Shown here: piece by piece, positions 1 through 64,000 of the stretch
Layout: each line of letters starts with the position of its first letter
How positions within the stretch are numbered: position 1 is the first letter of the stretch
DNA from: an uncultured Gemmataceae bacterium
Lineage (GTDB): Bacteria; Planctomycetota; Planctomycetia; Gemmatales; Gemmataceae
DNA length: 64,000 nt
Direction of reading: 5' to 3'
Assembly (NCBI GenBank): GCA_963701675.1
Contig: OY969623.1
Location: 6,450,599 to 6,514,598 of the forward strand
Translations under genes and position numbers: made by a program
The notes under the pieces: model-generated
What the model saw: only the letters and a program-made list of their open reading frames with translations
Database searches by the model: none
What the model was told of the DNA's origin: nothing

Positions 1-1
1 C

Positions 2-985
2 TTGCTCATCGACATGATGCTCAAGGAGCAAACGCACCTCTATGTCGGCGGGGCCGGCTCGTGTGCCGGCTGCGGCGAAGGCACCGCCCTTCGCATGCTT
101 TGCTCGGCGACTGGCTCGAAGTTCGGCGATCAGTGGGGCCTGGTCGCGGCGACCGGCTGCAACACCGTTTACACCTCGACGTATCCGTACAATCCGTACC
201 TCGTGCCGTGGACGAATTCTCTCTTCGAGAATGCTCCCGCGTATGCTCTCGGCGTCCGTATGCGTTGGGACCAGATGGGCTGGCAAGGTCGGCCGCTCTG
301 GTGCATTGGCGGCGACGGGGCAATGTTTGATATCGGTTTCCAGGCACTCTCACGCGTCCTCGCCAGCGGCATGCCGATCAAGTTGTTCGTGCTCGACACG
401 CAAGTGTATTCGAACACCGGCGGCCAGGCGTCGACAGCGAGCTACACAGGGCAGAACACCAAGATGTCGGTCCACGGCAAGAGCTTCGGCGGCAAACAGG
501 AGCGGCGTAAGGAAATCGCCCAGATCGCGATGATGCATCCGCGCACCTATGTCGCACAGACGACATGCGCTCACATCAATCACTTTTACAAAGCAGTCCT
601 CGGCGCCCTAGAATTCGACGGGCCCGCGATCGTTTGTTGCTACACGACCTGCCAACCGGAACACGGCGTGGCCGACAACATGGCCGGCGAACAGGCGCGT
701 CTAGCCGTTGACAGCCGGGCGTTTCCACTCCTCATCTACGATCCGCGCAAGGGAGAAAAGATCAAGGAACGGCTATCCCTTCAGGGCAATCCGGCGATGA
801 AAGATGATTGGTTCAAGAATCCGAAGACTAGCGAAGAAGTGACGTTCATCGATTTCGCCCGCAGCGAAGGCCGTTTCGCAAAACACTTCGACAAAGACGG
901 CAATGCGTCGGAACTCCTGACCTGGGCTAAACAAGAACGGCTCGAGAACTGGCATTTGCTGCAGGAGCTCGCGGGATTGCGGTAA
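2..985 (+). CDS. nifJ: pyruvate:ferredoxin/flavodoxin oxidoreductase, C-terminal TPP-binding part (5' truncated by window edge)
   Basis: GGDGAMFDIGFQ (TPP-binding GDG motif), a CxxC cysteine pair and the conserved PFOR domain VI order; the ORF is open to the window start. Confidence 0.75.
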   Translation: MLIDMMLKEQTHLYVGGAGSCAGCGEGTALRMLCSATGSKFGDQWGLVAATGCNTVYTSTYPYNPYLVPWTNSLFENAPAYALGVRMRWDQMGWQGRPLWCIGGDGAMFDIGFQALSRVLASGMPIKLFVLDTQVYSNTGGQASTASYTGQNTKMSVHGKSFGGKQERRKEIAQIAMMHPRTYVAQTTCAHINHFYKAVLGALEFDGPAIVCCYTTCQPEHGVADNMAGEQARLAVDSRAFPLLIYDPRKGEKIKERLSLQGNPAMKDDWFKNPKTSEEVTFIDFARSEGRFAKHFDKDGNASELLTWAKQERLENWHLLQELAGLR

Positions 986-1008
986 CAAGGCGGCTCACGG
1001 GTTAGCGC

Positions 1009-1326
1009 ATGACCACCCCGCTCGCGACCCACGACTACACACCCGGAAACCTCGACCTCGCGCTGGAGTTTCTCAAACGCACCCGTGCCGAACTGCGCCA
1101 ACTGCGGAAAGTTCGCGTTTGGCGAGATCGGCTTCACGTCATTGACGTGAACAAGGATTTCTTTGAAGTTCGCGGCGTTGGTTACGACAACCCGGACATC
1201 GTTCCCATCCTCCGTGCGGTGAATACCGCGTTCAATCCCAAGACGATCGCTGAACCGACCACGGCCGAGTACAAGGAATTCGACACCGGCAGAAGACATC
1301 CGTGGGCGGAAGACCGGGTGATGTGA
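1009..1326 (+). CDS. hypothetical small protein
   Basis: 105-aa ORF with coding-like codon bias immediately downstream of PFOR; no recognisable motif. Confidence 0.3.
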   Translation: MTTPLATHDYTPGNLDLALEFLKRTRAELRQLRKVRVWRDRLHVIDVNKDFFEVRGVGYDNPDIVPILRAVNTAFNPKTIAEPTTAEYKEFDTGRRHPWAEDRVM

Positions 1327-1362
1327 GCCGCGGGTAAGGCGGCCGCGAGACTTGCGGCCAGG

Positions 1363-1671
1363 TCACGGCGACATGAGCATTACGCCCTTGATGAAGACTA
1401 GCGGGCGATCTTCGCATACCGCGAAATGGACGGAAACCGGAGATACAAGCACTAGCCGGACTTGCATCCGTAGTTCCGGCAAACGGTAAAGCGGTTCTCC
1501 CAGCGCCTGCGGATTCGATTCGAGGTGTTCGACAATGCGGCGAAGGGCTGCCGACATTTGCGGGCCTCGACCTTCGCGCGTTGCGCGACGGTGAGCGCGT
1601 CGAATTTCGGCAGTGATCGCAGCCGAACAGTGGACATTGAAACGCCCCGCGCCGCTATCTGGGTCGACCAT
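1363..1671 (-). CDS. putative ParE/RelE-fold toxin (the true start is probably an internal Met near 1560)
   Basis: C-terminal '...LVLVSPVSVHFAVCEDRPLVFIKGV' resembles the ParE beta-sheet core; it overlaps the 3' end of an upstream small basic ORF on the same strand. Confidence 0.3.
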   Translation of the reverse strand: MVDPDSGAGRFNVHCSAAITAEIRRAHRRATREGRGPQMSAALRRIVEHLESNPQALGEPLYRLPELRMQVRLVLVSPVSVHFAVCEDRPLVFIKGVMLMSP

Positions 1672-1882
1672 TCTTGATTTTTGTCTTGCGTTTGGCTGCC
1701 TCTCGATCGAGCGCTTTCAGTTCCGCGAGCACCTGCCGCGCTGGAATTCCTTCCTCAATCTCGGTATAACGCTGCAGGTCTGCCGCCGTGAATGCCCGCC
1801 GCGCTCTGGCATAGAGCGTCTTCAAGGTGTCCCCTTTCTTGACGCGCAGAATTCGAACACGGGCTTTTTTCGCTTCGGCCAT
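1655..1882 (-). CDS. putative antitoxin-like small protein (MAEAKKARVRILRV...)
   Basis: 75-aa basic ORF starting at ATG 1882, overlapping the downstream toxin-like ORF; the gene order matches type II TA modules. Confidence 0.3.
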   Translation of the reverse strand: MAEAKKARVRILRVKKGDTLKTLYARARRAFTAADLQRYTEIEEGIPARQVLAELKALDREAAKRKTKIKNGRPR

Positions 1883-2002
1883 GATTAGTTTCCTTCGTTT
1901 GGCGCAACTAGGCCACCCTCGATTATACCCGACGCAAACTTCAGTCCCTAATCCCAATTTTTCCCTCGCCTTTCGACCTTCCGTGTCTCCATAATAGGCC
2001 GC

Positions 2003-2605
2003 ATGAACTCATGCGGTTTTCGGGACATCGTGCGCAAGGCTCAGGCGGGTGACACCGGAGCCTTGGACGAACTGTTCCGCTTCGCCCGGCCGGTCGTCGA
2101 GCGGATCGTCCGAGCCCGGACCACGCCGCCGAACGAGAGCGTCAACGATCACGTGCAGAACACCTGTGCGCGGATCTTCGAGAAGCTCGACCAGTTTGAC
2201 GGAGCGCGGACCGTTTCGGACGATGAGCAATGCATCGCAGTTTTCGTCGGCTGGGTCCGGCAAGTAACGCTCTCGGTATTGGCCAACGCCCCGCGCGGCC
2301 GGGAACGGTTCCGCAAAGTCCGCATCGAGCCGGCGGGTTCGACCAACACACCAGGCAACGACCCGCCGGCGCCCGATGGAACGCCCAGCACCTACGCTCG
2401 TGCGGACGAGGAGTCCAAGCTGGTTCTCGCCGCGGTTGATGCGCTGCCGGATCCGATCAACCGCGAGATTGTAAAGTTGCGGTTTTTCGACGGCCTGTCG
2501 CTGCGGGAAATCACCGAGCAACTGTCGTTGACCTACGACGTGGTCCGCGAACGATACAAGACCAGCATGCGCCGGCTGCGGCGGGAACTGGAAAGTTTGG
2601 AATAA
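2003..2605 (+). CDS. ECF-type RNA polymerase sigma-70 family factor
   Basis: Region 2 (…FRFARPVVERIV…) and a region 4 helix-turn-helix (REIVKLRFFDGLSLREITEQLSLTYDVVRERYKTSMRRLRREL). Confidence 0.8.
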   Translation: MNSCGFRDIVRKAQAGDTGALDELFRFARPVVERIVRARTTPPNESVNDHVQNTCARIFEKLDQFDGARTVSDDEQCIAVFVGWVRQVTLSVLANAPRGRERFRKVRIEPAGSTNTPGNDPPAPDGTPSTYARADEESKLVLAAVDALPDPINREIVKLRFFDGLSLREITEQLSLTYDVVRERYKTSMRRLRRELESLE

Positions 2606-2690
2606 TTCAATCGACTCTGCGGTCTCCGCGCTCTCCGCGGTTAGGCAAGCAAACCGCCGAGATCGCAGAGATCGCGGAGAAAATTCCGGC

Positions 2691-5600
2691 ATGAACGATC
2701 CGATCAGTATCGACGACGCCGAACTCCTCTCGGAGGACATCGCCGAGGAATACCTGGAACACCTTCACGCCGGCAATGCGCCGGACCGCGCTCGCTGGCT
2801 CGATGCGCACCCTGACATAGCAGAAGTCCTCAACCGCCACTTGTCGGTTATCGAACGCATCCACCGCACGGCACAAGAGTCGAATGGCACCTCAACAGCG
2901 CTCGGCGCGGGTCTCCCGACCCCGCCGCCCGACCACATTGGCCGCTACGCAATTCTCGAAGTCCTCGGCCGTGGCGCATGCGGCACCGTGTATCATGCAT
3001 ACGATCCAAAATTCGATCGCGATGTCGCCCTTAAGGTCCTCCGCCCTGACCTGGCCGCCGATCCGCAATACGGTTCGCGCTTCCGCCGTGAAGCCCGCAT
3101 CGCCGCCCAACTGCGACACCCTCATATCGTCCCGGTTCACGCATCCGGCGAAGAAGATGGCCGAGTTTATCTGGACATGGCCTTCATCCCTGGCGAATCA
3201 CTCGAAGAGCGGCTAGCCGCCGGTCCTCTCTCGTTCGCCGACGCCGCCGACCTTGTCGAAAAACTCGCCGACGCCCTGCATTACGCCCATTCGCAAGGGA
3301 TCATCCATCGGGATGTGAAGCCAAGCAACATTCTGTTGGAGGGGTCAGGGGCCAGGGGCCAGGGGTCAGGAGTCAGAAGTCAGGATCAGGGATCAGAGTC
3401 TTCACTGACCCCTGACCCCTGGCCCCTGACCCCTGTTCTCACCGACTTCGGCCTCGCCCGCCGCGCCGCTGGGGAAGCGTCGTTGACCGAGCACGGCCAG
3501 GTCATCGGCACCCTGGCCTACATGCCGCCGGAACAAGCCCAGGGCGGCGGTCACCAGGCCGACGCCCGCAGCGATGTCTACAGCCTCGGCGCCGTGCTGT
3601 ATCGCTTGCTCAGCGGCCGTGTGCCGTTTCCGGATGACGGGTCATTCGTTTCACAGATTCACCGCATCGTGCACCACGAACCACCGACACCACGCACGGT
3701 GAACCGCGCAGTGCCGCGCGACCTGGAGACAATCTGTTTGAAAGCGATGGCCAAGGATCCGGCCGACCGCTTCACGACGGCGGCGGCGATGGCGGATGAG
3801 CTGCGGCGGTGGCGGAAGGATGAATCGCTGACAATACGGCCGCCGACGTGGTGGGAGAAAGGGCGGCGCTGGGCGCGGCGGAACAGGGCGGTAGCGAATG
3901 TTACGTTCGCTGCGGCAGTGCTGGTCGTGGCTGTCGGATTCCTGGCCCTGCTCGCCTGGCGCAACGCTGTGCTCGAAACCCGCACAAACGCCGAGGCCCA
4001 ATACATCAGGCTACTTTACCAGGCTAGACAACGCATTCTCACACCGATTGTCGGTCGCCGTGTGGAAGGACAACGCCTTCTAGAATCGGTGAAAGTACAC
4101 GGTGCGAGGATGCAAGATGCTGCAAGACGCCATCATCTCGACCTAGTGGCGCGATCGCTCTACGCAATGTCGTTAGGGGTACCGGACTTCGTTGCGAAGG
4201 AGGCCGACACTGTTAAGCTTCCAGAGGTGTTCTGGAAAATGTGGCCAATCGCGCTACATCCCGACGGGAAGGTGATGGTCATCGGCACATACAACGGGCC
4301 GGTGCGTTGGGATCGTGGTGGTTCGCCAAACTTGCCCCCCGATTTGGATCCGAATCTACATCGCCCGCGAATTGCGTTCAGTCCTGAAGGTAACTATCTC
4401 GCTTTCGCGCCGGAGGCAGGTGGCCTGATCCTCTACCCAGGCGACGTAGACACGACCCCAATCGCCAAATGGGCTTCGACAAAGAATGGTACGGTACAGA
4501 CCATCGGCTTTCATCCTGACGGACGTGCCGTGTCGCTGCTTTGCAGCGATGGGACGATCCAATGGCTTTCGGTACCGAATCTAAACGAGGCGTCTGTGTG
4601 GCCCAGCGATTCGACACTTGGGGAGGTGACGGTAGCCGCATTCTCACCCGACGCCTCGCAAATTGCGGTCGGGGACGCAAGCGGCAACGTACGGGTACGA
4701 TTCAGAGACGGCAAACCCATGAAGGTTCACTCTGCCAGCGATGACGCAACGCAGGTGGAGTCATTGGCTTGGTCGCCAGACGCCAAACTTCTTGCCGTCG
4801 GCAGGCGCGACGGCACTGTGGAACTCTGTGAAGCCGACAACGGAAGAATCCGCTGGCGAGGATCCATTTCCGCTACGGGTGTTAGCAATCTGGTCTTTGA
4901 TCCCTTGGGCCGTTGGCTTCTGGGCGGCTGGAGGCATTCCACGCTAAGAACGTGGGACGTGGCGAGCGGCCGCCAGGTCCTGACACTGGATTATTCCACT
5001 CCAATGGGATTCTCGCGTGACGGTAGGACGTTGGCTGTGGGCAATCAAATGAATGCGGCATTCGTGGAAATGGTCCCGCCCGCAACCGTGTGCCCTCTTT
5101 CCGGCCATCGGCGCGCTGTCGAGCATTTGGCTTGGAGCCGAAATGAGCGATTCCTGGTTTCGCTGGATTCCTCATACGAAATTCGTGTTTGGGACCTGGA
5201 GCGTGGCACTTCAATCATGGCCGTTCCGGCGCCACGTAGCGATTCTCAGTTTTTTCCAATGAACGCCCGGGTTGGAATCACTGATGACGGTGCTGTGGTT
5301 GCGTACGCAAGCGCCGGAACCAACGATTCTCACGCCTACATGTACGATGTGGCATCAGGGCACGTGCTCGGCAGCTGGCTGTTGCCAGGCGGTTTTGAAT
5401 CGATGGCGTTCAATGGAAAGGCGTTCGTGCTCGTGCGCGAGGAGTGTGCTTCAGCCGACGCGCCGCGGCAGAGCATCGTCTACGAATGGGCGATAGGACA
5501 TGAACCTCAAAAGCTGCATGCGTTGCGCGAAAGTGAAGCCGGCGACCAGCTAGGGTATTTCGCTAGTGAATTGACTCCGGACGCTCGCTATTTCCGATGG

Positions 5601-6092
5601 TGGGGCCCACGTAAACCGGACGAAAAACTGCGGCTGGAGGTGTACGATGTGGCTGCGAGACGCTGTATTAGGCGCTTTGGCCGGGCCGACTTGCGGGCTC
5701 CCGATGGTGGGCTTGGAGGCCATCTTTCCCCCGACGGTCGACGCTTACTTGTGGCACTTGGCGGAGGAGCCATGACGGCAATCGACCTGATTGATGGCAG
5801 CGAGTCTTATCCGGTGACAGGTTTGGAGTTCTCAGAAAACATGGAACGAACGGCACATTTCGCTGCGCCGAACGAATGGTGCAACTACGACCGTATCCGC
5901 GTATCGTCGCTCGACTCGTCAGGATCGCCTTTGGAACTGTTCAACCTCGATCTCTCAAACATCACCGGGCCGAATGTATGTTATCTCAGCCCCAGCGGCC
6001 GCTATCTTGCGTGGCGCGATGGGACCGGCGGCATCACCATCGCTGATCTACCAGCGCTGGAAACGGCAGTTGGCGGATTCCTAGCCGATTAA
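2691..6092 (+). CDS. Ser/Thr protein kinase (Hanks type) with transmembrane segment and C-terminal WD40/beta-propeller repeats; carries a 31-codon insertion between subdomains VIb and VII
   Basis: GRGACGTVY…ALKVL, HRDVKPSNILL, DFGLAR, YMPPE, DVYSLG; WD-like repeats (LAWSPD…, VWDL…, TWDV…) in the C-terminal half; it sits directly downstream of the ECF sigma gene. Confidence 0.85.
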   Translation: MNDPISIDDAELLSEDIAEEYLEHLHAGNAPDRARWLDAHPDIAEVLNRHLSVIERIHRTAQESNGTSTALGAGLPTPPPDHIGRYAILEVLGRGACGTVYHAYDPKFDRDVALKVLRPDLAADPQYGSRFRREARIAAQLRHPHIVPVHASGEEDGRVYLDMAFIPGESLEERLAAGPLSFADAADLVEKLADALHYAHSQGIIHRDVKPSNILLEGSGARGQGSGVRSQDQGSESSLTPDPWPLTPVLTDFGLARRAAGEASLTEHGQVIGTLAYMPPEQAQGGGHQADARSDVYSLGAVLYRLLSGRVPFPDDGSFVSQIHRIVHHEPPTPRTVNRAVPRDLETICLKAMAKDPADRFTTAAAMADELRRWRKDESLTIRPPTWWEKGRRWARRNRAVANVTFAAAVLVVAVGFLALLAWRNAVLETRTNAEAQYIRLLYQARQRILTPIVGRRVEGQRLLESVKVHGARMQDAARRHHLDLVARSLYAMSLGVPDFVAKEADTVKLPEVFWKMWPIALHPDGKVMVIGTYNGPVRWDRGGSPNLPPDLDPNLHRPRIAFSPEGNYLAFAPEAGGLILYPGDVDTTPIAKWASTKNGTVQTIGFHPDGRAVSLLCSDGTIQWLSVPNLNEASVWPSDSTLGEVTVAAFSPDASQIAVGDASGNVRVRFRDGKPMKVHSASDDATQVESLAWSPDAKLLAVGRRDGTVELCEADNGRIRWRGSISATGVSNLVFDPLGRWLLGGWRHSTLRTWDVASGRQVLTLDYSTPMGFSRDGRTLAVGNQMNAAFVEMVPPATVCPLSGHRRAVEHLAWSRNERFLVSLDSSYEIRVWDLERGTSIMAVPAPRSDSQFFPMNARVGITDDGAVVAYASAGTNDSHAYMYDVASGHVLGSWLLPGGFESMAFNGKAFVLVREECASADAPRQSIVYEWAIGHEPQKLHALRESEAGDQLGYFASELTPDARYFRWWGPRKPDEKLRLEVYDVAARRCIRRFGRADLRAPDGGLGGHLSPDGRRLLVALGGGAMTAIDLIDGSESYPVTGLEFSENMERTAHFAAPNEWCNYDRIRVSSLDSSGSPLELFNLDLSNITGPNVCYLSPSGRYLAWRDGTGGITIADLPALETAVGGFLAD
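3341..3435. repeat. heptamer-repeat palindrome (GGGGYCA)n…(TGRCCCC)n embedded in frame in the kinase CDS
   Basis: AGGGGTCAGGGGCCAGGGGCCAGGGGTCAGG…degenerate copies…CTGACCCCTGACCCCTGGCCCCTGACCCCTG; the arms are reverse complements. Confidence 0.8.
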
Positions 6093-6256
6093 CAGCGCAA
6101 GAAAACGAAAATCCATTCCCGCGCTTTTCGGCAGTGTGTGTCTTACTCTTTAGCTCGCACGATTGCGACGCCGTCACGCTGGCGGGGGAGGAACATCTTG
6201 TCTTTCCCAGCGGACCAATACCACCACAAATGCCCAATGAAACGCGGGGGTCTCTT

Positions 6257-8274
6257 ATGTTCTCTCTTCGAAAGCGCTCGCAAGCTACTCAAAGCCACGT
6301 GCGAAAAACGCGTTGGACGTGTCGGCCATCATTCGTCGCTTTGGAAAATCGTTGTCTGCCGTCAACGTTTTCATTGGCCTTCGACTCTCTCCCGAGTGCC
6401 CAAGGCTGGAACTACGCATCAAACGGTCCATCGGAAAACGCCGCCTATTGGGTCGACGGCACTAAGCTAACTCAAAACACAATGGCGACGGGCGTCACTT
6501 ACGCCCAATACAACAAGAATGCTTCGATTGATCCGACCAAAGCGTTTACCATTGAAACTCGCGTCAGAGTGATCGACAGCGAGACTACGGCGTGTTGCGC
6601 CCGGCGACGGCATTTCAGGCAATCGGTGCCACTGGCACCGAGTATTTTGGCTTTGGACTGAACAAGACAACTATCTACGCGCCATACGGTAAAGCTGGTT
6701 CCCTGTTTAATACCATCGACCCCACCCAGTTCCATACGTACCGGATCGAAGCAAACCCGGGCGTGAACGTCAGCATCTTCGTAGACGACGTCCTCCTCGT
6801 TTCGACGGTTCCCCCTCTGGTGGGGTCCGCAAATACTCTCTTACTTGGTAACGCTTCAAGCTTTGAAAACGGTCATGCTGAAGTTACGCACTACAAATTC
6901 ACGCAGGACACCTGCTCCACCGGCGACGATGTCGTCCTCACCTCGATCCGAACCGAGGACTCCCGCCAAATCCTCGTCGATTACGACATCAACAACCCCG
7001 CTCTGGCGGACAAGACATTCAACATCGGCATCTACCGCTCGCCTGACGAGGATTTCGACACGAGCGACGACGTGAAAATCGGATCGGTAACGATTTCAGG
7101 CCCACTGGCGATGGTGGGCCAGTATTTTGACGTGCCTGTAAACTTGGATTTCGACACAGCACTCGCACCAAGTTTCAATCTGAAGTACGTCATCGGCGTT
7201 GCCGATCCTGAGGGCACGCTGGATGGGTTCGGCCTGGATAGCTGCGATGCGCATTTTCGAAAGGTTGTCATTAGCGCTGTGTCCGTTGGCTTCCAGGTAC
7301 CTTGCTTTAGTACTTCTGAACCTGAATGGGTTACCACGATGGCAACTTCACTTAAGCAAGCCGGCTATGATGAAGTCGTTCCGTTCTGGTGGACCAGCTG
7401 CATTCCCTACCCCACCTATGATGATCGCGCGTCGAGCGACCTTTTTAACAGGCTTTCTTTGAAAGCGAGCGGGCTGATTCCGGCATTGGGAGAGAATGAC
7501 TCAATTGACCTGCACTTGATTGGCCACAGCCGCGGTGCTGTTGTCGTCAGCGGCACGATGGAGCTTTGGCAGGAACTCAACATACCTCAAGCAAAAGCCG
7601 GGTACATGAAGTTAACGCTCTTAGACCCCCATCCGGCGACCAACACATACGGGCTAAACGCAAGCATTTCCTCAAAGCCGAAAGCAGATGGTTACAAGGC
7701 GATCCAAGCTCTAATGAATGACGCGCCAATAACAGTCGCGGCGCGCGTGAACGAGGTAGAGGATTTCTGGCAGCGTACACACTACTATGAGGGGTTGCAG
7801 GGTAAGGAAGCAACCGTTAATCTCTGGGGACTTGACCACGAAGATATCAACGTAATGGGATCGCAGACCAACGTCTTTAGTTACAACCTCTCAGCCGCAT
7901 ACGAGTGCGGCAAGATCATTGGTCACACTGAAGTACATGAGTTCTATCAATCCACAATTCCAGGAAGTGGATGCCGATCAATCAAGAACGACACGCGCAA
8001 CACCTCTGAATTCGGCGGCAGGGTCGTCGTCGGCTCCAGTCCAGCGCCGATTCCGCCACCGGATCGGCCGTCTGCCAATTTAGCATTGGCACACAGTGCC
8101 AGCGACCTGATGAATCCCGCCCTTAGTAGCTCGGTGCCGGATTCCGATGCTGCGACGATGGTTGCCAAAACATCATCCGCACAGCCGATTGAACCGCCCA
8201 CACCATGCAGCCGCCTCGCCGCAACCGATTGGTTGACATCCACCATCCCCGACCCACTCGCCCTCGACCTGTAA
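6257..8274 (+). pseudogene. secreted LamG/ConA-like lectin domain fused to an alpha/beta-hydrolase (lipase-like, GHSRG) protein, split by a frameshift between about 6556 and 6661 (or a sequencing error)
   Basis: N-terminal 'FVALENRCLPSTF' motif (the same class as the FG-GAP genes); a LamG-like segment continues across two overlapping frames (ORFs 6134-6661 and 6592-8274); the nucleophile-elbow LIGHSRGAVV lies downstream. Confidence 0.5.
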
Positions 8275-8402
8275 TCCAAAATCGACCGCCCAATATGCGC
8301 TGCGGGGTACGTGAAATGCCCGCGGCGTTTTCGCTTTCCGGTGATGTCACGCCTGTGATACACTGACCCAGTCGGCCCGATTCTGGTTATGGGGGTGTCG
8401 CC

Positions 8403-8636
8403 ATGTCAGCTGTTCCATTGAGCGAAGCACACGCTCGACTACCGGAGTTAATCTCTGCCTTAAAACCCGGCGAAGCGCTGCCTATCCATCAGAATGGCGA
8501 AACCGTTGCCACGCTAACAACAAGCAACGCCGCAGCTGGCCGTGCCAGCCCGGAAGTGCGAAGCACATTACTGGATGGACGCCGTTTGCTATGTCGATTC
8601 ATCAACCGCGCGGGAGGCTTCAGCCAACCGGGTTAG
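8403..8636 (+). CDS. Phd/YefM-like antitoxin-like small protein (orphan)
   Basis: 'AVPLSEAHARLPELISALKPGEALPIHQNGETVATLT' resembles the Phd/YefM N-terminus; no cognate toxin is evident; it lies in a lower-GC patch. Confidence 0.3.
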   Translation: MSAVPLSEAHARLPELISALKPGEALPIHQNGETVATLTTSNAAAGRASPEVRSTLLDGRRLLCRFINRAGGFSQPG

Positions 8637-8813
8637 CATTTGCCGATTCCGGGCATCGTTTTCACGGCGGATCAGTTCGAACCGACGTTGGACGACGTCG
8701 TCCGGCCCGTGCAGTAGATATGGCAAGGATTCGCGCATTGCGCGGAGCGTAAGTGTTAGTCGTTCGCCGGGTGTCATGCGGCGGTATGCTTCCAGAGATT
8801 CGCGACTTAACAT
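8589..8813 (-). CDS. hypothetical small protein (overlaps the 3' end of the Phd-like ORF; only one of the two may be real)
   Basis: 74-aa ORF with moderate coding bias. Confidence 0.2.
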   Translation of the reverse strand: MLSRESLEAYRRMTPGERLTLTLRAMRESLPYLLHGPDDVVQRRFELIRRENDARNRQMLTRLAEASRAVDEST

Positions 8814-8943
8814 GGCTTTGAACGTTCGTTCGCTGCAAGGTATCCGGCCGAAACGAAGAAATATGGCCGAGCGGCGTCTGAAAACCGCAGACCTCCCCGC
8901 ACTGCCGCCAAACGCAACCTAAGTTTCATTAGGCCGCGCCGCC

Positions 8944-10362
8944 GTGTTGCGGTGCTGGGAAGCCGTCCGTACGGTGGGGTACGAAAGTATGATGGGCCGG
9001 GTCTTTCTCGGGCGATATCAAACCGTCCGCCTGTTGGGCGAAGGCGGAATGGGGCGAGTGTACTTGGCACGGCAACTCGACCTGGGTCGGCAGGTCGTCG
9101 TCAAGGTCATGCACGAGCACATTGCCTCCGAGCCGAAGTTTCAGGAGCGTTTTCAACGCGAGACGCTCCTGATGGCCCGTTTTCAACATCCGTATGTCGT
9201 CACGCTGTTCGACGCGTCGCTCAACGATCCGCAAGGACCGTGCATCATCATGGAGTATATCCGCGGCGTCACGCTTGATGCACTCCGCAAAAGCAATCGT
9301 GAAAAGCTGGGCCCCGGTCGCGTCGCACGGCTGCTCGGACAACTGTGCGAAGCCTTGCAAGCCGCCCATGGGCAGGGCATTATCCATCGCGATCTGAAGC
9401 CGTCGAACCTGATGGTGGTCGATTCGGACTCGCCGTACGAAAAGATTAAAATCATGGACTTCGGCCTTGCCCGGCTGATTGGGGAGTCTGCGGTTCGACA
9501 CGGATCATCCACTTGCGGCGATTTCGCCGTAGGCACACCGGCGTACATTTGCCCGGAACAGGTGCGTGGCGAAGCGGTCGATCATCGATCCGATCTCTAC
9601 AGCGTCGGCGTGATCTTGTACGAGCTTCTGACCGGGCGCAAGCCGTTCGTCGGTGAATCGGCGATGGACATTTTGTTGGCGCATGCAACGGAAGAGCCGC
9701 CGCCTCTTACTGAGGTCGACGAGGATTTGGACCTGCCGCCAGGAGTTGAGAAACTCGTACTTGATTGTCTTGCCAAAGACCCGGCACACCGTCCGTCTAG
9801 TGCTCGTGAATTGGCGGAACGATTCGAGACGGCGTTGGCGCGAGAAGACTTGGATTCGGATGCCGTGATTCCCGAAGCTCTGCCGGTCGTGGAGCAGCCG
9901 GAAATCGATAACCCCTCGACGACCGACTCCGACGTATTGGTGTATCGCCTCGAAGCATGGATGCCGGAGTCCATCGCCCTCTACAAGCTCCGCGGCTACA
10001 TGAACGACGTAGGCGGGGACGTGGTCCAATCCGATCCGGGACGTGTGCGCGTATGCATCGGCGGGCCGGGCAGCGCTTATCAACTGCGTGGGCGTGGCTT
10101 ATCGTGGTTGGGATTGAGCCGAAACGCCGGCCGAATCGAAATGGACCTTCGCATGCAACACACCGATCTGGCACGCAGTAATCATCTGCTGATTACGGTG
10201 GTCATGCGCTCTCTCAACGGCAATTCCGCCTTCGACCCGCACTGGCGCACCGTGGCAACTCAAATCTACTGCGACCTGCGGGCGTATTTGATGGGAAAGT
10301 CGGGAGGGGGAGCGGGAGAAGAATTCAGAATTCAGAATTCAGAATTCAGAATCAAAAAATGA
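8944..10362 (+). CDS. Ser/Thr protein kinase with an uncharacterised C-terminal domain (start probably at the MMGRV Met near 8989)
   Basis: LGEGGMGRVYLA…VVVKVM, HRDLKPSNLMV, DFGLARL, GTPAYICPE, DLYSVG. Confidence 0.8.
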   Translation: MLRCWEAVRTVGYESMMGRVFLGRYQTVRLLGEGGMGRVYLARQLDLGRQVVVKVMHEHIASEPKFQERFQRETLLMARFQHPYVVTLFDASLNDPQGPCIIMEYIRGVTLDALRKSNREKLGPGRVARLLGQLCEALQAAHGQGIIHRDLKPSNLMVVDSDSPYEKIKIMDFGLARLIGESAVRHGSSTCGDFAVGTPAYICPEQVRGEAVDHRSDLYSVGVILYELLTGRKPFVGESAMDILLAHATEEPPPLTEVDEDLDLPPGVEKLVLDCLAKDPAHRPSSARELAERFETALAREDLDSDAVIPEALPVVEQPEIDNPSTTDSDVLVYRLEAWMPESIALYKLRGYMNDVGGDVVQSDPGRVRVCIGGPGSAYQLRGRGLSWLGLSRNAGRIEMDLRMQHTDLARSNHLLITVVMRSLNGNSAFDPHWRTVATQIYCDLRAYLMGKSGGGAGEEFRIQNSEFRIKK

Positions 10363-10437
10363 GCAGACTTGTTTCCGATAATGCTTAGGGCAGCCGCACG
10401 ATAGCATTACTCTGAATTCTGAATTCTGAATTCTCAC
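10320..10437. repeat. heptamer-repeat palindrome (GAATTCA)4…(CTGAATT)3 with a nested inner inverted repeat; a candidate bidirectional terminator between convergent genes
   Basis: gaattcagaattcagaattcagaattcagaat…ataatgct…agcattactctgaattctgaattctgaattct; the left arm encodes the C-terminal EEFRIQNSEFRIKK of the kinase. Confidence 0.8.
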
Positions 10438-11870
10438 TAACGAACTTTTGCCTGGAATCTGACCATTCCGCTTTTGCCGGGGGGGAGGTCGCCGCCGATT
10501 TGCCAGCGGAGGGCGAGGGAGCCGCCGTCGTTTTCCTGCGTTGTGAAAACGTTGTCGCGGTCGGAGAGGGCGGTCCCGGGGATGTACTCTAACCGCGGCG
10601 TCAAGCTGTCAGAGACGACGACATTGTTCATGGGCTGGCCGCCGGTGTTCGTGTACTTCAGATAGAACGTGGCGATGTCGCCGACGCGGGCTGCCTTCGG
10701 TTCGCACCACTTGCACAGAAGCAATGGGCCACATGGCGGTTCCTTGATACACACGCCTACGACTTCAACACCCTTCACGACACCGCGTGCCTCGGCCGTT
10801 TCAAGCATCTGTTCGACGCGAAGGAGTCCGGTCAAAGAGTCGATTTCGCTGGGCCGAATTCGCCCGACGGCGGACTCGGGTGCATAGATCTGGAGATTGA
10901 TCTTCGGATTGCGCAGTTCTTCTATTATCACTTGAGCATGCGTCGAGACGGTCGCCTCGGGGTTGACGACGATGCTGTACCCGGCCGGCGTTACTTCGGT
11001 TCGTAGCGCGATAAACCGTGGTGCGAAAATGCAGCAACGGTTTGACACGACAATCCGGCGGCAGCCTTTGCATTCGTACTCGGCGGCGGCGTCGCTAGGA
11101 TCCAGTCCGCGAAGATGTCCGAAATCGCCGAGGCCGACCGGAAGCTTGGTGTCGCCGCCGTCGCAGATGCACTCCTCGAATGCGCCACGTGGGCCGGCAC
11201 TTGGATCATAAATCTGGTGACAGGCCCAGGGCAGCGTAGGAGGTACGAGCGGCTGTGGAATCGCGGCATCTCCCGGGAATTGGATAGTTCCGGGAATTGC
11301 ACTGCGAGCCAATTCGTCGGCATCCGGCAACCGTTCACCAAAACGGAGAATAACCATCGTTCGGCCACAACGACGTGCTTCGTCAAAGATGCAGCGCGTC
11401 GGCAAGACGTCGAGTTCAATGGGTTGGTCACGCTGGGTCGCCACCGGGAAAGCCGTGCACGGGTCTTCCAGGTAGTACACCTTGGTAATGAACGCGCCGG
11501 AAAGGACGCGTTCAATGTCTTCTTTCGAGAATGCGATGGGGACGGGAAATTCCGCCGCATTGACGTACGCTGGATACGCCACGACGCCGCGGACTTCGAC
11601 CGTGGGAAACAACGACAAGCCAGGGCGTCCGGCTATGTCCGTCAGTTGTACGCGATAGATGTATCCTGGGCGCAAGCCGACGGTGACCGGCATGTCAAAC
11701 GCTTGGGCAACCGGATCGCCGTGGTAGAAGAGTGCTCTGGCCTGCGCGGGGCCGGTGAATTTGACATAGAGCAATTGAGTGCCTACACCGGTCCGCACGG
11801 GCCCGGTGGCAATCGTCGCCGCCACGGGGACCGAGAGCACGAACGCAATGGCTAGTAGGGTTTTCTTCAT
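10437..11870 (-). CDS. secreted protein with an N-terminal beta-rich domain shared with the downstream paralogue and a C-terminal DUF11/'conserved repeat domain'-like segment
   Basis: Signal peptide MKKTLLAIAFVLSVPVAAT; C-terminal 'VGDIATFYLKYTNTGGQPMNNVVVSDSLTPRLEYIPGT' is typical of DUF11/CARDB repeats. Confidence 0.55.
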   Translation of the reverse strand: MKKTLLAIAFVLSVPVAATIATGPVRTGVGTQLLYVKFTGPAQARALFYHGDPVAQAFDMPVTVGLRPGYIYRVQLTDIAGRPGLSLFPTVEVRGVVAYPAYVNAAEFPVPIAFSKEDIERVLSGAFITKVYYLEDPCTAFPVATQRDQPIELDVLPTRCIFDEARRCGRTMVILRFGERLPDADELARSAIPGTIQFPGDAAIPQPLVPPTLPWACHQIYDPSAGPRGAFEECICDGGDTKLPVGLGDFGHLRGLDPSDAAAEYECKGCRRIVVSNRCCIFAPRFIALRTEVTPAGYSIVVNPEATVSTHAQVIIEELRNPKINLQIYAPESAVGRIRPSEIDSLTGLLRVEQMLETAEARGVVKGVEVVGVCIKEPPCGPLLLCKWCEPKAARVGDIATFYLKYTNTGGQPMNNVVVSDSLTPRLEYIPGTALSDRDNVFTTQENDGGSLALRWQIGGDLPPGKSGMVRFQAKVR

Positions 11871-11891
11871 GGTTGCGGCAGAACAGGCGAC

Positions 11892-12956
11892 CTACTTTTT
11901 CATGTAAGTGACTGGCTTGATCGCGCCCGACTCCATCATCATTCGGGCCGGCGCCGGCGTTGAACCGGCCGGCAGTCCGCCGTCCATCATCGGGTTGGAG
12001 CCGTCCATCGCCGGTGTGTTCGGTGCTTCGAGGTCGATGTTGCCTACGCGCACGACGGCCAGAATACTGCCGCGACGGCACGCTTCGGCGATCGGGTCAG
12101 CCCCAGGTTCGAGCCGCGTCGAAATGATCTCGCTCGGTCCAGCCGTCGCCAGGTCCTGGAATTGCGGATCGGGCAGATAGATCACCTTCACCAGGTAGTT
12201 TCCGGCTTTGATTTGTGCGAAATCCTCGTCTGTGAACGCGATCGGCACGGCACTGTGAGCGAGGAACACGGCCGTCTTCGCGTTGGCGGGCACCACTTCG
12301 AGTGTCGGATAAACGACCAGGTCGCCCTGGTTCGGAATGTTGCTCAGGCGAAGCCGATATATCGCGCCTTGCAGGAAGTTGTATCGTGCCGGCACTTTGA
12401 GCTGGTTGGCGTCATAGCCCGGTTGCCCGGCCATGCTGGACCCGAACCAGGCGATACGCATGTCGTTCGGGGCCGCGAATCGTATCGAGGTGCGTTGCGA
12501 GGAAACGCCGCCTGGCATACCGTCTGCCATTCCGCCGGTGAGGGCGCCCACAGCGGCCACCGCTCCTGGAGGCGCTCCGGCGCCAACGCCGGACGGGCCC
12601 ATCGGGGAACCCGGCGCCAAGGTCATCATGTTGCCGTAAGCATTGACGGCGGCGCCGCCCGGCGGGCAATTTCCAGCCGAGCACGACCCGCCCCAATGGG
12701 CAGCTTGCATGATCTCCGGCGGCATATGGGAGGCAGTCTTCGCTTTACCCTTGCTCGGCTTCATCGGCGGACCAGAGTTGGCGTAGCACGCCCCGTCTTC
12801 GCACATGTAGCCAGGTTCGGCAAATGGGCCGTACTTGGCCGGTCCGTGTTTAGCGCTGGCGTGGCCGCCGCCGCAACTTGTGCATCCGTGTTTGCTCGCC
12901 GATCGACAACCGCCGAGCATCGCCGCCACCATACAAACCACTGCCAGACGTTTCAT
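11892..12956 (-). CDS. lipoprotein, paralogue of the N-terminal domain of the 10437-11870 gene, with a Gly/Ala/Pro/Met-rich low-complexity region
   Basis: MKRLAVVCMVAAMLGGC lipobox; blocks shared with its neighbour (LYPTVEV / VPIAF..ED / KVIYL.DP). Confidence 0.5.
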   Translation of the reverse strand: MKRLAVVCMVAAMLGGCRSASKHGCTSCGGGHASAKHGPAKYGPFAEPGYMCEDGACYANSGPPMKPSKGKAKTASHMPPEIMQAAHWGGSCSAGNCPPGGAAVNAYGNMMTLAPGSPMGPSGVGAGAPPGAVAAVGALTGGMADGMPGGVSSQRTSIRFAAPNDMRIAWFGSSMAGQPGYDANQLKVPARYNFLQGAIYRLRLSNIPNQGDLVVYPTLEVVPANAKTAVFLAHSAVPIAFTDEDFAQIKAGNYLVKVIYLPDPQFQDLATAGPSEIISTRLEPGADPIAEACRRGSILAVVRVGNIDLEAPNTPAMDGSNPMMDGGLPAGSTPAPARMMMESGAIKPVTYMKK

Positions 12957-13086
12957 GGATTGTCCTCCAGCCGACGCACAAGCGCGTGGACTGCACTGTC
13001 GTCCGTCCATTCTTTTCGTGGTCGTCCGTGGATATACTCGACAGGAGACAAAGCTGAACTTTCGTTAAAAAGCGAAGAACTCCCCC

Positions 13087-14010
13087 ATGTGTACGATCCG
13101 CTCCGTTTGGATTCTTTTCCCAGTCAGCGTTGGCGTCCTAATTTCCCAAGTCGCGGCGCAGCAACCTTCGGCGCCGGGGCCAGGAATCGTGGCGGAGAAG
13201 AAAGACACTCCGTCCGCACCGCGACTGGACGAAAAAGGAGCGGCGTGGCTACGAGACGCAATTAATGCCCTGGACCCGAAGAGCCATCCTTGGATCGAAG
13301 CAAACTTGTGGCAACAGGTCGATGTTCACGGCCTGTACTTTCAGGCGGATGGCCTTTACCTGTCGGGTCCCGATCATCGCCTCCGTGTGGAGCTAAATTT
13401 GAAATGGGGAGACGCAACCGGCAGTTTGTTGTCGGTGTGCGACGGCGCAACCATTTGGGAACGATTGCAACTCGGCTCGAAGGGTGTGCCCCGGATCAAC
13501 AAGACCGACCTCAAGAAGCTCAAGGAAGCCCTCGGCGCCCCTGGTGTTGCGGAGGCGATTCGCAAGGATTTCTGGAATGCGACAGGTTTCATGGGCGTGG
13601 CCCCGCTGCTCCAGCAGATTCAACAGCAAATGACCGTCACCAACCACCAGCGAACAACGTGGCACGGACATGACGTGGTGAAACTGACCGCGTTCTGGTC
13701 GGAAAATACCGCGAAGACGCTGGTTCAGCCAAATCGTCCGTGGCCGGCGTTCTTGCCCAGGAAGTGTTACCTCTACTTAGGCGCCGCCGACGGCCCTGCG
13801 AAGTACTGGCCTTACCGTTTGGAATGGTGGGGACCGACGCCGACGAGGACCGAGGACACCTTGTTGATTCAAATGGAGCTTCGTGCTCCCAAACTCGACC
13901 AACCGCTTCCTGCCGACCGGGTGGCGAAGGAATTCCGTTTTGACCCCGGCGATGCCAAGGTCGACGATCTGACGGATCTGCATCTCCGAGCGATCAAGGC
14001 TCAGAAATAA
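13087..14010 (+). CDS. secreted hypothetical protein, possibly LolA-like / DUF4367 fold
   Basis: Signal peptide; a beta-rich sequence with weak LolA-like character; the assignment is low-certainty. Confidence 0.4.
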   Translation: MCTIRSVWILFPVSVGVLISQVAAQQPSAPGPGIVAEKKDTPSAPRLDEKGAAWLRDAINALDPKSHPWIEANLWQQVDVHGLYFQADGLYLSGPDHRLRVELNLKWGDATGSLLSVCDGATIWERLQLGSKGVPRINKTDLKKLKEALGAPGVAEAIRKDFWNATGFMGVAPLLQQIQQQMTVTNHQRTTWHGHDVVKLTAFWSENTAKTLVQPNRPWPAFLPRKCYLYLGAADGPAKYWPYRLEWWGPTPTRTEDTLLIQMELRAPKLDQPLPADRVAKEFRFDPGDAKVDDLTDLHLRAIKAQK

Positions 14011-14114
14011 CCCATCCACGCGGTCCGCTTGACTCCGCATGCAGCCCTTGGTATAAGCCCACGCCGAGCGGACTACGTATCCGCGCTGCGCCTCCGATTG
14101 GAACAGAGGCCACG

Positions 14115-14495
14115 ATGGGCGAATTCGATCACGCCGATGCCGATGAGGTTGTGCCGCCCTTGCTATTAACGCTCGTTCCGGGCGGTTCATCCATTTCATT
14201 GACCTTGGCCGACATACTGGTGGGCCGGCATTCGGAAGCGGATGTTCGCTTGCTGCTACCGGACGTGAGTCGGCGACATTGCCGTTTTCGTTTCCACGCT
14301 GGCCATTGGTACGTGCATGACCTCCAAAGCATGAACGGCGTCTTTGTCAACGATGAACGAGTAGGCCAGGCGGAGATTCACGAGGCCGACATTGTCCGTA
14401 TCGGCGGCTACACGTTTGAGGTCCACATCGGCCCACCGAACGCTGCCTTACCGGCTGTTGCGAACACGCAGTATGCCGAACGAAAAGCATCCTAG
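14115..14495 (+). CDS. FHA domain-containing protein
   Basis: LVGRHSEADVRLLLPDVSRRHCRF…HDLQSMNGVFVNDERV…DIVRIGGYTFEV matches the FHA signature. Confidence 0.7.
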   Translation: MGEFDHADADEVVPPLLLTLVPGGSSISLTLADILVGRHSEADVRLLLPDVSRRHCRFRFHAGHWYVHDLQSMNGVFVNDERVGQAEIHEADIVRIGGYTFEVHIGPPNAALPAVANTQYAERKAS

Positions 14496-14584
14496 ATGGT
14501 GTGCGAAATTCCCACCCTGTCGGCGGCCATTTCACGGTAGAATAACGTCCGAATCGTAACATCGCGACGAGGAGAAATAACACC

Positions 14585-14935
14585 GTGAGCGCCATTGACG
14601 TGCCCGATGTCATCGTATCGACCCGAACAAAGCCAAAAGCCGACCCGCGAACGCGCAGAGTTCCGCCGTCCAACGTCATTCTCGAAAATGACGAATATCA
14701 TTCCTTTGAATTCGTCGTCGACGTTCTTCGCAAGGCGCTCGGCATCACGGCGGAGCGTTCTTATCAGTTGACTCTGGAAGCCCATCACGGCGGGCGGGCC
14801 ATCGTTTGGACCGGCCCGAAGGAAGTTGCGGAGTTGAAAGTAGACCAGATTCGGACGTTTCACGAGATCCGTGGGGTTACCGGCGGTTCACTGGGTCCAC
14901 TGAGTTGCCATATTGAACCGGCGCCGGGAGGGTGA
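14585..14935 (+). CDS. clpS: ATP-dependent Clp protease adaptor ClpS (GTG start)
   Basis: PPSNVILENDEYHSFEFVVDVLRKALGITAERSYQLTLEAHHGGRAIVWTGPKEVAELKVDQI is the ClpS core. Confidence 0.75.
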   Translation: MSAIDVPDVIVSTRTKPKADPRTRRVPPSNVILENDEYHSFEFVVDVLRKALGITAERSYQLTLEAHHGGRAIVWTGPKEVAELKVDQIRTFHEIRGVTGGSLGPLSCHIEPAPGG

Positions 14936-14956
14936 CTCGCGTCATCCGCCACCCAA

Positions 14957-15626
14957 TCACTTCGCTCCGTCCAGCGGCTTGATCCAAATGTTCCGGTAAC
15001 GAACGCGGTCGCCGTGGTCCTGAAGGCGAATCGGTCCGGCCTCGGCCAACTTATCGTCTGTAAAACCCGCCGTGGGTTTTGCGAAGCGGCCCTTGTCGAT
15101 CACCGTGATGCCGTTGTGGACGACGGTGATCTCCCCATTCTCGACGACTTTGCCGCCGTCGACTTTCGGCGCACGGAACGTGATGTCGTAAGTCTGCCAT
15201 TGTTCGGGGGGTTTGCTCGCCTTCTTGGAAGGTGCGATGATTCCATACAGAGCCCCGCATTCCCCCTTCGAATAGGTTTCGTTTTCAAACGAATCGAGCA
15301 CCTGGATTTCGTAACGTCCTTGGACGTACACGCCGCTATTCCCACGGTCCTGGCCCTTCTTGGCCGGCAGGCTGGGGATCCAGAACTCGACGTGAACCTG
15401 GAAGTGGGGGCCAAACTTTTCCTTCGTGAGGATGTCTCCCGCCCCTGCAATCACCTCGGCGTATCCGTTCTCGACTTTCCAGCCGGCCGTTTGCTTCCGT
15501 TCGTTGGTCCAGCCGTCCAGGGATTTTCCGTCGAAGAGCACAACGGCGCCCGGCGGTGCTTTTCCTGAAACATCGTCGCCTGCCATCGCCGCAAGAAACA
15601 AAACTATAAATGCTTGTGCTGACACG
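14957..15626 (-). CDS. DUF1080 (3-keto-disaccharide hydrolase-like, LamG-fold) secreted protein; GTG start at 15626 with a GAGGG RBS
   Basis: Signal peptide VSAQAFIVLFLAAMA; 'GNSGVYVQGRYEIQVLDSF…PIRLQDHGDRVRYRNIW' matches the DUF1080 C-terminus. Confidence 0.7.
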
Positions 15627-15872
15627 ATTAAGACCCTCGGGTGGTGTGATGGACCTTGCCGAATCGAATCGAAAAAGGTACCGTTTGCGTCTAAGATGAC
15701 GACCGCTTTGCGCCGATCAATTTTATAAGCCTGGCGCCAACGATCGCAAAGACCTCTCAGAGGGGAAGGATAGAATAGAGATGGAAGCCGGCGTCGGAAC
15801 CGCCGTCGGACGCATCGCCCATAAACGAAAGATAGAATAGAAGAGTGGCCCGAATAACCGTTGGGCGTTGAA

Positions 15873-16607
15873 ATGAACCAAGATATTGATGCCGCCTTGA
15901 ACGGCTGGGAATACAAGCCGGGTGTCGTGCAAGCCAGGCTCGTCGAAACGAGCGACGGCCGACAGGTCATTCAGTTGCGCGTCGACCTGGGCCTGCTGCA
16001 AATGGAGATAGCTCATCGTCCGGACGGGACCCGACCGCACGGTCATCCCACGTATCACCAATACCTGGTCAAGCAGGCACAGTTAAGCAATCGTTCCGGG
16101 CGCACCTTCATTCTGAACGAAGAGCAGTGTCAGGAAGCAGACCGCGAGTTTGTGCAGTACTACCACCGACGGCTGTGCTGGCTTGCTCTGCACCAGTACG
16201 CCCAGGCCGTGGCGGACGCCGACCATACGTTGGCGTTCATGGATTTCGTCCGCGAACATTCGCCGAACGATGAGTTTACGCAGGCCCACGAGCAGTATCG
16301 CGGCTTCGTGATTTTCCAGCGAACGCAGGCGGCGGGCGCCCTCTCCGTTGAAAAGGAGGAACCCGAGGCGGCCATCGACGCTATCAACGCCGGCCTGGAA
16401 AAGCTGCGCACCTTTTTTGCAACCTATGACCTGGAAGACCAGTTCGAAGAGAACGGCATGGTCCAGCAGTTGCGAAAAATGGCGAACTCGCTTCGGAAGA
16501 CACACAACATCGAAGCGACCAAGCTCGAACAACTCAACGACGCCGTAGCCAATGAAGAATATGAGACGGCTGCCCGGCTGCGTGACGAATTGAAACGCAA
16601 GAAGTAA
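15873..16607 (+). CDS. hypothetical protein with a C-terminal UVR-like motif
   Basis: C-terminal 'ANEEYETAARLRDELKRKK' resembles the UvrB/UvrC UVR helix. Confidence 0.45.
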   Translation: MNQDIDAALNGWEYKPGVVQARLVETSDGRQVIQLRVDLGLLQMEIAHRPDGTRPHGHPTYHQYLVKQAQLSNRSGRTFILNEEQCQEADREFVQYYHRRLCWLALHQYAQAVADADHTLAFMDFVREHSPNDEFTQAHEQYRGFVIFQRTQAAGALSVEKEEPEAAIDAINAGLEKLRTFFATYDLEDQFEENGMVQQLRKMANSLRKTHNIEATKLEQLNDAVANEEYETAARLRDELKRKK

Positions 16608-17085
16608 CCCACTTGAGCTTAAGCCGCGCGGTTCTGCGAACCGTGGCTAAACGGTGTTTGCTACTCTCCACATCCAGACCTAGACTTGTACAGCAAACGG
16701 GGCTGCCAGTTTTGGTGGCAGCATCCGGGGGCAAGCCTTGGGATCGCGCCTGGACCAACAACGCCTTTTCATCCTCGAAAAGGGCAAACCCGCCGAAAGG
16801 CGGGGGCGCAAAGCCATGGGCCTTCTGTGGAAACGGATGGTCGCCAGGCTGCCGAAGGGCTGGACTGAGGCGAAGAGCCCGTCCGTCCCCGAGCGTTCCT
16901 CCGCACTGCCGAGGCGCTTGCTGCTGGTCTGGGGACCGGCGCGAACCGGTTATCCAAAGGCTTGCCCCGCTGATTTTCTCGCACCACTTCCTTCGTTCCG
17001 CTGATCACCGCCGCTGAATGTGCTTGGGCCATCTCCCGTCTATACAACGTCCTGAGAGAAGGCGTTGTGCGGAGATGACCTAACA

Positions 17086-18396
17086 ATGAAGACTCTAGCT
17101 ATCACCGCCCTAATGGTCGGCACGGTTTTCCCTGCCATTCCGGATGAGAACGCGTCAAACTGGCCGCACTGGCGCGGGCCGCTTGTCAATGGCGTCGCCC
17201 CGAACGGCGATCCGCCAGTGAAGTGGGATGAGAAAACCAACGTGAAGTGGAAGGTCGCCATTCCGGGACAGGGCCATGCGACGCCGATTATTTGGGACGA
17301 CCGCATCTTTGTGCTGACGGCGATCAACACCGGCCGAGAGGCGAAAGCCGGGGATGTGCCCAAGCCCAATCCGCAGTTTCAAACCCGCACCAAAGTGCCG
17401 ACCACCTACTATCAATTTGTCGTCATGTGCCTTGATCGAAATACGGGAAAACCTTTGTGGCAACAGATCACTGCCGAGCGTGTGCCACACGAAGGGCGCC
17501 ACGACACCAATACATACGCATCGGGCTCACCTACAACCGACGGTAAGTATTTGTACGCTTCGTTTGGAACGTATGGCGTCTATTGCTACGATTTCGACGG
17601 CAAGCTTCAGTGGCAACGCGACTTTGGCCCGATGCACACGCGCCTCGGTTGGGGAGAAGCGAATACGCCGGTCGTTCACGATGGCACCGTTGTCGTCAAT
17701 TGGGACACGGAAGGCGAATCGTTCATTGTCGCCCTCGATGCACGATCCGGAGCGACCAAATGGAAGAAGTCCCGTGACGAAAAATCGTCTTGGGCCACGC
17801 CGTTAATAGTTGAACATAAAGGTAGAGTGCAAGTCATCGTCAATGCGACTAACCGTGTGCGAAGCTACGACCTCGCCACCGGGGACGTTATTTGGGAATG
17901 CGGCGGTCAGACCGTGAATGCGATCCCTTCGCCTGTCCTGCACAATGGTGTTGTAGTGTGCATGAGCGGCTACAAAGGGTCCTATGCGTGTGCCGTGCCG
18001 CTCGACTCGACCGGCGATGTCACAGACTCGGTCGTGTGGAAGGTAAGTCAGGGAACGCCCTATGTGCCGTCGCCCCTACTTTACGATGGCCGCCTCTATT
18101 TCACGCAACTGAACACGGCAACGCTCACGTCGTTGAACGCCGGCACCGGTGAAGCCATTATCAATCGCGAACGGCTTCCCGGCCTGAATAGTATTTATGC
18201 GTCACCCGTGGCCGCCGACGGCCGGATCTACATCGTGGGCCGCGATGGGACGACGCTCGTGCTCAAACACGCCGATAAGTTGGAAGTGCTGGCGACCAAC
18301 CGGCTGGATGACGCCATCGACGCCTCGCCAGCCATCGTCGACAAGCAGCTTTTTCTTCGCGGCAAGGAGTTCTTGTATTGTCTGGAAGAAAACTGA
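17086..18396 (+). CDS. PQQ-like beta-propeller repeat protein (BamB/YVTN-like), secreted
   Basis: Signal peptide MKTLAITALMVGTVFPA; repeated 'DG.LY… G.LY..D..TG. .W' PQQ-type blades. Confidence 0.75.
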   Translation: MKTLAITALMVGTVFPAIPDENASNWPHWRGPLVNGVAPNGDPPVKWDEKTNVKWKVAIPGQGHATPIIWDDRIFVLTAINTGREAKAGDVPKPNPQFQTRTKVPTTYYQFVVMCLDRNTGKPLWQQITAERVPHEGRHDTNTYASGSPTTDGKYLYASFGTYGVYCYDFDGKLQWQRDFGPMHTRLGWGEANTPVVHDGTVVVNWDTEGESFIVALDARSGATKWKKSRDEKSSWATPLIVEHKGRVQVIVNATNRVRSYDLATGDVIWECGGQTVNAIPSPVLHNGVVVCMSGYKGSYACAVPLDSTGDVTDSVVWKVSQGTPYVPSPLLYDGRLYFTQLNTATLTSLNAGTGEAIINRERLPGLNSIYASPVAADGRIYIVGRDGTTLVLKHADKLEVLATNRLDDAIDASPAIVDKQLFLRGKEFLYCLEEN

Positions 18397-18510
18397 GCGA
18401 TTGACGGAAGTTCGGAAGTCTCACGACCCGTTTCCTTCTTTACGATAAGATAGAGATGCCCGCTTCGATTCGCCGAAGGGTCGTCTCTTTCATCCAGGAG
18501 TTCGCAACCA

Positions 18511-19437
18511 ATGAATCGCTTTTCCCGCGTAGGGGCAGTGCTGGGTCTATTTCTTTTGACCGTAAGTGTCGGGGCCGACGACAAGCCACAGGCCACCGAC
18601 AAGCCGAAGGAAGCGCCGGCCGCGGAAGATAAGGTGATCCGCGAAAAGTCCAAGGCGTATCTTGACGCATTTAATCGCGGCGACGCTGCCGCGCTGGCCG
18701 CTCATTACGCCAAGGACGCCGAAGTCGTAGACCGTGCCGGGAAGGTCACTCGCGGACGGGAAGCCATTCAAAAAGAGTTGGAGTCTTTTTTCAGTAAGAA
18801 CAAGGGCGTCAAGGTCGAGCAGAGTTGCGATGCGGTCCGCCAGGTGACACCCGACGTCATCATTGAACGCGGCTGCATCACGATGAACCCCTCTAATGCG
18901 CCTCCGATTCATAACCGTTACACCGCCGTGATCGTCAGACGCGACGGCCAATGGTTGATCGAGAACCTGCGCACCACGGAGGACGCGGCCGCGTCCGCGG
19001 ACGGTGGTCCGCTCCATCAACTCGATTGGCTCATCGGCGAATGGGTCGAAGCGGATGACAAGTCGGTGATTCATACCATTGCCGAGTGGACTCCGGGAAA
19101 GAAGTTCATTTTCCGCACGTACTCGATCTACCTCAAAGATCGAGTGGATGCGCAAGGAACGGAAGTCATAGGCTGGGACGCGGCGAACAAGTCGATTCGC
19201 TCTTGGGTGTTCGAATCGGACGGCGATTTCGGCGAACGGGCGTGGAGCAAGAAGGACGATCGTTGGGTCGTCAAATGCACCGGAACCTTGGCGGACGGCA
19301 AAAAGATGTCGTCCGTGAACATCATCCGGCCCATCGATCCGAATCGCATCGGCTTTCAATCGACGGCACGCGATTTCGGCGGCAGACTCGAACCCAACAC
19401 GGAGGAGATCATCGTCGTTCGGAAGCAACCCAAGTAG
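18511..19437 (+). CDS. secreted SnoaL-like / DUF4440 (NTF2-fold) domain protein
   Basis: Signal peptide; 'YLDAFNRGDAAALAAHYAKDAEVVD' is the typical NTF2-like opening. Confidence 0.5.
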   Translation: MNRFSRVGAVLGLFLLTVSVGADDKPQATDKPKEAPAAEDKVIREKSKAYLDAFNRGDAAALAAHYAKDAEVVDRAGKVTRGREAIQKELESFFSKNKGVKVEQSCDAVRQVTPDVIIERGCITMNPSNAPPIHNRYTAVIVRRDGQWLIENLRTTEDAAASADGGPLHQLDWLIGEWVEADDKSVIHTIAEWTPGKKFIFRTYSIYLKDRVDAQGTEVIGWDAANKSIRSWVFESDGDFGERAWSKKDDRWVVKCTGTLADGKKMSSVNIIRPIDPNRIGFQSTARDFGGRLEPNTEEIIVVRKQPK

Positions 19438-19465
19438 CCACCCACTCCGTCGTTGAGCGAAGCCG

Positions 19466-20563
19466 ATGAAAAAGCACTTACTCATCCTCGCGGCCGCGGT
19501 TGGCTGCCTCTTCGTACTTTCCGTTTCCGAATCGGCGGCGTGGTGGCCGGTCGACGGCGGCTGGGGATTCTGGCCGGGCGGCGCCTGGCCAAATTCCAGC
19601 GGTTCCATGGGGCGGCAGTCATATCGCGCCGAAGAAGACACGTTGCGCACTGAAGGGATCCAGCGCGCAAACCAACAGGCGCAGCAACTCCGCGGGGATC
19701 AACAATCGGACGCGGCTCGGCAGGCCGCGTCCATGCAACAATGGTCAGCCGTCGTCGGCCGAAATCGACAACTCCAATCGGGAGTCGATGCCGCGGTGAA
19801 ATACGACCAAATGAAGCAGGAATACCTGGCGGAACGTGATCGGCCGGTGGCGCCGGACGAGCAAATGAAACGGCACAAAACCTGGGCCGAGAGCATCCGC
19901 CGGCAGGTACGCGTCGGCTATGCCGATCTGTTCACGCCCAATTGGATGGACAACCATCCCGTACTCGATGCGCGAGTCGAGTTTCGCAACGGCAATCCCT
20001 ATCACTGGTGGAATCCGGCCACGTGGCAATCGGTGACAGGCTGGGTGACAGGAAGTTGGGGCGAACCGACGCCGTATTACTTTGGCCACAATGTGATCGA
20101 GAAGGACGGCGTTATTTATCTCGACGGGAAGCAGCTCGCGGGGGCTGCCGATTTCGCCGCCCATGCGATTGCCATCGCTTCCGCCGGCGTGCAAGCCATG
20201 GCGGCCCCGCCCGACCAACGGCGGCAAATGCAATGGCACCCGCTAGGAGTCTACGCGCTATCGCAGGATGACAAAGGGGCGCCGACTATGTTCATTCAAC
20301 TCGCAGTCGACAAAAACGGCGTCATTGCCGGCACCTACTATAACGACGCCACCGAACAGACCCAGGCAATCCAGGGGGCAGTGGACCGCAATTCGAGCCG
20401 GGCCGCCTGGTCGGTCGCGGACCATAAAGACACCGTGGTCGAGGCCGGTGTCTTCAACCTCACGCAGGATGAATTACCCGTACTCGTCCATTTCGGCACG
20501 GATCGGACTCAACGCTGGTTGCTTACCCGGCTCTTTTCTCCGCGCGGCACACCTGCACCGTAG
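19466..20563 (+). CDS. secreted hypothetical protein (Trp/Gly-rich N-terminus)
   Basis: Signal peptide MKKHLLILAAAVGCLFVLSVSESAA; no known motif. Confidence 0.45.
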   Translation: MKKHLLILAAAVGCLFVLSVSESAAWWPVDGGWGFWPGGAWPNSSGSMGRQSYRAEEDTLRTEGIQRANQQAQQLRGDQQSDAARQAASMQQWSAVVGRNRQLQSGVDAAVKYDQMKQEYLAERDRPVAPDEQMKRHKTWAESIRRQVRVGYADLFTPNWMDNHPVLDARVEFRNGNPYHWWNPATWQSVTGWVTGSWGEPTPYYFGHNVIEKDGVIYLDGKQLAGAADFAAHAIAIASAGVQAMAAPPDQRRQMQWHPLGVYALSQDDKGAPTMFIQLAVDKNGVIAGTYYNDATEQTQAIQGAVDRNSSRAAWSVADHKDTVVEAGVFNLTQDELPVLVHFGTDRTQRWLLTRLFSPRGTPAP

Positions 20564-20566
20564 TGC

Positions 20567-21604
20567 TTACGTGGATTCTCGGCCTGCCTCCTCAGGGACA
20601 ATGTTCACCGTAAGTTTCTGCGGATAGCGCACGAGAGTCAGCGGGGTGGCCACTCCGAGTTGTTTATCGGTCAGCAGTTTGTGCAGCGTGTCGATGTTCG
20701 GCACATCGTTGCCGTCGAAGCCGATAATGACGTCGCCGCGCAGAATCCCGGCTCGCTGAGCGGGGCTGGAAGGTTCGACGGATTCCACGCGTATGCCGGT
20801 TTCAACGGGCAGGTTGAAGAATCGGATCAGGCTTCGGGGCAAGGGGGCGTTCTGTCCCGCAATTCCCAGGTAGCCGCGACGAATTTTCCCATCCTTGATC
20901 AGCCGTCCCGCCACGAACTTGGCCGTGTTTATGGCGAGCGCAAAGCTCAAGCCTTGCGCCGGTAGAATCACCGCGGTGTTGACTCCGATCACTTCACCGC
21001 GCGAATTCAGAAGCGGTCCGCCGGAGTTTCCGGGATTCAGGGCCGCATCGGTCTGAATGACGTTGTCGATTAGCCGTCCCGTGCGCGAGCGCAGCGTTCG
21101 TCCGAGAGCGCTAACAACGCCGGCGGTTACCGTGAACTGAAAGCCGAATGGGTTGCCAATGGCGATCGCCAGTTGTCCGGGACGAACCTGGTCGGAATCG
21201 CCCAACGTGACGGCCGACAGGTCCGATGCCGTGATCCGAACGATGGCGAGATCGGTCTCGGGATCGTCCCCGATAAGATCGGCCGGGTATTTTCGGCCAT
21301 CGATCAGCGACACGTTAATCCGGTCGGCGCGGTGCACCACATGGCTATTTGTCAAAATGAACCCGTCCGGAGTAAACAGGAAACCCCAACCGCTGCCTTG
21401 CCCGCCGCCGCGCTGCGGGCCATGCCGTCCACGCGGCGAATGATGCACGTCCAAGTTCACGACCGACCGACTGACGGCTTCGGCGGCACGGGCCACGGCT
21501 TCCGAATAGGCGTCGAGAAGCGGCGCATCCGACGGCGGCGGCTTCGGCGTGTCGAATTCCGGCGTGTTTTCGTCCCCAGCGATTTCTTTCGTAAGTAGTC
21601 TCAT
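20567..21604 (-). CDS. HtrA/DegP-family trypsin-like serine protease with a PDZ domain
   Basis: TNSHVV (His), D, GNSGGPLLN (Ser) catalytic triad context; C-terminal PDZ. Confidence 0.8.
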   Translation of the reverse strand: MRLLTKEIAGDENTPEFDTPKPPPSDAPLLDAYSEAVARAAEAVSRSVVNLDVHHSPRGRHGPQRGGGQGSGWGFLFTPDGFILTNSHVVHRADRINVSLIDGRKYPADLIGDDPETDLAIVRITASDLSAVTLGDSDQVRPGQLAIAIGNPFGFQFTVTAGVVSALGRTLRSRTGRLIDNVIQTDAALNPGNSGGPLLNSRGEVIGVNTAVILPAQGLSFALAINTAKFVAGRLIKDGKIRRGYLGIAGQNAPLPRSLIRFFNLPVETGIRVESVEPSSPAQRAGILRGDVIIGFDGNDVPNIDTLHKLLTDKQLGVATPLTLVRYPQKLTVNIVPEEAGREST

Positions 21605-21817
21605 GGCATTACCTTAGATTGTCCTAAACGTCGGCGGGATTCCGAGCTGCACGCAGTGGCACGGCACCGCCCCTACTTGATCCTACCGTGCACAGTCAAG
21701 TGCGATGGCGGGAGCGTATTGTGTCAGATGGGTTGCCTTGCGCCTGTCACTTTTACACACACACCGTGGATGTGACGATGGCAGTCCGTGGCCACTTGGC
21801 GACGCCCGGCCATTGGC

Positions 21818-23221
21818 CTAGACATCCCCGTTGTTGATGGTGCCGGCGACAACCTGAGAGCCGGCGGAGGAGAAGACTGTTGATGCCAGGGAGGGACGCT
21901 GCACGACCATGGGAATTCCGTGTTTCGGCCGCAATGTTATGGATGCGATTAGCTCGACCGGCCGATCCGACACGAGTCGCAGCCGAAAGCGCTGCATGAC
22001 CGTTGCCAGGATGAGAACCGTCTCCATCATCGCGAAGTGATTGCCGATACAGATGCGCGGACCGTCGCCGAAGGGGAAATATGCGCAACGGGGGATGCGG
22101 CGAGCGAGATCGTTGTCCCAGCGTTCGGGCCGGAAACTCTCCGGATCGTCGAACCAGCGCGAATCACGATGAGCGACAAATTGCACGAGCTGAATTTGGG
22201 TGCCTTTCGGGACGTGGTAACCGCCGATCTTGCAGTCGGCTATGGGCTCACGTCCAATGCCCCACGCCGGTGGGTAGAGCCGCATGGTTTCCTTAATGAC
22301 CCATTCGGTGTAGCGGAGCCTGGGAACGTCGTCGGCGGTCGCGGCTCGGCCGGCCAAGACCTCGTTCACTTCGGCTGCCAGCGTCGATTCCACATCGGGA
22401 TTCCGGGCGAGTAAGTAGAAACAGTACGACATTGCCAGGGCCGTTGTTTCGTGTCCCGCGAGGAACAACGTCATGATCTCGTCGCGGACCTGGCGGTCCG
22501 TCATTTCTTTGCCGTTCTCGTCACGGAGCGTCAACAGGCGTGTGAGAAAGTCATCCGGCCGTTCCGACATGGCCCGACGTTGTCGAATCATCCGATAGAC
22601 AACTTCGTCCAGTTGTCGAATGGCGCGATGGAATCGCCAAAGTCCTGGCGTGGGCAGCCAGGGACCGAAACGGGTGTAGCTTAACGGGTGGGTGAGGTGT
22701 TTCATCGCCTCTTCCAACGCCGCTCCAACCGTTGCGGAATCGTCGGCGACTTCGGAGCTGAAAAGTGCGCGTGACACCACATCGAGCGTTAGGCGCATCA
22801 TCTGTGGATGAACGTCGAAGGTGTCGCCGTCTCTCCAGGTGTCCAACATGCGCTGCGCCGCGTTTACCATTAGGCTGCCGTACTTTTGCAATTGATTGAC
22901 CTGGAAAGCGGGCTGTGCCAATTGACGTTGAAGACGCCAACTTTCGCCTTCATTGGTAAGCAGCCCTTGCCCGAGCAGCCGGGACACCTGGTGAGTGAAG
23001 AAATCCTTGGTGAAGTTACGATGATGGGTGCGAAGGACATACTCGATATGGTCGGGATGAGTCAGCGTGTAGATCGGCGTGCCAAGCAGGTTCATCTGGA
23101 AGATGTCGCCGTACTCACGGGCACAACGGATGATGAAGCCGAGTGGATCTTTCCCATACGGAAACGTGTTGCCGAAGAACCATAGGCCTTTGGGACCCGG
23201 CGGGAGCTTCGTGTTCGACAT
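21818..23221 (-). CDS. cytochrome P450
   Basis: Heme-binding loop FPFGDGPRICIGNHFA; ETMRLYPP (ExxR and PERW-like region). Confidence 0.85.
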   Translation of the reverse strand: MSNTKLPPGPKGLWFFGNTFPYGKDPLGFIIRCAREYGDIFQMNLLGTPIYTLTHPDHIEYVLRTHHRNFTKDFFTHQVSRLLGQGLLTNEGESWRLQRQLAQPAFQVNQLQKYGSLMVNAAQRMLDTWRDGDTFDVHPQMMRLTLDVVSRALFSSEVADDSATVGAALEEAMKHLTHPLSYTRFGPWLPTPGLWRFHRAIRQLDEVVYRMIRQRRAMSERPDDFLTRLLTLRDENGKEMTDRQVRDEIMTLFLAGHETTALAMSYCFYLLARNPDVESTLAAEVNEVLAGRAATADDVPRLRYTEWVIKETMRLYPPAWGIGREPIADCKIGGYHVPKGTQIQLVQFVAHRDSRWFDDPESFRPERWDNDLARRIPRCAYFPFGDGPRICIGNHFAMMETVLILATVMQRFRLRLVSDRPVELIASITLRPKHGIPMVVQRPSLASTVFSSAGSQVVAGTINNGDV

Positions 23222-23309
23222 GGTGGCTCCTTTGCCGCCCGTAAATAAACCGGGCTAAGGAACATTCTATTCGGGCCTGATGTAGGCTTGTTAGGTTGCG
23301 GAGAGCTTC

Positions 23310-24833
23310 ATGGCGGTGAAATGGGTCACATCGCGATTCTGGACCCTCGCGACCTTGGCCGTCGCGGTGTTGTACGTTGTGTTCATGGCCATGGTGGGCC
23401 GATTTCCGACGGTCGACGAAGTGTTTTTCAAATCGCCCGGGAGGGAATGGGCGGCGTCGGGAAGATTTGCAGCGCCGGAGCTAACGGGGTTGGTGTTTCT
23501 CCGAGCCACGTCGCCGCCCATTGACGAAGTCTGGGCGGTTCATCCGCCCGGCTATCCATTTCTGTTCGGGATCTTCGTCAAGGCGTTCGGTTTCGGCCCG
23601 CAGCAGTGCATCGTGTTCGATGCCGTCATTCACGCGGTTTTGGCGCTCCTCACGTACTTGCTTGCGTGTGGCATCGGCGAAGCAATTCCTCGCTGGGCCG
23701 GCTTCCTGCTCGCGCTGGCCGTCCTGCCGCTCGGCGCCTTTGGTCGGCCGGACGAACTGTCGATGTGCCTTGGAATGGCAAGCGTTTTGTTATTGTTGCA
23801 ACGATCGGCTCACCTGGCGTTCGTGCTGATCTCCGGCGGCCTCCTGGGATTGTCTGCGGCAACGTTCATGGGCCCGGCGATAATGCTCGGCATCGTCGGC
23901 GTCACCCAACTGCTGTGCCGAGGGCCGACGGTCAAGACGGCACTCGCTCGGACAGCGCTTTGGGGAATCGCCGCTGTTACGGTGCTGTGTACCGCGATAG
24001 CGCCGATAATCGTGCGACACCCGCGCGCTCTCGAACAATTCCGGGACCATGCCGAGGCACATGTCGGTTATGGCCATTTCTTCGTGCGGTTCTTTACGGG
24101 TTGGGAGTACGAGGAGTTTCATCGGTCCATAACGTTGGCATGTCTCGTGGTTATGGTCGTCGGGTTGATTTGCAGACCACGTGACCTGAATTCGCTTCGT
24201 TGGGCACGCCTATGGCTGGGCGCGGTATTCGCCCTCTTTTTTGTTGCCATATTCGTGCCGAACAAAATGTACTACTTGTGGTTTGTCGGGCCCTGGATGA
24301 TGGTCGCCGCGACGGCGACCTGGCGAGAGATTTCCGTTTCGGGCCACCCACTTCTATTGCGCGGGGCGGCGCTCGTAGTATTGTCCCTCTACGCCGTGTC
24401 GGTGTCGGCCTTCGTGCGAAACACGGCGATCATGCTGTCGCTGCCGCCGTCTCAAAGTCTGAAATCGAACACAGAAACCCTTCGTGCACTGATTCCGCCG
24501 GGCAGTCATGTGGTAACGGACCATTATTGGTGGTCGCTTGCCGAGGATCGCCGCGTGTACGATCGCTACTTCAGCCGCGTCGACGCTGCGCAGGTCGATT
24601 ACTTGATCCTAGTGGGCGATGGTTCCGGAGACGCACAGATGCTCAGCGATGTGCCGGCGATTCCTCCGCGAGAACTACAGGAACGATTCGAGCCCATTCA
24701 CAACAACGTGAACACGCAACCAATCGTGGTACTCGGAAGGTCGATTCCACGAAGTGCGTTCGGCTTTGGCACGGCCGTTTTGAAACGACGACACGAAACG
24801 CCGGATTTGGTTTCACCGAGTGCAGCGCCATGA
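23310..24833 (+). CDS. polytopic membrane protein, GT-C/PMT_2-like glycosyltransferase (ArnT/mannosyltransferase family-like)
   Basis: At least 10 hydrophobic segments; N-terminal loop 'DEVFF…PPGYPFL' resembles GT-C family 39/83. Confidence 0.45.
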   Translation: MAVKWVTSRFWTLATLAVAVLYVVFMAMVGRFPTVDEVFFKSPGREWAASGRFAAPELTGLVFLRATSPPIDEVWAVHPPGYPFLFGIFVKAFGFGPQQCIVFDAVIHAVLALLTYLLACGIGEAIPRWAGFLLALAVLPLGAFGRPDELSMCLGMASVLLLLQRSAHLAFVLISGGLLGLSAATFMGPAIMLGIVGVTQLLCRGPTVKTALARTALWGIAAVTVLCTAIAPIIVRHPRALEQFRDHAEAHVGYGHFFVRFFTGWEYEEFHRSITLACLVVMVVGLICRPRDLNSLRWARLWLGAVFALFFVAIFVPNKMYYLWFVGPWMMVAATATWREISVSGHPLLLRGAALVVLSLYAVSVSAFVRNTAIMLSLPPSQSLKSNTETLRALIPPGSHVVTDHYWWSLAEDRRVYDRYFSRVDAAQVDYLILVGDGSGDAQMLSDVPAIPPRELQERFEPIHNNVNTQPIVVLGRSIPRSAFGFGTAVLKRRHETPDLVSPSAAP

Positions 24834-24961
24834 TATGATGAGCGGGCAGGACTGCCGGATCTCCGGCAGCTCCTGGGACCTCTCCTTGTGAGGCGCAGTC
24901 GGACGGCGTCAAAAACCGCGCGGCTGCGCCTTTTTTACATTTCCAGTTTTGCGATGGCTTA

Positions 24962-27497
24962 TCAAATGTCCGCGAGAGATTTCGAGACTTGGTCGAGTTC
25001 CTTCTGCAGGGCGTCGCGCTTCTTGATCAAGTCCTCACGCTTGGCTAAGTGTTTCAGCATCAGAGCGACCGGCTTTCCGACCGGGACAAACTCGCCTTTT
25101 GCGATCTTCGCAGACAACGTTTCCCATGCCGCGGCGAGTTGCGGATCGCCGTAGTGTTCGCTAATGACTTTCGGGGTTAAGTCCGGCAACTGGACCTCGG
25201 CCGTCTTCTTTCGGCCGACGACGTCGAGATCGCGAGCTACCTTGAGCAACTTCTCCGTCTGCTTGCTGTCGAGCGGGAAGTAATAACCGTCCGTGGGATC
25301 GACACCCCATTCTTTCATCCCAGCCGACTTGTGAATGCTGCGTCCGCTGGGCAGGTGGAAATGTGCGTGGGTCAAGCGCAACGTTCCCTTTCCGGGAATG
25401 TCGTGAATCGTCTGCACGGAGCCTTTGCCGTACGATCGGGTGCCCAGAACCACGGCACGCTTGTGATCTTTGAGTGCGCCCGCGACCACCTCCGCAGCCG
25501 ATGCTGTTTGTTCGTTGATCAGAATAACCAAAGGCGCCTCGGGAACCAGAGCGGCGCCACTTGCCGAGTAGGTGTTGCCGGCATTGTTGTGGCCTTTGAT
25601 CGTCACGATGTCGCCTTGATTGACGAATTGCTCGGCGATCTGCACAGCCGTCGAAAGCATCCCACCCGGGCAGAAGCGAAGATCAATCACCAAGCCTTTC
25701 AGGCCTTTCTCCTTTAGCTGGAGGAGCAACGCGCGAAGGTCGTCCGCCGTCGTGGCTGTGAAATGAGTCACGTCGACATAAGCGATCTGTTTGTCATTGT
25801 CGATCATGAACTGCCAACGATCGTTCGCGTCACGGCGAAATCCTTTGACGCTTGGCACCTTAATTTGGGCCCGTGTGAGAGCGATCTCCTTTTCTTGGCC
25901 GTCGGCATGGCGAATCTTCAATTTCACCGTGCTCCCTTTCGGGCCGAGAATACGGTTAACGGCGGCCGGTAGCTCCAGCGCCTTCGTCGATTGGCCGTCG
26001 ATCTCCAGAACGACATCGTCGGGCTGGATGCCTGCCTCGATTGCCGGGGAGCCCTCAATCGGCGAAACAATGGTGAGTTGATTGTCCTTCAGGCGTAATT
26101 GAATGCCGACGCCGGCGAAGGTGCCCTAGGGTGCCGCGACCTAATTCCTCGAACTGTTCTGGCGTCAGGTACTCGGAGTATGGGTCGTTCAACGCTGAAA
26201 CCATGCCACGGATGGCGCCGTCGCTCAGATCCTGTTCTTTGACGTCGCGAACGTAGCTCTTCATGATGAGTGCACGAACTTCCGCGATTCGCTCGTTCTC
26301 CGCCGGGCACGGAGTAAGAACCTCCGCTGCGGCGTCCGAGTTAGCGGAGGCCGGCCGAGCGGACGCCGGCTGCAAACTGAGAGCGGAAAGGGGCAAGATC
26401 GTTGCAACGACGAGGAAAGCGCACGCAACGGCGGCACGGCGGCTCAAAGGCCGGCGGTCACGGGTCGAATCGAGAATGAGCCGTAGCCGTTGCTCGATTC
26501 TTCGCGGCCGACCCATCGCCAAGGCGACAGGGGCCGCAAAACGACTCACAGGCAAGCCGGCCGTGACCGCCAGCAAATGTTCGGCGTAGTCCGGACCGCT
26601 TGGCCCGGCATTCAGCACCATGTCGTCACACGCGCGTTCCTGCTCAGTTCGAAGTTGGCGCACGGCGATCCAAGTCATCGGATTAAACCAATAGAACGCC
26701 CGGCAAACGTGGGCAAGGAACTGAAGCATGCAATCTGCCCGGCAAATGTGCGCCAGCTCATGTAACAAAACCACGCGCACGCATTGCGGCGACCAGTTCA
26801 GCGCGTCCAGCGGCAATAAGATGACCGGCCGCTTGACACCCCAAGTCATCGGCATCGTCCGTCGCCGACTTGCCAGCAGGACAACTCGACGATTAACACC
26901 GAACCGATCCGCAAGGAGACGAACTAACGTGGTCAAAAAAGTGTCGTCCAGCGGATAACAATCACGCCGAAGCCGGCGAAGACTGATAATCCCCAGCGCA
27001 AGGGGGATGACTACCAGCGCAGCGCCTCCTAGCCAGCTCAAGAAGAGCCTGGTGGGCAGCGGCATTTCAGGCGCCGCAACCACAGCGGCCGTCGCTCGGT
27101 CCGTAAGAACCGGGGCACGGCGTTCATTCAAGTCGTTTACGAGCGGGTTCGTTCGTCGGAAATCCATGCCTTGAGAAGCGCGGGCGTCCGGGCTTACCGG
27201 CAACTCCGCAAGAGCGCCGGGCGGTGGCAGTGTTTCCTCGATCTTGATTTTCGCCCGTTGCGCCAGCCAATCCGCACGAATGGGTACGTGCCAAGTCGGC
27301 AGGATTGCCGAAAGCACGGGCAGGAAAAGGCAGCCGGTCAGTGCCGCGGACCAAATGATATGGCGGATGGCGGCGGACCTTCGGCGAAGCGCCGTTGTAA
27401 CCAGGCCGGCTATGGCCAAAAGCAACGCACCTTTCAACGATGCGTCGATCAAAATCGGCAGTCCCACTTGTGCGGCGTAGTTAATTGTGCTTCCCAC
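24962..27497 (-). pseudogene. BlaR1/MecR1-like M56 peptidase sensor fused to an S41 (CtpA/Prc-like, PDZ-containing) C-terminal processing protease; the reading frame is broken at about 26120 by a 10-bp insertion
   Basis: M56 HExxH 'VLLHELAHICRAD'; S41 'GLVIDLRFCPGGMLS', 'RSYGKGSVQ'; the junction 'ggcaccCTAGGGCACCttcgcc' introduces TAG; removing 10 nt restores '…LGRGTFAGVGIQL…'. Confidence 0.7.
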
Positions 27498-27499
27498 GT

Positions 27500-27889
27500 T
27501 TACCGTCCCTTCTTTCGTGCCTGGCTGATCAGATCGGCCAGGCGGGCGAGTTCGTCGGGAGACAAATCGGTGGCGATGTCACCGAGATGGGCGGCGACGG
27601 CCTTCTCGAGAGAGCCGTCGAAGAACGTTTCCAAGACTCGTCGAAAAGCCGATCGTCCGACATGACCGCGCGGCCGATTCGGCTGGTAGACATAGCGGAT
27701 GCCGTCCTCCTTGTGTCGAGCGTGACCCTTGGCTTCCAGAATCCGCAGCAACGTCCGGACGGCGGTGCGGCTTGGGGCATCGGGGAGATCGGCGTGAACT
27801 TCGGCGGCCGTTGCCTCACCACGTGCGTAGAGAATGTTCATGATCTGCCGCTCTCGGCGGCTGAGATGTTCCTCGAGTCGTTCCGGCAT
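27500..27889 (-). CDS. BlaI/MecI/CopY-family transcriptional repressor
   Basis: Winged-helix 'LSRRERQIMNILYARGEATAAEVHADL…SRTAVRTLLRILEAKG'; immediately upstream of, and co-oriented with, the M56 sensor gene. Confidence 0.75.
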   Translation of the reverse strand: MPERLEEHLSRRERQIMNILYARGEATAAEVHADLPDAPSRTAVRTLLRILEAKGHARHKEDGIRYVYQPNRPRGHVGRSAFRRVLETFFDGSLEKAVAAHLGDIATDLSPDELARLADLISQARKKGR

Positions 27890-28002
27890 TAGCGAAAAGT
27901 CCTGTGGAGGATGATGGAAGCAAAAACGGCCTATATGCCAAATTTTTAACCGGATCGGAGGTGGTGTCAAGCCCAACGTGCCAAGATTTTGACGCCGCTG
28001 AG

Positions 28003-28380
28003 TCACTCGCGGAACAGCACCAGGTATACCGCCATGGCCGTTCCGATGATCGACATCACGACGGCGGCCATTAATGGCAACGACCATCGCGGCGGTAAAT
28101 AGGGTTCGTTGCGATTCAGACGTTGAACGATGCGCCAATGCTCGGCCGCGGCCAGAAGATTGATCGCCACGCCGACGACCACGAGCGCCGTCCCAAACCA
28201 CAACGAAAGCCCCGGAGACTGCTGCGGCGGTTTGTGTTCGACGAGCGACAACTCACGAAGCACGAAGCTAAAACGGGCCAGAACGAAACCGAATCCCATG
28301 AGCGCCAGGCCCGTTCGAATCCACGCCAGCAGCGTTCGCTCGGAAGCGAAACGAACTCGCGGATCTTCACCTCCATCCAT
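28003..28380 (-). CDS. DUF202 (YidH-like) small membrane protein
   Basis: 'FASERTLLAWIRTGLALMGFGFVLARF' is the DUF202 signature. Confidence 0.55.
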   Translation of the reverse strand: MDGGEDPRVRFASERTLLAWIRTGLALMGFGFVLARFSFVLRELSLVEHKPPQQSPGLSLWFGTALVVVGVAINLLAAAEHWRIVQRLNRNEPYLPPRWSLPLMAAVVMSIIGTAMAVYLVLFRE

Positions 28381-28615
28381 GGCCTGATTTCCTCCCGTCC
28401 GATGCGGAATCTCTGGCACGGCCGCATCAGTTGTAACGCCCACGACACTCTCTTGGCGCTGGCGTCCCATTGTCGAGTGGCATCCCTAGTGGCTACTACC
28501 CGCGTGGTAGGCTAGGATAAACACGTCAAGTTTGCCGGCAATGGTGAGACGCTACGTAAACCATCACTCCACGTCAACGCCCCTAGCCGTGATAGCGAAA
28601 AAGCGTTTGAAATCG

Positions 28616-30523
28616 ATGACGCCGACTGTATCGAGTTTACTCACCGACCAAGACCTATTCCTATTTAACGAGGGCTCGCACTTTCGTCTTTACGACAAGT
28701 TAGGCGCCCATCCCATGACGCAACACGGCAAGGCGGGAACGCAGTTCGCCGTCTGGGCGCCCGCCGCCCGAACCGTAAGCGTCATCGGCGATTTCAATCG
28801 TTGGAACGGCAAATCGCATCCACTCGAACGAGTGGGAGAGTCGGGAATTTGGGAAGGGTTCGTTAAAGACATCGGACCGGGCGCCAACTACAAGTATCAC
28901 ATCGAATCGCAACACCAAGGCTATCAAGTCGACAAGGCCGACCCGCTCGCATTCTTCCAACAAGAACCACCGCAAACGGCGTCGGTTGTGTGGGACCTGG
29001 CTTATCGGTGGAACGACGGCGACTGGATGGCCAAGCGAGCCGACCGTCAGAACCTTTCGGCGCCGATTTCCATCTACGAAGTCCACCTGGGCTCGTGGCG
29101 GCGCGTCGCTGAAGAGGGAAACCGCTGGCTGACTTATCGCGAAATGGCGCCGCGGCTTGCGGACTACGTCAAACGCTTGGGCTTCACGCACGTCCAGTTC
29201 CTGCCGGTGATGGAACATCCGTTTTATGGCTCCTGGGGCTATCAAGTCACGGGCTTCTTCGGGCCGACCCGGCGCTACGGAAATCCACAGGACTTGATGT
29301 ACCTGATTGACTACCTCCACCAGAACGACATTGGTGTGATCCTCGATTGGGTACCGGCCCACTTTCCGATGGACGAGCACGGGCTGGCATACTTCGACGG
29401 CACATATCTCTACGAGCACGCCGACCCCAGGCAAGGGTATCATCCCGATTGGAAGAGCGCTATCTTCAACTACAGCCGGAACGAAGTACGGAGCTTCTTG
29501 ATCAGCAGCGCTCTGTTTTGGCTCGACAAATACCACGTCGATGGGCTACGCGTCGATGCGGTTGCGTCCATGATCTACCTGGATTATTCCCGGAAGGAAG
29601 GGGAGTGGATTCCGAACCGGTACGGCGGGCGCGAGAACCTTGAGGCACTCGAACTTCTGCGGCGCTTCAATCAAGAGGTATATGCCCAGTTCCCTGGCGC
29701 ACAGACGATTGCCGAGGAATCAACGGCCTGGCCGATGGTTTCGCGACCGGTTTACGTCGGAGGTCTCGGATTTGGCTTAAAGTGGGACATGGGTTGGATG
29801 CACGATTCGCTGAAGTACATGAGCCATGACCCGATCTATCGCCGGCATCATCACAACGACTTGACGTTTCGGATGCTTTACGCCACGACCGAGAACTTTG
29901 TCTTACCACTGTCACACGACGAAGTCGTACATGGCAAAGGCGCCCTGCTCGGCAAGATGCCGGGCGATGACTGGCAGAAGTTCGCCAATCTTCGCCTCCT
30001 ATACGGATGGATGTATGGGCAGATGGGTAAGAAGCTGCTCTTTATGGGGAGTGAAATCGGACAATGGCGCGAATGGCACCACGATCGCGCTCTGGATTGG
30101 AATTTGCTACAGTATCCGTTTCATGCCGGTGTGCAACGTTGGGTGGCCGACTTGAACCATCTTTACCGGCGGGAGCCGGCCCTGCACGAACTTGATTGCG
30201 ACGGCGCCGGTTTCGAATGGATCGATTGTCATGACGCCGATTCAAGTACCCTAAGTTTCCTCCGCAAAGGAAAGTCGGGAAACGATGTGATGCTGTTCGT
30301 TTACAACTTTACTCCCGTGCCGCGCATGAAGTACTGCGTGGGTGCGCCACACGGCGGTTGGTGGCAAGAAGTGCTGAACAGCGATGCAGAGGACTACGGC
30401 GGCAGCGGACTCGGAAATCAAGGCGGCTTGCATGCCGTCGAAGCCGTGTCGCATGGCAGGGCCATGTCACTGGAAATGACATTGCCGCCGTTGGCTGCTG
30501 TCGTCTTCAAGTGGTCGAAATAG
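28616..30523 (+). CDS. glgB: 1,4-alpha-glucan branching enzyme
   Basis: N-terminal '[25 protein letters not shown]', CBM48 '[20 protein letters not shown]', and the GH13 catalytic regions. Confidence 0.9.
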
Positions 30524-30609
30524 TGATCGGCGGCTGTCAAGTGCTCGATTGCTGCAAATGATCGGCGTCCGAAGCCGAATAGGATAGCGGGGTTCGACAA
30601 ACTCCAGGG

Positions 30610-31206
30610 GTGGTGACAATGGAGACGGTATTTCTCGTTTGTGCGATCGTCGGTGGAACTCTGCTCGTCGGGCAAATGTTGCTGAGCTTTCTCGGATTCG
30701 GGGAGCATCACGGCGACATGGGCCATGATGTCGTCGATGCGCATCATGATGTCGGGCACGATCACGACGGCGCCTGGTTTGTCGGGTTGTTGACTTTCCG
30801 CGCCATCGTGGCTGCCCTGATGTTTTTCGGGCTAGTGGGATTGGCGAGCAACTCGCGCTTTCCGGAAGAGCCGATGGCCCCGCTGGGGCTGGCCCTCGGG
30901 GGCGGGTTTGCCGCGATGTTTATCGTCTCATGGATGATGCGGCAATTGCATCGACTTCGAGCCGAAGGAACGGTGCGCATTGACCGCGCCGTCGGCGCCA
31001 ATGGTACGGTATACTTGAGAATCCCTGGGCAGAGATCTGGAGTGGGCAAGGTTTCTTTGAACCTTCAGAATCGCACAGTGGAATATCAGGCGGTTACTTC
31101 ACACGATGAACTCCCGACCGGCGCCAAGATACGCGTGGTGGGTGTAGTCAGTTCCGATACCCTCGAGGTTGTCCCGGCAGATGCAGAAAGGGCCGCACAT
31201 GTTTAG
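30610..31206 (+). CDS. NfeD-like membrane protein (partner of flotillin)
   Basis: N-terminal TM helices, a His/Asp-rich loop and a C-terminal OB-fold-like segment; it overlaps the start of the downstream flotillin gene. Confidence 0.55.
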   Translation: MVTMETVFLVCAIVGGTLLVGQMLLSFLGFGEHHGDMGHDVVDAHHDVGHDHDGAWFVGLLTFRAIVAALMFFGLVGLASNSRFPEEPMAPLGLALGGGFAAMFIVSWMMRQLHRLRAEGTVRIDRAVGANGTVYLRIPGQRSGVGKVSLNLQNRTVEYQAVTSHDELPTGAKIRVVGVVSSDTLEVVPADAERAAHV

Positions 31207-32821
31207 CCTCTTTGCCGCTACCGATGCGCTCCAAGAAGTTCCTTGGGTGGCAGTCATTGCGGTCGCCGCCGCACTGTTGTTCCTCAGTTTCTTCCTTCTG
31301 TTGGTGCAGCGATACAAGCGCTGTCCCAGCAACCGGATCATGGTCATCTATGGAAAAGTAGGCGGCGGACAGGCTGCCAAATGTATCCAGGGCGGCGCTG
31401 CGTTCGTTTGGCCGTTGATCCAAGACCATGCATTCTTGAGTCTTGAACCCATTCAGATTGAGATACCGCTAAAGGGGGCGCTGTCGGCAGAAAACATTCG
31501 GGTAAGCGTGCCCAGTGTTTTCACCGTGGCCATCGGCACCGATGCCGAGACGATGCAAAATGCGGCCATCCGCATGTTAGGTAGCGATACCGAGGAGACA
31601 AAACAGCGGGCGGCGGAGATCATCTTCGGCCAACTCCGCCAGGTGATCGCCTCCATGCATATCGAGGAGATCAACAAAGACCGCGATAAGTTCTTACATA
31701 GCATTCAGACTTCATTGGAGCCGGAGCTAAAAAAGATCGGCTTGGTGTTGCTCAACGTCAACATTACCGACATCACCGACGAGTCCGGCTACATCGAAGC
31801 CATTGGCCGCAAAGCGGCGTCTACCGCCGTCCAGCAGGCGCGGGTTGATGTCGCCGAGCAAGAAAAGAAAGGGCAGGTCGGCGTCGCCGAGGCTGAACGC
31901 GAGAAAGTGATTCAGGTTGCCAACGCAACCAAGCTACGCGAGATCGGCACGCGCGAGGCCTCCCGCGAGCAAATGGTGCGCGTCGCGCAACTGGAAAAGG
32001 AACAGCAAGTCGGCGAGCAGGCGGCAGCTTTCGAACGCGAGGCCCAGGTCAAGGACGCCGAGCGCACCATGCGTATCGCGACGGCCGATGCCAACGCCAA
32101 GGCGATCGCGGGTGAGGCGCAAGCACAGGCAGCGGTCGCCGCGGCCAATGCCACACTGCAGGTCAAGCAAGCCGAGGCGTTCCAACTCGGCGAAACACGC
32201 AAGCGCGAAGCCGAAGCCGCCGTACAGGAAGCTCAACACCGCGCTCAAGCCAAAGCCGCCCTTGCTCACGCCGAGCGGATCGAAGCCGAACGCCGTGCCG
32301 AGCTGGAAGCGCCGGCGAAGGCCGAGAAGGCCAAGATTATTGTCGACGCCGAGGCGGAAGCGGAAAAGCGCCGCATCGAAGCGGAAGGCGAGGCCGCCGC
32401 GATATTCGCCAAGCTGGAAGCCGAGGCTCGCGGTCAGTACGAAATCCTCGCCAAAAAAGGCGACGGTTTGAAGCAGATCATTCAAGCCTGCGGCGGCGCG
32501 CCCCAGGCCTTTCAACTTCTCATGTTGGAACACCTCGACACGTTGGCGCAAACGGCAGCGCAAGCCATCGCTAATATCAAGTTCGACAAGGTCGTCGTGT
32601 GGGAAGGCGGCAATGGCGCCGGCAACGGCAGCAACACCGCACAATTCCTGCAAAGCATGGCACGCACGTTGCCGCCCATGATGCAAATCATGAAAGACAT
32701 CGGCGGTGTGGAACTGCCCGATTACCTCGTGCGTCTGGGCACCGAAGGGCACGACGGTGGCAAAACGGCCCACGCCGAGAACGCCAAGTCACCGGACAAG
32801 CCGACACCCGCGAAAGGGTAA
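31199..32821 (+). CDS. flotillin / SPFH (band 7) domain protein with a long EA-rich coiled coil
   Basis: N-terminal TM helix plus an SPFH domain; AEAEAEKRRIEAEGEAAAI flotillin-type repeats. Confidence 0.8.
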   Translation: MFSLFAATDALQEVPWVAVIAVAAALLFLSFFLLLVQRYKRCPSNRIMVIYGKVGGGQAAKCIQGGAAFVWPLIQDHAFLSLEPIQIEIPLKGALSAENIRVSVPSVFTVAIGTDAETMQNAAIRMLGSDTEETKQRAAEIIFGQLRQVIASMHIEEINKDRDKFLHSIQTSLEPELKKIGLVLLNVNITDITDESGYIEAIGRKAASTAVQQARVDVAEQEKKGQVGVAEAEREKVIQVANATKLREIGTREASREQMVRVAQLEKEQQVGEQAAAFEREAQVKDAERTMRIATADANAKAIAGEAQAQAAVAAANATLQVKQAEAFQLGETRKREAEAAVQEAQHRAQAKAALAHAERIEAERRAELEAPAKAEKAKIIVDAEAEAEKRRIEAEGEAAAIFAKLEAEARGQYEILAKKGDGLKQIIQACGGAPQAFQLLMLEHLDTLAQTAAQAIANIKFDKVVVWEGGNGAGNGSNTAQFLQSMARTLPPMMQIMKDIGGVELPDYLVRLGTEGHDGGKTAHAENAKSPDKPTPAKG

Positions 32822-32905
32822 CCTGCGTGGGCTAGTCGGCTTCATCCCGAAGCCAACCTTTGTTATCATCCGGCGTCCGCGTGGTCGCTCGAAACTCGCA
32901 ATGGA

Positions 32906-34769
32906 GTGCGATCCTTGACCGCCATACTGGGCATATCCGCCTTCTACCATGACAGTGCTGCGGCATTGGTGGTCGACGGCGACATTTTCGCCGCCGCTCA
33001 GGAAGAGCGGTTCACGCGCATCAAACACGACTCCGCATTTCCCAAATGCGCCATTCGCTATTGCCTCCGGGAAGGCGGGCTATCCCCGCGCGATCTGGAT
33101 TACATCGCCTTCTACGACAAGCCGCTGACCAAATTCGAACGGCTCCTGGAAACTTACCTGGCCTTTGCGCCCGCGGGTTTCGCAGCTTTCGGCTCGCCAT
33201 GCCGGTGTGGTTGAAGGAAAAATTGTTCACACGGCGGACTATTCGCCGCGGCTTCGACGAGCCGATGACCGCGCCCTTGGTGTTCACCGATCACCACGAA
33301 AGTCATGCCGCCAGCGCGTTCTTTCCGAGCCCGTTCGATGAAGCCGCGATTCTTACGCTCGACGGCGTCGGCGAATGGAGCACAACGACATACGGTGAGG
33401 GCCGCGGCAATCGCATCTCGCTGACTCACCATCTCTCGTTTCCGCATTCGTTGGGTCTCTTGTATTCGGCGTTCACGTATTACTGCGGCTTCCGGGTGAA
33501 CAGCGGTGAGTACAAACTGATGGGCCTCGCGCCCTATGGCCAACCGATTTATCAAGACGCGATTTACCGCCATCTCATCGATCTCAAGCCCGACGGCAGC
33601 TTCTGGCTCAACATGAAGTATTTCAACTATTGCCCGGGATTGACCATGACGAGCCGGTGCTTTCATCGGCTCTTCGGTGGTGCTCCGCGCGACCCGGAAT
33701 CGCCCATTCTGCAACGGCACATGGACCTGGCTGCCAGCATTCAGGCCGTGACGGAAGAGATCATGTTGCGCCTCGCCCGCACCGTGCATCGGCAGACGGG
33801 CATGAACAAGCTCGTGCTCGCCGGCGGCGTGGCGCTCAACTGCGTGGCGAATGGACGGTTGCTGCGCGAAGGGCCTTTCGAGTCGATTTGGATCCAGCCT
33901 GCCGCGGGAGATGCCGGCGGCGCGCTCGGGGCGGCCCTTTTCACCTGGCACCAACTTCTGAACAAGCCGCGCGGGCCGAGGTCGGACGATTCGCAAAAGG
34001 GCAGCCTCCTCGGTCCTGCATTCTCTGCCTACGAAGTCGAACAGTTCTTGCACGCCAATGAGGTCCCCCACGAGTGCTTTCAAGACGAGTCGGAACTCGT
34101 TGCTCACGCGGCCGATCTGCTGGCGGAAGGGAAAGTCGTCGGTTGGTGTCAAGGCCGGATGGAATTTGGCCCTCGAGCCCTCGGGCGCGGAGCATTCTCG
34201 GCGATCCGCGCTCGCCGAACATGCAGGCTCTCATGAACCTCAAGATCAAGTTTCGCGAGAGTTTTCGACCGTTTGCACCGTGCGTTCTGCGTGAGCATGC
34301 CGCCGACTGGTTCGATCTCAATCCGGAAAACGAAAGCCCGTACATGCTTCTGGTCGCGCAAGTCAAACCGAAGCATCACGTTCCCATCACCGTCGCGGAT
34401 CACCGCGTGATGGAACAGGACTCGGATTTGCGGAAACGAGTGAACGTCGTGCGCTCCGTGGTGCCGGCGATCACCCACGTCGATTACAGCGCCCGCCTAC
34501 AGACCGTGGACGAGGTACGAAACCCGCGCTTTCACCGCCTGCTCAGTGCATTTCATCAACGAACCGGCTGCCCGATTCTCGTGAACACGAGCTTCAACGT
34601 CCGCGGTGAACCCATCGTGTGCTCTCCGCGCGACGCATACCGATGTTTCCAGGCAACGAAAATCAATGCGTTGGTAATGGAAGATTGCGTAGTGCACAAG
34701 TCGGACTTGGAGCCAGAGAGTGCGCGCGCCGAACAAGCGGAGTATCTCGCTCAGTTTGCGTTGGATTAA
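32906..34769 (+). pseudogene. NodU/CmcH-family carbamoyltransferase interrupted by two single-nucleotide deletions (about 33200 and about 34200), or sequencing errors
   Basis: N-terminal 'ILGISAFYHDSAAALVVDGDI…AAQEERFTRIKHD'; the protein continues in the next frame ('RSFRLAMPVWLKEKLF…', '…FGPRALG|ARSILGDPRSPNMQ…') across three overlapping ORFs in frames 2, 1 and 0. Confidence 0.7.
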
Positions 34770-34784
34770 AGGGAAGGTGACGAC

Positions 34785-35153
34785 ATGAATTGGTCACAGG
34801 CGACGCGCCAGCCGACGACACGCGAGGTGAGGCAGTTCGCGGTGCTCTGTAGCGTTTGTTTCGGCGGACTGGCAGCATGGCAGTTTGCCGATGGCGGACG
34901 CTTCATCGGGTTTATGTGCGTCATTATTGCGCTGGCCGTTGCGCCCGTGGGAGTTTGGAAGCCATCAATGCTTCGGCCGGTGTACATGGGCTGGATGGTG
35001 CTGGTCTTTCCAATTGCTTGGTCGGTTTCGAATCTCATTCTTGCGGCCGTTTATCTCGGCATGGTTGTGCCGATCGGCGTTGCGTTTCGATTCGCGCGCG
35101 GGATGTTCTTGGACTTCGGCACGATCCTGATCGTGTCTCCTATTGGAAGTTGA
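34785..35153 (+). CDS. SxtJ-like small integral membrane protein (carbamoyltransferase-associated)
   Basis: Three to four TM helices; positioned directly after the carbamoyltransferase, as in conserved cassettes. Confidence 0.45.
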   Translation: MNWSQATRQPTTREVRQFAVLCSVCFGGLAAWQFADGGRFIGFMCVIIALAVAPVGVWKPSMLRPVYMGWMVLVFPIAWSVSNLILAAVYLGMVVPIGVAFRFARGMFLDFGTILIVSPIGS

Positions 35154-35209
35154 AGCCCTCGCCGGGTGACGCAAGCACCTACTTTCGCCAATTTTGAAAG
35201 GGCTGGTGA

Positions 35210-35401
35210 ATGAACACGGAACCATTCGAACAGCAGGCGGGCCACATGACGGAACGCTCACTACCTGTCGAACTTTGGAGTTTTGTTTCGCACACCAAGA
35301 AATGGTGGTTGTTGCCGATTCTTGTCGTCTTGTTATTGTTTGCCGCGTTGCTGTTCCTCAGCCTCACACCGGCGGCGCCGTTCATCTACACTTTGTTCTG
35401 A
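35210..35401 (+). CDS. DUF5989-family tiny membrane protein
   Basis: 'KKWWLLPILVVLLLFAALLFL…APFIYTLF' matches the DUF5989 consensus. Confidence 0.55.
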   Translation: MNTEPFEQQAGHMTERSLPVELWSFVSHTKKWWLLPILVVLLLFAALLFLSLTPAAPFIYTLF

Positions 35402-35413
35402 GATTCCCAGTGC

Positions 35414-36160
35414 TTACTGTTTGGCGGCGATCGTTTGCGCCAACGGACGGACCACGGCCGGGATGATGTGGTTGTCCACCAGTTCCTGGCAGATCTTGCG
35501 CTGATGGTGGTATGACTCGACGAAAGACTTGTGGGGTTGTCGGCCCCAGTATTGGCGGACGGTGAAATAGACGCTAATCGGCGCTTCGGGGAAGTTCCCG
35601 GTTCGAATTTGGTACGCGTTCGTGCGTGTCTCGATGCTGAGCCGGCACTGGAGCCGGCACGCCTCATCGAGAGCGAGCATGAGTGATGGCTCGTAGTTGA
35701 TCACGCGGCTGCCGGGCATTTGCAACAGACTTTCGAGCGTCGTGTTGAGCCCGAGCGCCTCCGCTACCACTTCGTCGTGATTGCCGGTGAAGCTGAAATC
35801 GAAAGCGAAGAGCACGTCCATGGCTTCGCAGTCGAGGGAACTAAAATCCAGGTGGTACGGGGCCAATTCCAGGACCCGCTCGTGTTGGGCGTCGGCGTCT
35901 TCGACTTCCGGTGGATTGACAAAACCGGTGCACAGGCGGTGATGTTCCAATGTGACCCAGCGGTAGCTGCCTTTTTCGCGATCCTCTTCGAGCACGAACT
36001 CGCCGCTTTCCCGGCGCTCGAAGTCGGTCATTTGCGGAAAGTGCTTTTGCAGACTGTCGAAGAAATGCAAAACGGTTTCCCGCCCGGACGGAAGCTCCAT
36101 CTTGGTATTCAGGTAGACATACACCCCGAAGTCGTCACAGAGCGAGTTGTATGAATTCAT
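35414..36160 (-). CDS. hypothetical protein (248 aa), co-operonic with the large upstream unknown
   Basis: ATG at 36160; strong coding bias; no recognisable domain. Confidence 0.45.
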   Translation of the reverse strand: MNSYNSLCDDFGVYVYLNTKMELPSGRETVLHFFDSLQKHFPQMTDFERRESGEFVLEEDREKGSYRWVTLEHHRLCTGFVNPPEVEDADAQHERVLELAPYHLDFSSLDCEAMDVLFAFDFSFTGNHDEVVAEALGLNTTLESLLQMPGSRVINYEPSLMLALDEACRLQCRLSIETRTNAYQIRTGNFPEAPISVYFTVRQYWGRQPHKSFVESYHHQRKICQELVDNHIIPAVVRPLAQTIAAKQ

Positions 36161-36308
36161 CAGGTTTACCTCAGGCCATCGATCAACGGCCGTTGGGCGA
36201 TCCGGCTGTCCCGTCACCCCATTGTTTGAGTTTTTAATGCCAATTGCAAGCCCTGCCGGGACTTTTCTCAAAGTCGATGTGGATACCGAAGGCGGCACGT
36301 CGTGCTGT

Positions 36309-38294
36309 TCAATCGTACCCCATAACCGGACTGCGGATGTCGATGACATGTTCGCGCCAGTGCGCGTCGTGTCCTTCGCTGAATCGCACTGCGTGAAGTC
36401 CTGACGCCGGATATTCCACGCCGCCGCGACAGCGATAGCCAGCGGTTGGATCGAATCTTAGCTCCACTTTCTTCCGAAAACCGTCCCAGTGAATCACCAG
36501 TTCGCCGGGAAAATCGCCGGCAAGCACCAGGAGGCCAGTAGCAGCGGGACCGAAGGCGACGCGCTCTTTCAACTCCGTCCAATCAAACATGGACATGAAC
36601 TCGCGCTGGGATCGCGTGGTCATCCGTAACAACACGAAATCGGTGGCCACACGGTAAGCGTCGGCGAGGGACACCTGACCAGGCCGGGCTGAAGTGGACG
36701 GCGGTGTCACCTGAACCCCGTCCATCGGCATTTGGTTGACGACAGCCTGGGCATGGGAATGCGTTTCTTTCGGGAGATCGAACTCCGGGAACTCGGCCAA
36801 TTCAGCCAGCCGGCGGCGCGCGATGGACCGGCTGAATGATTCGTACGAGAGCAACGGTGTTCGGTCAGGTTCGCCGATGCGTTTGCACGTTCCCAACGGC
36901 CGATCGAGAAAGATTGCGCTGCCCAGTTCCCGCAACTCATCCAGAACGGCCAGGTCGATGACACTCTGGCGTAACACCGCCGAGGTAGTTTCGCTCAAGT
37001 AAGAAGGTAGCGGATCATTCTCGAACAGGTGTTTCGTGCGTGTCGTCGTGTCCAGAATTTGTACGTCGGGAACGCGACGGTGCGGCGGTGGAAGGACGCG
37101 CGTGTTCTCACCGGCGGAAGTCGGCTCGTCGGGAACGGCCAGTCCTTCGTAGAGTCGCCGAAAGTACCATCCGTGCAGGAGCGCTCTGCGGCGAATGCGT
37201 TTTCGATCGCGGGCCGTCGTGTCGTCCTCATCCCGCGGCAAAAACAACAGAGGATTCTGCTCGATCAACTGAAGATACGCCTTGACTGCCTCATCAAGCA
37301 GCAGCGCATCCGGATAATTGGCACCGCGCTGGTGATAGGTCACGAGATCATACGCCGTCAGATGCCGGCCGAGTTGTCGGAGAATGTAGCTCAGGAAATC
37401 GATATGCTGCGCCACGCTCCAACCGCCGCACGATTCGAGTGAGGCGACAAAATCGAGGGTTTTCGGAACAAAATCGGTGTAAGGCGTGAGACTGGCGTAA
37501 TCGAACATATCGCGGAGCAGCCGCGGCAACGCCGGAAGGCTTTCGAGAGCAATCAGCTTTTCCACAAACATGGCCGCTAGATTTGCGACTTCCGATTGTG
37601 GAGTCGAGCGCAACGCGATTTCCAATAGCTTGATTCGTTCGACTCGCGAGAGGTCGACGGCCCATGCCTCTCGTATCAGCTCCGAGTATTCTCGAAACGG
37701 CGGTTGGGCGGAGCGCGTGATGCAAAAACAGTACGCCAACTGACCGAACGAGAACTCGGGCAAAGGCGCCTCGATCGAGGTCAGCGGCAACCGACTGGCC
37801 CCGACAACCGCATGAAAAAGATAACCGATCAATTCGTCGCGCAAGTCCTCGGCGTCTGTTAGAGACGGGAGGTGGATCGTGCCCACCAACTCACGCACCC
37901 ATTTTCGTGTTTCACGAGTCAGAAACGTGTTGTCAGTTGCTTCGTACCCTTCGGTCACCATCGAATCAATGGCGCGAGTAATATGAACGTTCTCATGGGC
38001 GGCATCGTACAACACCGCGATCAACGGCTCGGCGGCCCGCCCATCGGGGCCCGAGCGATAAACATGGCGCGACTCGAAGCGACCTATCAAGCGCGTGTGT
38101 GCCGGGTCGAGCAAGCGTCCGTGGAACAATTCCCATGGGATTTCCTCTGTGAACCAATCGGTCCATTCGATGTGGATGGAGGGGTCAACGAAGAAGTGCC
38201 CCGGACGAAGCACTTCGTCGATGACTTGCCGCACGGCCTGCCGTGTCAACGGTTGGCCCTGCGTGTTGCCGGTTCTGGCGCGAAACCTCACCAC
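36309..38294 (-). CDS. hypothetical large protein (661 aa), unknown function
   Basis: Long ORF with coding bias; no P-loop, HExxH or other recognisable motif. Confidence 0.5.
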   Translation of the reverse strand: MVRFRARTGNTQGQPLTRQAVRQVIDEVLRPGHFFVDPSIHIEWTDWFTEEIPWELFHGRLLDPAHTRLIGRFESRHVYRSGPDGRAAEPLIAVLYDAAHENVHITRAIDSMVTEGYEATDNTFLTRETRKWVRELVGTIHLPSLTDAEDLRDELIGYLFHAVVGASRLPLTSIEAPLPEFSFGQLAYCFCITRSAQPPFREYSELIREAWAVDLSRVERIKLLEIALRSTPQSEVANLAAMFVEKLIALESLPALPRLLRDMFDYASLTPYTDFVPKTLDFVASLESCGGWSVAQHIDFLSYILRQLGRHLTAYDLVTYHQRGANYPDALLLDEAVKAYLQLIEQNPLLFLPRDEDDTTARDRKRIRRRALLHGWYFRRLYEGLAVPDEPTSAGENTRVLPPPHRRVPDVQILDTTTRTKHLFENDPLPSYLSETTSAVLRQSVIDLAVLDELRELGSAIFLDRPLGTCKRIGEPDRTPLLSYESFSRSIARRRLAELAEFPEFDLPKETHSHAQAVVNQMPMDGVQVTPPSTSARPGQVSLADAYRVATDFVLLRMTTRSQREFMSMFDWTELKERVAFGPAATGLLVLAGDFPGELVIHWDGFRKKVELRFDPTAGYRCRGGVEYPASGLHAVRFSEGHDAHWREHVIDIRSPVMGYD

Positions 38295-38477
38295 GGCGCG
38301 TCACTCGTAATTAAACCGTCCGCCCCGGGGCGTATGGATAATTGAGGGATTTATATCGGTCGTGTCAATTGAACATCATGTATGCACGCTACGTCGTTGG
38401 ATCACAGTGCATCGACGCTGGCATTTTGCCGATTTCTAGTTGTAACACGGAATCCGGTTATGCAGAGGATCGATGCG

Positions 38478-39029
38478 ATGAAAACCTGGGCAGTTTTGGC
38501 AAGCGCGGTGTTGGCGAGCACGGCTTTCGGACAATCCCCGTCGCCGGAAACATTACCCGCCATGCCGCCGCCGGCCATGCCGTGTGAAGAATGTGCTCCG
38601 GCATGTTCACCCTGTTGGACATTCTCGATTCCGAGAAGGCCAATCCGGACCTGGCTGGCGTGCTGCGACAGCGTGCAAAAATGCCGCGAGTTCCTGTCGT
38701 ACAAATCGACAAGTTGCGGCAGTTGCTGCCCCACGCCGGACCCATCGATCCATCCGCCACTGTACACTTACTTCTGGCCGTTGCACTGCGCCGACGGCAA
38801 CCGCGGCGGGTGCGGCAGCCTAAACGGTATGTGGAACACCAACGTGCATATGACGGAAGAGGGCTTTGCGTCCGCCGGCGTCCCCGTCAGCACCACGCAA
38901 TACTCACACAACGGGCACGCGCCCAAGAACGAGCCCTGGTTCAGGTCGATGACGGCTCGGTTCCGAAGCGAGAAGGCGACGGCATCCAATTCCGGCATCG
39001 TTCCGGTGAGCGGACAAGCGCCTCGTTAA
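38478..39029 (+). CDS. small secreted Cys-rich protein
   Basis: Signal peptide MKTWAVLASAVLASTAFG; 14 or more Cys in CxxC/CC clusters. Confidence 0.4.
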   Translation: MKTWAVLASAVLASTAFGQSPSPETLPAMPPPAMPCEECAPACSPCWTFSIPRRPIRTWLACCDSVQKCREFLSYKSTSCGSCCPTPDPSIHPPLYTYFWPLHCADGNRGGCGSLNGMWNTNVHMTEEGFASAGVPVSTTQYSHNGHAPKNEPWFRSMTARFRSEKATASNSGIVPVSGQAPR

Positions 39030-40027
39030 TCGTGTCGGATTGCTAGATCCGACGGCTTGACGCCTTTCTTGAATCCGCCGAATTTGAACGGAGACGGCCG
39101 AAACTCACCGACGATATCCACCTTGGCTCGCGCCGGTATCTGGCTTTCCATCGCCAGAGCCCAGTAGCAAGCGTTGACCAGCAACCGTCTCAATCCTTCA
39201 CTTTCCAAGTCTTGTGACGCGCCAATGGTGGACGTGAACACGCGCGCTTTCTTCCCCGATGCGGTTTGAAAAGTCTTCGTCCAGGCGATAGGCATCATGG
39301 GATCGTTTTGCTTGCCGGCCGCGGGTTTATCCGTCGCTTGCATTCCCTCCACAACCTGCCCCAGGACCAGCGGTTGGCTAACCCCCGGCAGCGGCAGCCG
39401 GACACCGTAAACGTCGGTCGGTCCCCAGATGTCGCCGTCCTCGATGCCGCGAAGGATTGGGTGGGACTCCTGGCCTTTCACCCGCAAGCCACGGGTGCTT
39501 TGTTTGCCGTGTTGTCCGTGATGGCTGATCCATTTCTCGCCGAGCACCTGCCGACCGAAACCACCTTCCCATTCGTTGCTGTTGTCGGAGTAGCGTGCAT
39601 ATTTCTTGTCGGGCTTGATGTTGAACGCATGGGTGGATGTTCGAATGCCAATGATCGGCTTGCCCGACTCCACGTAGTCGACGATGTGTTTCATTTGCTC
39701 GTCCGGCAGATCGCGGTAACGAGTGAAGATAATCATGAGGTCGGCAGACTTGAGTACGTCCAGCCCGGGAATGTTGTCGTTGATGTTCGGATTGATTGTG
39801 CCGTCCTTCGGGTCGATCGCGAACAAGACGGTGCACTTGAAGCCGTGATGTTTGGCGAGAATCTTCGCCAACTGCGGAAGCGCCTCTTCCGATCGGTATT
39901 CCTCGTCGCCGCTGATGAGGACGATGTGTTTACCCTTTCCAGGTCCCTCGCTACCGTCAACGACAAGCCACGGGTCGGCGGCGAGGAAAGACAAAAGGAT
40001 GAAGGATGAAGGATGAAGGATGAACAT
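39026..40027 (-). CDS. ThuA-like (class I glutamine amidotransferase-like) secreted protein; the signal peptide is encoded by a (GGATGAA)4 tandem heptamer
   Basis: 'HIVLISGDEEYRSEEALPQLAKIL…MIIFTR' is the ThuA core; ATG at 40027 with a GGAG RBS 8 nt upstream. Confidence 0.6.
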   Translation of the reverse strand: MFILHPSSFILLSFLAADPWLVVDGSEGPGKGKHIVLISGDEEYRSEEALPQLAKILAKHHGFKCTVLFAIDPKDGTINPNINDNIPGLDVLKSADLMIIFTRYRDLPDEQMKHIVDYVESGKPIIGIRTSTHAFNIKPDKKYARYSDNSNEWEGGFGRQVLGEKWISHHGQHGKQSTRGLRVKGQESHPILRGIEDGDIWGPTDVYGVRLPLPGVSQPLVLGQVVEGMQATDKPAAGKQNDPMMPIAWTKTFQTASGKKARVFTSTIGASQDLESEGLRRLLVNACYWALAMESQIPARAKVDIVGEFRPSPFKFGGFKKGVKPSDLAIRHD

Positions 40028-40088
40028 CAGTCGTCTCCTTTTCACGACCCGAGGGCCGTTCCGTGGCATTGTATGACGAGGCGCTGTT

Positions 40089-40499
40089 TTAGTTTGCAAG
40101 GGTGCGCGGTGTCCACGGCCAACGAGGCGGCACCAGCACAAACGTGACGAGGACGACTAAGGCAAAGGAGATATGTATGGCATTGAGTGCCTGCGTCGAG
40201 AACTCCACAAAGAGGACTTCATTCAGAAAACGTCCGATGAACGTAGCTTCGGAAACGGACTGGCCGGCGAGGCCGCGGAGGTCGTTTTCCCAGACCGTCA
40301 ACGGGCAATGGACGCCCAAAACGGCTTGCAGTCCGACGCTGGTCATGGCGATAACGTGAGCCAACCGAAACCAGAAGTTTCGGATCCAGGCCCAGCCGCG
40401 AATGGCGCCAACGATGATGACGATTTGCCCGATGCTAATGAACACCACCAAGGCGAAGTGTGCCGCGACCAACGCGTCTGCAAGGTAGCCGAACCACAT
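40089..40499 (-). CDS. DUF2784-like membrane protein
   Basis: MWFGYLADALVAAHFALVVFI…CPLT.WEN, four TM helices. Confidence 0.45.
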   Translation of the reverse strand: MWFGYLADALVAAHFALVVFISIGQIVIIVGAIRGWAWIRNFWFRLAHVIAMTSVGLQAVLGVHCPLTVWENDLRGLAGQSVSEATFIGRFLNEVLFVEFSTQALNAIHISFALVVLVTFVLVPPRWPWTPRTLAN

Positions 40500-40663
40500 G
40501 TTTGAACAACGTCCTCCCCGGCGCAATCCTCTGGAATGATCCATTCGTTGCGACGTTATTCCCGTTGCCGAACGAACCCGTAGCCGGAAAACGGGCTCCT
40601 TCTAGGAAGAGTGGTAGGATAAAGGGTCGCCAAATCCAATGATCCAACAGGACTCCGTTCGCC

Positions 40664-42232
40664 ATGACCGACGTATCGCGTTATTACTTGACCACGGCCA
40701 TCGACTATCCGAACAGCCGGCCCCACATTGGCACCGCATTCGAGAAACTCGGCGCCGATGTGCAGGCACGCTATCGCCGCATGGAAGGCTATACGGTCCA
40801 TTTCCTCATGGGGAACGACGAGAACACGATCAAGATCGCCCGGCGTGCCGCGGAGTTGAAACTCGACCCGAAGGCGTATTGCGACGACATGGCCCGGCAG
40901 TTCAAGGACGTGTGGCGGGCGCTGGAAATCAGTTACGACGATTTCATTCAAACGAGCGAGCCTCGCCATCACGCCGGATGCCAGAAGTTCATTCAAAAGG
41001 TTTACGACAACGGTCATATCTACAAGGGGACATACGAGGGGTACTACTGCGAGGGGTGTGAGGCATTTAAAACCGAGAAGGAGCTTGTGGACGGCAAGTG
41101 CCCGAATCATCAGATCCCGGTCGTGAAGCGCTCGGAGCCGTGCTACTACTTCGCGTTATCGAAGTTTCAGGACCGATTGTTGGAGTGGTACGAGCAGCAT
41201 CCCGATTTCATTCAGCCGGAGAGCCGGCGGAATGAAATCCTGAGCCTGGTGGAGAGCGGACTGCAAGATGTCAATGTAACACGGACCGGTCAGGCGTGGG
41301 GCATCCCCGTGCCGTTCGACCCGGCATATACCATCTACGTCTGGTTTGATGCCGTGTTGAACTACATTACTGGGATTGGCTACGGCACCGATGAAGAACA
41401 GTTCCGTCGCTGGTGGCCGGCCGACATTCATTTCATCGGTAAGGACATCACGCGCTTTCATTGTGCCCTCTGGCCGGCCATGTTGATGGCGGCGGATGTC
41501 GAGCCGCCGCGCTCCGTCTTCGGCCATGGCTTCGTCTACGTGAAGAAGGACGACGGCGGCGCGCTGGAAAAAATCAGTAAATCGCTCGGCAACGTCGTCG
41601 AGCCGATGGAGATCATCGAAAAGTTCAGTGCGGAAGCGTTCCGTTATTACTTCTTGCGCGAGTGTCCGTTCCCCGGCGATGGGGAGTTCAGTTGGCAACG
41701 GTTCACGGACGTGTACAACGCCGACCTGGCAAACAACCTCGGCAATCTCTATAGCCGGGTGATTACGCTCGTGACGAAAAACTTTTCCGGCCACTTGGCC
41801 GACACCGCGGGTTTAGAGCCGGGAGTCATTTACACGGAGATCGATACGCAGGCGACGGTGCAACAAGTACAGGCTCACATCGAGGCCTGTCAATATAACC
41901 AGGCGTTGGAAAAGATCTGGCGGCAAATACTCGATCCAGCCAATAAGTACGCCGACCGCACCGAGCCGTGGAAACTCGTGAAAACCGACCTCGCCGAAGG
42001 GCAGCGGGTGCTCTACGATCTGGTCGAACAACTCCGGATCGTGGCGATCTTGCTGAAGCCTTTCTTGCCGCGGTCGTCGGAGACTATCTACCGTAGCTTC
42101 AACTTTCCACAGCCCTGGGAAGAAGTTCGGCACGAGGACGTCTGGGTTCACCCACGCCAGGCGGATGACTTGCGTGTGCTGGCGGCGCTCGAAGGTGGTA
42201 AAGTGAAACCGTTGTTCCCGCGCATAGGGTGA
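40664..42232 (+). CDS. metG: methionyl-tRNA synthetase
   Basis: 'YYLTTAIDYPNSRPHIGTAFEKLGADV' (HIGH region variant), a CxxC…CxxC zinc knuckle, and 'KISKSLGN' (KMSKS). Confidence 0.9.
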   Translation: MTDVSRYYLTTAIDYPNSRPHIGTAFEKLGADVQARYRRMEGYTVHFLMGNDENTIKIARRAAELKLDPKAYCDDMARQFKDVWRALEISYDDFIQTSEPRHHAGCQKFIQKVYDNGHIYKGTYEGYYCEGCEAFKTEKELVDGKCPNHQIPVVKRSEPCYYFALSKFQDRLLEWYEQHPDFIQPESRRNEILSLVESGLQDVNVTRTGQAWGIPVPFDPAYTIYVWFDAVLNYITGIGYGTDEEQFRRWWPADIHFIGKDITRFHCALWPAMLMAADVEPPRSVFGHGFVYVKKDDGGALEKISKSLGNVVEPMEIIEKFSAEAFRYYFLRECPFPGDGEFSWQRFTDVYNADLANNLGNLYSRVITLVTKNFSGHLADTAGLEPGVIYTEIDTQATVQQVQAHIEACQYNQALEKIWRQILDPANKYADRTEPWKLVKTDLAEGQRVLYDLVEQLRIVAILLKPFLPRSSETIYRSFNFPQPWEEVRHEDVWVHPRQADDLRVLAALEGGKVKPLFPRIG

Positions 42233-42250
42233 TCAAAGGGAGACAATCAC

Positions 42251-42478
42251 ATGCCATCGGTCCCGTTAAAAGATCGGGTCGCGGCACTTGAGGCGGAAGT
42301 TGCCCAATTAAGGGCATGCCTTCACAACCGCAACCACTCTTCAGACGACTGGCTTCCCAAGATTAGTGGGACTTTCGCGAATGACCCCGATTTTGTCGAG
42401 GCGATGAAATTAGGACGCGAATGGCGCGAGTCCTTCCGGCCGAAGCCGCCGCGCCGTCGACGAAAGAAAAAGACATGA
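42251..42478 (+). CDS. type II antitoxin (coiled-coil / DUF-type VapB partner)
   Basis: Small ORF overlapping the downstream PIN gene by ATGA; 'FANDPDFVEAMKLGREWRESFR' is the typical antitoxin tail. Confidence 0.5.
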   Translation: MPSVPLKDRVAALEAEVAQLRACLHNRNHSSDDWLPKISGTFANDPDFVEAMKLGREWRESFRPKPPRRRRKKKT

Positions 42479-42900
42479 TCGTGCTCGACACTGATCACGT
42501 CACGGTGTTGGAATGGGGGACCGGCCCAGACTATGAAAGGCTCGCTAAGCGCCTTGAGAGTATTCCGCATGCGGAGAGGGCGACAACCATAATCTCATAC
42601 GAGGAGCAAACTCGCGGTTGGTTGGCATTCGTCGCAAGAGCACGGACCATGGCGCAACAAATCAATGCTTATCACAAATTGAGCAAACACCTTGATGATT
42701 ATCGCAAACTTCACGTTTTGGAGTTCACCGATGACGCTGCGGCGGAGTTCCAACGATTAACCAACATGCGGATTCGGATCGGGACACAGGATCGCAAGAT
42801 AGCCTCTATTGCGCTTGCGCATGACGCCACACTGCTATCCCGCAATCTCCGAGATTTTGAAAGAGTGGCCGGCCTGCGCGTTGAGGATTGGACTGTCTGA
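42475..42900 (+). CDS. vapC: VapC-family PIN-domain toxin
   Basis: MIVLDTDHV… (first acidic residue), '…HDATLLSRNLRDFERV' C-terminal PIN motif. Confidence 0.7.
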   Translation: MIVLDTDHVTVLEWGTGPDYERLAKRLESIPHAERATTIISYEEQTRGWLAFVARARTMAQQINAYHKLSKHLDDYRKLHVLEFTDDAAAEFQRLTNMRIRIGTQDRKIASIALAHDATLLSRNLRDFERVAGLRVEDWTV

Positions 42901-42911
42901 CCGCTGGCCGG

Positions 42912-43802
42912 CTACGCCAACCCCAAACACCGATCCATCCGCTCCGCGACATCTTTCAATTCCTTCTCGCCGCCGCCGGCGACCTCTGCAGTCGCCCAGC
43001 CGTTGTAGCCGACTTCATCACAGGCCTTCAGCACATCCGGCCAATCTTCGTCGCCTTCACCGATGGCCACCCAACCCTTGGCCTTGCTGAAGCCCTTGAA
43101 GTCGAACTTGAGCATGCGCTTGCCGAGCTTGCGAATCCAATCGCCGGATTTCACACCGTACTTGAGCATGTTGCTGCAATCAAAATAGGCGCCCACCGTC
43201 GGCGTCTTGAACTCGTCCACGTACTGGATGAGTTGCTCCGGCGTCGTGATGAAATCGTTCCACACCACCTCGACGGCGATCTGCACGCCGAGTTTGTCGG
43301 CCAGCGGAACGGCCTTACGCACTTCCTCTTGAGAGCGAGTCCACGCTTGCTCGAAGTTCTCCGTCTCCTTGTTGGAAACTTTGCCCGGCACCAGAAGGAC
43401 GGTGTCGCCGCCATAGAGCTTGCAGTCTTCGAGTGCGGTCTTGAGTCCCGCCAAGCCTCTGGCGCGCACCTCGGGGTTCGGATCGGATAGGCGCACATTC
43501 CAATGGATAGAATCGACGACGCCGTGAATGACGATGCCGGTGGCGTCGCGTGCCTTGACGGCCTCTTCCTTCTTAACGTCACTCGGGCTGTCGAGCTCCA
43601 CGCCCTGGAAGCCGAGCGCTTTGATAAGCTCGAACTTGCCTTGGATCGAGTCCTTGGTCTGGATCATGCCGTACTTGACGGCCTTCTTCAGTTTCGCCTT
43701 GTTCATCCGGCCCCATGCAGTTAGCGGGAAGCCACCCATTAGCAAGCCGGCGCTCGCAACGCCGGTTTGAATGAAGCGACGGCGGTCAACCAGTGTAATC
43801 AT
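42912..43802 (-). CDS. sugar phosphate isomerase/epimerase (xylose isomerase-like TIM barrel) with a Tat signal
   Basis: 'DRRRFIQTGVASAGLL' twin-arginine signal; AP-endonuclease-2/XylA-like TIM-barrel blocks. Confidence 0.65.
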   Translation of the reverse strand: MITLVDRRRFIQTGVASAGLLMGGFPLTAWGRMNKAKLKKAVKYGMIQTKDSIQGKFELIKALGFQGVELDSPSDVKKEEAVKARDATGIVIHGVVDSIHWNVRLSDPNPEVRARGLAGLKTALEDCKLYGGDTVLLVPGKVSNKETENFEQAWTRSQEEVRKAVPLADKLGVQIAVEVVWNDFITTPEQLIQYVDEFKTPTVGAYFDCSNMLKYGVKSGDWIRKLGKRMLKFDFKGFSKAKGWVAIGEGDEDWPDVLKACDEVGYNGWATAEVAGGGEKELKDVAERMDRCLGLA

Positions 43803-43988
43803 CGCACTGTCTCCTTCGGCATTCGTGGCGGGATTATCGGATTGCCGTAACCATCTATCATGTCTACAGTTGCATAAATCGACTTAGTAGCTTCGAAATA
43901 CTCACCCTTCTCCAACGAATAATTTATCAAAAAGAGTGTCATCAGGTGTTGGGACCTTAATGCGTTCGGTGATTTCACCGGGGAGCAT

Positions 43989-44804
43989 GTGGCCATGTGG
44001 GAGACAACGACGATTCTGTACTGGGCGATTGCGGCGGGTATTCTCATTTTGGGATTGTCGGGAATTCGAGTCGCGCAAGAATACCGGCGCGCGGTGGTGT
44101 TCCGTTTGGGCCGGTATCACTCCATTCGCGGACCGGGCTTGTACTACAACATTCCGATTATCGAATGGCAGAAGTCCGTCGATATGCGAACCGTTACGGT
44201 TGACGTGGAGCCTCAGGAAACGATCACCAAGGACTCGGTGACGATCAAGGTGAACGCGGTGTTGTGGTACCGAGTCACCGTGCCGTTCAAGGCGATTCTC
44301 GAAGTCGCGGACTTCCGGGCGGCCGTGTATCAAGTCGCCCTGACGAGCCTGCGAAACATCATCGGCCAACATGTGCTGGACGAAGTTCTGAAGGAACGGG
44401 ACAAGATCAACCTTATGCTTCGGGAGATTGTGGACCGCGATACCGACCCGTGGGGTGTCAAAGTAGAGATGATCGAGATGAAGGACGTGGAAATTCCACA
44501 GGCCATGCAACGGGCGATGGCCCGCGAGGCTGAGGCGATCCGGGAAAAGCGTGCCCGCATCATCAAGTCCGAAGCGGAACTGGAAGCCTCAGCCAAGCTG
44601 GCACAGGCTTCGGAGGTAATCACGAGGCATCCGCTGAGCTTGGAACTTCGCCGAATGCAGATGATCTCCGAAGTCGGCGCGGAGCAAAACACGACGACCA
44701 TCATCATGATGCCGTCGGAGTTCGTGTCGATGGCGAAAGGCATCGGAGATTTGCTTAAGCAAACCAGCAACGGCGTCGCCCGGGAACCCATCGCCAAAGG
44801 CTAA
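43989..44804 (+). CDS. SPFH/band-7 (stomatin/HflC-like) membrane protein
   Basis: N-terminal TM helix plus 'IRVAQEYRRAVVFRLGRY…' in the SPFH domain. Confidence 0.8.
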   Translation: MAMWETTTILYWAIAAGILILGLSGIRVAQEYRRAVVFRLGRYHSIRGPGLYYNIPIIEWQKSVDMRTVTVDVEPQETITKDSVTIKVNAVLWYRVTVPFKAILEVADFRAAVYQVALTSLRNIIGQHVLDEVLKERDKINLMLREIVDRDTDPWGVKVEMIEMKDVEIPQAMQRAMAREAEAIREKRARIIKSEAELEASAKLAQASEVITRHPLSLELRRMQMISEVGAEQNTTTIIMMPSEFVSMAKGIGDLLKQTSNGVAREPIAKG

Positions 44805-44936
44805 CTGATCGACTCCGACACGCGGGTGCCCTCAATGGCACCCGCGTTGTCGCGCGCACCATGTCACCCACTCTTCCGGATGGTTAGAATCTAAACAGGC
44901 CGGCGGATCGACTAACTTGGTGGAGTCGAGTGCCAT

Positions 44937-46151
44937 ATGTCCAGTTATTATCAATACCGATCTCCTGAACCACGGCGTCCGCGAAGCGCCACGTGGCCGG
45001 CGGTGCTACTCATCATTCTGATTGCCGTTTTGGGCGTGTTGGCACTGGATCAAGGTTTTGGTTGGCGGCTGTTTCGGCGAGCGCCGGACCTCAAGGGTTC
45101 GTTCGAACCTCGGCTAGTGGTGGCGCGGGGCGATTTTTCGTCGGATGAACAGGCCACCATCGCCGTCTACGAGCGGAATGCGCCGTCGGTTGTTCACATC
45201 AACAACCTGGCCGAGCACGAGAATTTTCTCACCTGGGATGTACAGCAAATTCCGCGGGGCTCCGGCTCCGGATTCGTCTGGGATGATAACGGGATTATCG
45301 TCACCAACGCGCACGTCGTTCAAGGGGCCGATACCGTCGAAGTCATCCTGCCGGACAAAGCGCAGACCCGCTATGTGACGCGTGACTGGGTCGCCTACCC
45401 GGACAAAGATATTGCAGTCATTTATGTCGATGCTCCCAAAGACAAGCTCCGCAAGATCCCCGCCATCGGGACATCGAGTGACTTGAAGGTTGGGCAGAAG
45501 ACGTATGCCATCGGTAATCCCTTTGGCTTGGACCAAACGCTGACGACCGGAATCGTCAGTGCGCTGAATCGTGAGATCAAGGCGGACAGTGGGCGAAGTA
45601 TCGAGAAAGTTATTCAAACCAGCGCACCAATCAATCCGGGAAACAGCGGCGGACCGCTCCTCGACGCTGAAGGCCGGGTCATCGGTGTGAATACCGCGAT
45701 ACTTAGCCCATCGGGCACCTTCGCCGGCATCGGCTTCGCCATTCCGATCGATGAGGTCAATCAGGTTGTACCGACGCTAATAGCGCGGCTCAACGAGAAC
45801 ATTCAAAACAAGTCGGGGCCTATGACCGTGCGCCCGCCCCGGCTTGGCGTCACACTGGCCCCGGAGCAATACGCTCGCAGTCAAGGTATTGACGGAGGCG
45901 CCCTCATCCTCCGGGTGGAACCACGAAGCCCGGCAGCCGAGGCAGGTCTACGTCCGACTCGACGTGATAGCAGCCGCGGCACCGTTCTTCTCGGCGACGT
46001 GATTCTTAGCATCGACGACAAGCCGGTGAAATCTCCGAGCGACATTTCCGCCATCCTTGAGGGCCGTCAATACGGCGAAAAGATCGTCGTGCAAGTGCTG
46101 CGTGGCCGACGGCAGATGGGTGTTGAAGTAACACTCACACCGTTGCGGTAG
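44937..46151 (+). CDS. HtrA/DegP-family serine protease with PDZ, membrane-anchored
   Basis: TNAHVV, GNSGGPLLD, and a C-terminal PDZ 'LGDVILSIDDKPV'. Confidence 0.8.
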   Translation: MSSYYQYRSPEPRRPRSATWPAVLLIILIAVLGVLALDQGFGWRLFRRAPDLKGSFEPRLVVARGDFSSDEQATIAVYERNAPSVVHINNLAEHENFLTWDVQQIPRGSGSGFVWDDNGIIVTNAHVVQGADTVEVILPDKAQTRYVTRDWVAYPDKDIAVIYVDAPKDKLRKIPAIGTSSDLKVGQKTYAIGNPFGLDQTLTTGIVSALNREIKADSGRSIEKVIQTSAPINPGNSGGPLLDAEGRVIGVNTAILSPSGTFAGIGFAIPIDEVNQVVPTLIARLNENIQNKSGPMTVRPPRLGVTLAPEQYARSQGIDGGALILRVEPRSPAAEAGLRPTRRDSSRGTVLLGDVILSIDDKPVKSPSDISAILEGRQYGEKIVVQVLRGRRQMGVEVTLTPLR

Positions 46152-46242
46152 TAACCGGTCCGACTTGACAGGTTAGTTCCTTCCGTGCTAAAAGCCGGTG
46201 CCGATCACCAGATAAGTAACCCGGCCCACGGATGGGCGAGCA

Positions 46243-47637
46243 ATGATCCGACGCACCAGCCAGCTCTTGAGCGCGTGGTTCCTGGTTTGGGACCTGGCGG
46301 TGACGGCCGTCGCCTGGGTTGGTTCCTATTATTTGCGCTTCGATTCCGGTTGGTTCCCCGTTCTCAAAGACACCCCGGACGTTGCTTTATGCTTGCGTAA
46401 TCTTCCCGTCACGTTACTCTGTGCCGCGCTCGCTTACCGCTGGACCGGGCAATACAAACTAAACCGGTTCCGCCGATTTCGTGAAGAACTTCTCGGCGCC
46501 ATTCAGGGCACGGGTTTGATGGTCTTGCTCGTCATGGCGACGACGTTTCTGCGGCAGGATCCTTACGAATCACGGGTCACGATGGCCATCTTTACCATCG
46601 CATCGGCGGTCGGCATTCTAACGGTGCGACGGCTAAGTTGGATGGCACTGCGCGAGCTACGAAGCCGTGGCTACAACCAGACGCGCTCGATCATTGTCGG
46701 CACGGGCCGGGTCGCGCGCCAGACGGCCCGGGCCCTACACCGCCTTAGCTGGCTCGGCATACGAAACATCGGCTACATCGAAGATCACCCAAGCCGATGG
46801 ACCGACGATCTGAATACGCTCGGCACCAGCGCCGATTTACCTGTGTTGATTCAGAAGTACCAGGTTGGACATGTTTTCATCGCGTTGCCCATGAGCCGTT
46901 ACCACGACGCTCGTCGTGTTTTCAACATTCTTTCGCAGAGCATGGTTGAGGTGCGGCTGGTCACCGACGTGCCGACTCTTTCCGGACTTTCGTTGACCAC
47001 GACGAGCTTGGACGGTTTGCCGGTGATCGGGTTGCGCGAGAGTCCGCACTTCGGACTGAACATGCTCGTCAAACGCGTCGTTGACGTGACGGTGTCATTT
47101 CTCCTTCTCATTGTGCTGGTGCCGCTCATGGCACTGCTGGCCATCCTCATTAAGCTCACCAGCCCGGGGCCGATTTTCTACGGGCAGGAGCGATGTGGAC
47201 TGAACGGCGAGGCATTCAACATGCTGAAGTTCCGCAGCATGCGCGTCGACGCGGAAGAGCAAAGCGGGGCCGTGTGGGCACAGAAGGACGACCCGCGCCG
47301 CACCCGTTTGGGCGCGTTTCTGCGCGCCACCAGCTTAGACGAGCTGCCGCAACTCATCAACGTACTCAAAGGCGACATGAGCCTGGTGGGGCCCCGTCCG
47401 GAACGTCCCGTTTTCATTCAGCGTTTTCGGAACACCATCCCGAACTACATGGCCCGCCACTCCGTCAAGGCCGGCATCACCGGATGGGCCCAGGTCCACG
47501 GTTGGCGCGGCAACACATCGCTTCGCAAACGGGTGCAGTACGATCTCTACTACATCACCCATTGGAACCCCTGGCTCGACATCCGCATCCTGTGGATGAC
47601 GCTTTTTCACGGGCTGTTCCATCGAAATGCCTACTAG
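46243..47637 (+). CDS. undecaprenyl-phosphate sugar phosphotransferase (WbaP/WcaJ-type bacterial sugar transferase)
   Basis: N-terminal TM helices and a C-terminal 'KRVVDV…LKFRSM…DELPQLINVLKGDMSLVGPRPE' domain. Confidence 0.8.
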   Translation: MIRRTSQLLSAWFLVWDLAVTAVAWVGSYYLRFDSGWFPVLKDTPDVALCLRNLPVTLLCAALAYRWTGQYKLNRFRRFREELLGAIQGTGLMVLLVMATTFLRQDPYESRVTMAIFTIASAVGILTVRRLSWMALRELRSRGYNQTRSIIVGTGRVARQTARALHRLSWLGIRNIGYIEDHPSRWTDDLNTLGTSADLPVLIQKYQVGHVFIALPMSRYHDARRVFNILSQSMVEVRLVTDVPTLSGLSLTTTSLDGLPVIGLRESPHFGLNMLVKRVVDVTVSFLLLIVLVPLMALLAILIKLTSPGPIFYGQERCGLNGEAFNMLKFRSMRVDAEEQSGAVWAQKDDPRRTRLGAFLRATSLDELPQLINVLKGDMSLVGPRPERPVFIQRFRNTIPNYMARHSVKAGITGWAQVHGWRGNTSLRKRVQYDLYYITHWNPWLDIRILWMTLFHGLFHRNAY

Positions 47638-47767
47638 CAGTTGTCAGTTGTCAGAATTCGTAGTCTCGTAACTGCAATCCATAGCGGCTAGGCACCTGCA
47701 TCCAATATCATTGGAGAAGTGTCCCAGCAACTGACAACTGACAACTGGCAACTGACAACTGCTTGAA
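47637..47767. repeat. heptamer-repeat palindrome (CAGTTGT)n…(CAACTGR)5 filling the sugar-transferase/obg intergenic space
   Basis: gcagttgtcagttgtcag … cagcaactgacaactgacaactggcaactgacaactgc; the right arm ends 5 nt before the obg ATG. Confidence 0.8.
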
Positions 47768-48787
47768 ATGTTTGTCGACCGTGTAACCCTGTATGTCAAA
47801 GGCGGCGATGGCGGCGCGGGCTGCTGTAGCTTTCGGCGCGAGAAGTATGTACCGAAAGGCGGTCCCGACGGCGGCGACGGCGGCGACGGCGGCAGCGTCG
47901 TCATTCGGGCGGTGGCCGGCACGGATAGTCTTGCCGACGTAGTTAATCGCAAGCATTGGCGTGCACCGAAGGGTGGCAGCGGGCGATCGGACAACTGCCA
48001 TGGTCGAAAGGGCCGAGATCTATTCATTCCTGTGCCCCCAGGCACTTTGGTTCTGGATCGGGATCGGGGCCATGTGCTTCGCGACCTCGTCCATCCGGAT
48101 GACGAAGTAACGATTGCCCACGGCGGCCGCGGCGGGCGCGGAAATCGCGCATTTGCAACAGCGACAAATCGTGCGCCACGTGAAACCCAGCCCGGAACTT
48201 CGGGTGAGGAACGCTGGATCGTTCTCGAACTCAAGGTCATTGCCGACGCCGGGCTGATCGGGTTGCCGAACGCCGGCAAGTCGACGCTCTTGAGCCGCCT
48301 CTCGCACGCCCGACCGGAAGTCGCGGATTACCCGTTCACCACCAAACACCCGAATCTTGGCTTGGTCACGATCGGCGAAGAGCGGGCGTTTGTGCTCGCC
48401 GATCTACCCGGACTCATCGAAGGTGCTCACGAAGGCATCGGCCTGGGCCACGAGTTCCTCCGTCACGTCGAACGCACTCGTGTTCTGGTGCATCTTGTTG
48501 AGCCGTTGCCGCTGGACGGCAGCGATCCGGTGAAAAACTACCATGCGATACGACAAGAGTTGACACTTCATCGTCACGGACTTGAGCAAAAGCCGGAGAT
48601 CGTCGCCGTGAGCAAAGCCGAATTGACGGGCAGCGCGGAGGTGCGCGAGCGGCTGGAGAAAGACCTCGGGCGTGACGTGCTGGCGGTGTCCTCGGCAACG
48701 GGCCGCGGACTGGCGGAGCTGGTCGGCGCGGTCAGTCGACAGTTACGAGCATCCCAAAACCACATGCTTGATGAGACCCGCGCATGA
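47768..48787 (+). CDS. obg: GTPase Obg/CgtA
   Basis: MFVDRVTLYVKGGDGGAGCCSFRREK…, a GGDGGDGG glycine-rich loop, and the G1-G4 motifs. Confidence 0.9.
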   Translation: MFVDRVTLYVKGGDGGAGCCSFRREKYVPKGGPDGGDGGDGGSVVIRAVAGTDSLADVVNRKHWRAPKGGSGRSDNCHGRKGRDLFIPVPPGTLVLDRDRGHVLRDLVHPDDEVTIAHGGRGGRGNRAFATATNRAPRETQPGTSGEERWIVLELKVIADAGLIGLPNAGKSTLLSRLSHARPEVADYPFTTKHPNLGLVTIGEERAFVLADLPGLIEGAHEGIGLGHEFLRHVERTRVLVHLVEPLPLDGSDPVKNYHAIRQELTLHRHGLEQKPEIVAVSKAELTGSAEVRERLEKDLGRDVLAVSSATGRGLAELVGAVSRQLRASQNHMLDETRA

Positions 48788-49530
48788 AACCGCACCTCGT
48801 GGTCGATGTCGGCAATAGCCGAATCAAATGGGGCCGGTGTGCGGACACTCACGTCACAGAAGGCGTTTCGCTCCCGCCGGACGAATCCGAAGTTTGGGGA
48901 CGACAACTGGAAACGTGGAAAATGGAAGGCCCGCTCAGGTGGGCCGTCTGCGGCGTCCACCCGGAGCGTCGGGATCGATTCATCGAATGGATACGGAAGC
49001 GCGGCGACGCCGTCCTCCAGCTTAACGCCGCGAACCAGCTTCCACTCGAGGTCGACCTGGAGTTTCCGGACCGCGTCGGCATTGATCGGCTCATGGACGC
49101 CGTCGCGGCCAAGCAACGTGCTGTTGGCAAGCCCGCCATCATCGTGGACGCCGGTTCTGCCGTAACCATCGATTGGCTTACGGAGACAGGTATTTATTCC
49201 GGCGGTTCGATTTTTCCGGGTATCCGCCTCATGGTCGAATCGCTCCATAACTTCACCGCTCTGCTGCCGCACATCGACGTCAAAGAACCCAGTCCGAAAC
49301 TCCCGGCCACTTCGACTCCGGCGGCGATGGAAGCCGGCGTGTTCTGGGCGGTGATCGGCGGAATCAACGAGATATCCGCCCGGCTGGAAGCAAGCGTCAT
49401 GAGCAAACCGGCGCGTTTCATTACCGGGGGCGACGCCGAGTTCCTCCATCCCGCGCTACCCAATGACTTCATGCTTTGGCCCACGATGACACTGGAAGGA
49501 ATTCGCATTGCCGCCGAGGGCCACCCGTGA
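48784..49530 (+). CDS. coaX: type III pantothenate kinase
   Basis: MKPHLVVDVGNSRIKWG… in an ASKHA fold; it overlaps the obg stop (ATGA). Confidence 0.8.
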   Translation: MKPHLVVDVGNSRIKWGRCADTHVTEGVSLPPDESEVWGRQLETWKMEGPLRWAVCGVHPERRDRFIEWIRKRGDAVLQLNAANQLPLEVDLEFPDRVGIDRLMDAVAAKQRAVGKPAIIVDAGSAVTIDWLTETGIYSGGSIFPGIRLMVESLHNFTALLPHIDVKEPSPKLPATSTPAAMEAGVFWAVIGGINEISARLEASVMSKPARFITGGDAEFLHPALPNDFMLWPTMTLEGIRIAAEGHP

Positions 49531-50621
49531 CGGCGGCGCACACGTATGCGGCTCAACTGACACCTGCCGGGACCGGCGCGATCGCGACCGTCGCCGTGTG
49601 CGGTCCGCGCGCCTGGGAAGTGGCTGCTCGGCTTTTTCGGCCAAAATCTAAGTCGAGCTCCTGGCCGCCGGCAACGCCAACTGCCGATCACATTTGGCTT
49701 GGTCGTTTCGGCGAAACTACTCAAGGCGTCCTCATGGACGAAGTCGTGCTCTCCGTGCCACGCCTGAAGCCGACCCCGCGCGTGGAGATTCACTGTCACG
49801 GCGGCGCGGAGGTTGTGCGCTGGCTGTTGGAGCTACTGGATGCACAGGGCGTGCAGCGTTGTTCCTGGCAGGAACTGGAACGCCGTTTCACCGATGATCC
49901 GCTGGAAGTGTCGGCAAGGACGGCCTTGGCCGAAGCGTTGACCCTCCGAACGGCGGGCATCTTGCTCGATCAGTGCCACGGCGCCCTCCGCCGAGCGTTT
50001 GCCGCGATTGAAGCGGCAGAAGCGGCCGGCAATGCCGAGGGAGGCAGCCGATTGCGTGAAGAACTTCGCCGCTACGCGCCCGTCGGTTTGCATCTCACGA
50101 CGCCGTGGCGGGTGGCCGTGATGGGCGCGCCGAACGTCGGCAAGAGTAGCCTGGTAAACGCCCTGGCGGGATACCAGCGCACTATCGTGTCAGCCACACC
50201 TGGCACAACGCGCGATGTAGTCACGACGCTCATCGCCGTCGACGGTTGGCCGATCGAACTTTCCGACACCGCGGGCTTCAGGGAAAGCAGCGAGGTGCTT
50301 GAAGCCGAGGGGATCAAGCTTGCTCGGACGGCCGGGCAGTCGGCTGAGTTGTGTTTATGGATACTTGATGCAGCGACAGCGCCCGTCTTTCCGCCAACGG
50401 ACCTGAAGAATGTGCGCCTCGTGTTGAACAAGATTGACTTGCCGGCCGTTTGGGACGTTGAACAGGCATCGGCGCTCCGAGTGTCGGCACAGACCGGCGA
50501 AGGCATGGCGGATCTGGTTTCCAAACTTGCAGAGTGGCTGGTTCCGGAGCCGCCCCCCCCGGGTGCCGCTGTGCCATTCACGGCGGAAATTGCCAAAATG
50601 GTTGGAGCGACGACGCAATGA
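49527..50621 (+). CDS. mnmE: tRNA modification GTPase MnmE-like (short form)
   Basis: N-terminal 'GTGAIATVAVCGP', 'VEIHCHGG', and a G domain 'VAVMGAPNVGKSSLVNAL…TPGTTRD…DTAG'. Confidence 0.6.
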   Translation: MTAAHTYAAQLTPAGTGAIATVAVCGPRAWEVAARLFRPKSKSSSWPPATPTADHIWLGRFGETTQGVLMDEVVLSVPRLKPTPRVEIHCHGGAEVVRWLLELLDAQGVQRCSWQELERRFTDDPLEVSARTALAEALTLRTAGILLDQCHGALRRAFAAIEAAEAAGNAEGGSRLREELRRYAPVGLHLTTPWRVAVMGAPNVGKSSLVNALAGYQRTIVSATPGTTRDVVTTLIAVDGWPIELSDTAGFRESSEVLEAEGIKLARTAGQSAELCLWILDAATAPVFPPTDLKNVRLVLNKIDLPAVWDVEQASALRVSAQTGEGMADLVSKLAEWLVPEPPPPGAAVPFTAEIAKMVGATTQ

Positions 50622-50726
50622 AAATCAGCGTGGTGGGGTTTGCTGACAGCCAGGTTTTCCGTGTCAGGTGGCACAAGACATTTCTGTCTGTGGCCGCACA
50701 GACAGAAATGTCTGTACCACCGGGCT

Positions 50727-53070
50727 CTAGTTTTCTGACGGTCTAGAGCCGAATTCCATCGCGAACGGGTCAAGAACCAAGTGCAGCCGCTTGATCGCCG
50801 CGGCACGTCCTGGCGGAAGGATTCGTTTGGGCGTGGCCGCGGGATCGGATTTCGCGACATCGGGTGGCGAAGTGCGAATTAGTTTTACGGCTGATCTCCG
50901 TATTCCATCCGGCTCATCCTCAAGCGGCATCGGCGGCCAGATGCCGTCGTTGAGCACGACAGCGACACCATTCTCTAGCGCGGCCACGACATCCAGCCAG
51001 CCGATATCCGCGAGTGCCACTGGTGCCTGAACGAAAGAACTGCCTGGATAGGGGAAATCACCCACGGAGAACTGACAATCATTCTTAAACGTGCCATCGC
51101 CGTTTCCTATCAAGAGGCTCACGGTGCCGCCCCAATGATTGCCCACGATCAAATCCACGTTGCCATCGCCACTGACGTCGCCGGCCGTGATCGTCCGAGA
51201 TGTATTGCCGACCGCGTAGCTAGTCGGCGCGGAAAAAGTCCCGTCGCCATTACCGGAGAGTACGCGAACACTACCGACGTTAGAATCGCTTGTAACGGCC
51301 AGATCGAGGTCACCGTCTCCATCAAAGTCTTCCGTCACCAAATCGTAGAGAGACGATCCGGCTGCGAAGCCGGCCGCCGGCTGAAACGTGCCGTTACCGT
51401 TCCCCAGGAGAATACTTATCGTGCCGGCAACCTTGTTCCCGGTGGCGAGGTCTGGTTTGCCGTCGGCGTCGAAGTCCCCGATCCCCACACTGCGGGGCTC
51501 GTTGCCCGTGTCGAACGTGAGACCCGAACCAAACGTCCCGTCGCCAATTCCCAGCAGAATTTGCACCGAATCGCCGACGCTATCGGCGATGACAAAATCC
51601 AAGTCGCCATCGCTATCAACATCAGCGGTGGCGATAGCGAAAATCGTGTTACCACCGGAAGGATAGCTGACGAAAGGCTTGAACGTCCCGTCACCGTTGC
51701 CGAGGGCGACGCGTACCGTCTCCTCGAAGTTTAATCCGACCGCAACATCGAGGGCCCCGTCACCGTTGAAATCTCCTGATGTGAATCCTCGTGTACCACT
51801 CCCGATGAGGTAGGACCGCGATTTCTCGAAGGTCGCATTTCCCACGCCAAGCATTACCGTCAGATACCCGGGGCCACCGTTGTTGCCTTCCGACAATATC
51901 AAATCGACTTCACCATCTCCGTTGAGGTCCGATGGAGCGATCCCCCAAGGGTGTTTGGGAGCGGCGGAAATCAGCCATTCAGTGAACACCCCTCCGCCAA
52001 GCCCGATCTGAAACGTCACAGTCCCGCCGGTGGTCACATTGTTGGCGATGGCGATGTCCGGCACTCCGTCGCCGGTGTAATCGCGAATCGCCGCGCCGCT
52101 GACGCCGGTGCCGGCAATGTACGGCCCCGCGGTCTGGAACGACCCGTCCCCGTATCCCAGGTTCAGGTGGAATTGCTCTGGACCCAACGCAATAAAGTCG
52201 AGTTTACCATCTTGATCGAGGTCCTCCGTGTCTATCAAGTGCACACTGGTTCCGGCGGAATACACTCCTGCGATTTGGAATGTGCCGTCGCCATTGCCCA
52301 AGCGCACGATCACTGTTCCATCAGTATTGGCAACTGCCAGGTCGGGGTTGAAGTCAGCGTTGTAGTCGGCGACGGAAACATCGTTCGGGGTTCCTTCGTT
52401 GTACTGCGCCGAACCAGAACGTGCCGTCGCCATTACTCAAAAGGATGGCCGTCTTGGGTGCGGAACTGAAGTTGCCTACGGTGACGATGTCGTAGAGGCC
52501 GTCGCTGTTGAAATCGCCGGTCGATACCGCCCGCATTTTTGTGCCCATGTCGTAGCTGACCGTATTTTGGAAGGCGCCGCCGCCCAGACCGGTGAGAACG
52601 GTAACATTTCCGAGGTCGTAGTTGGCCACGACTAAATCAATGATTCCATCGACGTTGAAGTCTGAATACCCTACGGAAGTGGGATTCGCTCCGGCCTCGA
52701 AAGTCATTGGTCGACGAAACAACCCGGTGGCCGATCCACGGAGCACGGCGATCTCATCGTTGGGCCCTGAGTAATTATCGTTCGTCACCACCAGATCGAG
52801 CCGGCCATCGCCGCTAACGTCGACCGCGACCAATGACGTCGGGTTATTGCCGCCGGTTGGAAAGCTCTTCGGTGCTCCGAACGTGCCGTTGCCGGCGTTC
52901 AGCATAATGCTGATGGAGCCCGGCTTGGTTTGATTGGTCACGACGATGTCGTAGAGCCCATCGCCGTTGAAATCGTCGCTCACGACGTCTGATGGCGACG
53001 CACCCACCAAGATCGCCTGCGGCGCGGCGAAGCTCGGCACATCCCGGCGTTCGAGGGCTTCCAGGGTCAA
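50727..53070 (-). pseudogene. FG-GAP/VCBS-repeat beta-propeller protein, paralogue 1, split by a +1 frameshift near 52400-52420 (or a sequencing error)
   Basis: N-terminal 'MTLEALERRDVPSF'; repeating '…LGNGDGTF…DFNGDG.LDL…' units; overlapping ORFs 52354-53070 and 50727-52433 join into one continuous FG-GAP repeat. Confidence 0.7.
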
Positions 53071-53141
53071 CCGGCGATAGCGGTTAGTCTGAGAGTTTTG
53101 CGACTCATGACAACCTCTCCTCCTAGCAAAGCGTCTTGGGA

Positions 53142-56100
53142 CTATGTCATTTCAATCGAAAGTACATCACCAAGCGGATCGTGTCCGGCGGCAATTGCGT
53201 ATCGCACGGCGGGACGTATGCGGTGAGCGTGGGCTCCGGGTTTCGCCGTGTCGTCAACGGTTGCCAACCGGTGAATTCGAGGATTCGATTCGACCGTGTG
53301 CGTTGTCGATTTGTCTGGCTTCGTAAATGCCGATGCGGCGAGCATTCGGACGTCCGCCCCCGGCCCGTCGCTGATCGGCAGCGGCGGCCAGTCGGCGGCG
53401 TTAAATAGGATCGCCATGCTAATTTCGTTGACGGCTGCGATGTCGACGAAACCGTCGCCGTTGAAGTCGCCGACGGTCAAGTCGAGTCCTTTCGCCAACA
53501 CCGCATACACGAGCGGCGCTTTGAACGTCGCGTCCCCATTACCCAAAATGATGCTTACGGCGCTCGGCGCTACAACGGCGAAGTCGAACTTTCCGTCGCC
53601 GTTAAAATCCGCCGTTACGATTCCCGCTACAGTACCCGTACCGGTGGTGATGACAATTGGGACCTGAAAAGTGCCGTCGCCGTTGCCAAGCAGCAATCGC
53701 ACGGTGCCTGGACTGACGTCATTCGTTACCGTTACGTCGGTGTTGCCGTCGGCGTTGAAGTCGCCGGTTGCGAGGAATTCCGGTTTCGTCCCCGCTGGAA
53801 ATGCCGTCGACGATTGGAACGTGCCGTCGCCGTTGCCGAGAAGAACGCTGATCGTTCCACCATCATAATTGGCAGACACGATGTCCAGAATGCCGTCATT
53901 ACTTACATCGGTGACGGCCACATAGAGCGGTAGTTTGCCGACTGCATACCCTTGCACGGAAGGATAAACACCGCCGCCACCTGAGGCGAGGAGCACTTCG
54001 ACTGTCGGTGGATTCGTTTGAGGACTGCTCGATGCCAAGTCAAACAAACCATCGCTGTTGAAATCGCCGCCGGCTGTCAATCCACCTTCATAGACGGCCG
54101 GTCCGGGGAAAGAGCCGTCCTGCTCATTGAGCAAAACATGGGCGCCAATGTTGCCGACACCCACAATGTCGCGAAAGAGATCACCATTGAAGTCCGCGAC
54201 GGCAACGGACGAAATCGCCGAGCCCAAAACATAGCGAGACGGAATCCCAAAAGTTCCATCGCCATTCCCGAATCGAACCGCGGTTATCGATTCTAAGACC
54301 GTTACGAGATCGAGTATTCCGTCCTCGTTCAGGTCATCGATCGCCAGGCTAGCCGGCTCAGCGTACACGTCGGGCGCGGCTACGAACGTCCCGTCTCCGT
54401 TTCCGAGACGTACGCACAGTAACGGGCACGCGATGCTGACAATGTCCTGAAATCCGTCATTGTTGACGTCTGCGACATCGACATCCGGTCTCGGAGCGCC
54501 GACTGCTACCAGCGTGGCGGCACTGAATGTCCCATTGCCGTTACCCAAGAATAAATGCAGTCCGTAATTGGGATAGGTCCCCCCGTTGGCAACGAGATCT
54601 GCTTTGCCATCGCTGTTGAAATCGCCGCCGGCTAGCGCCAGTGGCTGGTAAATCGAGGTGTTAATCGACATACCAAACGTGCCGGCGCCCAGGTTCAGTA
54701 ACACGCGAATTCCATTACTCGTGGCCAGCCCCAGATCGAGTTTGCCATCACCGTTGTAGTCGTCGGCGACAATTCCCACGCCGGTGCCGCCGCTGTTATA
54801 GCCGACCGCCGGTTCGAAAGAACCGTCGCCGTTCCCGAGCAGAACGCTGGCAGTCGAGCCGGCGGCCGCTACATCGAGGAACCCATCGCCATTCAAGTCG
54901 GCAACCGCAACCGCACTGGGCGTCGTCACCACAGCCACAGTGCTCGGCGGACGGAAGGAGCCGTCGCCGTTCCCCAATAATATGCTGACGTTCGCGGCGC
55001 CTCCGACGTTGTTGGGCACGACCATATCCAGGATTCCGTCCTGGTTGAAGTCGCCCAGAGCGACATCGTCCGGTTTCGGCCCTGCGTTATAAAGCGGCGC
55101 TTGAAAGTATCCCGAGGGGCCGCCGAGATGGATCGTGGCGTAGTAACGTCCGACGGCATAATCTTGGAATCCATCGTTATTCAAGTCGTGCACGATGACG
55201 TCGCCGCCACCTTCGGACTGTATGCTGGTGCCGGCGGAAAAGGCGCCGTTCCCGAGCCCGTTGAAAGTCAGGATGTGCGACGTCCACAACGAGCTGAGGA
55301 TGATGTCGACGGAGTAGAGCACGGTCAGGTCCAAAATGCCATCGACATCAACGTCGTGCGCGGTAATGCCATTGGCGTCGCCCCCGGTGGGCATGGAATA
55401 AATGGGGAGCGCGCTTAGAGCACCGCCGCCGGTACCGAGAAGGATTGTTGCCGAGTCGCTCGCACGATTCGATGTAGCGACATCCGGAAGACCATCGCCG
55501 TTAACATCTGCCACGGCGACGGCGACTGGGATGTCACCAACGGAATAGCTGACGCGGCGGCGCAAAGAACCGAGTTGATTTCGCAACACCGTAATCGTGC
55601 TCGCCGTGTTGCCGACGATGATGTCGACATCCCCGTCGCCATCCATGTCCGCGCCGGTGATGGAATTCGGCTTGGTGCCCGCCGGGTATGTCTTCGGTGG
55701 CAAGAACGTGCCGTCGCCGTTACCGCGCAAAACGTCGATCGTGTCGCTGTTGTTGTTCGTCAAGACGATGTCGAAATGGCCATCCCCGTGAAGTTCGGTG
55801 ACAACCAGAGATCCGAAGCCGTTTCCGATCCAAGTGGGTGGCTGAAACGAACCGTCGCCGTTACCGATCATGATCTGCAACGCACCGCCAACGGCGAGGT
55901 CCGGGATACCATCCGAATTAAAGTCCGCGGCAGCGACAGCGATGGGACTGGAGGAAACGGCGTAGCCGGTAAAGTGAAACGTACCGTCGCCGTTATTAAG
56001 GAGCACCACCAGGCCGCCATTGAAGGCATCATTGGTTACGGCCAGATCAATGTCTCCATCCGCATCGAAGTCATCGAGCGCCAGTCCCGCCGAATGGAAA

Positions 56101-56510
56101 CCAGCTCCAATCTTTACCACAGTCTGGAATGTCCCGTCGCCGTTGCCGAGATTGATGGATACTTCACCGTGTTGATAGAGGGTCGCAACCACATCAAGCC
56201 GGCCGTCGCCGTTCATATCCGCCACACCGACCGACTGTGGATCGCCTCCGACGGGATAGTTTGTTGCCGACTGAAATACGCCACCGCCCTGGCCCAAAAG
56301 GATGCTTATGGTGTCTGCGGGGCTGTACATCTTGTCGTTAGCGGTCACGATGTCCACATTGCCGTCGCTGTTGAAATCAGCCATGGCAATCGATCTGGGT
56401 TCATCGCCCGTCGGCACCAGCAGCGGCGCGAAGAAACTCAATAGATCGCGGCGTTCGAGCGGTTCCAGAATCAAGGGTCGTTGCCAATTCTTGTTCACGA
56501 GCCGACTCAT
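53142..56510 (-). CDS. giant FG-GAP/VCBS-repeat protein, paralogue 2 (1122 aa)
   Basis: N-terminal 'LILEPLERRDLLSFF'; more than 20 FG-GAP units; C-terminal 'NAADWPPLPISDGPG…SIEMT'. Confidence 0.8.
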   Translation of the reverse strand: MSRLVNKNWQRPLILEPLERRDLLSFFAPLLVPTGDEPRSIAMADFNSDGNVDIVTANDKMYSPADTISILLGQGGGVFQSATNYPVGGDPQSVGVADMNGDGRLDVVATLYQHGEVSINLGNGDGTFQTVVKIGAGFHSAGLALDDFDADGDIDLAVTNDAFNGGLVVLLNNGDGTFHFTGYAVSSSPIAVAAADFNSDGIPDLAVGGALQIMIGNGDGSFQPPTWIGNGFGSLVVTELHGDGHFDIVLTNNNSDTIDVLRGNGDGTFLPPKTYPAGTKPNSITGADMDGDGDVDIIVGNTASTITVLRNQLGSLRRRVSYSVGDIPVAVAVADVNGDGLPDVATSNRASDSATILLGTGGGALSALPIYSMPTGGDANGITAHDVDVDGILDLTVLYSVDIILSSLWTSHILTFNGLGNGAFSAGTSIQSEGGGDVIVHDLNNDGFQDYAVGRYYATIHLGGPSGYFQAPLYNAGPKPDDVALGDFNQDGILDMVVPNNVGGAANVSILLGNGDGSFRPPSTVAVVTTPSAVAVADLNGDGFLDVAAAGSTASVLLGNGDGSFEPAVGYNSGGTGVGIVADDYNGDGKLDLGLATSNGIRVLLNLGAGTFGMSINTSIYQPLALAGGDFNSDGKADLVANGGTYPNYGLHLFLGNGNGTFSAATLVAVGAPRPDVDVADVNNDGFQDIVSIACPLLCVRLGNGDGTFVAAPDVYAEPASLAIDDLNEDGILDLVTVLESITAVRFGNGDGTFGIPSRYVLGSAISSVAVADFNGDLFRDIVGVGNIGAHVLLNEQDGSFPGPAVYEGGLTAGGDFNSDGLFDLASSSPQTNPPTVEVLLASGGGGVYPSVQGYAVGKLPLYVAVTDVSNDGILDIVSANYDGGTISVLLGNGDGTFQSSTAFPAGTKPEFLATGDFNADGNTDVTVTNDVSPGTVRLLLGNGDGTFQVPIVITTGTGTVAGIVTADFNGDGKFDFAVVAPSAVSIILGNGDATFKAPLVYAVLAKGLDLTVGDFNGDGFVDIAAVNEISMAILFNAADWPPLPISDGPGADVRMLAASAFTKPDKSTTHTVESNPRIHRLATVDDTAKPGAHAHRIRPAVRYAIAAGHDPLGDVLSIEMT

Positions 56511-56619
56511 GGGTTCACTCCTCCTTCACCCGTCTCGGAGCAGCGTGGAAGTGACGTTGCCGTCCGCGCCGCTCTGAGAGCGGCGGCTAAACAAATCTCG
56601 AGTCAATCGCAATGGTCCG

Positions 56620-59600
56620 TTACTCCAACTCTGTCGCAAACCAATCAAACGCAGGGTCAGTCGTTGCAACCAGTGCAACACGGCCGATGTGGCGAGGGGC
56701 AATCTTCAGGCGGGGCGGAATGGCCGGGATATCCGCAGATGCGGACATTGCGCGCTTGAAAGTTTGCCCTTCGGTACGGGTCGGCTGCGGGTTCGAGGCG
56801 ATGTCGCCGACGTCCGGCGGCTCAAACGCCCCCGGCCCGTCGCCGATCGGCAGCGGGGGCCAGTCGGCGGCGTTGAGTAGCACCGTCACGCCTTCCCGGC
56901 TGCCGGCCGCGATGTCGAGCCAGCCATCGCTGTTGAAATCGGAAACAAGGATGGCCGCCGGGTTGAAACCGGAAACGTAAGTCAGCGGCGATTGCAGGGT
57001 GCCGTCGCCGTTGCCGATCAAGACTTGAATCTTGCCTGCGATGACGTTGTTGACCACGGCCATGTCGGGAGTGCCGTCGTTGTTGAAATCACCGGTGACA
57101 ACCGCGGATGGACTGGCGCCGACTGCGATGGTTTGCGGCGCCTCGAATGTGAAGTTGGTCTTGGCGAGCAGGACGTGGACGTTGCCGGTCGACGCATCCC
57201 CCGAAGTGACGATCAGGTCAAGGCGGCCATCGCCGTTCATGTCGGCCGCAGTGATGGACAATAGATTCGGGGCGACGGCGACTGTCAGCGGTCGGCGGAA
57301 TTGGCCAGCGCCGTTGCCGCGCCACACGGTGATAGTGCCGCTGCCTTTGTTGGCGACGGCGAAGTCAAGGTTGGCGTCGCCGTTGAAATGCCCGATCACG
57401 ATATCGACGGGATTGGCGCCGACCGCCTTGACGACCGGCGCTGCGAAGGTGCCGTTGCCGTTGCCGAGCAGGATGCTCGTAGTACCCGCAGCTTGGTTGT
57501 TCGTGACCGCAAGGTCTAGGATGCCGTCCGCGTTGAAGTCCGCGCCGGCAACGGAGGATTGCGAGGCGCCGCCCGCGAATGCGATATGGGTCGCAAAGAC
57601 CCCGCCGGTGTTCAAAACCACATGGATTTGGTTCGGATTAAGGTCGGATAGCACCAGGTCGAGAAAACTGTCGTTGTTGAGGTCCGCCGTTGTGAGCTGC
57701 CAAAGCGGCTCGCCTGGAATCATGTACTTTTGGGGTGGCATATAAGTCGCGTCGCCGTTGCCGCGGAAGACCTTTATCGTAACCGGAACGGAGTTCCCGG
57801 ATCCCAAATCCACTGCCGCCAGATCAGCATGACCATCATGATCGAAATCGCCGATGACCACGTTTCGCACGTCATCGAATTGAGGAATGAAGATTGCCGC
57901 CTGAAAGGTGCCGTCGCCGTTATTGATCAAGAGCACCACGTTTTCCGGATCGCCGCTGGAGCTGGCCATCGCCAAGTCCGGGAATCCATCTTCATTGAGA
58001 TCGCCAGCCGTGATTGACTGTGGATTGGTCCCAGCGGGATAGCTGGTCTGCGCCTGGAAGGTGCCGTCCCCATTACTTAGAAACACACTCACCGAATTAG
58101 CCGAGTGGTTTCCGGTGGCGACATCCGGGCTGCCGTCGCCGTTGAAGTCCGCCGAGGTAGCCTGAAAGGCCCCGGCATCAGCCGCGTAAGCCACGAAAGG
58201 CATGAATGTCCCATCGCCATTGCCCAAGAGCACACTCATGAAGCCGGAGCTGCAAGCGGCCGCAATGTCGACGTTGCCGTCGCCGTTCCAATCTCCGGTG
58301 GTCACGTGGCCGGTCCCAGTCGCTGCGGCAAAGGTAACTCTGGGCAAGAAGGTGCCGTCGCCGGCGTTCAGCAAAACGCTCACGGCGCCGAACCCGTTGC
58401 CTGCAACAATATCCGGATAATCGTCCCCATTGAAATCGCCGGAAGCGAGTTCACGCCCGCCCGTGTTGTAGATGGCGGGCGCCGCAAGCGTTCCATTACC
58501 GACCCCAAAATAGACGGCCGCGTTGTTGGCACCCGCAACCGCGACGTCCGCGATTCCGTCTTGATTGAAGTCGGCCACGATCGGTGAAGCAATATTGCCG
58601 ACATCCGGATCATAACTTTTGGAGGTCAGCAGGCCGGAGCCACCGCCTAACAATACAGTGCCGAGCCCATCGGGCACGTCGTGAACGGTGGCCACGTCCG
58701 GTCGGCCGTCCCCGCTAAGATCGCCGCCAGCTAGCGATGTGCCAAAACCCCGAGTCACGTAATTTGTCGGCGCCCCGAAGCCACCGGCTATCTCTCCTGG
58801 AAGGACCTGTACGTCGTTCAGCCGACCGATGACGAGATCCTTCAATCCATCCGCTGTGTAGTCGTCGAACAGCATCCCGGCCAGACTGTGACCGGAGACA
58901 TATGAGTGAGCGGCGCGGAATGTACCGTCGCCTAAGCCCAGCATGATGTTTGCCGACCCGGCGTAGTTGTCCGCGACGGCGACGTCCAACGCGCCGTCCG
59001 CATTAAAGTCGGCCAGGGCCAGGCCGCGAGGCGAACTGCCGGCGACATAACTTACCGCAGGCTGGAATGTGCCGTCGCCGTTGCCGAGTCGAACGGTCAC
59101 GCTTTGTTTGTTCTCATTCGCCACCATGAAATCCAGGTTGCCGTCGTTGTCGAAGTCGTCAGCCGCGATGGTAGCCGCATTACTCCCCGCGATAAAGTGG
59201 GTGGCCGGTTGAAACGTGCCCGTGCCCGTGCCGCGGAACAGACTGACAAGCGATGGTTGAAATACGTTGGCAGCCACAAGGTCCAGGTTGCCGTCGTTGT
59301 CGAAATCCCCCGATGCGACCGACGAGACAGCCGACGACGTCGCGTAGCTCACGGGACTTGCGAACGCACCACCACCGGTGCCGATCAGAACGTTTACTTG
59401 CGACGCATAATTCCCCACGACCAGATCGGCGATGCCATCCTCGTTCCAATCATCCACCGCCACGGCATCCGGAAAAGTGCCGGCGGCGTAATCCGTCCGC
59501 GGTTTGAAAGTGCCGTCTCCACGGCCGAGGAACACACTGATCGAATCGCTGAAGCGATTGACCGTCACTAAGTCCGTAATCGTGTCGCCGTCTAGATCGG

Positions 59601-60051
59601 CTGTCGCTACCGCGCGAGGCGTGTCGCCTGAGCCATAACTGACCGCGAGCGAAAACGAACCGTCACCGTTGCCCAGTAGGACGCGAACAAGATCCGAGCC
59701 TTCGTTCGTCACCGCGAGATCGAGTTTCGCGTCGCCGTTGAAATCGGCAATGGCGATGCTGTTGGGATCGGTCCCGGCGCTGTAGTCGGTCTTCGGAGTA
59801 AACGAACCGTTGCCGTCACCCAATAGAATGCTCACCGTACTTCCAACGAAGTTGGCGATGGCAAGGTCCGGCGCACCATCGGTATCGAAATCGGCGACAG
59901 CCACCGCACGGGCCTCAACCCCGGCCGTATGTGATGTTGCGCCGAAGAAACTCGGCACGTCGCGACGTTCCAATGCTTCCAAGAATAGCCGCTGTGTCCG
60001 GAACACTTTCGCGAGTCGAGAAATGCTGCGAGTCACCTGAAAGTCCTCCAT
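56620..60051 (-). CDS. giant FG-GAP/VCBS-repeat protein, paralogue 3 (1143 aa)
   Basis: N-terminal 'LFLEALERRDVPSFF'; FG-GAP units; C-terminal 'NAADWPPLPIGDGPG…FATELE'. Confidence 0.8.
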   Translation of the reverse strand: MEDFQVTRSISRLAKVFRTQRLFLEALERRDVPSFFGATSHTAGVEARAVAVADFDTDGAPDLAIANFVGSTVSILLGDGNGSFTPKTDYSAGTDPNSIAIADFNGDAKLDLAVTNEGSDLVRVLLGNGDGSFSLAVSYGSGDTPRAVATADLDGDTITDLVTVNRFSDSISVFLGRGDGTFKPRTDYAAGTFPDAVAVDDWNEDGIADLVVGNYASQVNVLIGTGGGAFASPVSYATSSAVSSVASGDFDNDGNLDLVAANVFQPSLVSLFRGTGTGTFQPATHFIAGSNAATIAADDFDNDGNLDFMVANENKQSVTVRLGNGDGTFQPAVSYVAGSSPRGLALADFNADGALDVAVADNYAGSANIMLGLGDGTFRAAHSYVSGHSLAGMLFDDYTADGLKDLVIGRLNDVQVLPGEIAGGFGAPTNYVTRGFGTSLAGGDLSGDGRPDVATVHDVPDGLGTVLLGGGSGLLTSKSYDPDVGNIASPIVADFNQDGIADVAVAGANNAAVYFGVGNGTLAAPAIYNTGGRELASGDFNGDDYPDIVAGNGFGAVSVLLNAGDGTFLPRVTFAAATGTGHVTTGDWNGDGNVDIAAACSSGFMSVLLGNGDGTFMPFVAYAADAGAFQATSADFNGDGSPDVATGNHSANSVSVFLSNGDGTFQAQTSYPAGTNPQSITAGDLNEDGFPDLAMASSSGDPENVVLLINNGDGTFQAAIFIPQFDDVRNVVIGDFDHDGHADLAAVDLGSGNSVPVTIKVFRGNGDATYMPPQKYMIPGEPLWQLTTADLNNDSFLDLVLSDLNPNQIHVVLNTGGVFATHIAFAGGASQSSVAGADFNADGILDLAVTNNQAAGTTSILLGNGNGTFAAPVVKAVGANPVDIVIGHFNGDANLDFAVANKGSGTITVWRGNGAGQFRRPLTVAVAPNLLSITAADMNGDGRLDLIVTSGDASTGNVHVLLAKTNFTFEAPQTIAVGASPSAVVTGDFNNDGTPDMAVVNNVIAGKIQVLIGNGDGTLQSPLTYVSGFNPAAILVSDFNSDGWLDIAAGSREGVTVLLNAADWPPLPIGDGPGAFEPPDVGDIASNPQPTRTEGQTFKRAMSASADIPAIPPRLKIAPRHIGRVALVATTDPAFDWFATELE

Positions 60052-60097
60052 TTAGGTTGATGCTTAGTCGCCGTTCTGCGAGCGGCGGCTAAGCCAA

Positions 60098-62464
60098 TTA
60101 GGTCAACTCCGTCGAAAACAAATCCAACGCCCGATCAATCGTTTCAGGATGCGCGATGCGGGCAATATGGCGCGATGCGTAAGTCGTTCGGGGCGTAATC
60201 ACTGCTTCGTGCACGCCTACGGCGCGGTGGTGAACTGTCGGTGTCGTCTCGAGCCGCGTTGGATTGAGGACTGTATCGCCGACAAGGGGTGGCGTGGACG
60301 GCCGCGGCCCGTCGTCGATCGGCAGCGGCGGCCAGTCGGCGGCATTTAGCATAATTGCGATCTTGCCAATGTAGGCGCCGCTGTAGTTACTCGTGGCCAC
60401 GACATCGGGGAACGCATCACCGTTGAAATCAGCGATTGCCAGGTCGTCGCTGTCGGGTTGATACGTTATTCCTGCCTGGAACGTCCCGTCGCCCTTTCCG
60501 AGGAACACGATAGTCCCCGATGCACCGGCAACGGCTAGATCTACGGCGCCGTCCAAATTGAAGTCGGCGACGGTGATTTCAAGCGGATCTTTGCCGGCGG
60601 CGTAACTGACGGGCTGTTGGTATTGGCCGTTTCCGATGCCCAGAACAATACTGATCGTGCCGGACGTCATCCAATTGGCGACGACAAAATCAATGTTGCC
60701 ATCCCGATTGAGGTCCGAAGCCATCATGGAGCGCGGTGAAGGGCCGGCATTATAAACACTCGGCATGTTACCGAATGTGCCATCGCCGCCTCCCCACAGC
60801 ACATGGAATGTCGAAAAAGTATAATGGCTAGTCACAACATCCAAGAAGCCATCGCCGTTGGCGTCCTGTGCCAAAACGCTATTCGGATTATTTTCCGTCG
60901 GATATCTCACTTGAGGCTTGAACGTGCCATTCCCGTTGCCCAACAGCACGCTCACGTCGTCACTGTCACTGTTTGACGTGGCCACATCCAGGCTACCGTC
61001 GCCGTTAAAATCAGCCACCGCGATCGCGTTGGGCCAGTTGCCCACGCTGAATTCGGTCCTTGGTCTCAACGTGCCGTCGCCGTTGCCTAAGAATAGGCTG
61101 ACTTTCGCTATCTCCGTGTTCGCAATCACTACGTCGAGGACGGCATCGCCATCAAAATCCGCCACTTGCAAATCGGTTGGACTGTTTCCCGGCGCGTATG
61201 ATACGGGGGACATGAGAATGCCGCCGGCTTGTGCGATGAAGACGTATAACAGGTCGTTTGAGCGGTCGGACACAATCAGGTCGCTGTCGCCGTCGCCGTC
61301 CATATCAGCGGCGGCGACGTCTTCCGGCGCCTCAACCACGGCGGTGGACGCGATGGCGGCGAAGGCACCGGCGGTTAGCGTACGCAGGACGGTTACGGTG
61401 TTATCACCGGAGTTGGCAGTAACTACGTCTTCCTTGCCATCGCCGTCAACGTCAGCAGTCGTCGCCGCCGCCGGTCTCTGACCGACCACGTAGGCTTCAC
61501 CGATTCGGAAAGTTCCGTCGCCGTTACCCAGCAACAACCCCATAGTGCCGGGATAGGTCCAATCGAAATTACTGACCGTCACATCTTGGTTGCCGTCAGC
61601 GTTGAAGTCGCTCATCGCGATGCAAACGGGTTCCTCGTCAACGAGCGTGGTGAGCGCCGGCTGAAACGTGCCATCGCCATTGCCTAACAAGGTGCTCAGT
61701 GTGGCGGTGTCTTCGTTGGGTACGGCGAAGTCGGGAATCGCGTCGTTGTTGAAGTCTCCGATTTGCAAGGCCGACGCGTATCCATTGGTTGCAAAAGAAG
61801 TCGGAGCGCCAAACGTGCCGTTGCCGTTATTCAACGACACCGTCACATGCTTGAAAAAGGTATTGGCTACGACCAGATCGGGGTGACCGTCATCGTTGAA
61901 ATCCGCAGCCGTTATGAATTCCGGACCGGCGCCGACCGGTAGGCTGCCTGACAGTTGTAATTGGCCGGAACCTTGGTTCAAAAGGATGCTGATGGTCCCG
62001 TAATCGTCTGCCGTGGCGACATCCAAATCGCCGTCGCCGTCAAGATCTGCTCCAGTTACGGCACTCGTGCCTAGGCCGGCTGCGAAGCTGACGGGACGTC
62101 GGAACACACCGGTCCCGGATCCCCGCAACAAGCTAACATTGTTGGTGCCGGAGTTGGCCACGACGACATCGACTTTACCGTCGCCGGTGAAATCACCGAG
62201 CGCGAGCGAAGTTGGATCGTTGCCACCCGTCAAAAAACCCTTCGGGGCTGAGTAGGCGCCGCCTGTATTCAGCAGTACGCTTACTGCACCCGGTTTGGAC
62301 TTGTGGGTCACGATTAGATCGCTGAGCCCGTCGCCATTCACGTCGGCCGCCGCCAGCGCGGAAGGCGATAGCCCGATGGGGAAGGCGGGCGCGGTGACGA
62401 AGCTCGGCAGGCCCCGCCGTTCTAAGGCTTCCAAAGCCAATCGTCTGCTGCGAACGCGAGTCAT
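60098..62464 (-). CDS. FG-GAP/VCBS-repeat protein, paralogue 4 (788 aa)
   Basis: N-terminal 'LALEALERRGLPSF'; FG-GAP units; C-terminal 'NAADWPPLPIDDGPR…FSTELT'. Confidence 0.8.
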   Translation of the reverse strand: MTRVRSRRLALEALERRGLPSFVTAPAFPIGLSPSALAAADVNGDGLSDLIVTHKSKPGAVSVLLNTGGAYSAPKGFLTGGNDPTSLALGDFTGDGKVDVVVANSGTNNVSLLRGSGTGVFRRPVSFAAGLGTSAVTGADLDGDGDLDVATADDYGTISILLNQGSGQLQLSGSLPVGAGPEFITAADFNDDGHPDLVVANTFFKHVTVSLNNGNGTFGAPTSFATNGYASALQIGDFNNDAIPDFAVPNEDTATLSTLLGNGDGTFQPALTTLVDEEPVCIAMSDFNADGNQDVTVSNFDWTYPGTMGLLLGNGDGTFRIGEAYVVGQRPAAATTADVDGDGKEDVVTANSGDNTVTVLRTLTAGAFAAIASTAVVEAPEDVAAADMDGDGDSDLIVSDRSNDLLYVFIAQAGGILMSPVSYAPGNSPTDLQVADFDGDAVLDVVIANTEIAKVSLFLGNGDGTLRPRTEFSVGNWPNAIAVADFNGDGSLDVATSNSDSDDVSVLLGNGNGTFKPQVRYPTENNPNSVLAQDANGDGFLDVVTSHYTFSTFHVLWGGGDGTFGNMPSVYNAGPSPRSMMASDLNRDGNIDFVVANWMTSGTISIVLGIGNGQYQQPVSYAAGKDPLEITVADFNLDGAVDLAVAGASGTIVFLGKGDGTFQAGITYQPDSDDLAIADFNGDAFPDVVATSNYSGAYIGKIAIMLNAADWPPLPIDDGPRPSTPPLVGDTVLNPTRLETTPTVHHRAVGVHEAVITPRTTYASRHIARIAHPETIDRALDLFSTELT

Positions 62465-62490
62465 AGGTGTGCTTCCTTTCTGAGCGGCGA

Positions 62491-63927
62491 GAGATATTCT
62501 CGAATGATGGGTTCTAGTTGAGAGGGAAAAGGCGGCGTATCCTGCTGGTGATTTGGATTTACTTCATCAGCTGACCCAACGAGGATACGCCATGAACGAG
62601 ACTACGGCATTCAGTATTGAAAAACCAGAGGTTGGTTCCGTGGATCTGGAAGTGGCCCACTTCCGCGAGCGATTCGAAGGGCGCCGGCTTCTCGATGAGG
62701 TGGTCCACCACGGCGCTCAGCAGATGCTCCAAAAGGCCATTGAGGCCGAGGTCCAGGAGTTTCTCCAGGAGCACCATGGGCGGCGCGATGGCAGAGGTAA
62801 TCGCCTGGTCGTTGGCAACGGTCGCAAGCCGACGCGCAAGATCGTGACCGGCGCCGGCGTGTTGGAGATTCAGCAGCCACGCGTGCGGGACAACTCGCCG
62901 AACCGGGACGAGCGGGTGCAGTTCAGCTCGGCACTGTTGCCTCCGTACCTTCGGCGCAGCAAAGCGATCGAGGAGTTCATTCCCTGGCTTTACCTCAAAG
63001 GGATTTCCACGGGAGATTTTTCGGAGGTGCTCCAGTCGCTGTTGGGCGAATCTGCCAAGGGGCTGAGTCCGAATGTGATCGTTCGTCTCAAGGAACAGTG
63101 GACCACGGAGTACGACGAATGGAATCGGCGTGACCTCAGCGGCAAATCGTACGTCTACATTTGGGCCGATGGCATCTACGTCAACGTGCGCCTCGAAGAC
63201 ACGGAAAAAAAGCGGCAGTGCATGCTGGTGCTCATGGGCGCGACTGCGGACGGTCACAAAGAACTGATCGCGGTCATGGATGGCTATCGCGAGAGCGAGC
63301 AGAGTTGGTATGAGCTGCTCGTCGATCTGAAGCAACGTGGGTTAACGCTGACCCCGCAGTTGGCGACGGGTGATGGCGCCTTGGGATTCTGGGCGGCCCT
63401 TCGCAAGGTATATCCGGAGACACGGGAACAACGTTGCTGGGTGCACAAGACGGCCAATGTTCTCAACAAGATGCCCCGGAGTGTGCAGCCCCGAGCCAAG
63501 GCTGATCTCCATGAAATCTGGTTGGCGGAGACGCGGGAAGCGGCCAACCAAGCGTTCGACAAGTTCCTCGCCAAATATCAGGCGAAGTACGAAGAAGCCT
63601 GGGAATGCTTGCGGAAGGACCGTGAGGTGTTGTTGGCCTTCTACGACTTCCCGGCGGAGCACTGGAAACATCTGCGAACGACGAATCCGATCGAATCGAC
63701 ATTCGCGACGATTCGTCTTCGCCACCGAAGAACGAAAGGGAGCGGTACGCGGAAAACGAGCTTAGCGATGATGTTCAAGTTGGCCCAGGCCGCTCAAAAG
63801 CGATGGCGACGGCTCAATGGCCATGAGCACCTGGCACCGCTTCTTCAAGGAAAGATTTTTGTCGACGGAGTATTGCAGGAAGCCGCCTGATCCCGGATTC
63901 CTGGAACCCAAGATTTGACAATATCTC
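62491..63927 (+). mobile_element. IS256-family insertion sequence (about 1.44 kb) with imperfect terminal inverted repeats and a 9-bp target-site duplication GAGCGGCGA
   Basis: IRL gagatattctcgaatgatgggttc (62491-62514) against the reverse complement of IRR gagatattgtcaaatcttgggttc (63903-63927); direct repeats at 62482-62490 and 63928-63936. Confidence 0.75.
62592..63890 (+). CDS. IS256-family (mutator-type) transposase
   Basis: '…YVYIWADGIY…CMLVLMGATADGHKELIAV…QRCWVHKTANVLNKMP…' matches the Transposase_mut DDE signature blocks. Confidence 0.85.
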   Translation: MNETTAFSIEKPEVGSVDLEVAHFRERFEGRRLLDEVVHHGAQQMLQKAIEAEVQEFLQEHHGRRDGRGNRLVVGNGRKPTRKIVTGAGVLEIQQPRVRDNSPNRDERVQFSSALLPPYLRRSKAIEEFIPWLYLKGISTGDFSEVLQSLLGESAKGLSPNVIVRLKEQWTTEYDEWNRRDLSGKSYVYIWADGIYVNVRLEDTEKKRQCMLVLMGATADGHKELIAVMDGYRESEQSWYELLVDLKQRGLTLTPQLATGDGALGFWAALRKVYPETREQRCWVHKTANVLNKMPRSVQPRAKADLHEIWLAETREAANQAFDKFLAKYQAKYEEAWECLRKDREVLLAFYDFPAEHWKHLRTTNPIESTFATIRLRHRRTKGSGTRKTSLAMMFKLAQAAQKRWRRLNGHEHLAPLLQGKIFVDGVLQEAA

Positions 63928-64000
63928 GAGCGGCGATCGCTAGCCCGCTTTAGCGTCACCGTTTCAATCCCAATCCGCCGTGATCAAAATCGAGGAATGG

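Follow-up and report, generated by a model that had tools for sequence, protein, structure and literature searches.

A palindrome between converging genes of a Gemmataceae bacterium as a probable member of a class of repeat-armed hairpins found across the lineage

The palindrome at positions 10320-10434 of the window (the whole 64,000-nucleotide stretch of uncultured Gemmataceae DNA that was analysed) is probably a member of a lineage-wide class of hairpins whose arms are built from short tandem repeats. Its arms appear, on balance, to grow locally by slippage and by copying from one arm to the other, the element turning over in place without transposition. The features of the palindrome, its flanks and its counterparts in the window are listed in Table 1.

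Table 1. Positions of the palindrome components, flanking gene and sister elements in the window
Feature	Position	Strand	Description
Element A	3340..3435	+	(AGGGGTC)x8.3/(CTGACCC)x4.4 hairpin, about -75 to -80 kcal/mol
5' arm	10320..10352	+	(AGAATTC)x4.7, 100% matches (TRF)
A-rich inner core	10353..10378	+	Degenerate unit AGAATC, then A6, then weak hairpin AAAUGAG/CUUGUUU (sequence, fold)
Inner hairpin TAATGCT-N17-AGCATTA	10379..10409	+	Inverted repeat 10379-10385/10403-10409; in the MFE structure of both strands
3' arm	10411..10434	+	(TCTGAAT)x3.4, 100% matches (TRF); exact complement of the 5' arm
CLIPPER-domain gene, converging	10437-11870	-	Stop TAG 10437-10439; orthologues carry PF01345 CLIPPER
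Solo perfect array (AAGGATG)x4.3	39995..40024	-	Encodes FILHPSSFIL near the N-terminus of ORF 39026-40141
Element D	47638..47761	+	(CAGTTGT)x2.4/(CAACTGA)x4.9 hairpin, -47 kcal/mol
Peptides predicted from translated arms			EEFRIQNSEFRIKK; GSGARGQGSGVR...LTPDPWPLTPV

A nested palindrome of partly self-complementary units, able to pair in several registers, had been noted at this position, and it exists as described. Both arms are tandem arrays, for which the copy numbers of four and three given originally were corrected to 4.7 and 3.4 (TRF), and a repeat finder recovered two registers of perfect inverted pairing over 24 nt, with 10320-10343 or 10327-10350 opposite 10411-10434. Between the arms, which are 100% complementary, lie 58-67 nt. 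With up to two mismatches allowed, GAATTCAGAATTCA gave 13 matches against 0.36 expected, a number reached in none of 100 shuffles, and chance is excluded as the source of the arms. The folding energy, proposed as a check on the structure, was -48.4 kcal/mol for RNA of the + strand (z = -7.2), -50.8 kcal/mol for RNA of the - strand (z = -6.95) and -30.3 kcal/mol for DNA (z = -6.6); no shuffle matched the RNA-fold energy of either strand or the DNA-fold energy. The element has a GC content of 0.37 (0.29 in the arms) in a window of 0.59, and its 5' arm has a purine fraction of 0.62. TGA occurs in all three frames of the 3' arm, and a stop codon in none of those of the 5' arm. The inner core contains the kinase stop TGA (10360-10362), and the other two frames are closed at about 10377 (TAA) and 10386 (TAG). 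The second inverted repeat that had been noted in the loop is present, but says little by itself, the chance of such a 7-bp pair in a 58-nt loop being roughly estimated at 0.1; no homologous copy of this inner hairpin was found in ~1.2 Mb of related DNA, and it is unique to the source genome among the loci fetched. The EcoRI-like GAATTC core of the units is real but incidental: the window has 25 further GAATTC sites, more than a composition-based expectation of our own, so the site is not avoided, and a link to restriction-site avoidance or restriction-modification was ruled out.

Translation of the kinase ORF (8944-10362, + strand; terminus ...GEEFRIQNSEFRIKK before the stop) bore out the placing of the left arm inside its last codons, where positions 10320-10352 supply the C-terminal residues EFRIQNSEFRI. 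The right arm had been said to end at the stop codon of the converging gene; it does lie next to that codon, at a distance of 2 nt. The left arm is free of stops in every frame, and the kinase ORF therefore continues across it, acquiring a tail that is not conserved. Comparison of orthologous C-termini, which had been suggested with the original prediction, found this tail in 0 of the 59 kinase orthologues inspected; as judged from these proteins, the tail is incidental, since they end in ...YLMGxxG plus 0-12 variable residues. In a simulation of changing copy number, no array length kept the frame open for more than about 4 to 13 codons, and three short alternative tails resulted that end in RIKK, QNQKMSRLVSDNA or SESKNEQTCFR.

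The construction from repeats, which had been considered unusual, proved to be class-defining in the Gemmataceae lineage, and paired heptamer arrays are known from Xanthomonas as well (PMC4692102). About 1.7 Mb of related Gemmataceae DNA contained roughly 15 further heptamer-armed hairpins. In the window and 82 related loci, period 7 was the commonest among strong short tandem repeats (44 arrays), and an inverted partner was found within 200 nt for 26 of these 44 arrays, compared with 0 of 46 arrays of periods 6, 12 and 15 together (Fisher p = 4e-11). Partners accompanied 5 of 12 period-7 arrays in an independent metagenome set, and otherwise only one period-14 array. The 5' arms of the class are more purine-rich (0.71 versus 0.55) and lower in GC (0.48 versus 0.67) than those of other hairpins, and an A-rich core motif is found in 12 of 20 class hairpins versus 14 of 149 others (p = 8e-7). 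The consensus of this core, GRRTGAAAGA - loop - TCTTTC, describes a small A-rich/T-rich hairpin. The 10320-10434 element has the tandem arrays (period 7, rarely 8-10 in the class), the purine-rich 5' arm and the GRRTGAAAGA-type core of the class, its inner end AGAATCAAAAAATGAG aligning with the cores of loci L015, L017, L022, L023 and L103 as a looser match than most members. A search for the exact core GAAAGAC-N(4-34)-GTCTTTC was too strict, returning two loci only, and GAAAGAC alone occurs in the window at chance-level frequency; on these comparisons, the class core is a looser A-rich motif. Rfam gave only sub-threshold matches to plant and animal miRNA precursors (24 bits, gathering scores being 75-211), which were dismissed as a generic response to any long hairpin.

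No two of the heptamer loci in the window, three hairpins with paired arrays and one solo array, have the same unit. Element A lies in frame within the kinase ORF 2691-6092, between HRDVKPSN and DFG. The sole in-frame TGA of its right arm is replaced by TGG (3420-3422), the variant unit being mirrored in the left arm, and its seed GAG GGG TCA GGG, which codes for EGSG, appears to be original kinase sequence. A hairpin is present at the same codon position in orthologues that are 51-64% identical, with 5 of 5 orthologous inserts in frame and stop-free; these inserts and the TGA to TGG change ruled out an intron or otherwise excised DNA. Element D fills the spacer from the stop of ORF 46243-47637 to the obg ATG at 47768, ending 6 nt upstream of the start codon. 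The solo array, for which no inverted partner was found, forms codons 2-11 of its ORF. A rule that all units are NNN+TCAG, which places TGA in three frames of the second arm, is true of the three window pairs only and was rejected, being broken in relatives by GAATGCA, ATTGCAG, GACACGA, CAGTGGC and others.

Comparison of orthologous sites indicates what is kept and what is replaced. In the purN-kinase spacer, L015, L017 and L023 have a common flank and the core GA[AG]TGAAAGA...TTTCA[CT]TC, with arms of (GAATGCA)n in L015; L017 has (AGTTCTG)4 in either arm, and L023 has four such units in the left arm and about 1.5 in the right. The kinase/CLIPPER spacer of L022 combines arms of period 8 with a GAAAGA core and a window-like loop (GAGCAGTTGTCTTTC, resembling GAGCAGACTTGTTTC of the window), the orthology of the two cores resting on about 14 matching bases, and in L103 arms of (AGGGATG)n immediately follow the kinase stop. 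In L022, L015, L070 and element A of the window, variant units are mirrored: read from the outside inwards, they follow one order in the two arms. Copy numbers of the two arms are unequal, as expected of arms that slip independently: besides the 10320-10434 element, this is so for element A (8.3/4.4), element D (2.4/4.9) and L092 (3.9/19.6). In the closest fully syntenic relative with readable DNA (L085/L086), the two stops are 7 nt apart and there is no hairpin. The best relatives in a genome scan were 63% identical; the closest relatives, 69-71% identical, came from JGI sample 3300047160, and a metagenome scan yielded none closer than 62% full-length among the matches listed.

Core and flank are thus kept at orthologous sites while the arms change, which points to evolution in place. 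The 7 nt adjoining the A-rich core (CAGAATC, beside AAAAAA) would have been duplicated by replication slippage, and the array would then have been copied to, or corrected against, the opposite arm by intrastrand template switching. Out-of-register pairing of repeat arms would let either arm grow or shrink independently of the other, and the element would therefore turn over in place instead of transposing. In many bacteria, heptamers outnumber every other kind of long simple repeat, and polymerase slippage has been proposed to play a part (Mrazek 2007, as cited in PMC4679880). Template switching is known to homogenise and expand the arms of inverted repeats (PMC5941160; also the abstract of PMC13100816). 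Quasipalindrome correction and inverted-repeat expansion (PMC5941160, PMC7202029, PMC13100816) perfect arm complementarity and can lengthen arms, which fits the mirrored variant units found here. Such switching has been described for ordinary short inverted repeats; its joining with tandem-unit slippage in both arms, and with it the origin of the Gemmataceae element, is what we infer from the sequences. Mirrored variant units and kept pairing are equally expected from selection for a functional stem, and the preference for period 7 is unexplained by slippage. The persistence of a hairpin at one kinase codon position and the recurrence of hairpins at the gene end hint at function over neutrality. 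Rather than mutational debris, the stems might even be the product of a dedicated process that works independently of sequence, or be preserved because their structure is selected, and as RNA or single-stranded DNA they could then serve regulation or genome maintenance in Gemmataceae; we consider this improbable. It would explain why stems persist as their sequence is replaced and recur at the same gene ends, and why, within a Ser/Thr-kinase catalytic domain, a single codon position has kept a hairpin, in frame and stop-free, in orthologues that are 48-64% identical, and the same could then hold for the heptamer repeats of Xanthomonas and cyanobacteria.

The palindrome had originally been interpreted as a bidirectional intrinsic terminator, of which the gene-end hairpin stands and the canonical form does not. 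The element lies at the 3' ends of both transcription units, between the converging stops at 10360-10362 and 10437-10439. Its outer stem consists of 24 bp of AU-rich AGAAUUC units around an interior of about 60 nt, in place of a short GC-rich stem (about 5-14 bp) with a loop of 3-8 nt; a U-run directly 3' of the stem is absent on both strands (downstream sequence CACTAACGAACTTTTG on the + strand, with T4 from 11 nt past the stem, and TCTCCCGCTCCC on the - strand), and a consensus terminator scan found 0 sites in 9800-11000. A functional terminator of a non-canonical kind, with a long stem acting independently of a U-tract, could nevertheless have been selected to insulate the convergent genes, repeats being an easy means of building a stem. 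In line with this, the element is placed exactly between the two stops, its fold is very stable on both strands, some strong hairpin occupies the kinase/CLIPPER spacer at 9 of the 11 syntenic loci fetched despite unrelated sequences, and nearly every kinase orthologue has a hairpin shortly past its stop. Downstream T-runs on the transcribed strand are also commoner for repeat-armed hairpins in co-directional spacers (5/12 versus 7/67 for other hairpins, p = 0.015, gene contexts being taken from crude ORF calls), and cores such as that of L020, GGAAAAGAGGGG-CAAC-CCCTCTTTTCC, resemble classic A-tract/stem/T-tract terminators. The form of the stem and the negative scan argue against it, as do the intact synteny of L085/L086 without a hairpin and the occurrence of class members in frame in a kinase domain and just before the obg start codon. 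Moreover, the whole 64 kb contains only 4 long hairpins, and canonical terminator-like sites are not enriched in it (17, 26 and 18 versus 23.5, 22.6 and 19.7 expected), so hairpins are not a general gene-end device in the window. A selected terminator is a doubtful explanation. For a locally grown hairpin, which we prefer, transcripts of either gene would end in, or traverse, an AU-rich stem of 24-33 bp, expected to act as a REP-type 3' cap (an exonuclease barrier and possible RNase III substrate) and at most as a weak or non-canonical terminator, not a dedicated bidirectional intrinsic one. The hairpin may thus cap transcripts without being a classic terminator.

Inverted arms, low GC and absence from L085/L086 would also suit a non-autonomous mobile element (MITE-, REP- or RPE-like) inserted into the kinase gene at its 3' end and having the arrays as terminal inverted repeats; in-frame occurrence in an ORF recalls the Rickettsia palindromic elements, and GTAG-type REPs exist in relatives (PMC3733652). 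However, arm sequence differs and the loop is unrelated in every copy, Blast found neither the loop nor the whole element a second time in the window plus ~1.2 Mb of relatives, and no target-site duplication was seen, the flanks GGGAGA|...|CACTAA having no direct repeat. Of the features of a MITE, the element thus has the inverted arms and lacks target-site duplication and homologous copies. Orthologous sites retain core and flank with changed arms, and the seed of element A looks native. Insertion of a mobile element is very unlikely, and the 10320-10434 element is probably not mobile. Equally improbable is a contingency (phase-variable) repeat, in which copy-number change would be selected to switch between kinase tails, or to turn genes on and off at the sister loci. 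A one-unit change does shift the frame, giving the three simulated tails, and in the solo array it would switch the gene off; but the kinase tail, short and variable in every orthologue, lies past the conserved end of the domain, this model accounts for neither the inverted partner nor the stem, and Rehm et al. (PMC4692102) found no connection between such repeats and surface or adaptation genes.

Locus-specific units at comparable orthologous sites expose the process of repeat growth through a fixed core, rebuilt arms, mirrored variants and unequal copy numbers. Annotation is affected as well: by-products of hairpin repeat DNA include C-terminal tails, signal-peptide residues and a 26-residue kinase-domain loop, frame-shifting repeats occur within genes, and structure alone is insufficient to call a strong gene-end hairpin a terminator. 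Rickettsia palindromic elements are a homologous mobile family of in-frame palindromic ORF insertions. Like them, element A and its orthologues are hairpin-forming DNA that is read in frame, giving a functional protein a surface loop; unlike them, the orthologous sequences are mutually unrelated and seemingly grown from native codons. REP/BIME sequences (PMC3733652) are extragenic gene-end hairpins with hypothesised roles in termination and mRNA stabilisation, forming high-copy conserved families (palindromes of 20-40 bp) with a GTAG/CGTC tag and a link to RAYT transposases; the 10320-10434 element has arms of tandem repeats, no tag and no second copy in the DNA searched. GTAG-headed REP examples are present in related loci.

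No relevant literature was found on planctomycete heptamer or hairpin repeats. The closest known system is that of the paired (convergent) heptameric SSRs of Xanthomonas (GGGAATC) and Nostoc (GGGGA[CT]T), described by Rehm et al. (2015, PMC4692102) as tandem 7-nt units in two to about 26 copies, with 70-75 cases in Xanthomonas of close opposite-strand arrays able to form stem-loops, a preference for co-directional ORF spacers 0-50 bp from or overlapping the stop codon, and no tie to mobile elements. The 10320-10434 element has the head-to-tail 7-nt units in at least two perfect copies, the two close, convergent arrays and the position at or over a stop codon. Its AGAATTC unit differs from the G-rich GGGNATC type: Xanthomonas and Nostoc have one genome-wide G-rich unit, read via G-quadruplexes, whereas Gemmataceae units are locus-specific (AGGGGTC, CAGTTGT and AAGGATG elsewhere in the window) and mostly A/T-rich without G-runs, so that only hairpin pairing applies. 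A shared A-rich core, unit change at orthologous sites and in-frame domain copies were not found for the Xanthomonas type in the sections of that paper searched; the paper also mentions three Calothrix heptanucleotides. A comparable system is that of the cyanobacterial STRR heptanucleotides and the TAACTGA repeats of Beggiatoaceae, Cyanobacteria and Bacteroidetes (MacGregor 2015, PMC4679880), abundant intergenic heptamers in 2-6 or more copies, often at start or stop codons and sometimes translated, which have been proposed as sites for a translational regulator. They form direct arrays of one conserved unit, with only one inverted case in 170 sets in the Beggiatoa genome (PMC4679880), whereas the Gemmataceae arrays as a rule have an inverted partner and show no conserved unit. 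The element D unit CAACTGA is one base off TAACTGA.

The hairpin between the converging kinase and CLIPPER-domain genes (ORFs 8944-10362 and 10437-11870) was confirmed as a palindrome with paired heptamer arms, in the order AGAATTC x4, AGAATC, A6 TGAGCAGACTTGTTTCCGA, TAATGCT-N17-AGCATTA, C, TCTGAAT x3, TCT. Its 24-nt arms are 100% complementary and can pair in two alternative registers, in line with the several that had been proposed. A 14-mer of the repeat (at most 2 mismatches) occurs 13 times, against 0.36 expected, and none of 100 shuffles has as many. The element folds at -48.4 kcal/mol (plus strand) and -50.8 kcal/mol (minus strand) as RNA, with z of about -7 for both, and at -30.3 as DNA (z = -6.6). 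The inner inverted repeat TAATGCT/AGCATTA is present but, at 7 bp, is weak evidence by itself, and the EcoRI-like GAATTC core, although part of the repeat unit, is incidental, because the window contains 25 further GAATTC sites.

Coordinates of hairpins, arrays and motifs (L-numbers, fetched loci of related Gemmataceae or metagenomes, in their own coordinates; copy numbers in the window by TRF)
Feature	Locus	Position	Units or sequence	Remark
Left arm	window	10320-10352	(AGAATTC)x4.7	perfect copies
Right arm	window	10411-10434	(TCTGAAT)x3.4	perfect copies
Element A	window	3340-3435	(AGGGGTC)x8.3 / (CTGACCC)x4.4	in kinase ORF 2691-6092
Element D	window	47638-47761	(CAGTTGT)x2.4 / (CAACTGA)x4.9	before obg
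Solo array	window	39995-40024	(AAGGATG)x4.3	perfect; minus-strand ORF 39026-40141
Hairpin at element A position	L084	858-998	GGCAGTA-type arms, GGGAAAAAC core	-83.9 kcal/mol
Hairpin at element A position	L083	1104-1199	GATTGCA-type arms	-25.7 kcal/mol
Hairpin after kinase orthologue	L103	7382-7456	(AGGGATG)n arms, TAAAGAC...GTCTT core	7 nt past kinase stop
Unequal-arm hairpin	L092	12737-12909	(GAAGGCG)x3.9 / (CTTCCGC)x19.6	8-nt loop
Hairpin pair	L070	10356-10434, 10500-10581		near-identical heptamer hairpins 144 nt apart; common flank GCCTGAAGT
Telomere-like array	L010	18226-18261	(AACCCTA)x5.1	planctomycete MAG contig
REP-like GC palindromes	L040	5706-5764, 9704-9766, 14246-14458		several of this group (C)GTAG-headed
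REP-like GC palindrome	L051	6105-6160		
REP-like GC palindrome	L013	2083-2142		
REP-like palindrome	L022	~6930-7005		inside inner loop of a heptamer-hairpin-type element
Upstream kinase motif	L015	~9940-9960	TTTGTGACCTACACTTGCA	
Upstream kinase motif	window	~8920-8940	CAACCTAAGTTTCATTAGG	
Tandem minus-strand genes	window	10437-13010	YRVQLTDIAGRPGLSLFPTVEVRG / YRLRLSNIPNQGDLVVYPTLEVV	477 and 372 aa

The right arm ends 2 nt from the converging stop codon, and translation of the kinase ORF runs through the left arm, so that hairpin DNA does encode the C-terminal residues (...GKSGGGAGEEFRIQNSEFRIKK*). This tail is not shared by orthologues: EFRIQNSEFRI was found in none of the 59 C-termini inspected among 120 listed homologues (the best non-identical ones 56-71% identical), all 59 having a conserved ...CDLR[AG]YLMGxxG followed by 0-12 variable residues. 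Since (AGAATTC)n is stop-free in every frame, the ORF simply continues through the arm, and simulation of 0-8 units gave just three different short tails, since each of the three frames meets a stop (TGA, TAA or TAG) inside the loop. The tail is thus a by-product of the DNA, past the end of the conserved domain. A motif conserved about 45-60 nt before the starts of kinase orthologues in many Gemmataceae loci, with a counterpart in the window, may belong to a promoter or to the 5' UTR.

The repeat-based construction, thought unusual in the original prediction, is not a one-off: two more paired hairpins and a solo array are present in the window, where period 7 tops periods 4-12 in exact-run counts. 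Relatives were represented by 80 Gemmataceae loci fetched by kinase alignment (1.17 Mb; best match 63%), and array statistics were taken over the window and 82 loci. Period 7 is the commonest among strong arrays (n=44) and has an inverted partner within 200 nt in 26/44 cases, versus 0/7, 0/25 and 0/14 for periods 6, 12 and 15 (p = 4e-11); the fractions for periods 8 and 9 are 6/14 and 7/29. A further 80 metagenome loci, taken as an independent set, had 5 of 12 period-7 arrays paired and, among the other periods, just one period-14 array. The units are locus-specific, including GAATGCA, AGTTCTG, TGAAAAG, CAGTGGC, AAATTGC, ATTGCAG, GAATGCG, GACACGA, AGTGGCG, AGGGATG and GAAGGCG, among others. 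On its complementary strand an array in L010 reads as TTTAGGG, the telomere unit of plant type, which may reflect chance or contamination.

An inverted-repeat scan of the window and relatives found 169 long hairpins in two groups, one of GC-rich palindromes, several headed by GTAG, and one of 20 hairpins with periodic arms (period 7, n=14; 8, n=3; 9, n=2; 10, n=1). The latter differ from the other hairpins in 5'-arm purine fraction (0.71 versus 0.55), GC content (0.48 versus 0.67) and how often the arm's inner end has an A-rich motif (12/20 versus 14/149). Their aligned cores read GRRTGAAAGA...loop...TCTTTC, with GAATCAAAAAATGAG occupying the same place in the window element, and some are terminator-like (A-tract, GC-stem, T-tract), such as GGAAAAGAGGGG-CAAC-CCCTCTTTTCC in L020 and GAAAGACACCGG-TCCGGTCTTTC in L063. 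As a rule the unit looks like the 7 nt that border the core; the window element (CAGAATT xN, then CAGAATC AAAAAA) and L015 (GAATGCA x3, GAATGAA x2, AGA...) are examples. Twelve of the 20 lie between co-directional genes, close against the upstream stop.

Among the long simple repeats of many bacteria, heptamers are the most abundant class (Mrazek 2007, as cited in PMC4679880, which also describes conserved arrays in Cyanobacteria and Beggiatoaceae). PMC4692102 reports 70-75 convergent GGGAATC array pairs near stop codons in Xanthomonas, likewise favouring co-directional spacers by the upstream stop. Unlike known heptamer repeats, the Gemmataceae units are locus-specific and mostly AT-rich, share an A-rich core, change demonstrably at orthologous sites and persist in frame within a catalytic domain; literature searches found no description of such hairpins for Planctomycetes. 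The GC-rich palindromes of the relatives resemble the REP superfamilies that PMC3733652 reports from Planctomycetes too. No GTAG/REP-like palindromes were seen in the 64-kb window.

Turnover in place is indicated at two sites. In the purN-to-kinase spacer, L015, L017 and L023 have a common flank (GGNCGNCGAGT), a downstream conserved motif and a common core, GA[AG]TGAAAGA...TTTCA[CT]TC, and in all three the C-terminal residues of PurN are encoded by the arm. The arms are (GAATGCA)n in L015, (AGTTCTG)4 on both sides in L017, and (AGTTCTG)4 on the left with about 1.5 units on the right in L023. The same spacer has unrelated GC hairpins in L021 and L027 and no element of this class in L003 and L005. 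The converging kinase/CLIPPER arrangement is kept in 11 loci, nine plus L085 and L086, and 9/11 have some hairpin in a spacer of 28-112 nt. In L022 the arms have period 8 (GGGGTGAR), the core is GAAAGA, and the loop, GAGCAGTTGTCTTTC, resembles GAGCAGACTTGTTTC of the window element, a likeness that suggests a common ancestral core; L103 has a different unit, and L050 merely a minimal TGAAAAAGGGT-cctg-ACACCTTTTTCA. L085 and L086 (65% identical, full synteny) lack the hairpin, their two stops being 7 nt apart.

L022, L015, L070 and element A have mirrored variant units, which follow one another in the same order, from outer to inner, on either arm, and arm copy numbers are unequal in all three paired hairpins of the window and, to an extreme, in L092. 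Arm change at orthologous sites, mirrored variants, unequal copies and occurrence as a single copy indicate that the hairpins would have grown by slippage on the spot, together with copying from one arm to the other. Inverted repeats are known to be perfected and lengthened by template switching (PMC5941160, PMC13100816, PMC7202029). Transposition is not indicated as the origin: neither the loop nor the whole element recurs in the ~1.2 Mb searched, and no target-site duplication is visible beside the window element. The hairpin pair in L070 is a tandem duplication of a whole element.

Element A lies in frame between HRDVKPSN and DFG, in the beta7-beta8 turn of a Ser/Thr kinase domain, where the window protein has 38 residues versus 12 (ILLDERGEPQLTDFG) in distant relatives, a surplus loop of 26. 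In the four closest homologues (64-48% identical) this stretch comprises 53, 32, 47 and 36 residues, unrelated in sequence, and the DNA of the two compared, L083 and L084, has hairpins built from other heptamers at the same position. All these inserts are stop-free and in frame. In the right arm of element A the sole in-frame TGA has become TGG, and the left arm mirrors the same variant unit. The GGGGTCA unit could have been seeded by native codons GAG GGG TCA GGG (EGSG). This in-frame persistence is the main observation ill-suited to a purely neutral model.

The bidirectional intrinsic terminator originally proposed is only partly supported. A terminator or 3'-cap role is favoured by the gene-end location, by recurrence of a hairpin in the same spacer in relatives, and by a downstream T-run in 5/12 co-directional class members versus 7/67 other hairpins (p = 0.015). 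Against a canonical bidirectional terminator, the window stem is AU-rich with an interior of ~60 nt, a U-run adjoins the stem on neither strand, L085 and L086 show the hairpin to be dispensable, and class members also occur within ORFs and 6 nt before a start codon. Only four long hairpins are present in the whole window, and hairpin-plus-T-run sites at 1-60000 (17, 26 and 18 by consensus) are not enriched over shuffles (23.5, 22.6 and 19.7). Sigma-70-like promoters there are at or below expectation. The organism probably begins and ends transcription by other signals. The window element is likely a locally generated hairpin with a REP-like 3' cap effect and is at most a weak terminator. RNase III cuts long perfect dsRNA, and the element is a possible substrate.

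Element D fills the entire spacer between a sugar-transferase-like ORF, with its stop at 47637, and the obg start codon (47768), and thus sits where the obg 5' untranslated or ribosome-binding region would be. The residues encoded by the solo array, FILHPSSFIL, belong to a hydrophobic N-terminal stretch resembling a signal peptide; gain or loss of a single unit would shift the frame of the gene, as in a contingency locus. Its unit was equated with that of the L103 hairpin after the kinase orthologue. The tandem genes facing the kinase, with a common motif and a CLIPPER domain in orthologues of the first, are paralogues, and with the next gene (307 aa) they are syntenic in L085 and L086.

Follow-up and report, generated by a model that had tools for sequence, protein, structure and literature searches.

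A probable BlaI/BlaR-type signalling pair with a PDZ/S41 protease as putative sensor domain, split by a single-base insertion that is probably an assembly artefact

Introduction

On the minus strand of the stretch of DNA analysed here (64 kb, hereafter the window), a gene for a BlaI-type repressor is followed by a gene for a BlaR1-like M56 metalloprotease, the reading frame of which is broken ahead of a PDZ domain and an S41 protease. The locus raises two questions, namely which kind of sensor is encoded here and whether its gene is really inactivated. There is growing recognition that BlaR-type transducers form a general signalling family, most members of which do not sense beta-lactams. To our knowledge, the signal has been identified for almost none of the non-canonical BlaR-type sensors.

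In S. aureus, BlaR1 cleaves BlaI directly and in a sensor-dependent manner, and it signals by excluding an extracellular loop from the Ser-Lys active site of its sensor (PMC9834060). A survey of 254 M56 architectures showed that the majority of BlaR-like M56 proteins have non-beta-lactam C-termini and that 96% are located near a BlaI homolog (PMC13492132). The architectures with at least 100 InterPro entries in this survey are those with no C-terminal domain and those with TonB_C, TP, M23, Plug, CarbopepD_reg_2, DUF4825 and Amidase_3; PDZ/S41 is neither among them nor discussed there. Our literature searches for a description of an M56-S41 fusion or of a planctomycete BlaR found none.

Results

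The repressor gene (27500..27889, minus strand) is intact and encodes a winged-helix protein of 129 aa, for which an identical protein is on public record (P0121, NCBI/ENA). It matches PF03965 (Penicillinase_R) over profile positions 1-115/115 with an E-value of 1.1e-24 and 87.4 bits as compared to a cutoff of 22.6, which places it in the BlaI/MecI/CopY family; with the specific BlaI_of_BCL and CopY/TcrY equivalog models it remained below the cutoffs. The repressor is 87.6% identical to its ortholog in L001, a related locus. The GTG start codon of the sensor gene lies 2 nt past the blaI stop codon on the minus strand, and the two genes are translationally linked. Thus, the classic blaI-blaR1 layout that an earlier sequence-only reading had recognized at this locus is borne out. 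Neither a beta-lactamase nor a PBP2a gene adjoins the pair.

Upstream of blaI, a promoter scan revealed a candidate sigma-70-like promoter (TTGACA-17 nt-AAAAAT, 10/12 matches) at 27942..27970 on the minus strand. It is contained in a block of about 40 bp at 27930-27975, CTTGACAC...ATCCGGT.AAAAATTTGGCATA, which is kept between the window and L001 despite the sensor proteins of the two loci sharing just 63% identity, and which probably serves as a promoter. When the region upstream of blaI was searched for a BlaI operator, no inverted repeat or clear dyad was seen. Directly upstream, a gene for a DUF202 membrane protein was found at 28003..28470 of the same strand (PF02656, E 3.4e-17). The order glgB-DUF202-blaI-sensor recurs in L001, and the DUF202-blaI pair also on a 1.2-kb Logan contig of ERR12036784, an independent run in which blaI is identical to that of the window, while no DUF202 gene was found beside another relative, P0002. 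We regard the DUF202 gene as an apparently conserved neighbour and as a candidate member only of the signalling system.

The N-terminal part of the sensor gene (26129..27497, minus strand) comprises the GTG start, four transmembrane (TM) helices, the M56 domain and CtpB_N-like helices (PF22694, E 7.6e-14). In the given sequence it is read as an ORF of 480 aa with a Peptidase_M56 domain (27497..26055, minus strand). The match to PF05569 (E 2.3e-29, 102.9 bits, cutoff 31) assigns the protein to the M56 family. The domain contains the sequence HELAH at residues 246-250 as well as E287, and H246, E247, H250, E287 and D291 of the window copy all fall into invariant columns of a 30-sequence alignment. 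S. aureus BlaR1 (8exs) matches the sensor in sequence across the HExxH/catalytic region.

Hydropathy peaks are found at residues 15-37, 47-65, 153-176 and 355-373, positive-inside analysis placed positive charge in the M56 loop and in the loop between TM1 and TM2, and the extracellular loop between TM2 and TM3 is long and disordered. In an AlphaFold2 model with a mean pLDDT of 86.5, helices are present at matching positions; the structure modelled is that of the syntenic ortholog P0001 (63% identical) and not that of the window protein itself. Hydropathy and this model together, a check of the topology that the sequence-only reading had suggested, predict four TM helices, with the M56 domain in the cytoplasm and the S41 part on the outside following TM4.

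The C-terminal part of the sensor gene (24962..26127, minus strand) encodes the PDZ domain, the S41 core and a C-terminal helical region. Peptidase_S41 (PF03572) matches with an E-value of 1.2e-44, and the PDZ_2, PDZ_6 and PDZ models match as well. With the break in the frame repaired as described below, the protein reaches 286.6 bits with TIGR00225 (prc; cutoff 218.6), and only 212-247 bits with the CtpA, CtpB, CtpC and CtpZ NCBIfam exception models, the cutoffs of which are 525-665. The catalytic Ser/Lys dyad and the Gln of S41 peptidases are present in the window copy as S666 (TASAAE), K691 and Q695 (GKGSVQ; repaired numbering) and are invariant in the 30-sequence alignment. The model of P0001 matches CtpA (8sxg_A) with a target-normalised TM-score of 0.81, 36% identity and an E-value of 3e-32, and furthermore 4c2c (CtpB), 9jr1 and 1fcf; the structures matched by its S41 half are those of P. 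aeruginosa CtpA, H. pylori CtpA and B. subtilis CtpB. In the profile search the sensor C-terminus gave no PF00905 or class-D penicillin-binding match, and scores of 89.7 bits with blaR1_generic (400 needed) and 25.7 bits with MecR1 (1200 needed) do not identify a bona fide beta-lactam sensor. As the sequence-only reading had stated and the profile searches confirm, the penicillin-binding domain is thus replaced by a complete, CtpA/CtpB-like, PDZ-gated S41 protease of the Ser-Lys type, the catalytic activity of which is predicted.

As given, the sensor gene does not form one continuous ORF in the range of about 820-900 aa, but is broken into pieces of 480 aa and 387 codons. Comparison with ortholog DNA located the cause of this split to one extra base at position 26128, a T on the coding strand (A on the plus strand), within a CAG codon for Gln: the window has GGC ACC C[T]AG GGC ACC TTC, as compared to GGC ACA CAG GGC ACC TTC in L001. 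Removal of the T of C[T]AG restores GRGTQGTFAGVG, the reading of the two closest relatives at this junction (given also as LGRGTQGTFAGVG), together with a protein of 844 aa, which equals the ortholog P0001 in length. The motif GGCACC-CTAG-GGCACC, from which a 10-bp direct duplication had been deduced, does exist, on the minus strand and at 26135..26120 instead of 26115-26130. However, the deletion of 10 nt that had been proposed as the repair would leave the product 3 residues shorter at the junction than all of the 94 aligned relatives. Because these residues are kept in the ortholog DNA and in the 94 relatives, the lesion is a single-base insertion in the Gln codon. Both GGCACC copies are, on the evidence of this comparison, native Gly-Thr codons.

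Nor does the TAG interrupt the M56 frame, as had been assumed. This frame continues ...GRGT-LGHLRRRRHSITPEGQSTHHCFAD up to a TGA at 26057..26055, and the TAG is only the point beyond which the S41 frame cannot be extended upstream. According to three-frame translation, the stretch 26055..26127 (minus strand) supplies the out-of-frame end that the 480-aa product has in the annotation, LGHLRRRRHSITPEGQSTHHCFAD followed by the stop; read in the correct frame, it encodes the start of the PDZ domain, the carboxylate-binding loop of which (FAGVGI) comes directly after the lesion. In the public annotation the split appears as P0003 (480 aa, ending with the out-of-frame tail) and P0128 (a fragment of 319 aa). 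Apart from the lesion, the C-terminal part is open and undamaged.

Intact fusions are frequent among relatives. In Planctomycetia, more than 100 clusters of 820-900 aa contain both PF05569 and PF03572 without interruption. The proposal to look for an intact M56-S41 fusion beside blaI in related genomes was answered positively many times over: wherever the surroundings of a fusion gene were visible, blaI precedes it, and it lies directly upstream in L001-L004, in L062 and on the P0002 contig. Among 67 M56 loci that were fetched, blaI was found in 66 and directly upstream in 65; one locus has blaI at a distance of 3.6 kb and one is at a contig edge. The sequences thus compared indicate that the M56-S41 fusion is a widespread family trait in Planctomycetia and not peculiar to this locus, and that neither of the two catalytic centres varies within the family. 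The closest relatives of the sensor are 63-68% identical to it, and none closer was found to show an intact allele in the species. The loci among the matches listed in a genome-contig scan for relatives were distant ones. An exact-pattern scan of metagenome contigs for either allele of the junction gave 0 matches, a protein search for which 190 aa spanning the junction were used returned just P0128 and distant S41 proteins, and in ERR12036784 no fragment of at least 110 aa covering the 2.5-kb sensor gene was present.

Besides the inserted base, the window contains at least three further single-base indels, two of them in a carbamoyltransferase gene and one in the gene for an FG-GAP protein, at about 33175, 34185 and 52415. 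The Pfam profile of the carbamoyltransferase is spread over three frames (N-domain 2-88; N-domain 85-346 and C-domain 1-26; C-domain 26-170). The FG-GAP repeat is split into HMM positions 1-22 and 30-55, and removal of one base restores 1-55. Otherwise, the genes hit by indels have neither stops nor signs of decay. Further same-strand ORF junctions, at 36311, 11891, 53145, 31188, 48775 and 49524, were judged to be ordinary gene boundaries. Because at least three more single-base indels fall into two other conserved genes of the window, the break in the sensor gene is most likely an error of the assembly consensus, a judgement which rests on the density of indels; most likely, an intact protein of 844 aa is what the organism produces. 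Two observations count against an artefact. Homopolymers are the commonest context for consensus errors, and the T inserted here (CCC[T]AGGG) lies outside any homopolymer or repeat tract; in addition, the split is kept as two public CDSs.

The same two observations would fit a real and recent mutation, by which the strain would carry a pseudogenised sensor. What would be left in this case is an M56 protein of 480 aa that ends in a short stub in the periplasm, plus an S41 remnant that is not exported, and the regulon of BlaI would stay permanently off or permanently on. The extra base is, after all, part of the deposited sequence, and both halves are otherwise intact, as expected of a very recent event; functional M56 partners of BlaI that lack a sensor exist elsewhere, e.g. 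in mycobacteria, according to work cited in PMC13492132. Nevertheless, if three conserved genes had been hit by four single-base indels over a distance of 64 kb, this would be an unusual load of pseudogenes for a free-living bacterium whose genome measures 8.7 Mb. Two of these indels sit in a single gene that is perfectly preserved otherwise, and more than 100 relatives of the sensor are all intact. We therefore consider a real mutation less likely than a consensus error. The sequence-only reading had regarded the lesion as a real small duplication and not an error; a consensus error is now the leading interpretation, and the duplication itself can no longer be upheld. It would have inactivated the gene by repeating 10 bp (GGCACCCTAG-GGCACC...) in an ancestor with the protein sequence ...LGRGTFAGVGIQL..., in line with the occurrence of GGCACC twice at a spacing of 10 nt and with the restoration of the frame by a 10-nt deletion. 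Yet the putative 10-mers agree at only 8/10 positions, and of the ten bases taken to be extra, nine belong to the ancestral coding sequence; L001 has them, and 94/94 relatives imply them. The DNA of L001 already has both GGCAC(A/C) copies with CAG between them. A duplication would have to be combined with two substitutions and a lineage-specific deletion of 3 residues, where the addition of one nucleotide explains everything.

A functional break, either by programmed ribosomal frameshifting or, in line with the earlier suggestion of switching, as a phase-variable on/off switch of the full-length sensor, could be suspected because the frameshift falls on the very junction of the transducer half with the PDZ/S41 half. 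We consider it highly improbable, as the site has neither a homopolymer or simple repeat nor a slippery P-site/A-site context (ACC CUA G) that would permit a +1 shift, no relative is split or frameshifted at the junction, and unrelated genes of the window carry similar indels. A pair of separate genes for M56 and S41 that simply abut, as the two annotated CDSs (P0003 and P0128) would imply, is the least credible explanation of all. Ahead of its first possible start the S41 frame already runs open over 66 codons, a stretch that encodes most of the PDZ domain, and it has no signal peptide; the last 24 residues of the 480-aa product are out of frame, and in the relatives one polypeptide of about 844 aa contains both parts.

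Discussion

Taken as a whole, the data are explained best, and in our view with fair probability, by a BlaI/BlaR-type pair for one-step proteolytic signalling in which the +1 insertion is likely an artefact and signals pass from the PDZ/S41 module to the M56 domain. The window holds roughly one indel per 16 kb, and what looks like a pseudogene is probably a consensus error. Because of this density, calls of gene inactivation from this genome need confirmation at the level of reads.

By analogy to BlaR1 and to PDZ-gated CtpB, the PDZ/S41 module would engage the C-terminus of a periplasmic protein or peptide, whereupon its conformation or the occupancy of its active site would change. This change would be relayed via TM4 to the cytoplasmic M56 domain. 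The activated M56 domain could then cleave BlaI and thereby derepress the conserved promoter before blaI and a further regulon. A beta-lactam is not expected as the signal, because S41 replaces the penicillin-binding domain, no beta-lactamase or PBP2a gene is adjoining, and the blaR1_generic score is low. More tentatively, M56-PDZ-S41 might be a self-contained device of two proteases, in which occupancy or acylation of the S41 Ser-Lys site by the C-termini of envelope proteins plays the role of beta-lactam acylation; the break would then possibly be a natural sensor-less allele. One possibility in such a device is that the long extracellular TM2-TM3 loop is displaced, as in the loop-exclusion model of BlaR1. 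If this were true, Planctomycetia would have a direct coupling of damage to or turnover of envelope proteins with the cleavage of a BlaI repressor.

Since the sensor domain belongs to the well-understood PDZ-gated C-terminal processing proteases, testable predictions can be made: C-termini of peptides should act as inducers, and S666A as well as PDZ mutants should be signal-blind alleles. The M56-S41 family could therefore be a tractable entry point, and its pathway would give Planctomycetia a route from the envelope to transcription that has not yet been described.

With BlaR1/BlaI and MecR1/MecI of S. aureus and B. licheniformis (MEROPS M56; 8exp-8ext) the pair shares the order of repressor and then sensor, the PF03965 repressor, four TM helices, the third and fourth of which flank a HExxH gluzincin domain in the cytoplasm, and a sensor outside the cytoplasm after TM4 that is a Ser-Lys acyl-enzyme hydrolase. 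It differs from BlaR1 and MecR1, which have a class-D/PBP-like penicillin-binding domain, in that this hydrolase is a PDZ-gated S41 protease, and also by its long and disordered TM2-TM3 loop. The atypical BlaIR systems, e.g. CenIR of C. difficile and BlaI/BlaR of mycobacteria, likewise couple M56 and BlaI to a C-terminal module that does not bind beta-lactams, usually with the BlaI homolog directly upstream; unlike in these systems, the C-terminal module of the window sensor is a complete protease with predicted catalytic competence.

CtpA of P. aeruginosa and H. pylori and CtpB of B. subtilis (MEROPS S41) have the same succession of CtpB_N-like helices, PDZ domain, Ser/Lys/Gln core and C-terminal helices. 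Whereas these enzymes are soluble or lipoprotein-anchored, the S41 protease of the window is covalently tethered to a membrane metalloprotease. The sensor resembles CtpB/SpoIVB-SpoIVFB (pro-sigmaK), DegS-RseP and Prc-RseP (cell-surface signalling), where an extramembrane PDZ serine protease and a membrane zinc protease free a transcription factor (background in PMC7593790). In contrast to these cascades, both proteases are part of one polypeptide, the metalloprotease is of family M56 instead of M50, and the proposed target is a soluble repressor rather than an anti-sigma or pro-sigma factor.

A single inserted base interrupts the sensor gene

The repressor gene (27889..27500, minus strand) encodes 129 aa with a full-length Penicillinase_R domain (BlaI/MecI/CopY, PF03965, E 1.1e-24). 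The sensor gene follows on the same strand with a GTG start at 27497, two bases after the TAA stop codon of blaI, which bears out the blaI-blaR1 layout described in the sequence-only reading. Its first frame of 480 codons contains Peptidase_M56, and a second minus-strand frame, open from 26125 down to a stop at 24962, encodes PDZ and Peptidase_S41 domains. The public record keeps the split gene as two CDSs of 480 aa (P0003) and 319 aa (P0128), and only one copy of the BlaI/M56-S41 system is present within the window.

The break had been ascribed to a 10-bp direct duplication at 26115-26130 that places a TAG stop in the M56 frame. The motif GGCACC-CTAG-GGCACC was read directly in the window sequence, but lies at 26135..26120 (minus strand), and the M56 frame bypasses the TAG, continuing past the lesion up to a TGA at 26057..26055 and adding 24 aberrant residues (LGHLRRRRHSITPEGQSTHHCFAD) on the way. 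Two repairs, removal of 1 nt and the proposed 10-nt deletion, were constructed, and the repaired protein was used as a database query. In 94 of 94 aligned fusion relatives the junction is three residues longer than in the 10-nt deletion model, which leaves the protein short by this number; the two closest relatives (63% and 59% identity) have EELGRGTQGTFAGVGIQ at the junction. The DNA of P0001, the nearest of them and the syntenic sensor ortholog, reads GGC CGG GGC ACA CAG GGC ACC TTC GCC, as compared to GGT CGC GGC ACC C-T-AG GGC ACC TTC GCC at the same site of the window. Thus, one extra T in the CAG codon (A at 26128 on the plus strand) explains the whole lesion. Its removal gives GRGTQGTFAGVG and a protein of 844 aa, identical in length to P0001. 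The GGCACC hexamers are native Gly-Thr codons flanking Gln, and the supposed 10-mers agree at just 8 of 10 positions. The junction alignment, the P0001 DNA and this imperfect match together refute a 10-bp duplication. The inserted base directly precedes the PDZ carboxylate-binding loop (FAGVGI).

CTAG is much rarer across the window than expected from base composition (51 observed versus about 235). The sole CCCTAGGG palindrome of the window results from the extra base at 26128, and the repaired site holds CCAGG.

Assembly artefact or mutation

Single-base frame changes were also found elsewhere in the window. A NodU/CmcH-type carbamoyltransferase (about 32888-34769, plus strand) is spread over three frames joined at 33167-33183 and 34177-34193. 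These cover Carbam_trans_N positions 2-88, then Carbam_trans_N positions 85-346 with Carbam_trans_C positions 1-26, and finally Carbam_trans_C positions 26-170, so that the Pfam profile continues unbroken. One or both junctions lie within a run of G, and a single added base mends each (apparent deletions), giving a flawless protein of about 620 aa. In an FG-GAP repeat protein (50727-53151, minus strand) an apparent one-base insertion, ACG TTC [T]GG TTC, lies at 52409-52422; the upstream ORF, with an N-terminal RRLTLEALERR signal region, breaks off inside a repeat (HMM positions 1-22), the ORF downstream of it begins mid-repeat (positions 30-55), and removal of one base restores a full repeat (1-55). 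Independently, a crude Viterbi pass based on codon usage predicted switches of frame at 26125/26126, at 52407/52408 and around the carbamoyltransferase junctions.

In total, three genes within 64 kb that are well preserved in other respects carry four single-base indels, two of them insertions and two deletions. Such a pattern is what residual consensus errors typically leave behind, far more so than independent pseudogene formation in a free-living bacterium whose genome spans 8.7 Mb. We therefore consider the sensor break, earlier taken for a real duplication and not an error, to be probably an assembly artefact of one extra base. That the base at 26128 is a genuine recent mutation is the less likely reading, given the same four indels. 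Programmed frameshifting or phase variation, and with it the idea that the sensor is being switched, finds no support, as the break shows neither a repeat nor a slippery site and the relatives have no shift at this point. A 1,222-bp contig of Logan run ERR12036784 encodes DUF202 and a BlaI protein with exactly the sequence of the window's, together with the first 35 sensor codons; thus, independent reads of this organism exist.

A possible extra frame switch was noted at 6374-6583 (plus strand), where a coding-like stretch of 70 codons meets a 563-codon ORF (6583-8271); no Pfam match was found on either side of it.

Architecture of the intact sensor

Hydropathy places four transmembrane segments of the repaired protein at 15-37, 47-65, 153-176 and 355-373, and positive charge is found on the short TM1-TM2 loop (RRRSAAIRH) and on the 173-352 loop. 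The M56 domain (HELAH 246-250, E287) is therefore predicted to be cytoplasmic and everything after TM4 to lie outside, which is the topology of BlaR1. AlphaFold2 modelled P0001 (mean pLDDT 86.5) with helices in the places of those in the window protein and a disordered TM2-TM3 loop; TM4 is followed by a CtpB_N-like helical element, PDZ, the S41 core and a C-terminal helical region with a final 35-residue helix. In Foldseek searches the outer half matched P. aeruginosa CtpA (8sxg_A; E 3e-32, target-normalised TM-score 0.81, 36% identity) as well as H. pylori CtpA, B. subtilis CtpB and D1 processing protease. The sequence of the inner half aligns with that of S. aureus BlaR1 (8exs) over the catalytic region. 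H246, E247, H250, E287, D291, S666, K691 and Q695 are invariant in a 30-sequence alignment and all present in the window copy, arguing that both proteolytic centres are under selection across the M56-S41 family.

Relation to known systems

Taken broadly, the BlaIR family includes this system. Unlike β-lactam-sensing BlaR1/MecR1, however, the sensor scores far under the NCBIfam cutoffs and, as first read, ends in PDZ and S41 instead of a penicillin-binding domain, in agreement with profile and Foldseek (CtpA/CtpB) matches. With a score above the TIGR00225 cutoff, the outer half qualifies for the S41 prc subfamily, but belongs to none of the named Ctp equivalogs. A C. difficile CenIR study (2026) surveyed about 15,000 M56 proteins and counted 254 architectures; true BlaR proteins with a transpeptidase made up only about 6% of the proteins, and 96% lay near a BlaI homolog; architectures with at least 100 entries exclude PDZ/S41, which is nowhere mentioned (PMC13492132). 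Our literature searches found no paper that describes M56-S41 fusions or BlaR-like systems of planctomycetes. The fusion is abundant in databases, auto-annotated as 'S41 family peptidase', yet uncharacterised. Without the duplication, an unstudied sensor architecture stands as a solid observation.

More than 100 database clusters combine PF05569, PF22694, PDZ and PF03572 in one chain of 820-900 aa, arguing against separately encoded M56 and S41 parts in relatives; the sources named for them are Gemmataceae, Isosphaeraceae, Pirellulales and Planctomycetaceae. The intact fusion sought beside blaI was found: a gene for a BlaI homolog immediately precedes the sensor, in the same orientation, in every fusion locus examined (L001-L004, L062 and the contig of P0002, another fusion relative). 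Of 67 loci with M56, drawn from many phyla, 66 have a BlaI homolog. P0001's Logan contig has the gene order of the window (glgB, DUF202, blaI, sensor); DUF202 is the sole shared neighbour and is missing in some relatives. Among the loci listed, the nearest stand-alone PDZ-S41 relatives (33-43% identity, without M56) come from Phycisphaerae MAGs (L005-L018), and none of these 14 loci matching the S41 half only has blaI. Their placement suggests that the fusion arose within Planctomycetota.

Putative promoter and proposed signalling model

Upstream of blaI, a block of about 40 bp (CTTGACAC...ATCCGGT.AAAAATTTGGCATA) is nearly identical between window 27930-27975 and L001 5515-5560, whereas the sensors are just 63% identical. 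It includes a promoter-like site, TTGACA-17-AAAAAT (27970..27942, minus strand), and probably represents promoter plus BlaI operator; no dyad operator was detected upstream of blaI.

CtpB-type proteases are gated via a peptide bound to the PDZ domain. In S. aureus, BlaR1 cuts BlaI directly; the trigger is acylation of the sensor Ser-Lys site by a β-lactam, by which an extracellular loop is excluded (PMC9834060). By analogy, the most economical model would be that the PDZ/S41 module binds or processes the C-terminus of a periplasmic protein, that its altered conformation or occupancy is passed on via TM4, and that the M56 domain then cuts BlaI, which would relieve repression of the operon and of other targets. 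Alternatively, the S41 domain might make a site-1 cut in its own polypeptide or loop.

Other genes in the window

Four large FG-GAP/VCBS-type repeat proteins of about 800-1140 aa each are encoded in a run (50727-62563, minus strand), at least one with the planctomycete-type N-terminal RRLxLExLExR motif. A Mutator/IS256-family transposase gene (62508-63890, plus strand; PF00872, E 6e-66) adjoins this cluster. At 1952-6092 (plus strand) an ECF-type sigma factor gene precedes that of a Ser/Thr kinase of about 1,150 aa with WD40 repeats, and a second Ser/Thr kinase is encoded 3 kb downstream of the latter (8923-10362, plus strand).

Follow-up and report, generated by a model that had tools for sequence, protein, structure and literature searches.

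A carbamoyltransferase-SxtJ-DUF5989 cassette in a Gemmataceae genome as an SxtI/SxtJ/SxtK-type module with probable consensus errors

Within a 64,000-nt stretch of an uncultured Gemmataceae genome (hereafter the window), a frame-broken O-carbamoyltransferase gene is followed by two genes for very small membrane proteins. This raises the questions of what type of module the three genes form, whether their frameshifts are biological, and what the encoded proteins might carbamoylate. Pfam and NCBI already name the members of this trio, which is widespread, and the cassette is an unremarkable example of it. Our favoured reading, to which we assign a probability of about 0.6, is that it represents a canonical, self-contained SxtI/SxtJ/SxtK-type module whose three single-base deletions are most likely errors of the consensus sequence.

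Gene content and setting of the cassette

Pfam profile searches of the ORFs within the window placed a carbamoyltransferase, an SxtJ and a DUF5989 gene in this order on the forward strand. The first (32915..34769; intact length 618-621 aa), belonging to the SxtI/NodU/CmcH/TobZ family of O-carbamoyltransferases, is distributed over three ORFs, of which 32906-33214 covers Carbam_trans_N positions 2-89 (E 5.5e-24), 33046-34236 spans Carbam_trans_N 85-346 (E 2.8e-71) and extends into Carbam_trans_C 1-26 (E 1.4e-9), and 34074-34769 aligns to Carbam_trans_C 26-170 (E 2.7e-58). Both family domains are present, the N-terminal Kae1/ASKHA-like domain being covered by two ORFs (PF02543, profile positions 2-346) and the C-terminal YrdC-like domain split between two (PF16861, 1-26 and 26-170). 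Translation likely starts at the TTG at 32915, which has a GGAG 8 nt upstream; an alternative GTG at 32906 is less favoured. The sequence as given does not encode the enzyme in one uninterrupted frame, and a tblastn search of the window with the repaired transferase used frames 2, 1 and 3. With one base restored per break, the protein shares 72-77% identity at 100% coverage with thousands of 618-aa homologues, the best match in a scan of genome contigs being 75% identical, and its best solved relatives in the PDB are NovN, GdmN and TobZ (E 1e-98 to 1e-80). The motifs HHESH, GGVALN, AAGDAG, GPRALGxRS, FRPFAP and NTSFN all occur in the repaired transferase, in columns that are 98-100% conserved among 121 sequences.

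The second gene (34785..35197, forward strand), lying 15 nt downstream of the transferase, encodes a small membrane protein of the Pfam SxtJ family with an intact length of 137-138 aa and 3-4 hydrophobic helices. As read, its ORF (34785-35153) yields 122 aa before a single-base deletion stops it early, and this truncated product is included in the deposited genome's own protein set. The match to PF19588 exceeds the gathering score of 24.4 both as read (E 4.9e-7, 30.9 bits) and after repair (E 1.4e-7, 32.6 bits). Intact homologues, which NCBI names “SxtJ family membrane protein”, are uniformly 138 aa long and end in an RD...SYW...YFRQF tail. This tail is out of frame in the window, where the conserved C-terminus ...RDVLGLRHDPDRVSYWKLKPSPGDASTYFRQF* (SYW...YFRQF) is encoded in a different frame that runs to 35197; one added base restores it. 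The R-D pair, present in at least 90% of SxtJ homologues, is likewise regained only in the other frame, and the repaired protein shows a single deviation from conserved columns. An AF2 model of an SxtJ homologue (pLDDT 85.5) comprised helices at residues 12-36, 40-59 and 61-104, and a Foldseek search with this model gave no structural match in the PDB (the top hit had E 3.7, with TM <0.35).

The third gene (35210..35401, forward strand) is intact and encodes a 63-aa DUF5989 protein (PF19451; E 1.6e-17, 63.7 bits against a threshold of 27), with a single transmembrane helix after KKWW and both the invariant WW..P and the C-terminal APFIYTLF. Wherever at least 90% of 74 homologues agree on a residue, this protein carries it as well, and 1994 representative clusters match it at E<=1e-3. 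A literature search returned no paper mentioning “DUF5989”, and among NCBIfam models none matched the SxtJ-like or the DUF5989 protein of the window. The preliminary description had read the three genes from the sequence as a NodU/CmcH-type carbamoyltransferase, an SxtJ-like and a DUF5989 protein, and the family assignments above bear this out.

Upstream, a terminator-like hairpin (32838..32854, forward strand), identified in a consensus scan purely as a pattern match, lies 3' of the flotillin gene and suggests that the cassette forms its own transcription unit; a scan for sigma-70-like promoters at the cassette found none. The cassette is flanked by GlgB, an NfeD-like gene with flotillin, and two minus-strand genes without an assigned family, in agreement with its earlier characterisation as stand-alone. 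Genes within ~10 kb comprise BlaI/BlaR1-Ctp, GlgB, NfeD-like/flotillin, the two unknown genes, ThuA and DUF2784, as well as MetRS, PIN and a TIM-barrel protein. Neither biosynthetic genes nor core sxt genes (sxtA, sxtG, sxtB, sxtD, sxtS, sxtU, sxtH/T and others) were found within ~10 kb on either side. A close relative, with a MetRS at least 90% identical, carries SpoVG rather than the cassette at the syntenic edge. The absence of the cassette from this site in the closest available relative indicates that the module is accessory in the Gemmataceae genome.

Recurrence of the trio and its relation to known systems

Examination of 80 genome loci revealed that SxtJ directly follows the transferase in 76 and DUF5989 follows in 73, with most of the loci missing either gene situated at contig ends. 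The small ORFs of the window therefore have homologues next to carbamoyltransferases in other genomes, and the wide recurrence claimed for the trio is borne out across at least six phyla, including Planctomycetota, Verrucomicrobiota, Acidobacteriota and Rokubacteria. The direct family of the window cassette consists of stand-alone trios in Isosphaeraceae, Gemmataceae, Pirellulales, Verrucomicrobiota and Acidobacteriota, with the transferase 64-77% identical across phyla and gene order and spacing alike: stop-to-stop distances are 428 nt (transferase to SxtJ) and 204 nt (SxtJ to DUF5989) in the window, and typically ~425 and ~235 nt in homologous loci. Unlike the broken window copy, the ORFs of these trios are intact, save in some metagenome-assembled genomes (MAGs) of the “MFD” series. 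Two apparent SxtJ-DUF5989 fusions (L031 and P0126) were considered as Rosetta-stone evidence and rejected, their linkers being out-of-frame read-through of the SxtJ tail.

The only recurrent neighbour of the trio is a GDSL/SGNH hydrolase, found immediately downstream in 15 of 73 loci and immediately upstream in 6 (21 of the 146 flanking positions scanned, or about a quarter of loci), and an N-terminal signal-anchor helix was present in all ten of the hydrolases examined. No family dominates among second-nearest neighbours. EPS-type genes occur near the trio in a minority of loci, one contig adding AlgX-like, GT and further GDSL genes, and most loci, including that of the window, have no glycan genes nearby.

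The trio resembles the sxtI-sxtJ-sxtK(-sxtL) block of saxitoxin clusters, as had been proposed, in gene order, in size and in a Pfam SxtJ match above threshold. The sxtI/J/K genes measure 1839/405/165 bp (PMC2679770), and across the sxt block and the trio the corresponding proteins are ~612-621, ~134-138 and 54-63 aa long; DUF5989 is equated with SxtK by position and size (165 bp, PMC2679770). In homologous trios the adjoining GDSL hydrolase further recalls sxtL, which occupies this position in the sxtI-J-K-L order (PMC2679770, PMC2684587), whereas the window cassette has no GDSL/SGNH partner beside it. It differs from the sxt block also in standing alone between housekeeping-type genes with no other sxt genes, and in having two of its three genes frame-broken. 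With TobZ, GdmN and NovN the transferase shares the two-domain architecture (Kae1-like and YrdC-like), near full-length matches and the family motifs. To our knowledge, these three enzymes are encoded inside antibiotic gene clusters and work without dedicated membrane partners. The window clade, in contrast, is linked to SxtJ and DUF5989, and its conservation across phyla is much higher.

Single-base deletions in the cassette

Three-frame translation and alignment to homologues located two frameshifts in the transferase, as first described. One base has been lost in or beside the CCC run at 33170..33172, breaking ...ETYLAFAP|RGFRSFRLAMPVWL..., and one in or beside the GGG run at 34183..34185, splitting GPRALG|ARSILGD. 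A third, absent from the preliminary description, lies in the SxtJ gene (35097..35099; ~35098), where one base lost within GCGCGCGGG breaks ...VAFRFA|xRDVLGL.... All three, on the forward strand, are clean deletions that exactly one base mends, and the repaired alignments to homologues are gap-free at the junctions. Breaks also affect at least two unrelated genes of the window: removal of one base at 26123 yields an 844-aa M56-CtpB_N-PDZ-S41 ORF, and removal of one at 52416 a 780-aa FG-GAP ORF. The third cassette break and those in unrelated genes changed how the frameshifts are to be read. A motif shared by the three cassette sites, CGCGG, is uninformative, with 335 occurrences in the window.

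We consider consensus error during assembly the better explanation of the cassette breaks, given that two unrelated genes of the window are also frameshifted and that, among related loci, broken trio genes are confined to the MFD MAGs (4 of 13 such loci, against 0 of the 67 others). Genuine and recent pseudogenisation, in which an accessory module, acquired or retained, is now being lost by single-base deletions, is a serious contender that we judge the less probable of the two. It would accommodate the uneven distribution of the breaks, which also counts against assembly error: of at least five in the window, three are packed within the 2.5 kb of the cassette and two are scattered over the remaining 61 kb, and those at 26123 and 52416 are +1 insertions, unlike the three cassette deletions. 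Furthermore, the second break cuts the GPRALGxRS motif, and since the cassette is dispensable, as the relative with SpoVG at the site indicates, real decay would be tolerated. The truncated 122-aa SxtJ in the deposited protein set likewise speaks against assembly error. Yet three indels fixed under neutral decay should be accompanied by many substitutions, and the repaired transferase has no in-frame stop and not one deviation at 257 near-invariant columns (conserved in at least 119 of 121 sequences), where homologues show 0-5. A second assembly, a Logan contig from run ERR12036784 whose DUF5989 is identical to that of the window, bears on both explanations. Judged from gene coordinates alone, its cassette differs in length from that of the window while the next 4.8 kb are collinear; the same coordinates give a 114-aa SxtJ product and no intact 138-aa SxtJ, a point for pseudogenisation. 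The difference in length, together with the unbroken conservation at 257 columns, the absence of deviations in DUF5989 and the single one in SxtJ, and the gap-free one-base repairs, was counted in favour of assembly error.

That the frameshifts are programmed, through recoding or through phase variation switching the cassette on and off, is scarcely credible. Although the sites are short G/C-rich runs, these span just 3 nt, far below slippage-prone tract lengths, and the three have no slippery heptamer in common. Moreover, in homologues the reading frame runs unchanged across the junctions, and none of the 67 non-MFD loci is shifted at these positions. As a practical lesson, the reads should be checked before the frameshifts of this window are taken as biology.

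Proposed activity and acceptor

By homology to TobZ, GdmN and NovN, the C-terminal YrdC-like domain of the transferase would convert carbamoyl phosphate and ATP to carbamoyl-AMP, and family membership suggests that the N-terminal Kae1-like domain would then move the carbamoyl group onto an acceptor hydroxyl. SxtJ and DUF5989 are probably obligate partners of the transferase, since they lie downstream of it in nearly every locus, in constant order and usually at close spacing. They may tether the soluble enzyme to the inner membrane on its cytoplasmic side; alternatively, they may present or pass on the acceptor. A complex of SxtI, SxtJ and SxtK, assumed without test in the saxitoxin literature since 2008-2009, is still treated there as a hypothesis (PMC2679770; PMC12300590; bioRxiv 10.64898/2026.06.11.731795).

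The preliminary description suggested that a lipid or glycan is carbamoylated at the membrane. This proposal receives only modest contextual support, from the SGNH neighbour and from the EPS-type genes in a minority of loci. The identity of 64-77% across phyla in otherwise unrelated gene contexts hints at a widely shared, membrane-associated constituent of the cell as the likelier acceptor (an envelope glycan, for example, or a lipid-linked intermediate), with a natural product specific to one lineage less probable. The scarcity of glycan genes near most trios and the acceptor of the sxt pathway, a small soluble alkaloid, count against an envelope acceptor. A tailoring step in a saxitoxin-like or other specialised-metabolite pathway, in which genes at other loci would make the small natural product to be carbamoylated, would be in keeping with the natural-product substrates of the characterised members TobZ, NovN, GdmN, SxtI and CmcH (PMC2885083). 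We regard such a role as improbable, however, given the lack of biosynthetic genes within ~10 kb and of shared context across the 80 loci apart from the SGNH hydrolase, the cross-phylum conservation, which argues for one shared acceptor, and a score of only 139.6 bits against the NodU equivalog model (NCBIfam NF041651; cut-off 1000).

In envelope O-acetylation systems (PatA/PatB, AlgI/AlgJ/AlgX, OatA), a membrane component is combined with a signal-anchored SGNH protein of the periplasm, and the trio, which in about 25% of loci adjoins a signal-anchored SGNH/GDSL protein, may offer a parallel. By this analogy, the trio and its frequent SGNH partner might constitute a dedicated envelope O-carbamoylation system, the carbamoyl counterpart of PatA/PatB or AlgI/J/X, an idea we advance as speculation with the odds against it. 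SxtJ and DUF5989 would hold a membrane-bound carrier or a lipid-linked sugar, onto which the cytoplasmic transferase would load carbamoyl. Either the carbamoyl group or the modified unit would then reach the periplasmic face, and the SGNH protein would transfer or trim it there; cyanobacteria could later have recruited the block in its entirety as sxtIJKL. The parallel has limits, as the trio includes neither MBOAT nor AT3, would handle a carbamoyl instead of an acetyl group, and has in SxtJ and DUF5989 proteins not homologous to the membrane components of those systems. In a still more speculative variant, the invariant Tyr-Thr of the C-terminal APFIYTLF of DUF5989 might itself be the acceptor.

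Taken by itself, the window copy matters little, being one more, possibly mis-assembled, cassette. The family to which it belongs is a real problem, a transferase clade extremely conserved across at least six phyla in the near-constant company of two tiny membrane proteins. The comparative results narrow the search for its function to a self-contained module that matches sxtIJKL and has a signal-anchored SGNH hydrolase as its sole recurrent neighbour.

Gene content and reading frames of the cassette

As stated in the preliminary description, the cassette comprises an O-carbamoyltransferase, a small membrane protein and a DUF5989 protein, a gene make-up borne out by the ORF listing and by Pfam, which matched the proposed Carbam_trans_N, Carbam_trans_C and DUF5989 models as well as SxtJ. 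The transferase is distributed over three plus-strand ORFs in three frames (32906-33214, 33046-34236 and 34074-34769), with Carbam_trans_N spanning the first frame junction (profile positions 89/85) and Carbam_trans_C the second (26/26). Downstream on the same strand lie an SxtJ-like ORF of 122 aa (34785-35153; PF19588) and a DUF5989 ORF of 63 aa (35210-35401; PF19451). Shine-Dalgarno-like sequences were found at the starts of all three genes, and TTG 32915 is the likely transferase start, since homologue alignments begin there.

Two frameshifts, both in the transferase, had been described, which proved too few. The SxtJ-like ORF has a non-homologous C-terminal end, the conserved tail (RD.L...SYW.PK...YFRQF) is encoded in a different frame with a stop at 35197, and intact SxtJ homologues are all 138 aa; the cassette therefore contains three frame breaks. 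Codon-level inspection and alignment to homologues indicated that exactly one base is lost at each: in or beside CCC 33170-33172 and GGG 34183-34185 in the transferase, and at ~35097-35099, within GCGCGCGGG, in the SxtJ-like gene. The second cuts GPRALG|ARS, a motif representing the putative catalytic site of SxtI according to a recent preprint.

With one base put back at each break, the transferase (621 aa) shares 72-77% identity at 100% coverage with thousands of proteins of 616-620 aa, and aligns without gaps at the frame junctions. When aligned with its best 120 homologues, it shows 0 deviations over 257 conserved columns (those in which at most two sequences differ), compared with 0-5 for the homologues themselves, and the family motifs fall in columns that are ~100% conserved. 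Among solved structures, NovN (9s2t), GdmN (7vyj and others) and TobZ (3ven and others) come closest to it (E 1e-98 to 1e-80), and an NCBIfam model search did not identify it as a NodU equivalog. The transferase is a member of the TobZ-type family and has both of its domains as well as its motifs. Where at least 90% of homologues agree, DUF5989 never deviates and the repaired SxtJ does so once, conservatively, with A replacing G in FPIGW.

Conservation and genomic neighborhoods of the trio

Scanning one genome per species yielded 80 loci from Planctomycetota, Verrucomicrobiota, Acidobacteriota, Rokubacteria, Krumholzibacteriota, Eisenbacteria, Omnitrophota and others, with transferase identities of 64-75%. 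Iterated profile searches over every ORF of these loci placed an SxtJ-like ORF directly downstream of the transferase in 76/80 and a DUF5989 ORF after it in 73/80, in agreement with the wide recurrence previously claimed for the trio; absences mostly correspond to contig ends. The outcome named beforehand as refuting the claim, small ORFs without counterparts beside carbamoyltransferases elsewhere, is thereby contradicted. Stop-to-stop spacings cluster at ~425 and ~235 nt (428 and 204 in the window). Genetic linkage of the transferase to the two small membrane proteins is hence near-obligate. Both families are large: DUF5989 matched 1994 representative clusters at E<=1e-3, and SxtJ, which NCBI names 'SxtJ family membrane protein', gave 1669 matches at E<1e-5. 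NCBIfam holds no model for either, and 'DUF5989' is named in no paper found by literature search.

A number of variants were also observed. Apparent SxtJ-DUF5989 fusion proteins were rejected as frameshift read-through. In P0128, a predicted protein of 2657 aa, a unit of ~60 residues recurs ~40 times in tandem, and its hydrophobic stretch matches the transmembrane segment of DUF5989 each time; a peculiarity of repeats or of assembly, with no relation to the family, is the probable cause. Among some Acidobacteriota (L040 and L061, 7944-10838), the conserved transferase ORF is extended by ~350 C-terminal residues before SxtJ. Five acidobacterial loci (L013, L030, L031, L034 and L040) carry one or two extra carbamoyltransferase genes (~31% identity) a few kb upstream of the trio, none of them accompanied by its own SxtJ or DUF5989.

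When flank genes were clustered all against all, and nearest and second-nearest neighbors scanned with Pfam, a single recurrent neighbor emerged, a GDSL/SGNH hydrolase of ~370-455 aa; its gene is the next one downstream of the trio in 15/73 loci and the next one upstream in 6/73. All ten examined carry a signal anchor, with one hydrophobic helix after a basic N-terminus. The hydrolase shares its position and size with sxtL, the 1281-bp GDSL lipase gene that follows sxtI, sxtJ and sxtK (1839, 405 and 165 bp; PMC2679770, PMC2684587). Exopolysaccharide-type genes occur near the trio in a minority of loci, including DUF3485/EpsI in 7, a Wzc-like P-loop protein in up to 8, and GT2, Wzt or FemAB-like genes in 3-5 each. 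On the metagenomic contig of P0025, the trio is surrounded by a second transferase gene (589 aa), genes for glycosyltransferases, an AlgX-like gene and three GDSL genes.

Neither GDSL/SGNH hydrolase nor exopolysaccharide-type genes were found in the flanks of the cassette in the window. It is preceded by BlaI, a BlaR1-Ctp fusion, GlgB, an NfeD-like gene and flotillin, and followed by two minus-strand genes without assigned family, ThuA, DUF2784 and MetRS. The NfeD-like membrane protein gene (no Pfam match) overlaps the gene of a 550-aa flotillin/Band_7 protein directly upstream of the cassette (30610-32821, plus strand), and the pair ends at a terminator-like hairpin (32838-32854) 3' of the flotillin gene; Band_7 is encoded once more at 43989-44804. 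The closest relative found, a metagenomic JGI 3300056388 contig whose MetRS clusters with that of the window at >=90%, retains the order 247-aa / 650-aa / ThuA / DUF2784 / MetRS / TIM-barrel / Band_7, its first two genes being equated with those of the window by order and length alone. There, SpoVG adjoins the 247-aa gene in place of the cassette, which is consequently dispensable. The stretch of this contig that corresponds by synteny to 38.3-40.1 kb of the window also contains inserted genes for a 962-aa DAO/Trp_halogenase/GT41 protein and an acetyltransferase.

Origin of the frame breaks

Further breaks were sought by codon-usage frame segmentation and domain logic. A minus-strand BlaR1-M56/CtpB_N ORF (26055-27497) continues as PDZ and S41 in another frame (whole gene 24962-27497), owing to a +1 frameshift at ~26123; deleting one base at 26123 restores an uninterrupted 844-aa M56-CtpB_N-PDZ-S41 ORF. 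This fusion of a BlaR1-type M56 peptidase to a complete C-terminal processing protease is an unusual sensor architecture, and a BlaI/Penicillinase_R-type repressor (27500-28201) lies directly upstream. Similarly, a minus-strand FG-GAP/VCBS repeat protein (50727-53070) is split inside a repeat into ORFs of 238 and 568 aa, which become a single 780-aa ORF upon deletion of one base at ~52416. Two more candidate breaks, at ~6570 and ~36330, lie in abutting same-strand ORF pairs without Pfam matches: 175+560 aa (6134-8274, plus strand) and 661+311 aa (35414-38294, minus strand, immediately downstream of the cassette), the latter having like-ordered, length-matched ORFs of 650 and 247 aa in a relative. 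These pairs could represent further frameshifts or true overlapping genes.

We consider an assembly artefact the probable source of the cassette breaks (probability about 0.6), given that the repaired cassette shows no substitutional decay and that two unrelated genes of the window are also frame-broken. Furthermore, 13 of the 80 loci have record titles with 'MFD' isolate names, presumably long-read metagenome MAGs; frame-broken trio genes were seen in four of these 13 (L008, L031, L033 and L060) versus 0/67 others (Fisher's exact test, ~5e-4). Multi-frame transferase matches among these 67 were rejected as breaks, being paralogous transferases of ~31% identity. These same observations weigh against a recent genuine inactivation, which we regard as a possible but distinctly weaker explanation. 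In its favor, 4% of the window holds three of at least five breaks, these three being deletions where the two others are insertions; the deposited protein set includes the truncated 122-aa SxtJ, and the cassette is dispensable, the closest relative having SpoVG at its position. Programmed frameshifting of any kind appears extremely improbable.

A Logan contig (run ERR12036784) encodes a DUF5989 identical to that of the window, and its gene coordinates are collinear over 4.8 kb after the cassette. From gene coordinates only, its 114-aa SxtJ product implies one base fewer than in the window, and its upstream partial ORF uses a frame not open in the window; the two assemblies therefore disagree in length specifically inside the cassette, a further point in favor of assembly error. 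Carriage of the region by only part of the sampled population would fit the facts for assembly error as well as those for inactivation, as low coverage would then result in a poor consensus. Unless reads prove otherwise, the breaks are best taken as likely errors in the sequence.

Potential function of the module

In the family of TobZ, GdmN and NovN, carbamoyl phosphate and ATP yield carbamoyl-AMP in a YrdC-like domain; the metal site of a Kae1-like domain is where the carbamoyl group then passes to a hydroxyl of the substrate. SxtJ appears to comprise 3-4 hydrophobic helices and to be basic at both termini; its homologue P0302, modelled with AF2 (pLDDT 85.5), gave no Foldseek match in the PDB. 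DUF5989 combines a KKWW motif, one predicted transmembrane helix and an invariant APFIYTLF end. The two proteins may tether the soluble transferase to the inner membrane, or present or hand on the acceptor. Conservation of the enzyme at 64-77% across phyla, within a self-contained module, suggests that the acceptor may well be a common molecule associated with the membrane; the SGNH partner of other loci, with its signal anchor, hints at the envelope. The preliminary identification of the proteins was largely right, while the proposed carbamoylation of a lipid or glycan at the membrane goes no further than plausible. The cassette belongs to an already known and named kind, and its wider value lies only in the role of the SxtJ and DUF5989 partners.

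Follow-up and report, generated by a model that had tools for sequence, protein, structure and literature searches.

A perfect heptanucleotide microsatellite in the leader-coding end of a ThuA-like gene of an uncultured Gemmataceae bacterium, a candidate switch only

The 5' end of a ThuA-like gene of an uncultured Gemmataceae bacterium contains four perfect head-to-tail copies of the heptamer TTCATCC, which encode part of a putative signal peptide. With a probability of about 0.6, this array is an ordinary, incidental heptamer microsatellite that is tolerated in the leader and that has a latent on/off potential without being an evolved contingency switch. The stretch of DNA analysed, 64 kb long, is called the window, and n designates the number of heptamer units. 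The features discussed are collected in Table 1.

Table 1. Features of the window, with their coordinates, strand and the evidence or values attached to them
Feature	Position	Strand	Evidence or value
Perfect heptanucleotide microsatellite, (TTCATCC)x4 + TT on the coding strand	39995..40024	-	Tandem Repeats Finder (TRF), exact matches, translation
ThuA-family gene (type 1 glutamine amidotransferase-like), 333 aa, intact end to end	39026..40027	-	Pfam PF06283
ATG of the public annotation, adjoins the 5' edge of the array	40025..40027	-	identical 333-aa P0001 on record
AAGGAG, 7 nt upstream of ATG 40027	40035..40040	-	sequence
Alternative in-frame ATG, would add the charged n-region MPRNGPRVVKRRRL	40067..40069	-	ORF list, simulation
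Leader hydrophobic core FILLSFLAA, residues 9-17	39977..40003	-	Kyte-Doolittle scan
DUF2784 protein gene, upstream same-strand neighbour	40089..40544	-	Pfam PF10861, E = 5e-23
Methionyl-tRNA synthetase gene (MetG), divergent	40664-42232	+	neighbour of the DUF2784 gene
Inverted element, ~8 GGGGTCA-type units facing ~4 TGACCCC units	3340-3435		hairpin -76 kcal/mol, z = -7
Inverted element, (AGAATTC)4.7 ... 58 nt ... (GAATTCT)3.4, between convergent genes	10320-10434		z = -7.2
Inverted element, (CAGTTGT)2.4 ... (ACAACTG)4.9	47638-47761		z = -5.3

On the + strand, Tandem Repeats Finder describes the array as a unit AAGGATG with a period of 7, 4.3 copies and 100% matches, and GGATGAA occurs exactly four times at 39997-40024. 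With at least three head-to-tail copies of high identity, the array belongs to the heptanucleotide class of repeats. On the - strand, the heptamers are laid out as ATG, TTCATCC TTCATCC TTCATCC TTCATCC TT, TTG TCT, or MFILHPSSFILLSFLAADPW..., and the same letters grouped in codons, ATG TTC ATC CTT CAT CCT TCA TCC TTC ATC CTT TTG TCT TTC, translate as MFILHPSSFILLSF...; the array codons provide residues 2-11 (FILHPSSFIL) of the annotated protein. The sequence-only reading of this DNA had reported a perfect (TTCATCC)4 tandem in the leader of a ThuA-like protein, and TRF, exact matching, translation and the PF06283 match all corroborate it; the interval it gave, 39985-40027, does include the array and also takes in the ATG and three non-repeat codons. 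The perfect run of period 7 is 30 nt long, against a maximum of 21 nt and a mean of 15 nt in 200 shuffles of the window. In the sense orientation, TTCATCC is open in all three frames, reading FILHPSS cyclically, whereas each antisense frame contains a TGA. The array relies on disfavoured codons (CTT, CCT and TCA, 12%, 9% and 9% of their respective codon families) and has a G+C content of 43%, versus 58.6% for the window. It is thus not codon-adapted, which fits a repeat unshaped by translation.

A search with a 14-mer of the array unit, allowing up to two mismatches, returned nothing else nearby, and within 200 nt on either side the best match to a GGATGAA periodicity is no better than in shuffled sequence. 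Only one arm is therefore present, as had been noted from the sequence: the array has no reverse-complementary array within ~100-200 nt and forms no long hairpin of the type seen in inverted elements. The predicted fold of the - strand RNA from 39960 to 40095 is weak (MFE -36.9 kcal/mol, z = -2.06). In this predicted fold, base pairs form between AAAAGGA and the UCCUUUU at the array's 3' end, and between the region around AUG 40069 and the D-P-W-L codons; the heptamer array itself lies in the loop. Rfam yielded only a sub-threshold chance match of the array region to a plant microRNA family. An antisense ORF of 44 aa, 40013-40147(+), which begins inside the repeat, was rejected, being unsupported and overlapping two sense genes.

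The product of ORF 39026-40027 matches the Pfam ThuA family with 45.6 bits (cut-off 33.4; E = 1.3e-11), the sole family match. The identical protein on record, P0001, is encoded on a contig of 8,725,057 bp and is the single member of its 90% protein cluster. The protein has 8000 homologues at E <= 1e-20, and those bearing names come from Gemmataceae, Planctomycetota and Bryobacteraceae. ThuA is an enzyme family and not a surface, host- or phage-interaction determinant, the product class that is typical of phase-variation targets without defining them.

Two in-frame ATGs lie upstream of the array, and the leader differs according to which is used. From ATG 40027 it is 16 residues long, MFILHPSSFILLSFLA before ADPW, and contains no K or R; from ATG 40069, which lies 20 nt past the stop of the DUF2784 gene, it is 30 residues long, with five K/R and the charged n-region MPRNGPRVVKRRRL. 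The AAGGAG motif is either a Shine-Dalgarno site for ATG 40027 or, if ATG 40069 is the start, a set of K-R-R codons; a Shine-Dalgarno-like motif precedes a minority of the long ORFs in the window. For the two nearest homologues, P0002 and P0003, the called genes start one codon downstream of the position equivalent to 40027, and the charged N-terminal extensions of more distant homologues align with the segment encoded from 40069. A promoter scan of 39800-40700 revealed no sigma-70-like promoter able to decide the start codon. The array is translated from either ATG.

In most of the 119 homologue N-termini compared, K/R near the start of the leader is followed by a hydrophobic stretch and then by a site of small residues just ahead of ADPW or a similar motif. 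Since the homologue leaders end before the conserved ADPW, the ThuA-like protein is probably exported, and its leader would have to be translated. The segment FILLSFLAA is the top-scoring 9-mer of the leader (2.7 on the Kyte-Doolittle scale) and is followed by ADPW, the conserved start of the mature protein. A hydrophobic core of at least seven residues is thus combined with a small-residue site (A/ADPW) at the position of the homologues' cleavage site, as in a predicted Sec-type signal peptide. A twin-arginine leader (KRRRLMF) was rejected: the motif is poor and the homologues look Sec-type.

It had been claimed that this signal peptide was built by repeat expansion, a claim that does not survive the dissection of the core. 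In FILLSFLAA the first three residues are encoded by the final heptamer and the others by non-repeated DNA; the last ~1.3 units are all that this core requires. The 21 nt of the other three units insert seven residues, FILHPSS or HPSSFIL, on the N-terminal side of the core, and a leader modelled with a single unit and ATG 40069, MPRNGPRVVKRRRLMFILLSFLAA before DPW, is textbook canonical. Because the core needs the last unit only and the one-unit leader is canonical, the signal peptide is modified, not built, by the repeat.

The consequences of a change in copy number were followed by rebuilding the gene in silico with 0-8 heptamer units. The repeat lies within the ORF (codons 2-11) and its 7-nt unit is not divisible by 3, the geometry of a phase-variable tract. 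The reading frame is kept with n = 1, 4 and 7 only; the product ends after 18-46 aa for n = 2, 5 and 8, and after 88-116 aa for n = 0, 3 and 6. Depending on the start codon, n = 3 leads to 95 or 109 aa and n = 5 to 25 or 39 aa. Upstream of the array, the shifted variants contain no ATG, GTG, TTG or CTG in the frame of the mature enzyme that could act as a rescue start. As the shifted frames are truncated without rescue, gain or loss of one or two units yields a null allele, and one unit more or less suffices to abolish the full-length product. The expectation from the sequence, that copy-number changes shift the frame and that a 3- or 5-copy variant truncates the ORF, is borne out by the simulation, in which ±1 or ±2 units lead to products of 18-116 aa. 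Since 7 is not a multiple of 3, all values of n other than 1, 4 and 7 are null, which makes the tract a latent mutational on/off hotspot.

The comparison with homologues sheds light on the history of the leader. The closest one, P0002, is 79% identical over a gapless alignment of 329 residues that starts at residue 2 of the ThuA-like protein. Its leader LLVHPSLAITLACLAADPW (LLVHPSLAIT...) has the same length as the array-encoded leader and the tripeptide H-P-S at the same offset; among the 119 N-termini compared, H-P-S is found in these two proteins only. Residues i and i+7 of P0002 differ, which is incompatible with a perfect heptamer array in its DNA. P0003 (77% identity), from the same JGI sample as P0002 (3300056388), is encoded on a contig that shares with the window the synteny of the DUF2784 gene and the divergent methionyl-tRNA synthetase gene, with two extra small genes between DUF2784 and ThuA. 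Its leader, MVPYSLCLVFWSACSS before EPW, is again of the same length as that of the window protein, and unrelated in sequence. The three proteins are roughly equidistant pairwise. Their predicted leaders thus appear conserved in length and not in sequence. The sequence-only reading would have been refuted by an invariant copy number together with homologues sharing the same peptide encoded by non-repetitive DNA, and this is half the case: P0002 has a related leader of equal length that is not a perfect repeat, and that of P0003 is unrelated.

Among the matches listed from the genome collection, relatives reach at most 73% identity, the 80 homologue loci are all devoid of a period-7 repeat in the 170 nt coding for the leader, and none shows synteny with the window. 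The pattern H-P-S-x2-I-x-L-x2-L-A-A-D-P-W matches the window and has no match in the metagenome collection. As the 30-nt tract is devoid of substitutions and the homologue leaders have diverged, the tract has not simply been inherited unchanged. One possibility is an old array that slippage would have kept homogenising in this lineage, the other a pyrimidine-rich proto-repeat that would recently have become perfect. To note, in three unrelated planctomycete-type loci, heptamer arrays of other units are located at, or within ~30 nt of, the 3' end of a ThuA homologue: GTGAGTG-type in L024 (3946-3977), GGGATTA-type in L045 (3936-3967) and GGTTGAG-type in L047 (4003-4031). L045 also harbors more long arrays, in inverted orientation, at 4739-4960.

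Within the 64-kb window, tandem arrays are enriched at period 7 only: six were counted, whereas the other periods from 4 to 12 have 0-1 each, so that period 7 is over-represented at this scale. Besides the ThuA array, the heptamer arrays form three inverted pairs of unrelated units, AGGGGTC, AGAATTC and CAGTTGT. The first pair is in frame within the catalytic domain of a Ser/Thr kinase-WD40 protein (ORF 2691-6092), where it is inserted between HRDVKPSN and DFG and adds ~30 residues to the kinase. In the second, the first arm encodes the last residues (EEFRIQNSEFRIKK, then the stop) of the kinase 8944-10362, and the second arm ends 3 nt before the stop of a DUF11 protein gene (10437-11870). The third occupies the space that separates the stop of a sugar transferase gene (47637) from the start of a putative Obg-like GTPase ORF (47768), as judged by eye. 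All three fold as long hairpins (z from -5.3 to -7.2), against z = -2.06 for the ThuA array. The copy numbers of the two arms are unequal in each of them, which indicates independent slippage after pair formation. Two of the three pairs enter coding sequence in frame, in the interior of one kinase and at the C-terminus of another. Heptamer arrays tend to be mainly intergenic, a tendency of the class and not a requirement; the ThuA array departs from it, and other arrays of the window also enter ORFs.

The same heptamer was sought in metagenomes, with TTCATCCTTCATCCTT followed by D-P-W codons as the query. TTCATCC arrays of 2-13 units (median 4) were found on 18 unrelated contigs (L081-L098), none of which carries a ThuA orthologue. 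These arrays are mostly intergenic or part of 5' leaders; one coincides with the N-terminus of a long ORF. Most lie 10-40 nt upstream of start codons, as in front of what by eye resemble a DnaJ (L091) and a ClpP (L088) N-terminus. A GGATGAA arm is present within 200 nt upstream of nine of the 18, the other half being single-armed. In the paired arrays the order is always GGATGAA...TTCATCC, the sole downstream GGATGAA (L090) coming from a second element. The two arms differ in coding capacity: the GGATGAA arm has stops in all frames and provides an SD-like AAGGA and an ATG, whereas the TTCATCC arm is open in all frames. In L081 (4763-4935), both arms of one element are translated. Its GGATGAA arm ends the preceding Kdo-transferase-like gene (...LLRMKDE and stop), and its TTCATCC arm forms the leader-like N-terminus (MIHHSSFSFHLSTFILHPSSFILHYSSFILFFLALSLRA before EN; ...FILHPSSFILHYSSFILFFLALSLRA before EN) of a 710-aa ORF without Pfam match. 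L081 would be a second, independent case of a TTCATCC heptamer in a putative signal peptide.

Several other readings of the array have to be weighed. A true contingency locus, in which slipped-strand mispairing would switch the secreted ThuA-like enzyme on (n = 1, 4, 7) or off at a selected rate, is judged unlikely. It would account well for a unit that is not a multiple of 3 in a tract located in the leader-coding 5' end, for the truncation of every out-of-frame variant to 18-116 aa with no rescue start, and for a tract that is perfect despite the divergence of the homologue leader; the array has more copies than the published threshold for 6-9-nt units demands (PMC5953494), and the unequal arms of the inverted elements of the window show active slippage in this genome. 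However, the four copies are few compared to the 13-24 studied in the Haemophilus hmw heptamer switch (PMC8262952), and Neisseria opa alleles with 1-4 repeats have been treated as non-variable (PMC5953494). Moreover, the product belongs to an enzyme family and is not a surface antigen, adhesin or receptor, the array is the only such case in the 64-kb window, and the leader length is equal in the two nearest homologues. Slightly more doubtful still is the capture of one arm of an inverted GGATGAA...TTCATCC element, whose open TTCATCC arm would have been absorbed into the gene while the other arm was lost or decayed, AAGGAG being its last trace. The GGATGAA arm upstream of half of the metagenomic arrays (9/18), the L081 arms that encode the C-terminus of one gene (RMKDE and stop) and the N-terminus of the next, the three inverted elements of the window, and the pairing of the upstream AAAAGGA with UCCUUUU at the array end in the predicted fold are all compatible with such an origin. 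Against it, no GGATGAA periodicity is statistically detectable within 200 nt on either side, the local fold (z = -2.06) is weak compared to that of real inverted elements (-5.3 to -7.2), and half of the metagenomic arrays are single-armed too.

The two remaining alternatives concern the status of the array itself. That it is untranslated, the start being the TTG codon directly after the repeat and the array a pyrimidine-rich 5' leader modulating translation, is very improbable. The location of most metagenomic TTCATCC arrays, 10-40 nt upstream of a start codon (dnaJ-like L091, clpP-like L088), would be in line with it, but such a start leaves only SFLAA before the mature ADPW, without a hydrophobic core, at a place where nearly all of the 119 homologues have a hydrophobic leader; in addition, both in-frame ATGs are upstream of the array and the public annotation translates it. 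A chance repeat or an assembly artefact can practically be dismissed, given a perfect run of 30 nt versus a maximum of 21 nt in 200 shuffles, a tract far shorter than a sequencing read, and an ORF that is intact and in frame through the tract.

An incidental, tolerated microsatellite remains the preferred reading, and the following course of events is proposed. Heptamer repeats, which appear to be exceptionally frequent in this genome and its environmental relatives, would arise by replication slippage, and one such array would have landed at the 5' end of the coding sequence for a secreted ThuA-like enzyme. Its persistence would reflect tolerance: TTCATCC is free of stops in any sense frame and specifies a mostly hydrophobic heptapeptide, FILHPSS, and signal peptides accept almost any sequence of mostly hydrophobic character. 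Three of the four units would add a 7-residue insert N-terminal to the true core, of which the last unit would supply the first three residues. The on/off potential would then be a side effect of the landing site, with a switching rate probably too low to matter. Two observations count against this incidental origin. The perfection of the array, as compared with the diverged P0002 leader that retains H-P-S, suggests that the tract has been renewed or homogenised and is dynamic on an evolutionary timescale, and the ATG that abuts the array exactly could reflect selection on the arrangement. By the cut-off of at least three copies for 6-9-nt units (PMC5953494), the ThuA array is a candidate phase-variable repeat.

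Among longer repeat units, heptamers are reported to be the most frequent in most bacterial genomes, and their connection with polymerase slippage has been proposed (PMC4692102, PMC4679880). In Xanthomonas, four units is the commonest array size and some arrays form inverted pairs; in TAACTGA repeats, only one orientation is translatable and the other has stops in all frames (PMC4692102, PMC4679880). The ThuA array resembles the Xanthomonas GGGAATC, Nostoc GGGGAYT, Calothrix and Beggiatoaceae/cyanobacterial TAACTGA repeats by its 7-nt unit and its few-copy tandem arrangement, and shares with these bacterial heptanucleotide repeats the strong over-representation of period 7 alone, the occasional inverted pairs and the translatability of one orientation. 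It differs from the Xanthomonas, Nostoc, Calothrix and Beggiatoaceae heptamers in its unit, its phylum and its leader-coding rather than intergenic position.

Closer functional parallels are found in pathogens. The Neisseria opa CTCTT pentamer is likewise not a triplet; it is rich in pyrimidines and codes for the hydrophobic portion of a signal peptide, and a change in its copy number shifts the frame and turns the protein off (PMC3960869). Opa switches at ~1e-3 per cell per generation, with longer tracts, and is a surface adhesin of a host-restricted pathogen, whereas the ThuA tract has four copies and belongs to an enzyme gene of a free-living organism. The CT repeat of Helicobacter pylori oipA likewise provides a frame-dependent on/off control at the 5' end of a gene for an exported protein (PMC10564699). 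It differs by its dinucleotide unit, its outer-membrane virulence product and an on/off status documented across strains. The ATCTTTC repeats of Haemophilus influenzae hmw1A/hmw2A have a 7-nt unit and a slippage shown experimentally, but they are non-coding, lie between promoters, were studied at 13-24 copies and exert a graded transcriptional control (PMC8262952). The ThuA array is therefore filed as a heptamer repeat in a coding 5' end and as a candidate switch only, nearest structurally to the bacterial heptanucleotide repeats and functionally to opa/oipA.

The most far-reaching possibility is that the tract would function as a reversible frameshift switch, controlling a secreted enzyme of a free-living planctomycete, and, more broadly, that the stop-free TTCATCC arm of the widespread GGATGAA...TTCATCC elements would be a reusable source of hydrophobic leaders, able to create or remodel signal peptides, with two independent cases, the ThuA gene and the 710-aa ORF of L081; it is regarded as a long shot, about as doubtful as the capture of an arm. 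If the tract truly switches, repeat-driven phase variation would reach beyond host-adapted pathogens, to a bacterium living free in soil or water and to an exoenzyme of metabolism, and the three in-frame leader lengths (n = 1, 4, 7) would make the gene an easy experimental system. In practical terms, the annotation of the ThuA-like gene, both start codon and frame, may be fragile in related assemblies. If, as preferred here, the array is an incidental and tolerated microsatellite, it would illustrate how abundant heptamers enter coding sequence where one strand is stop-free and the protein is tolerant, as in signal peptides, kinase loops and C-termini.
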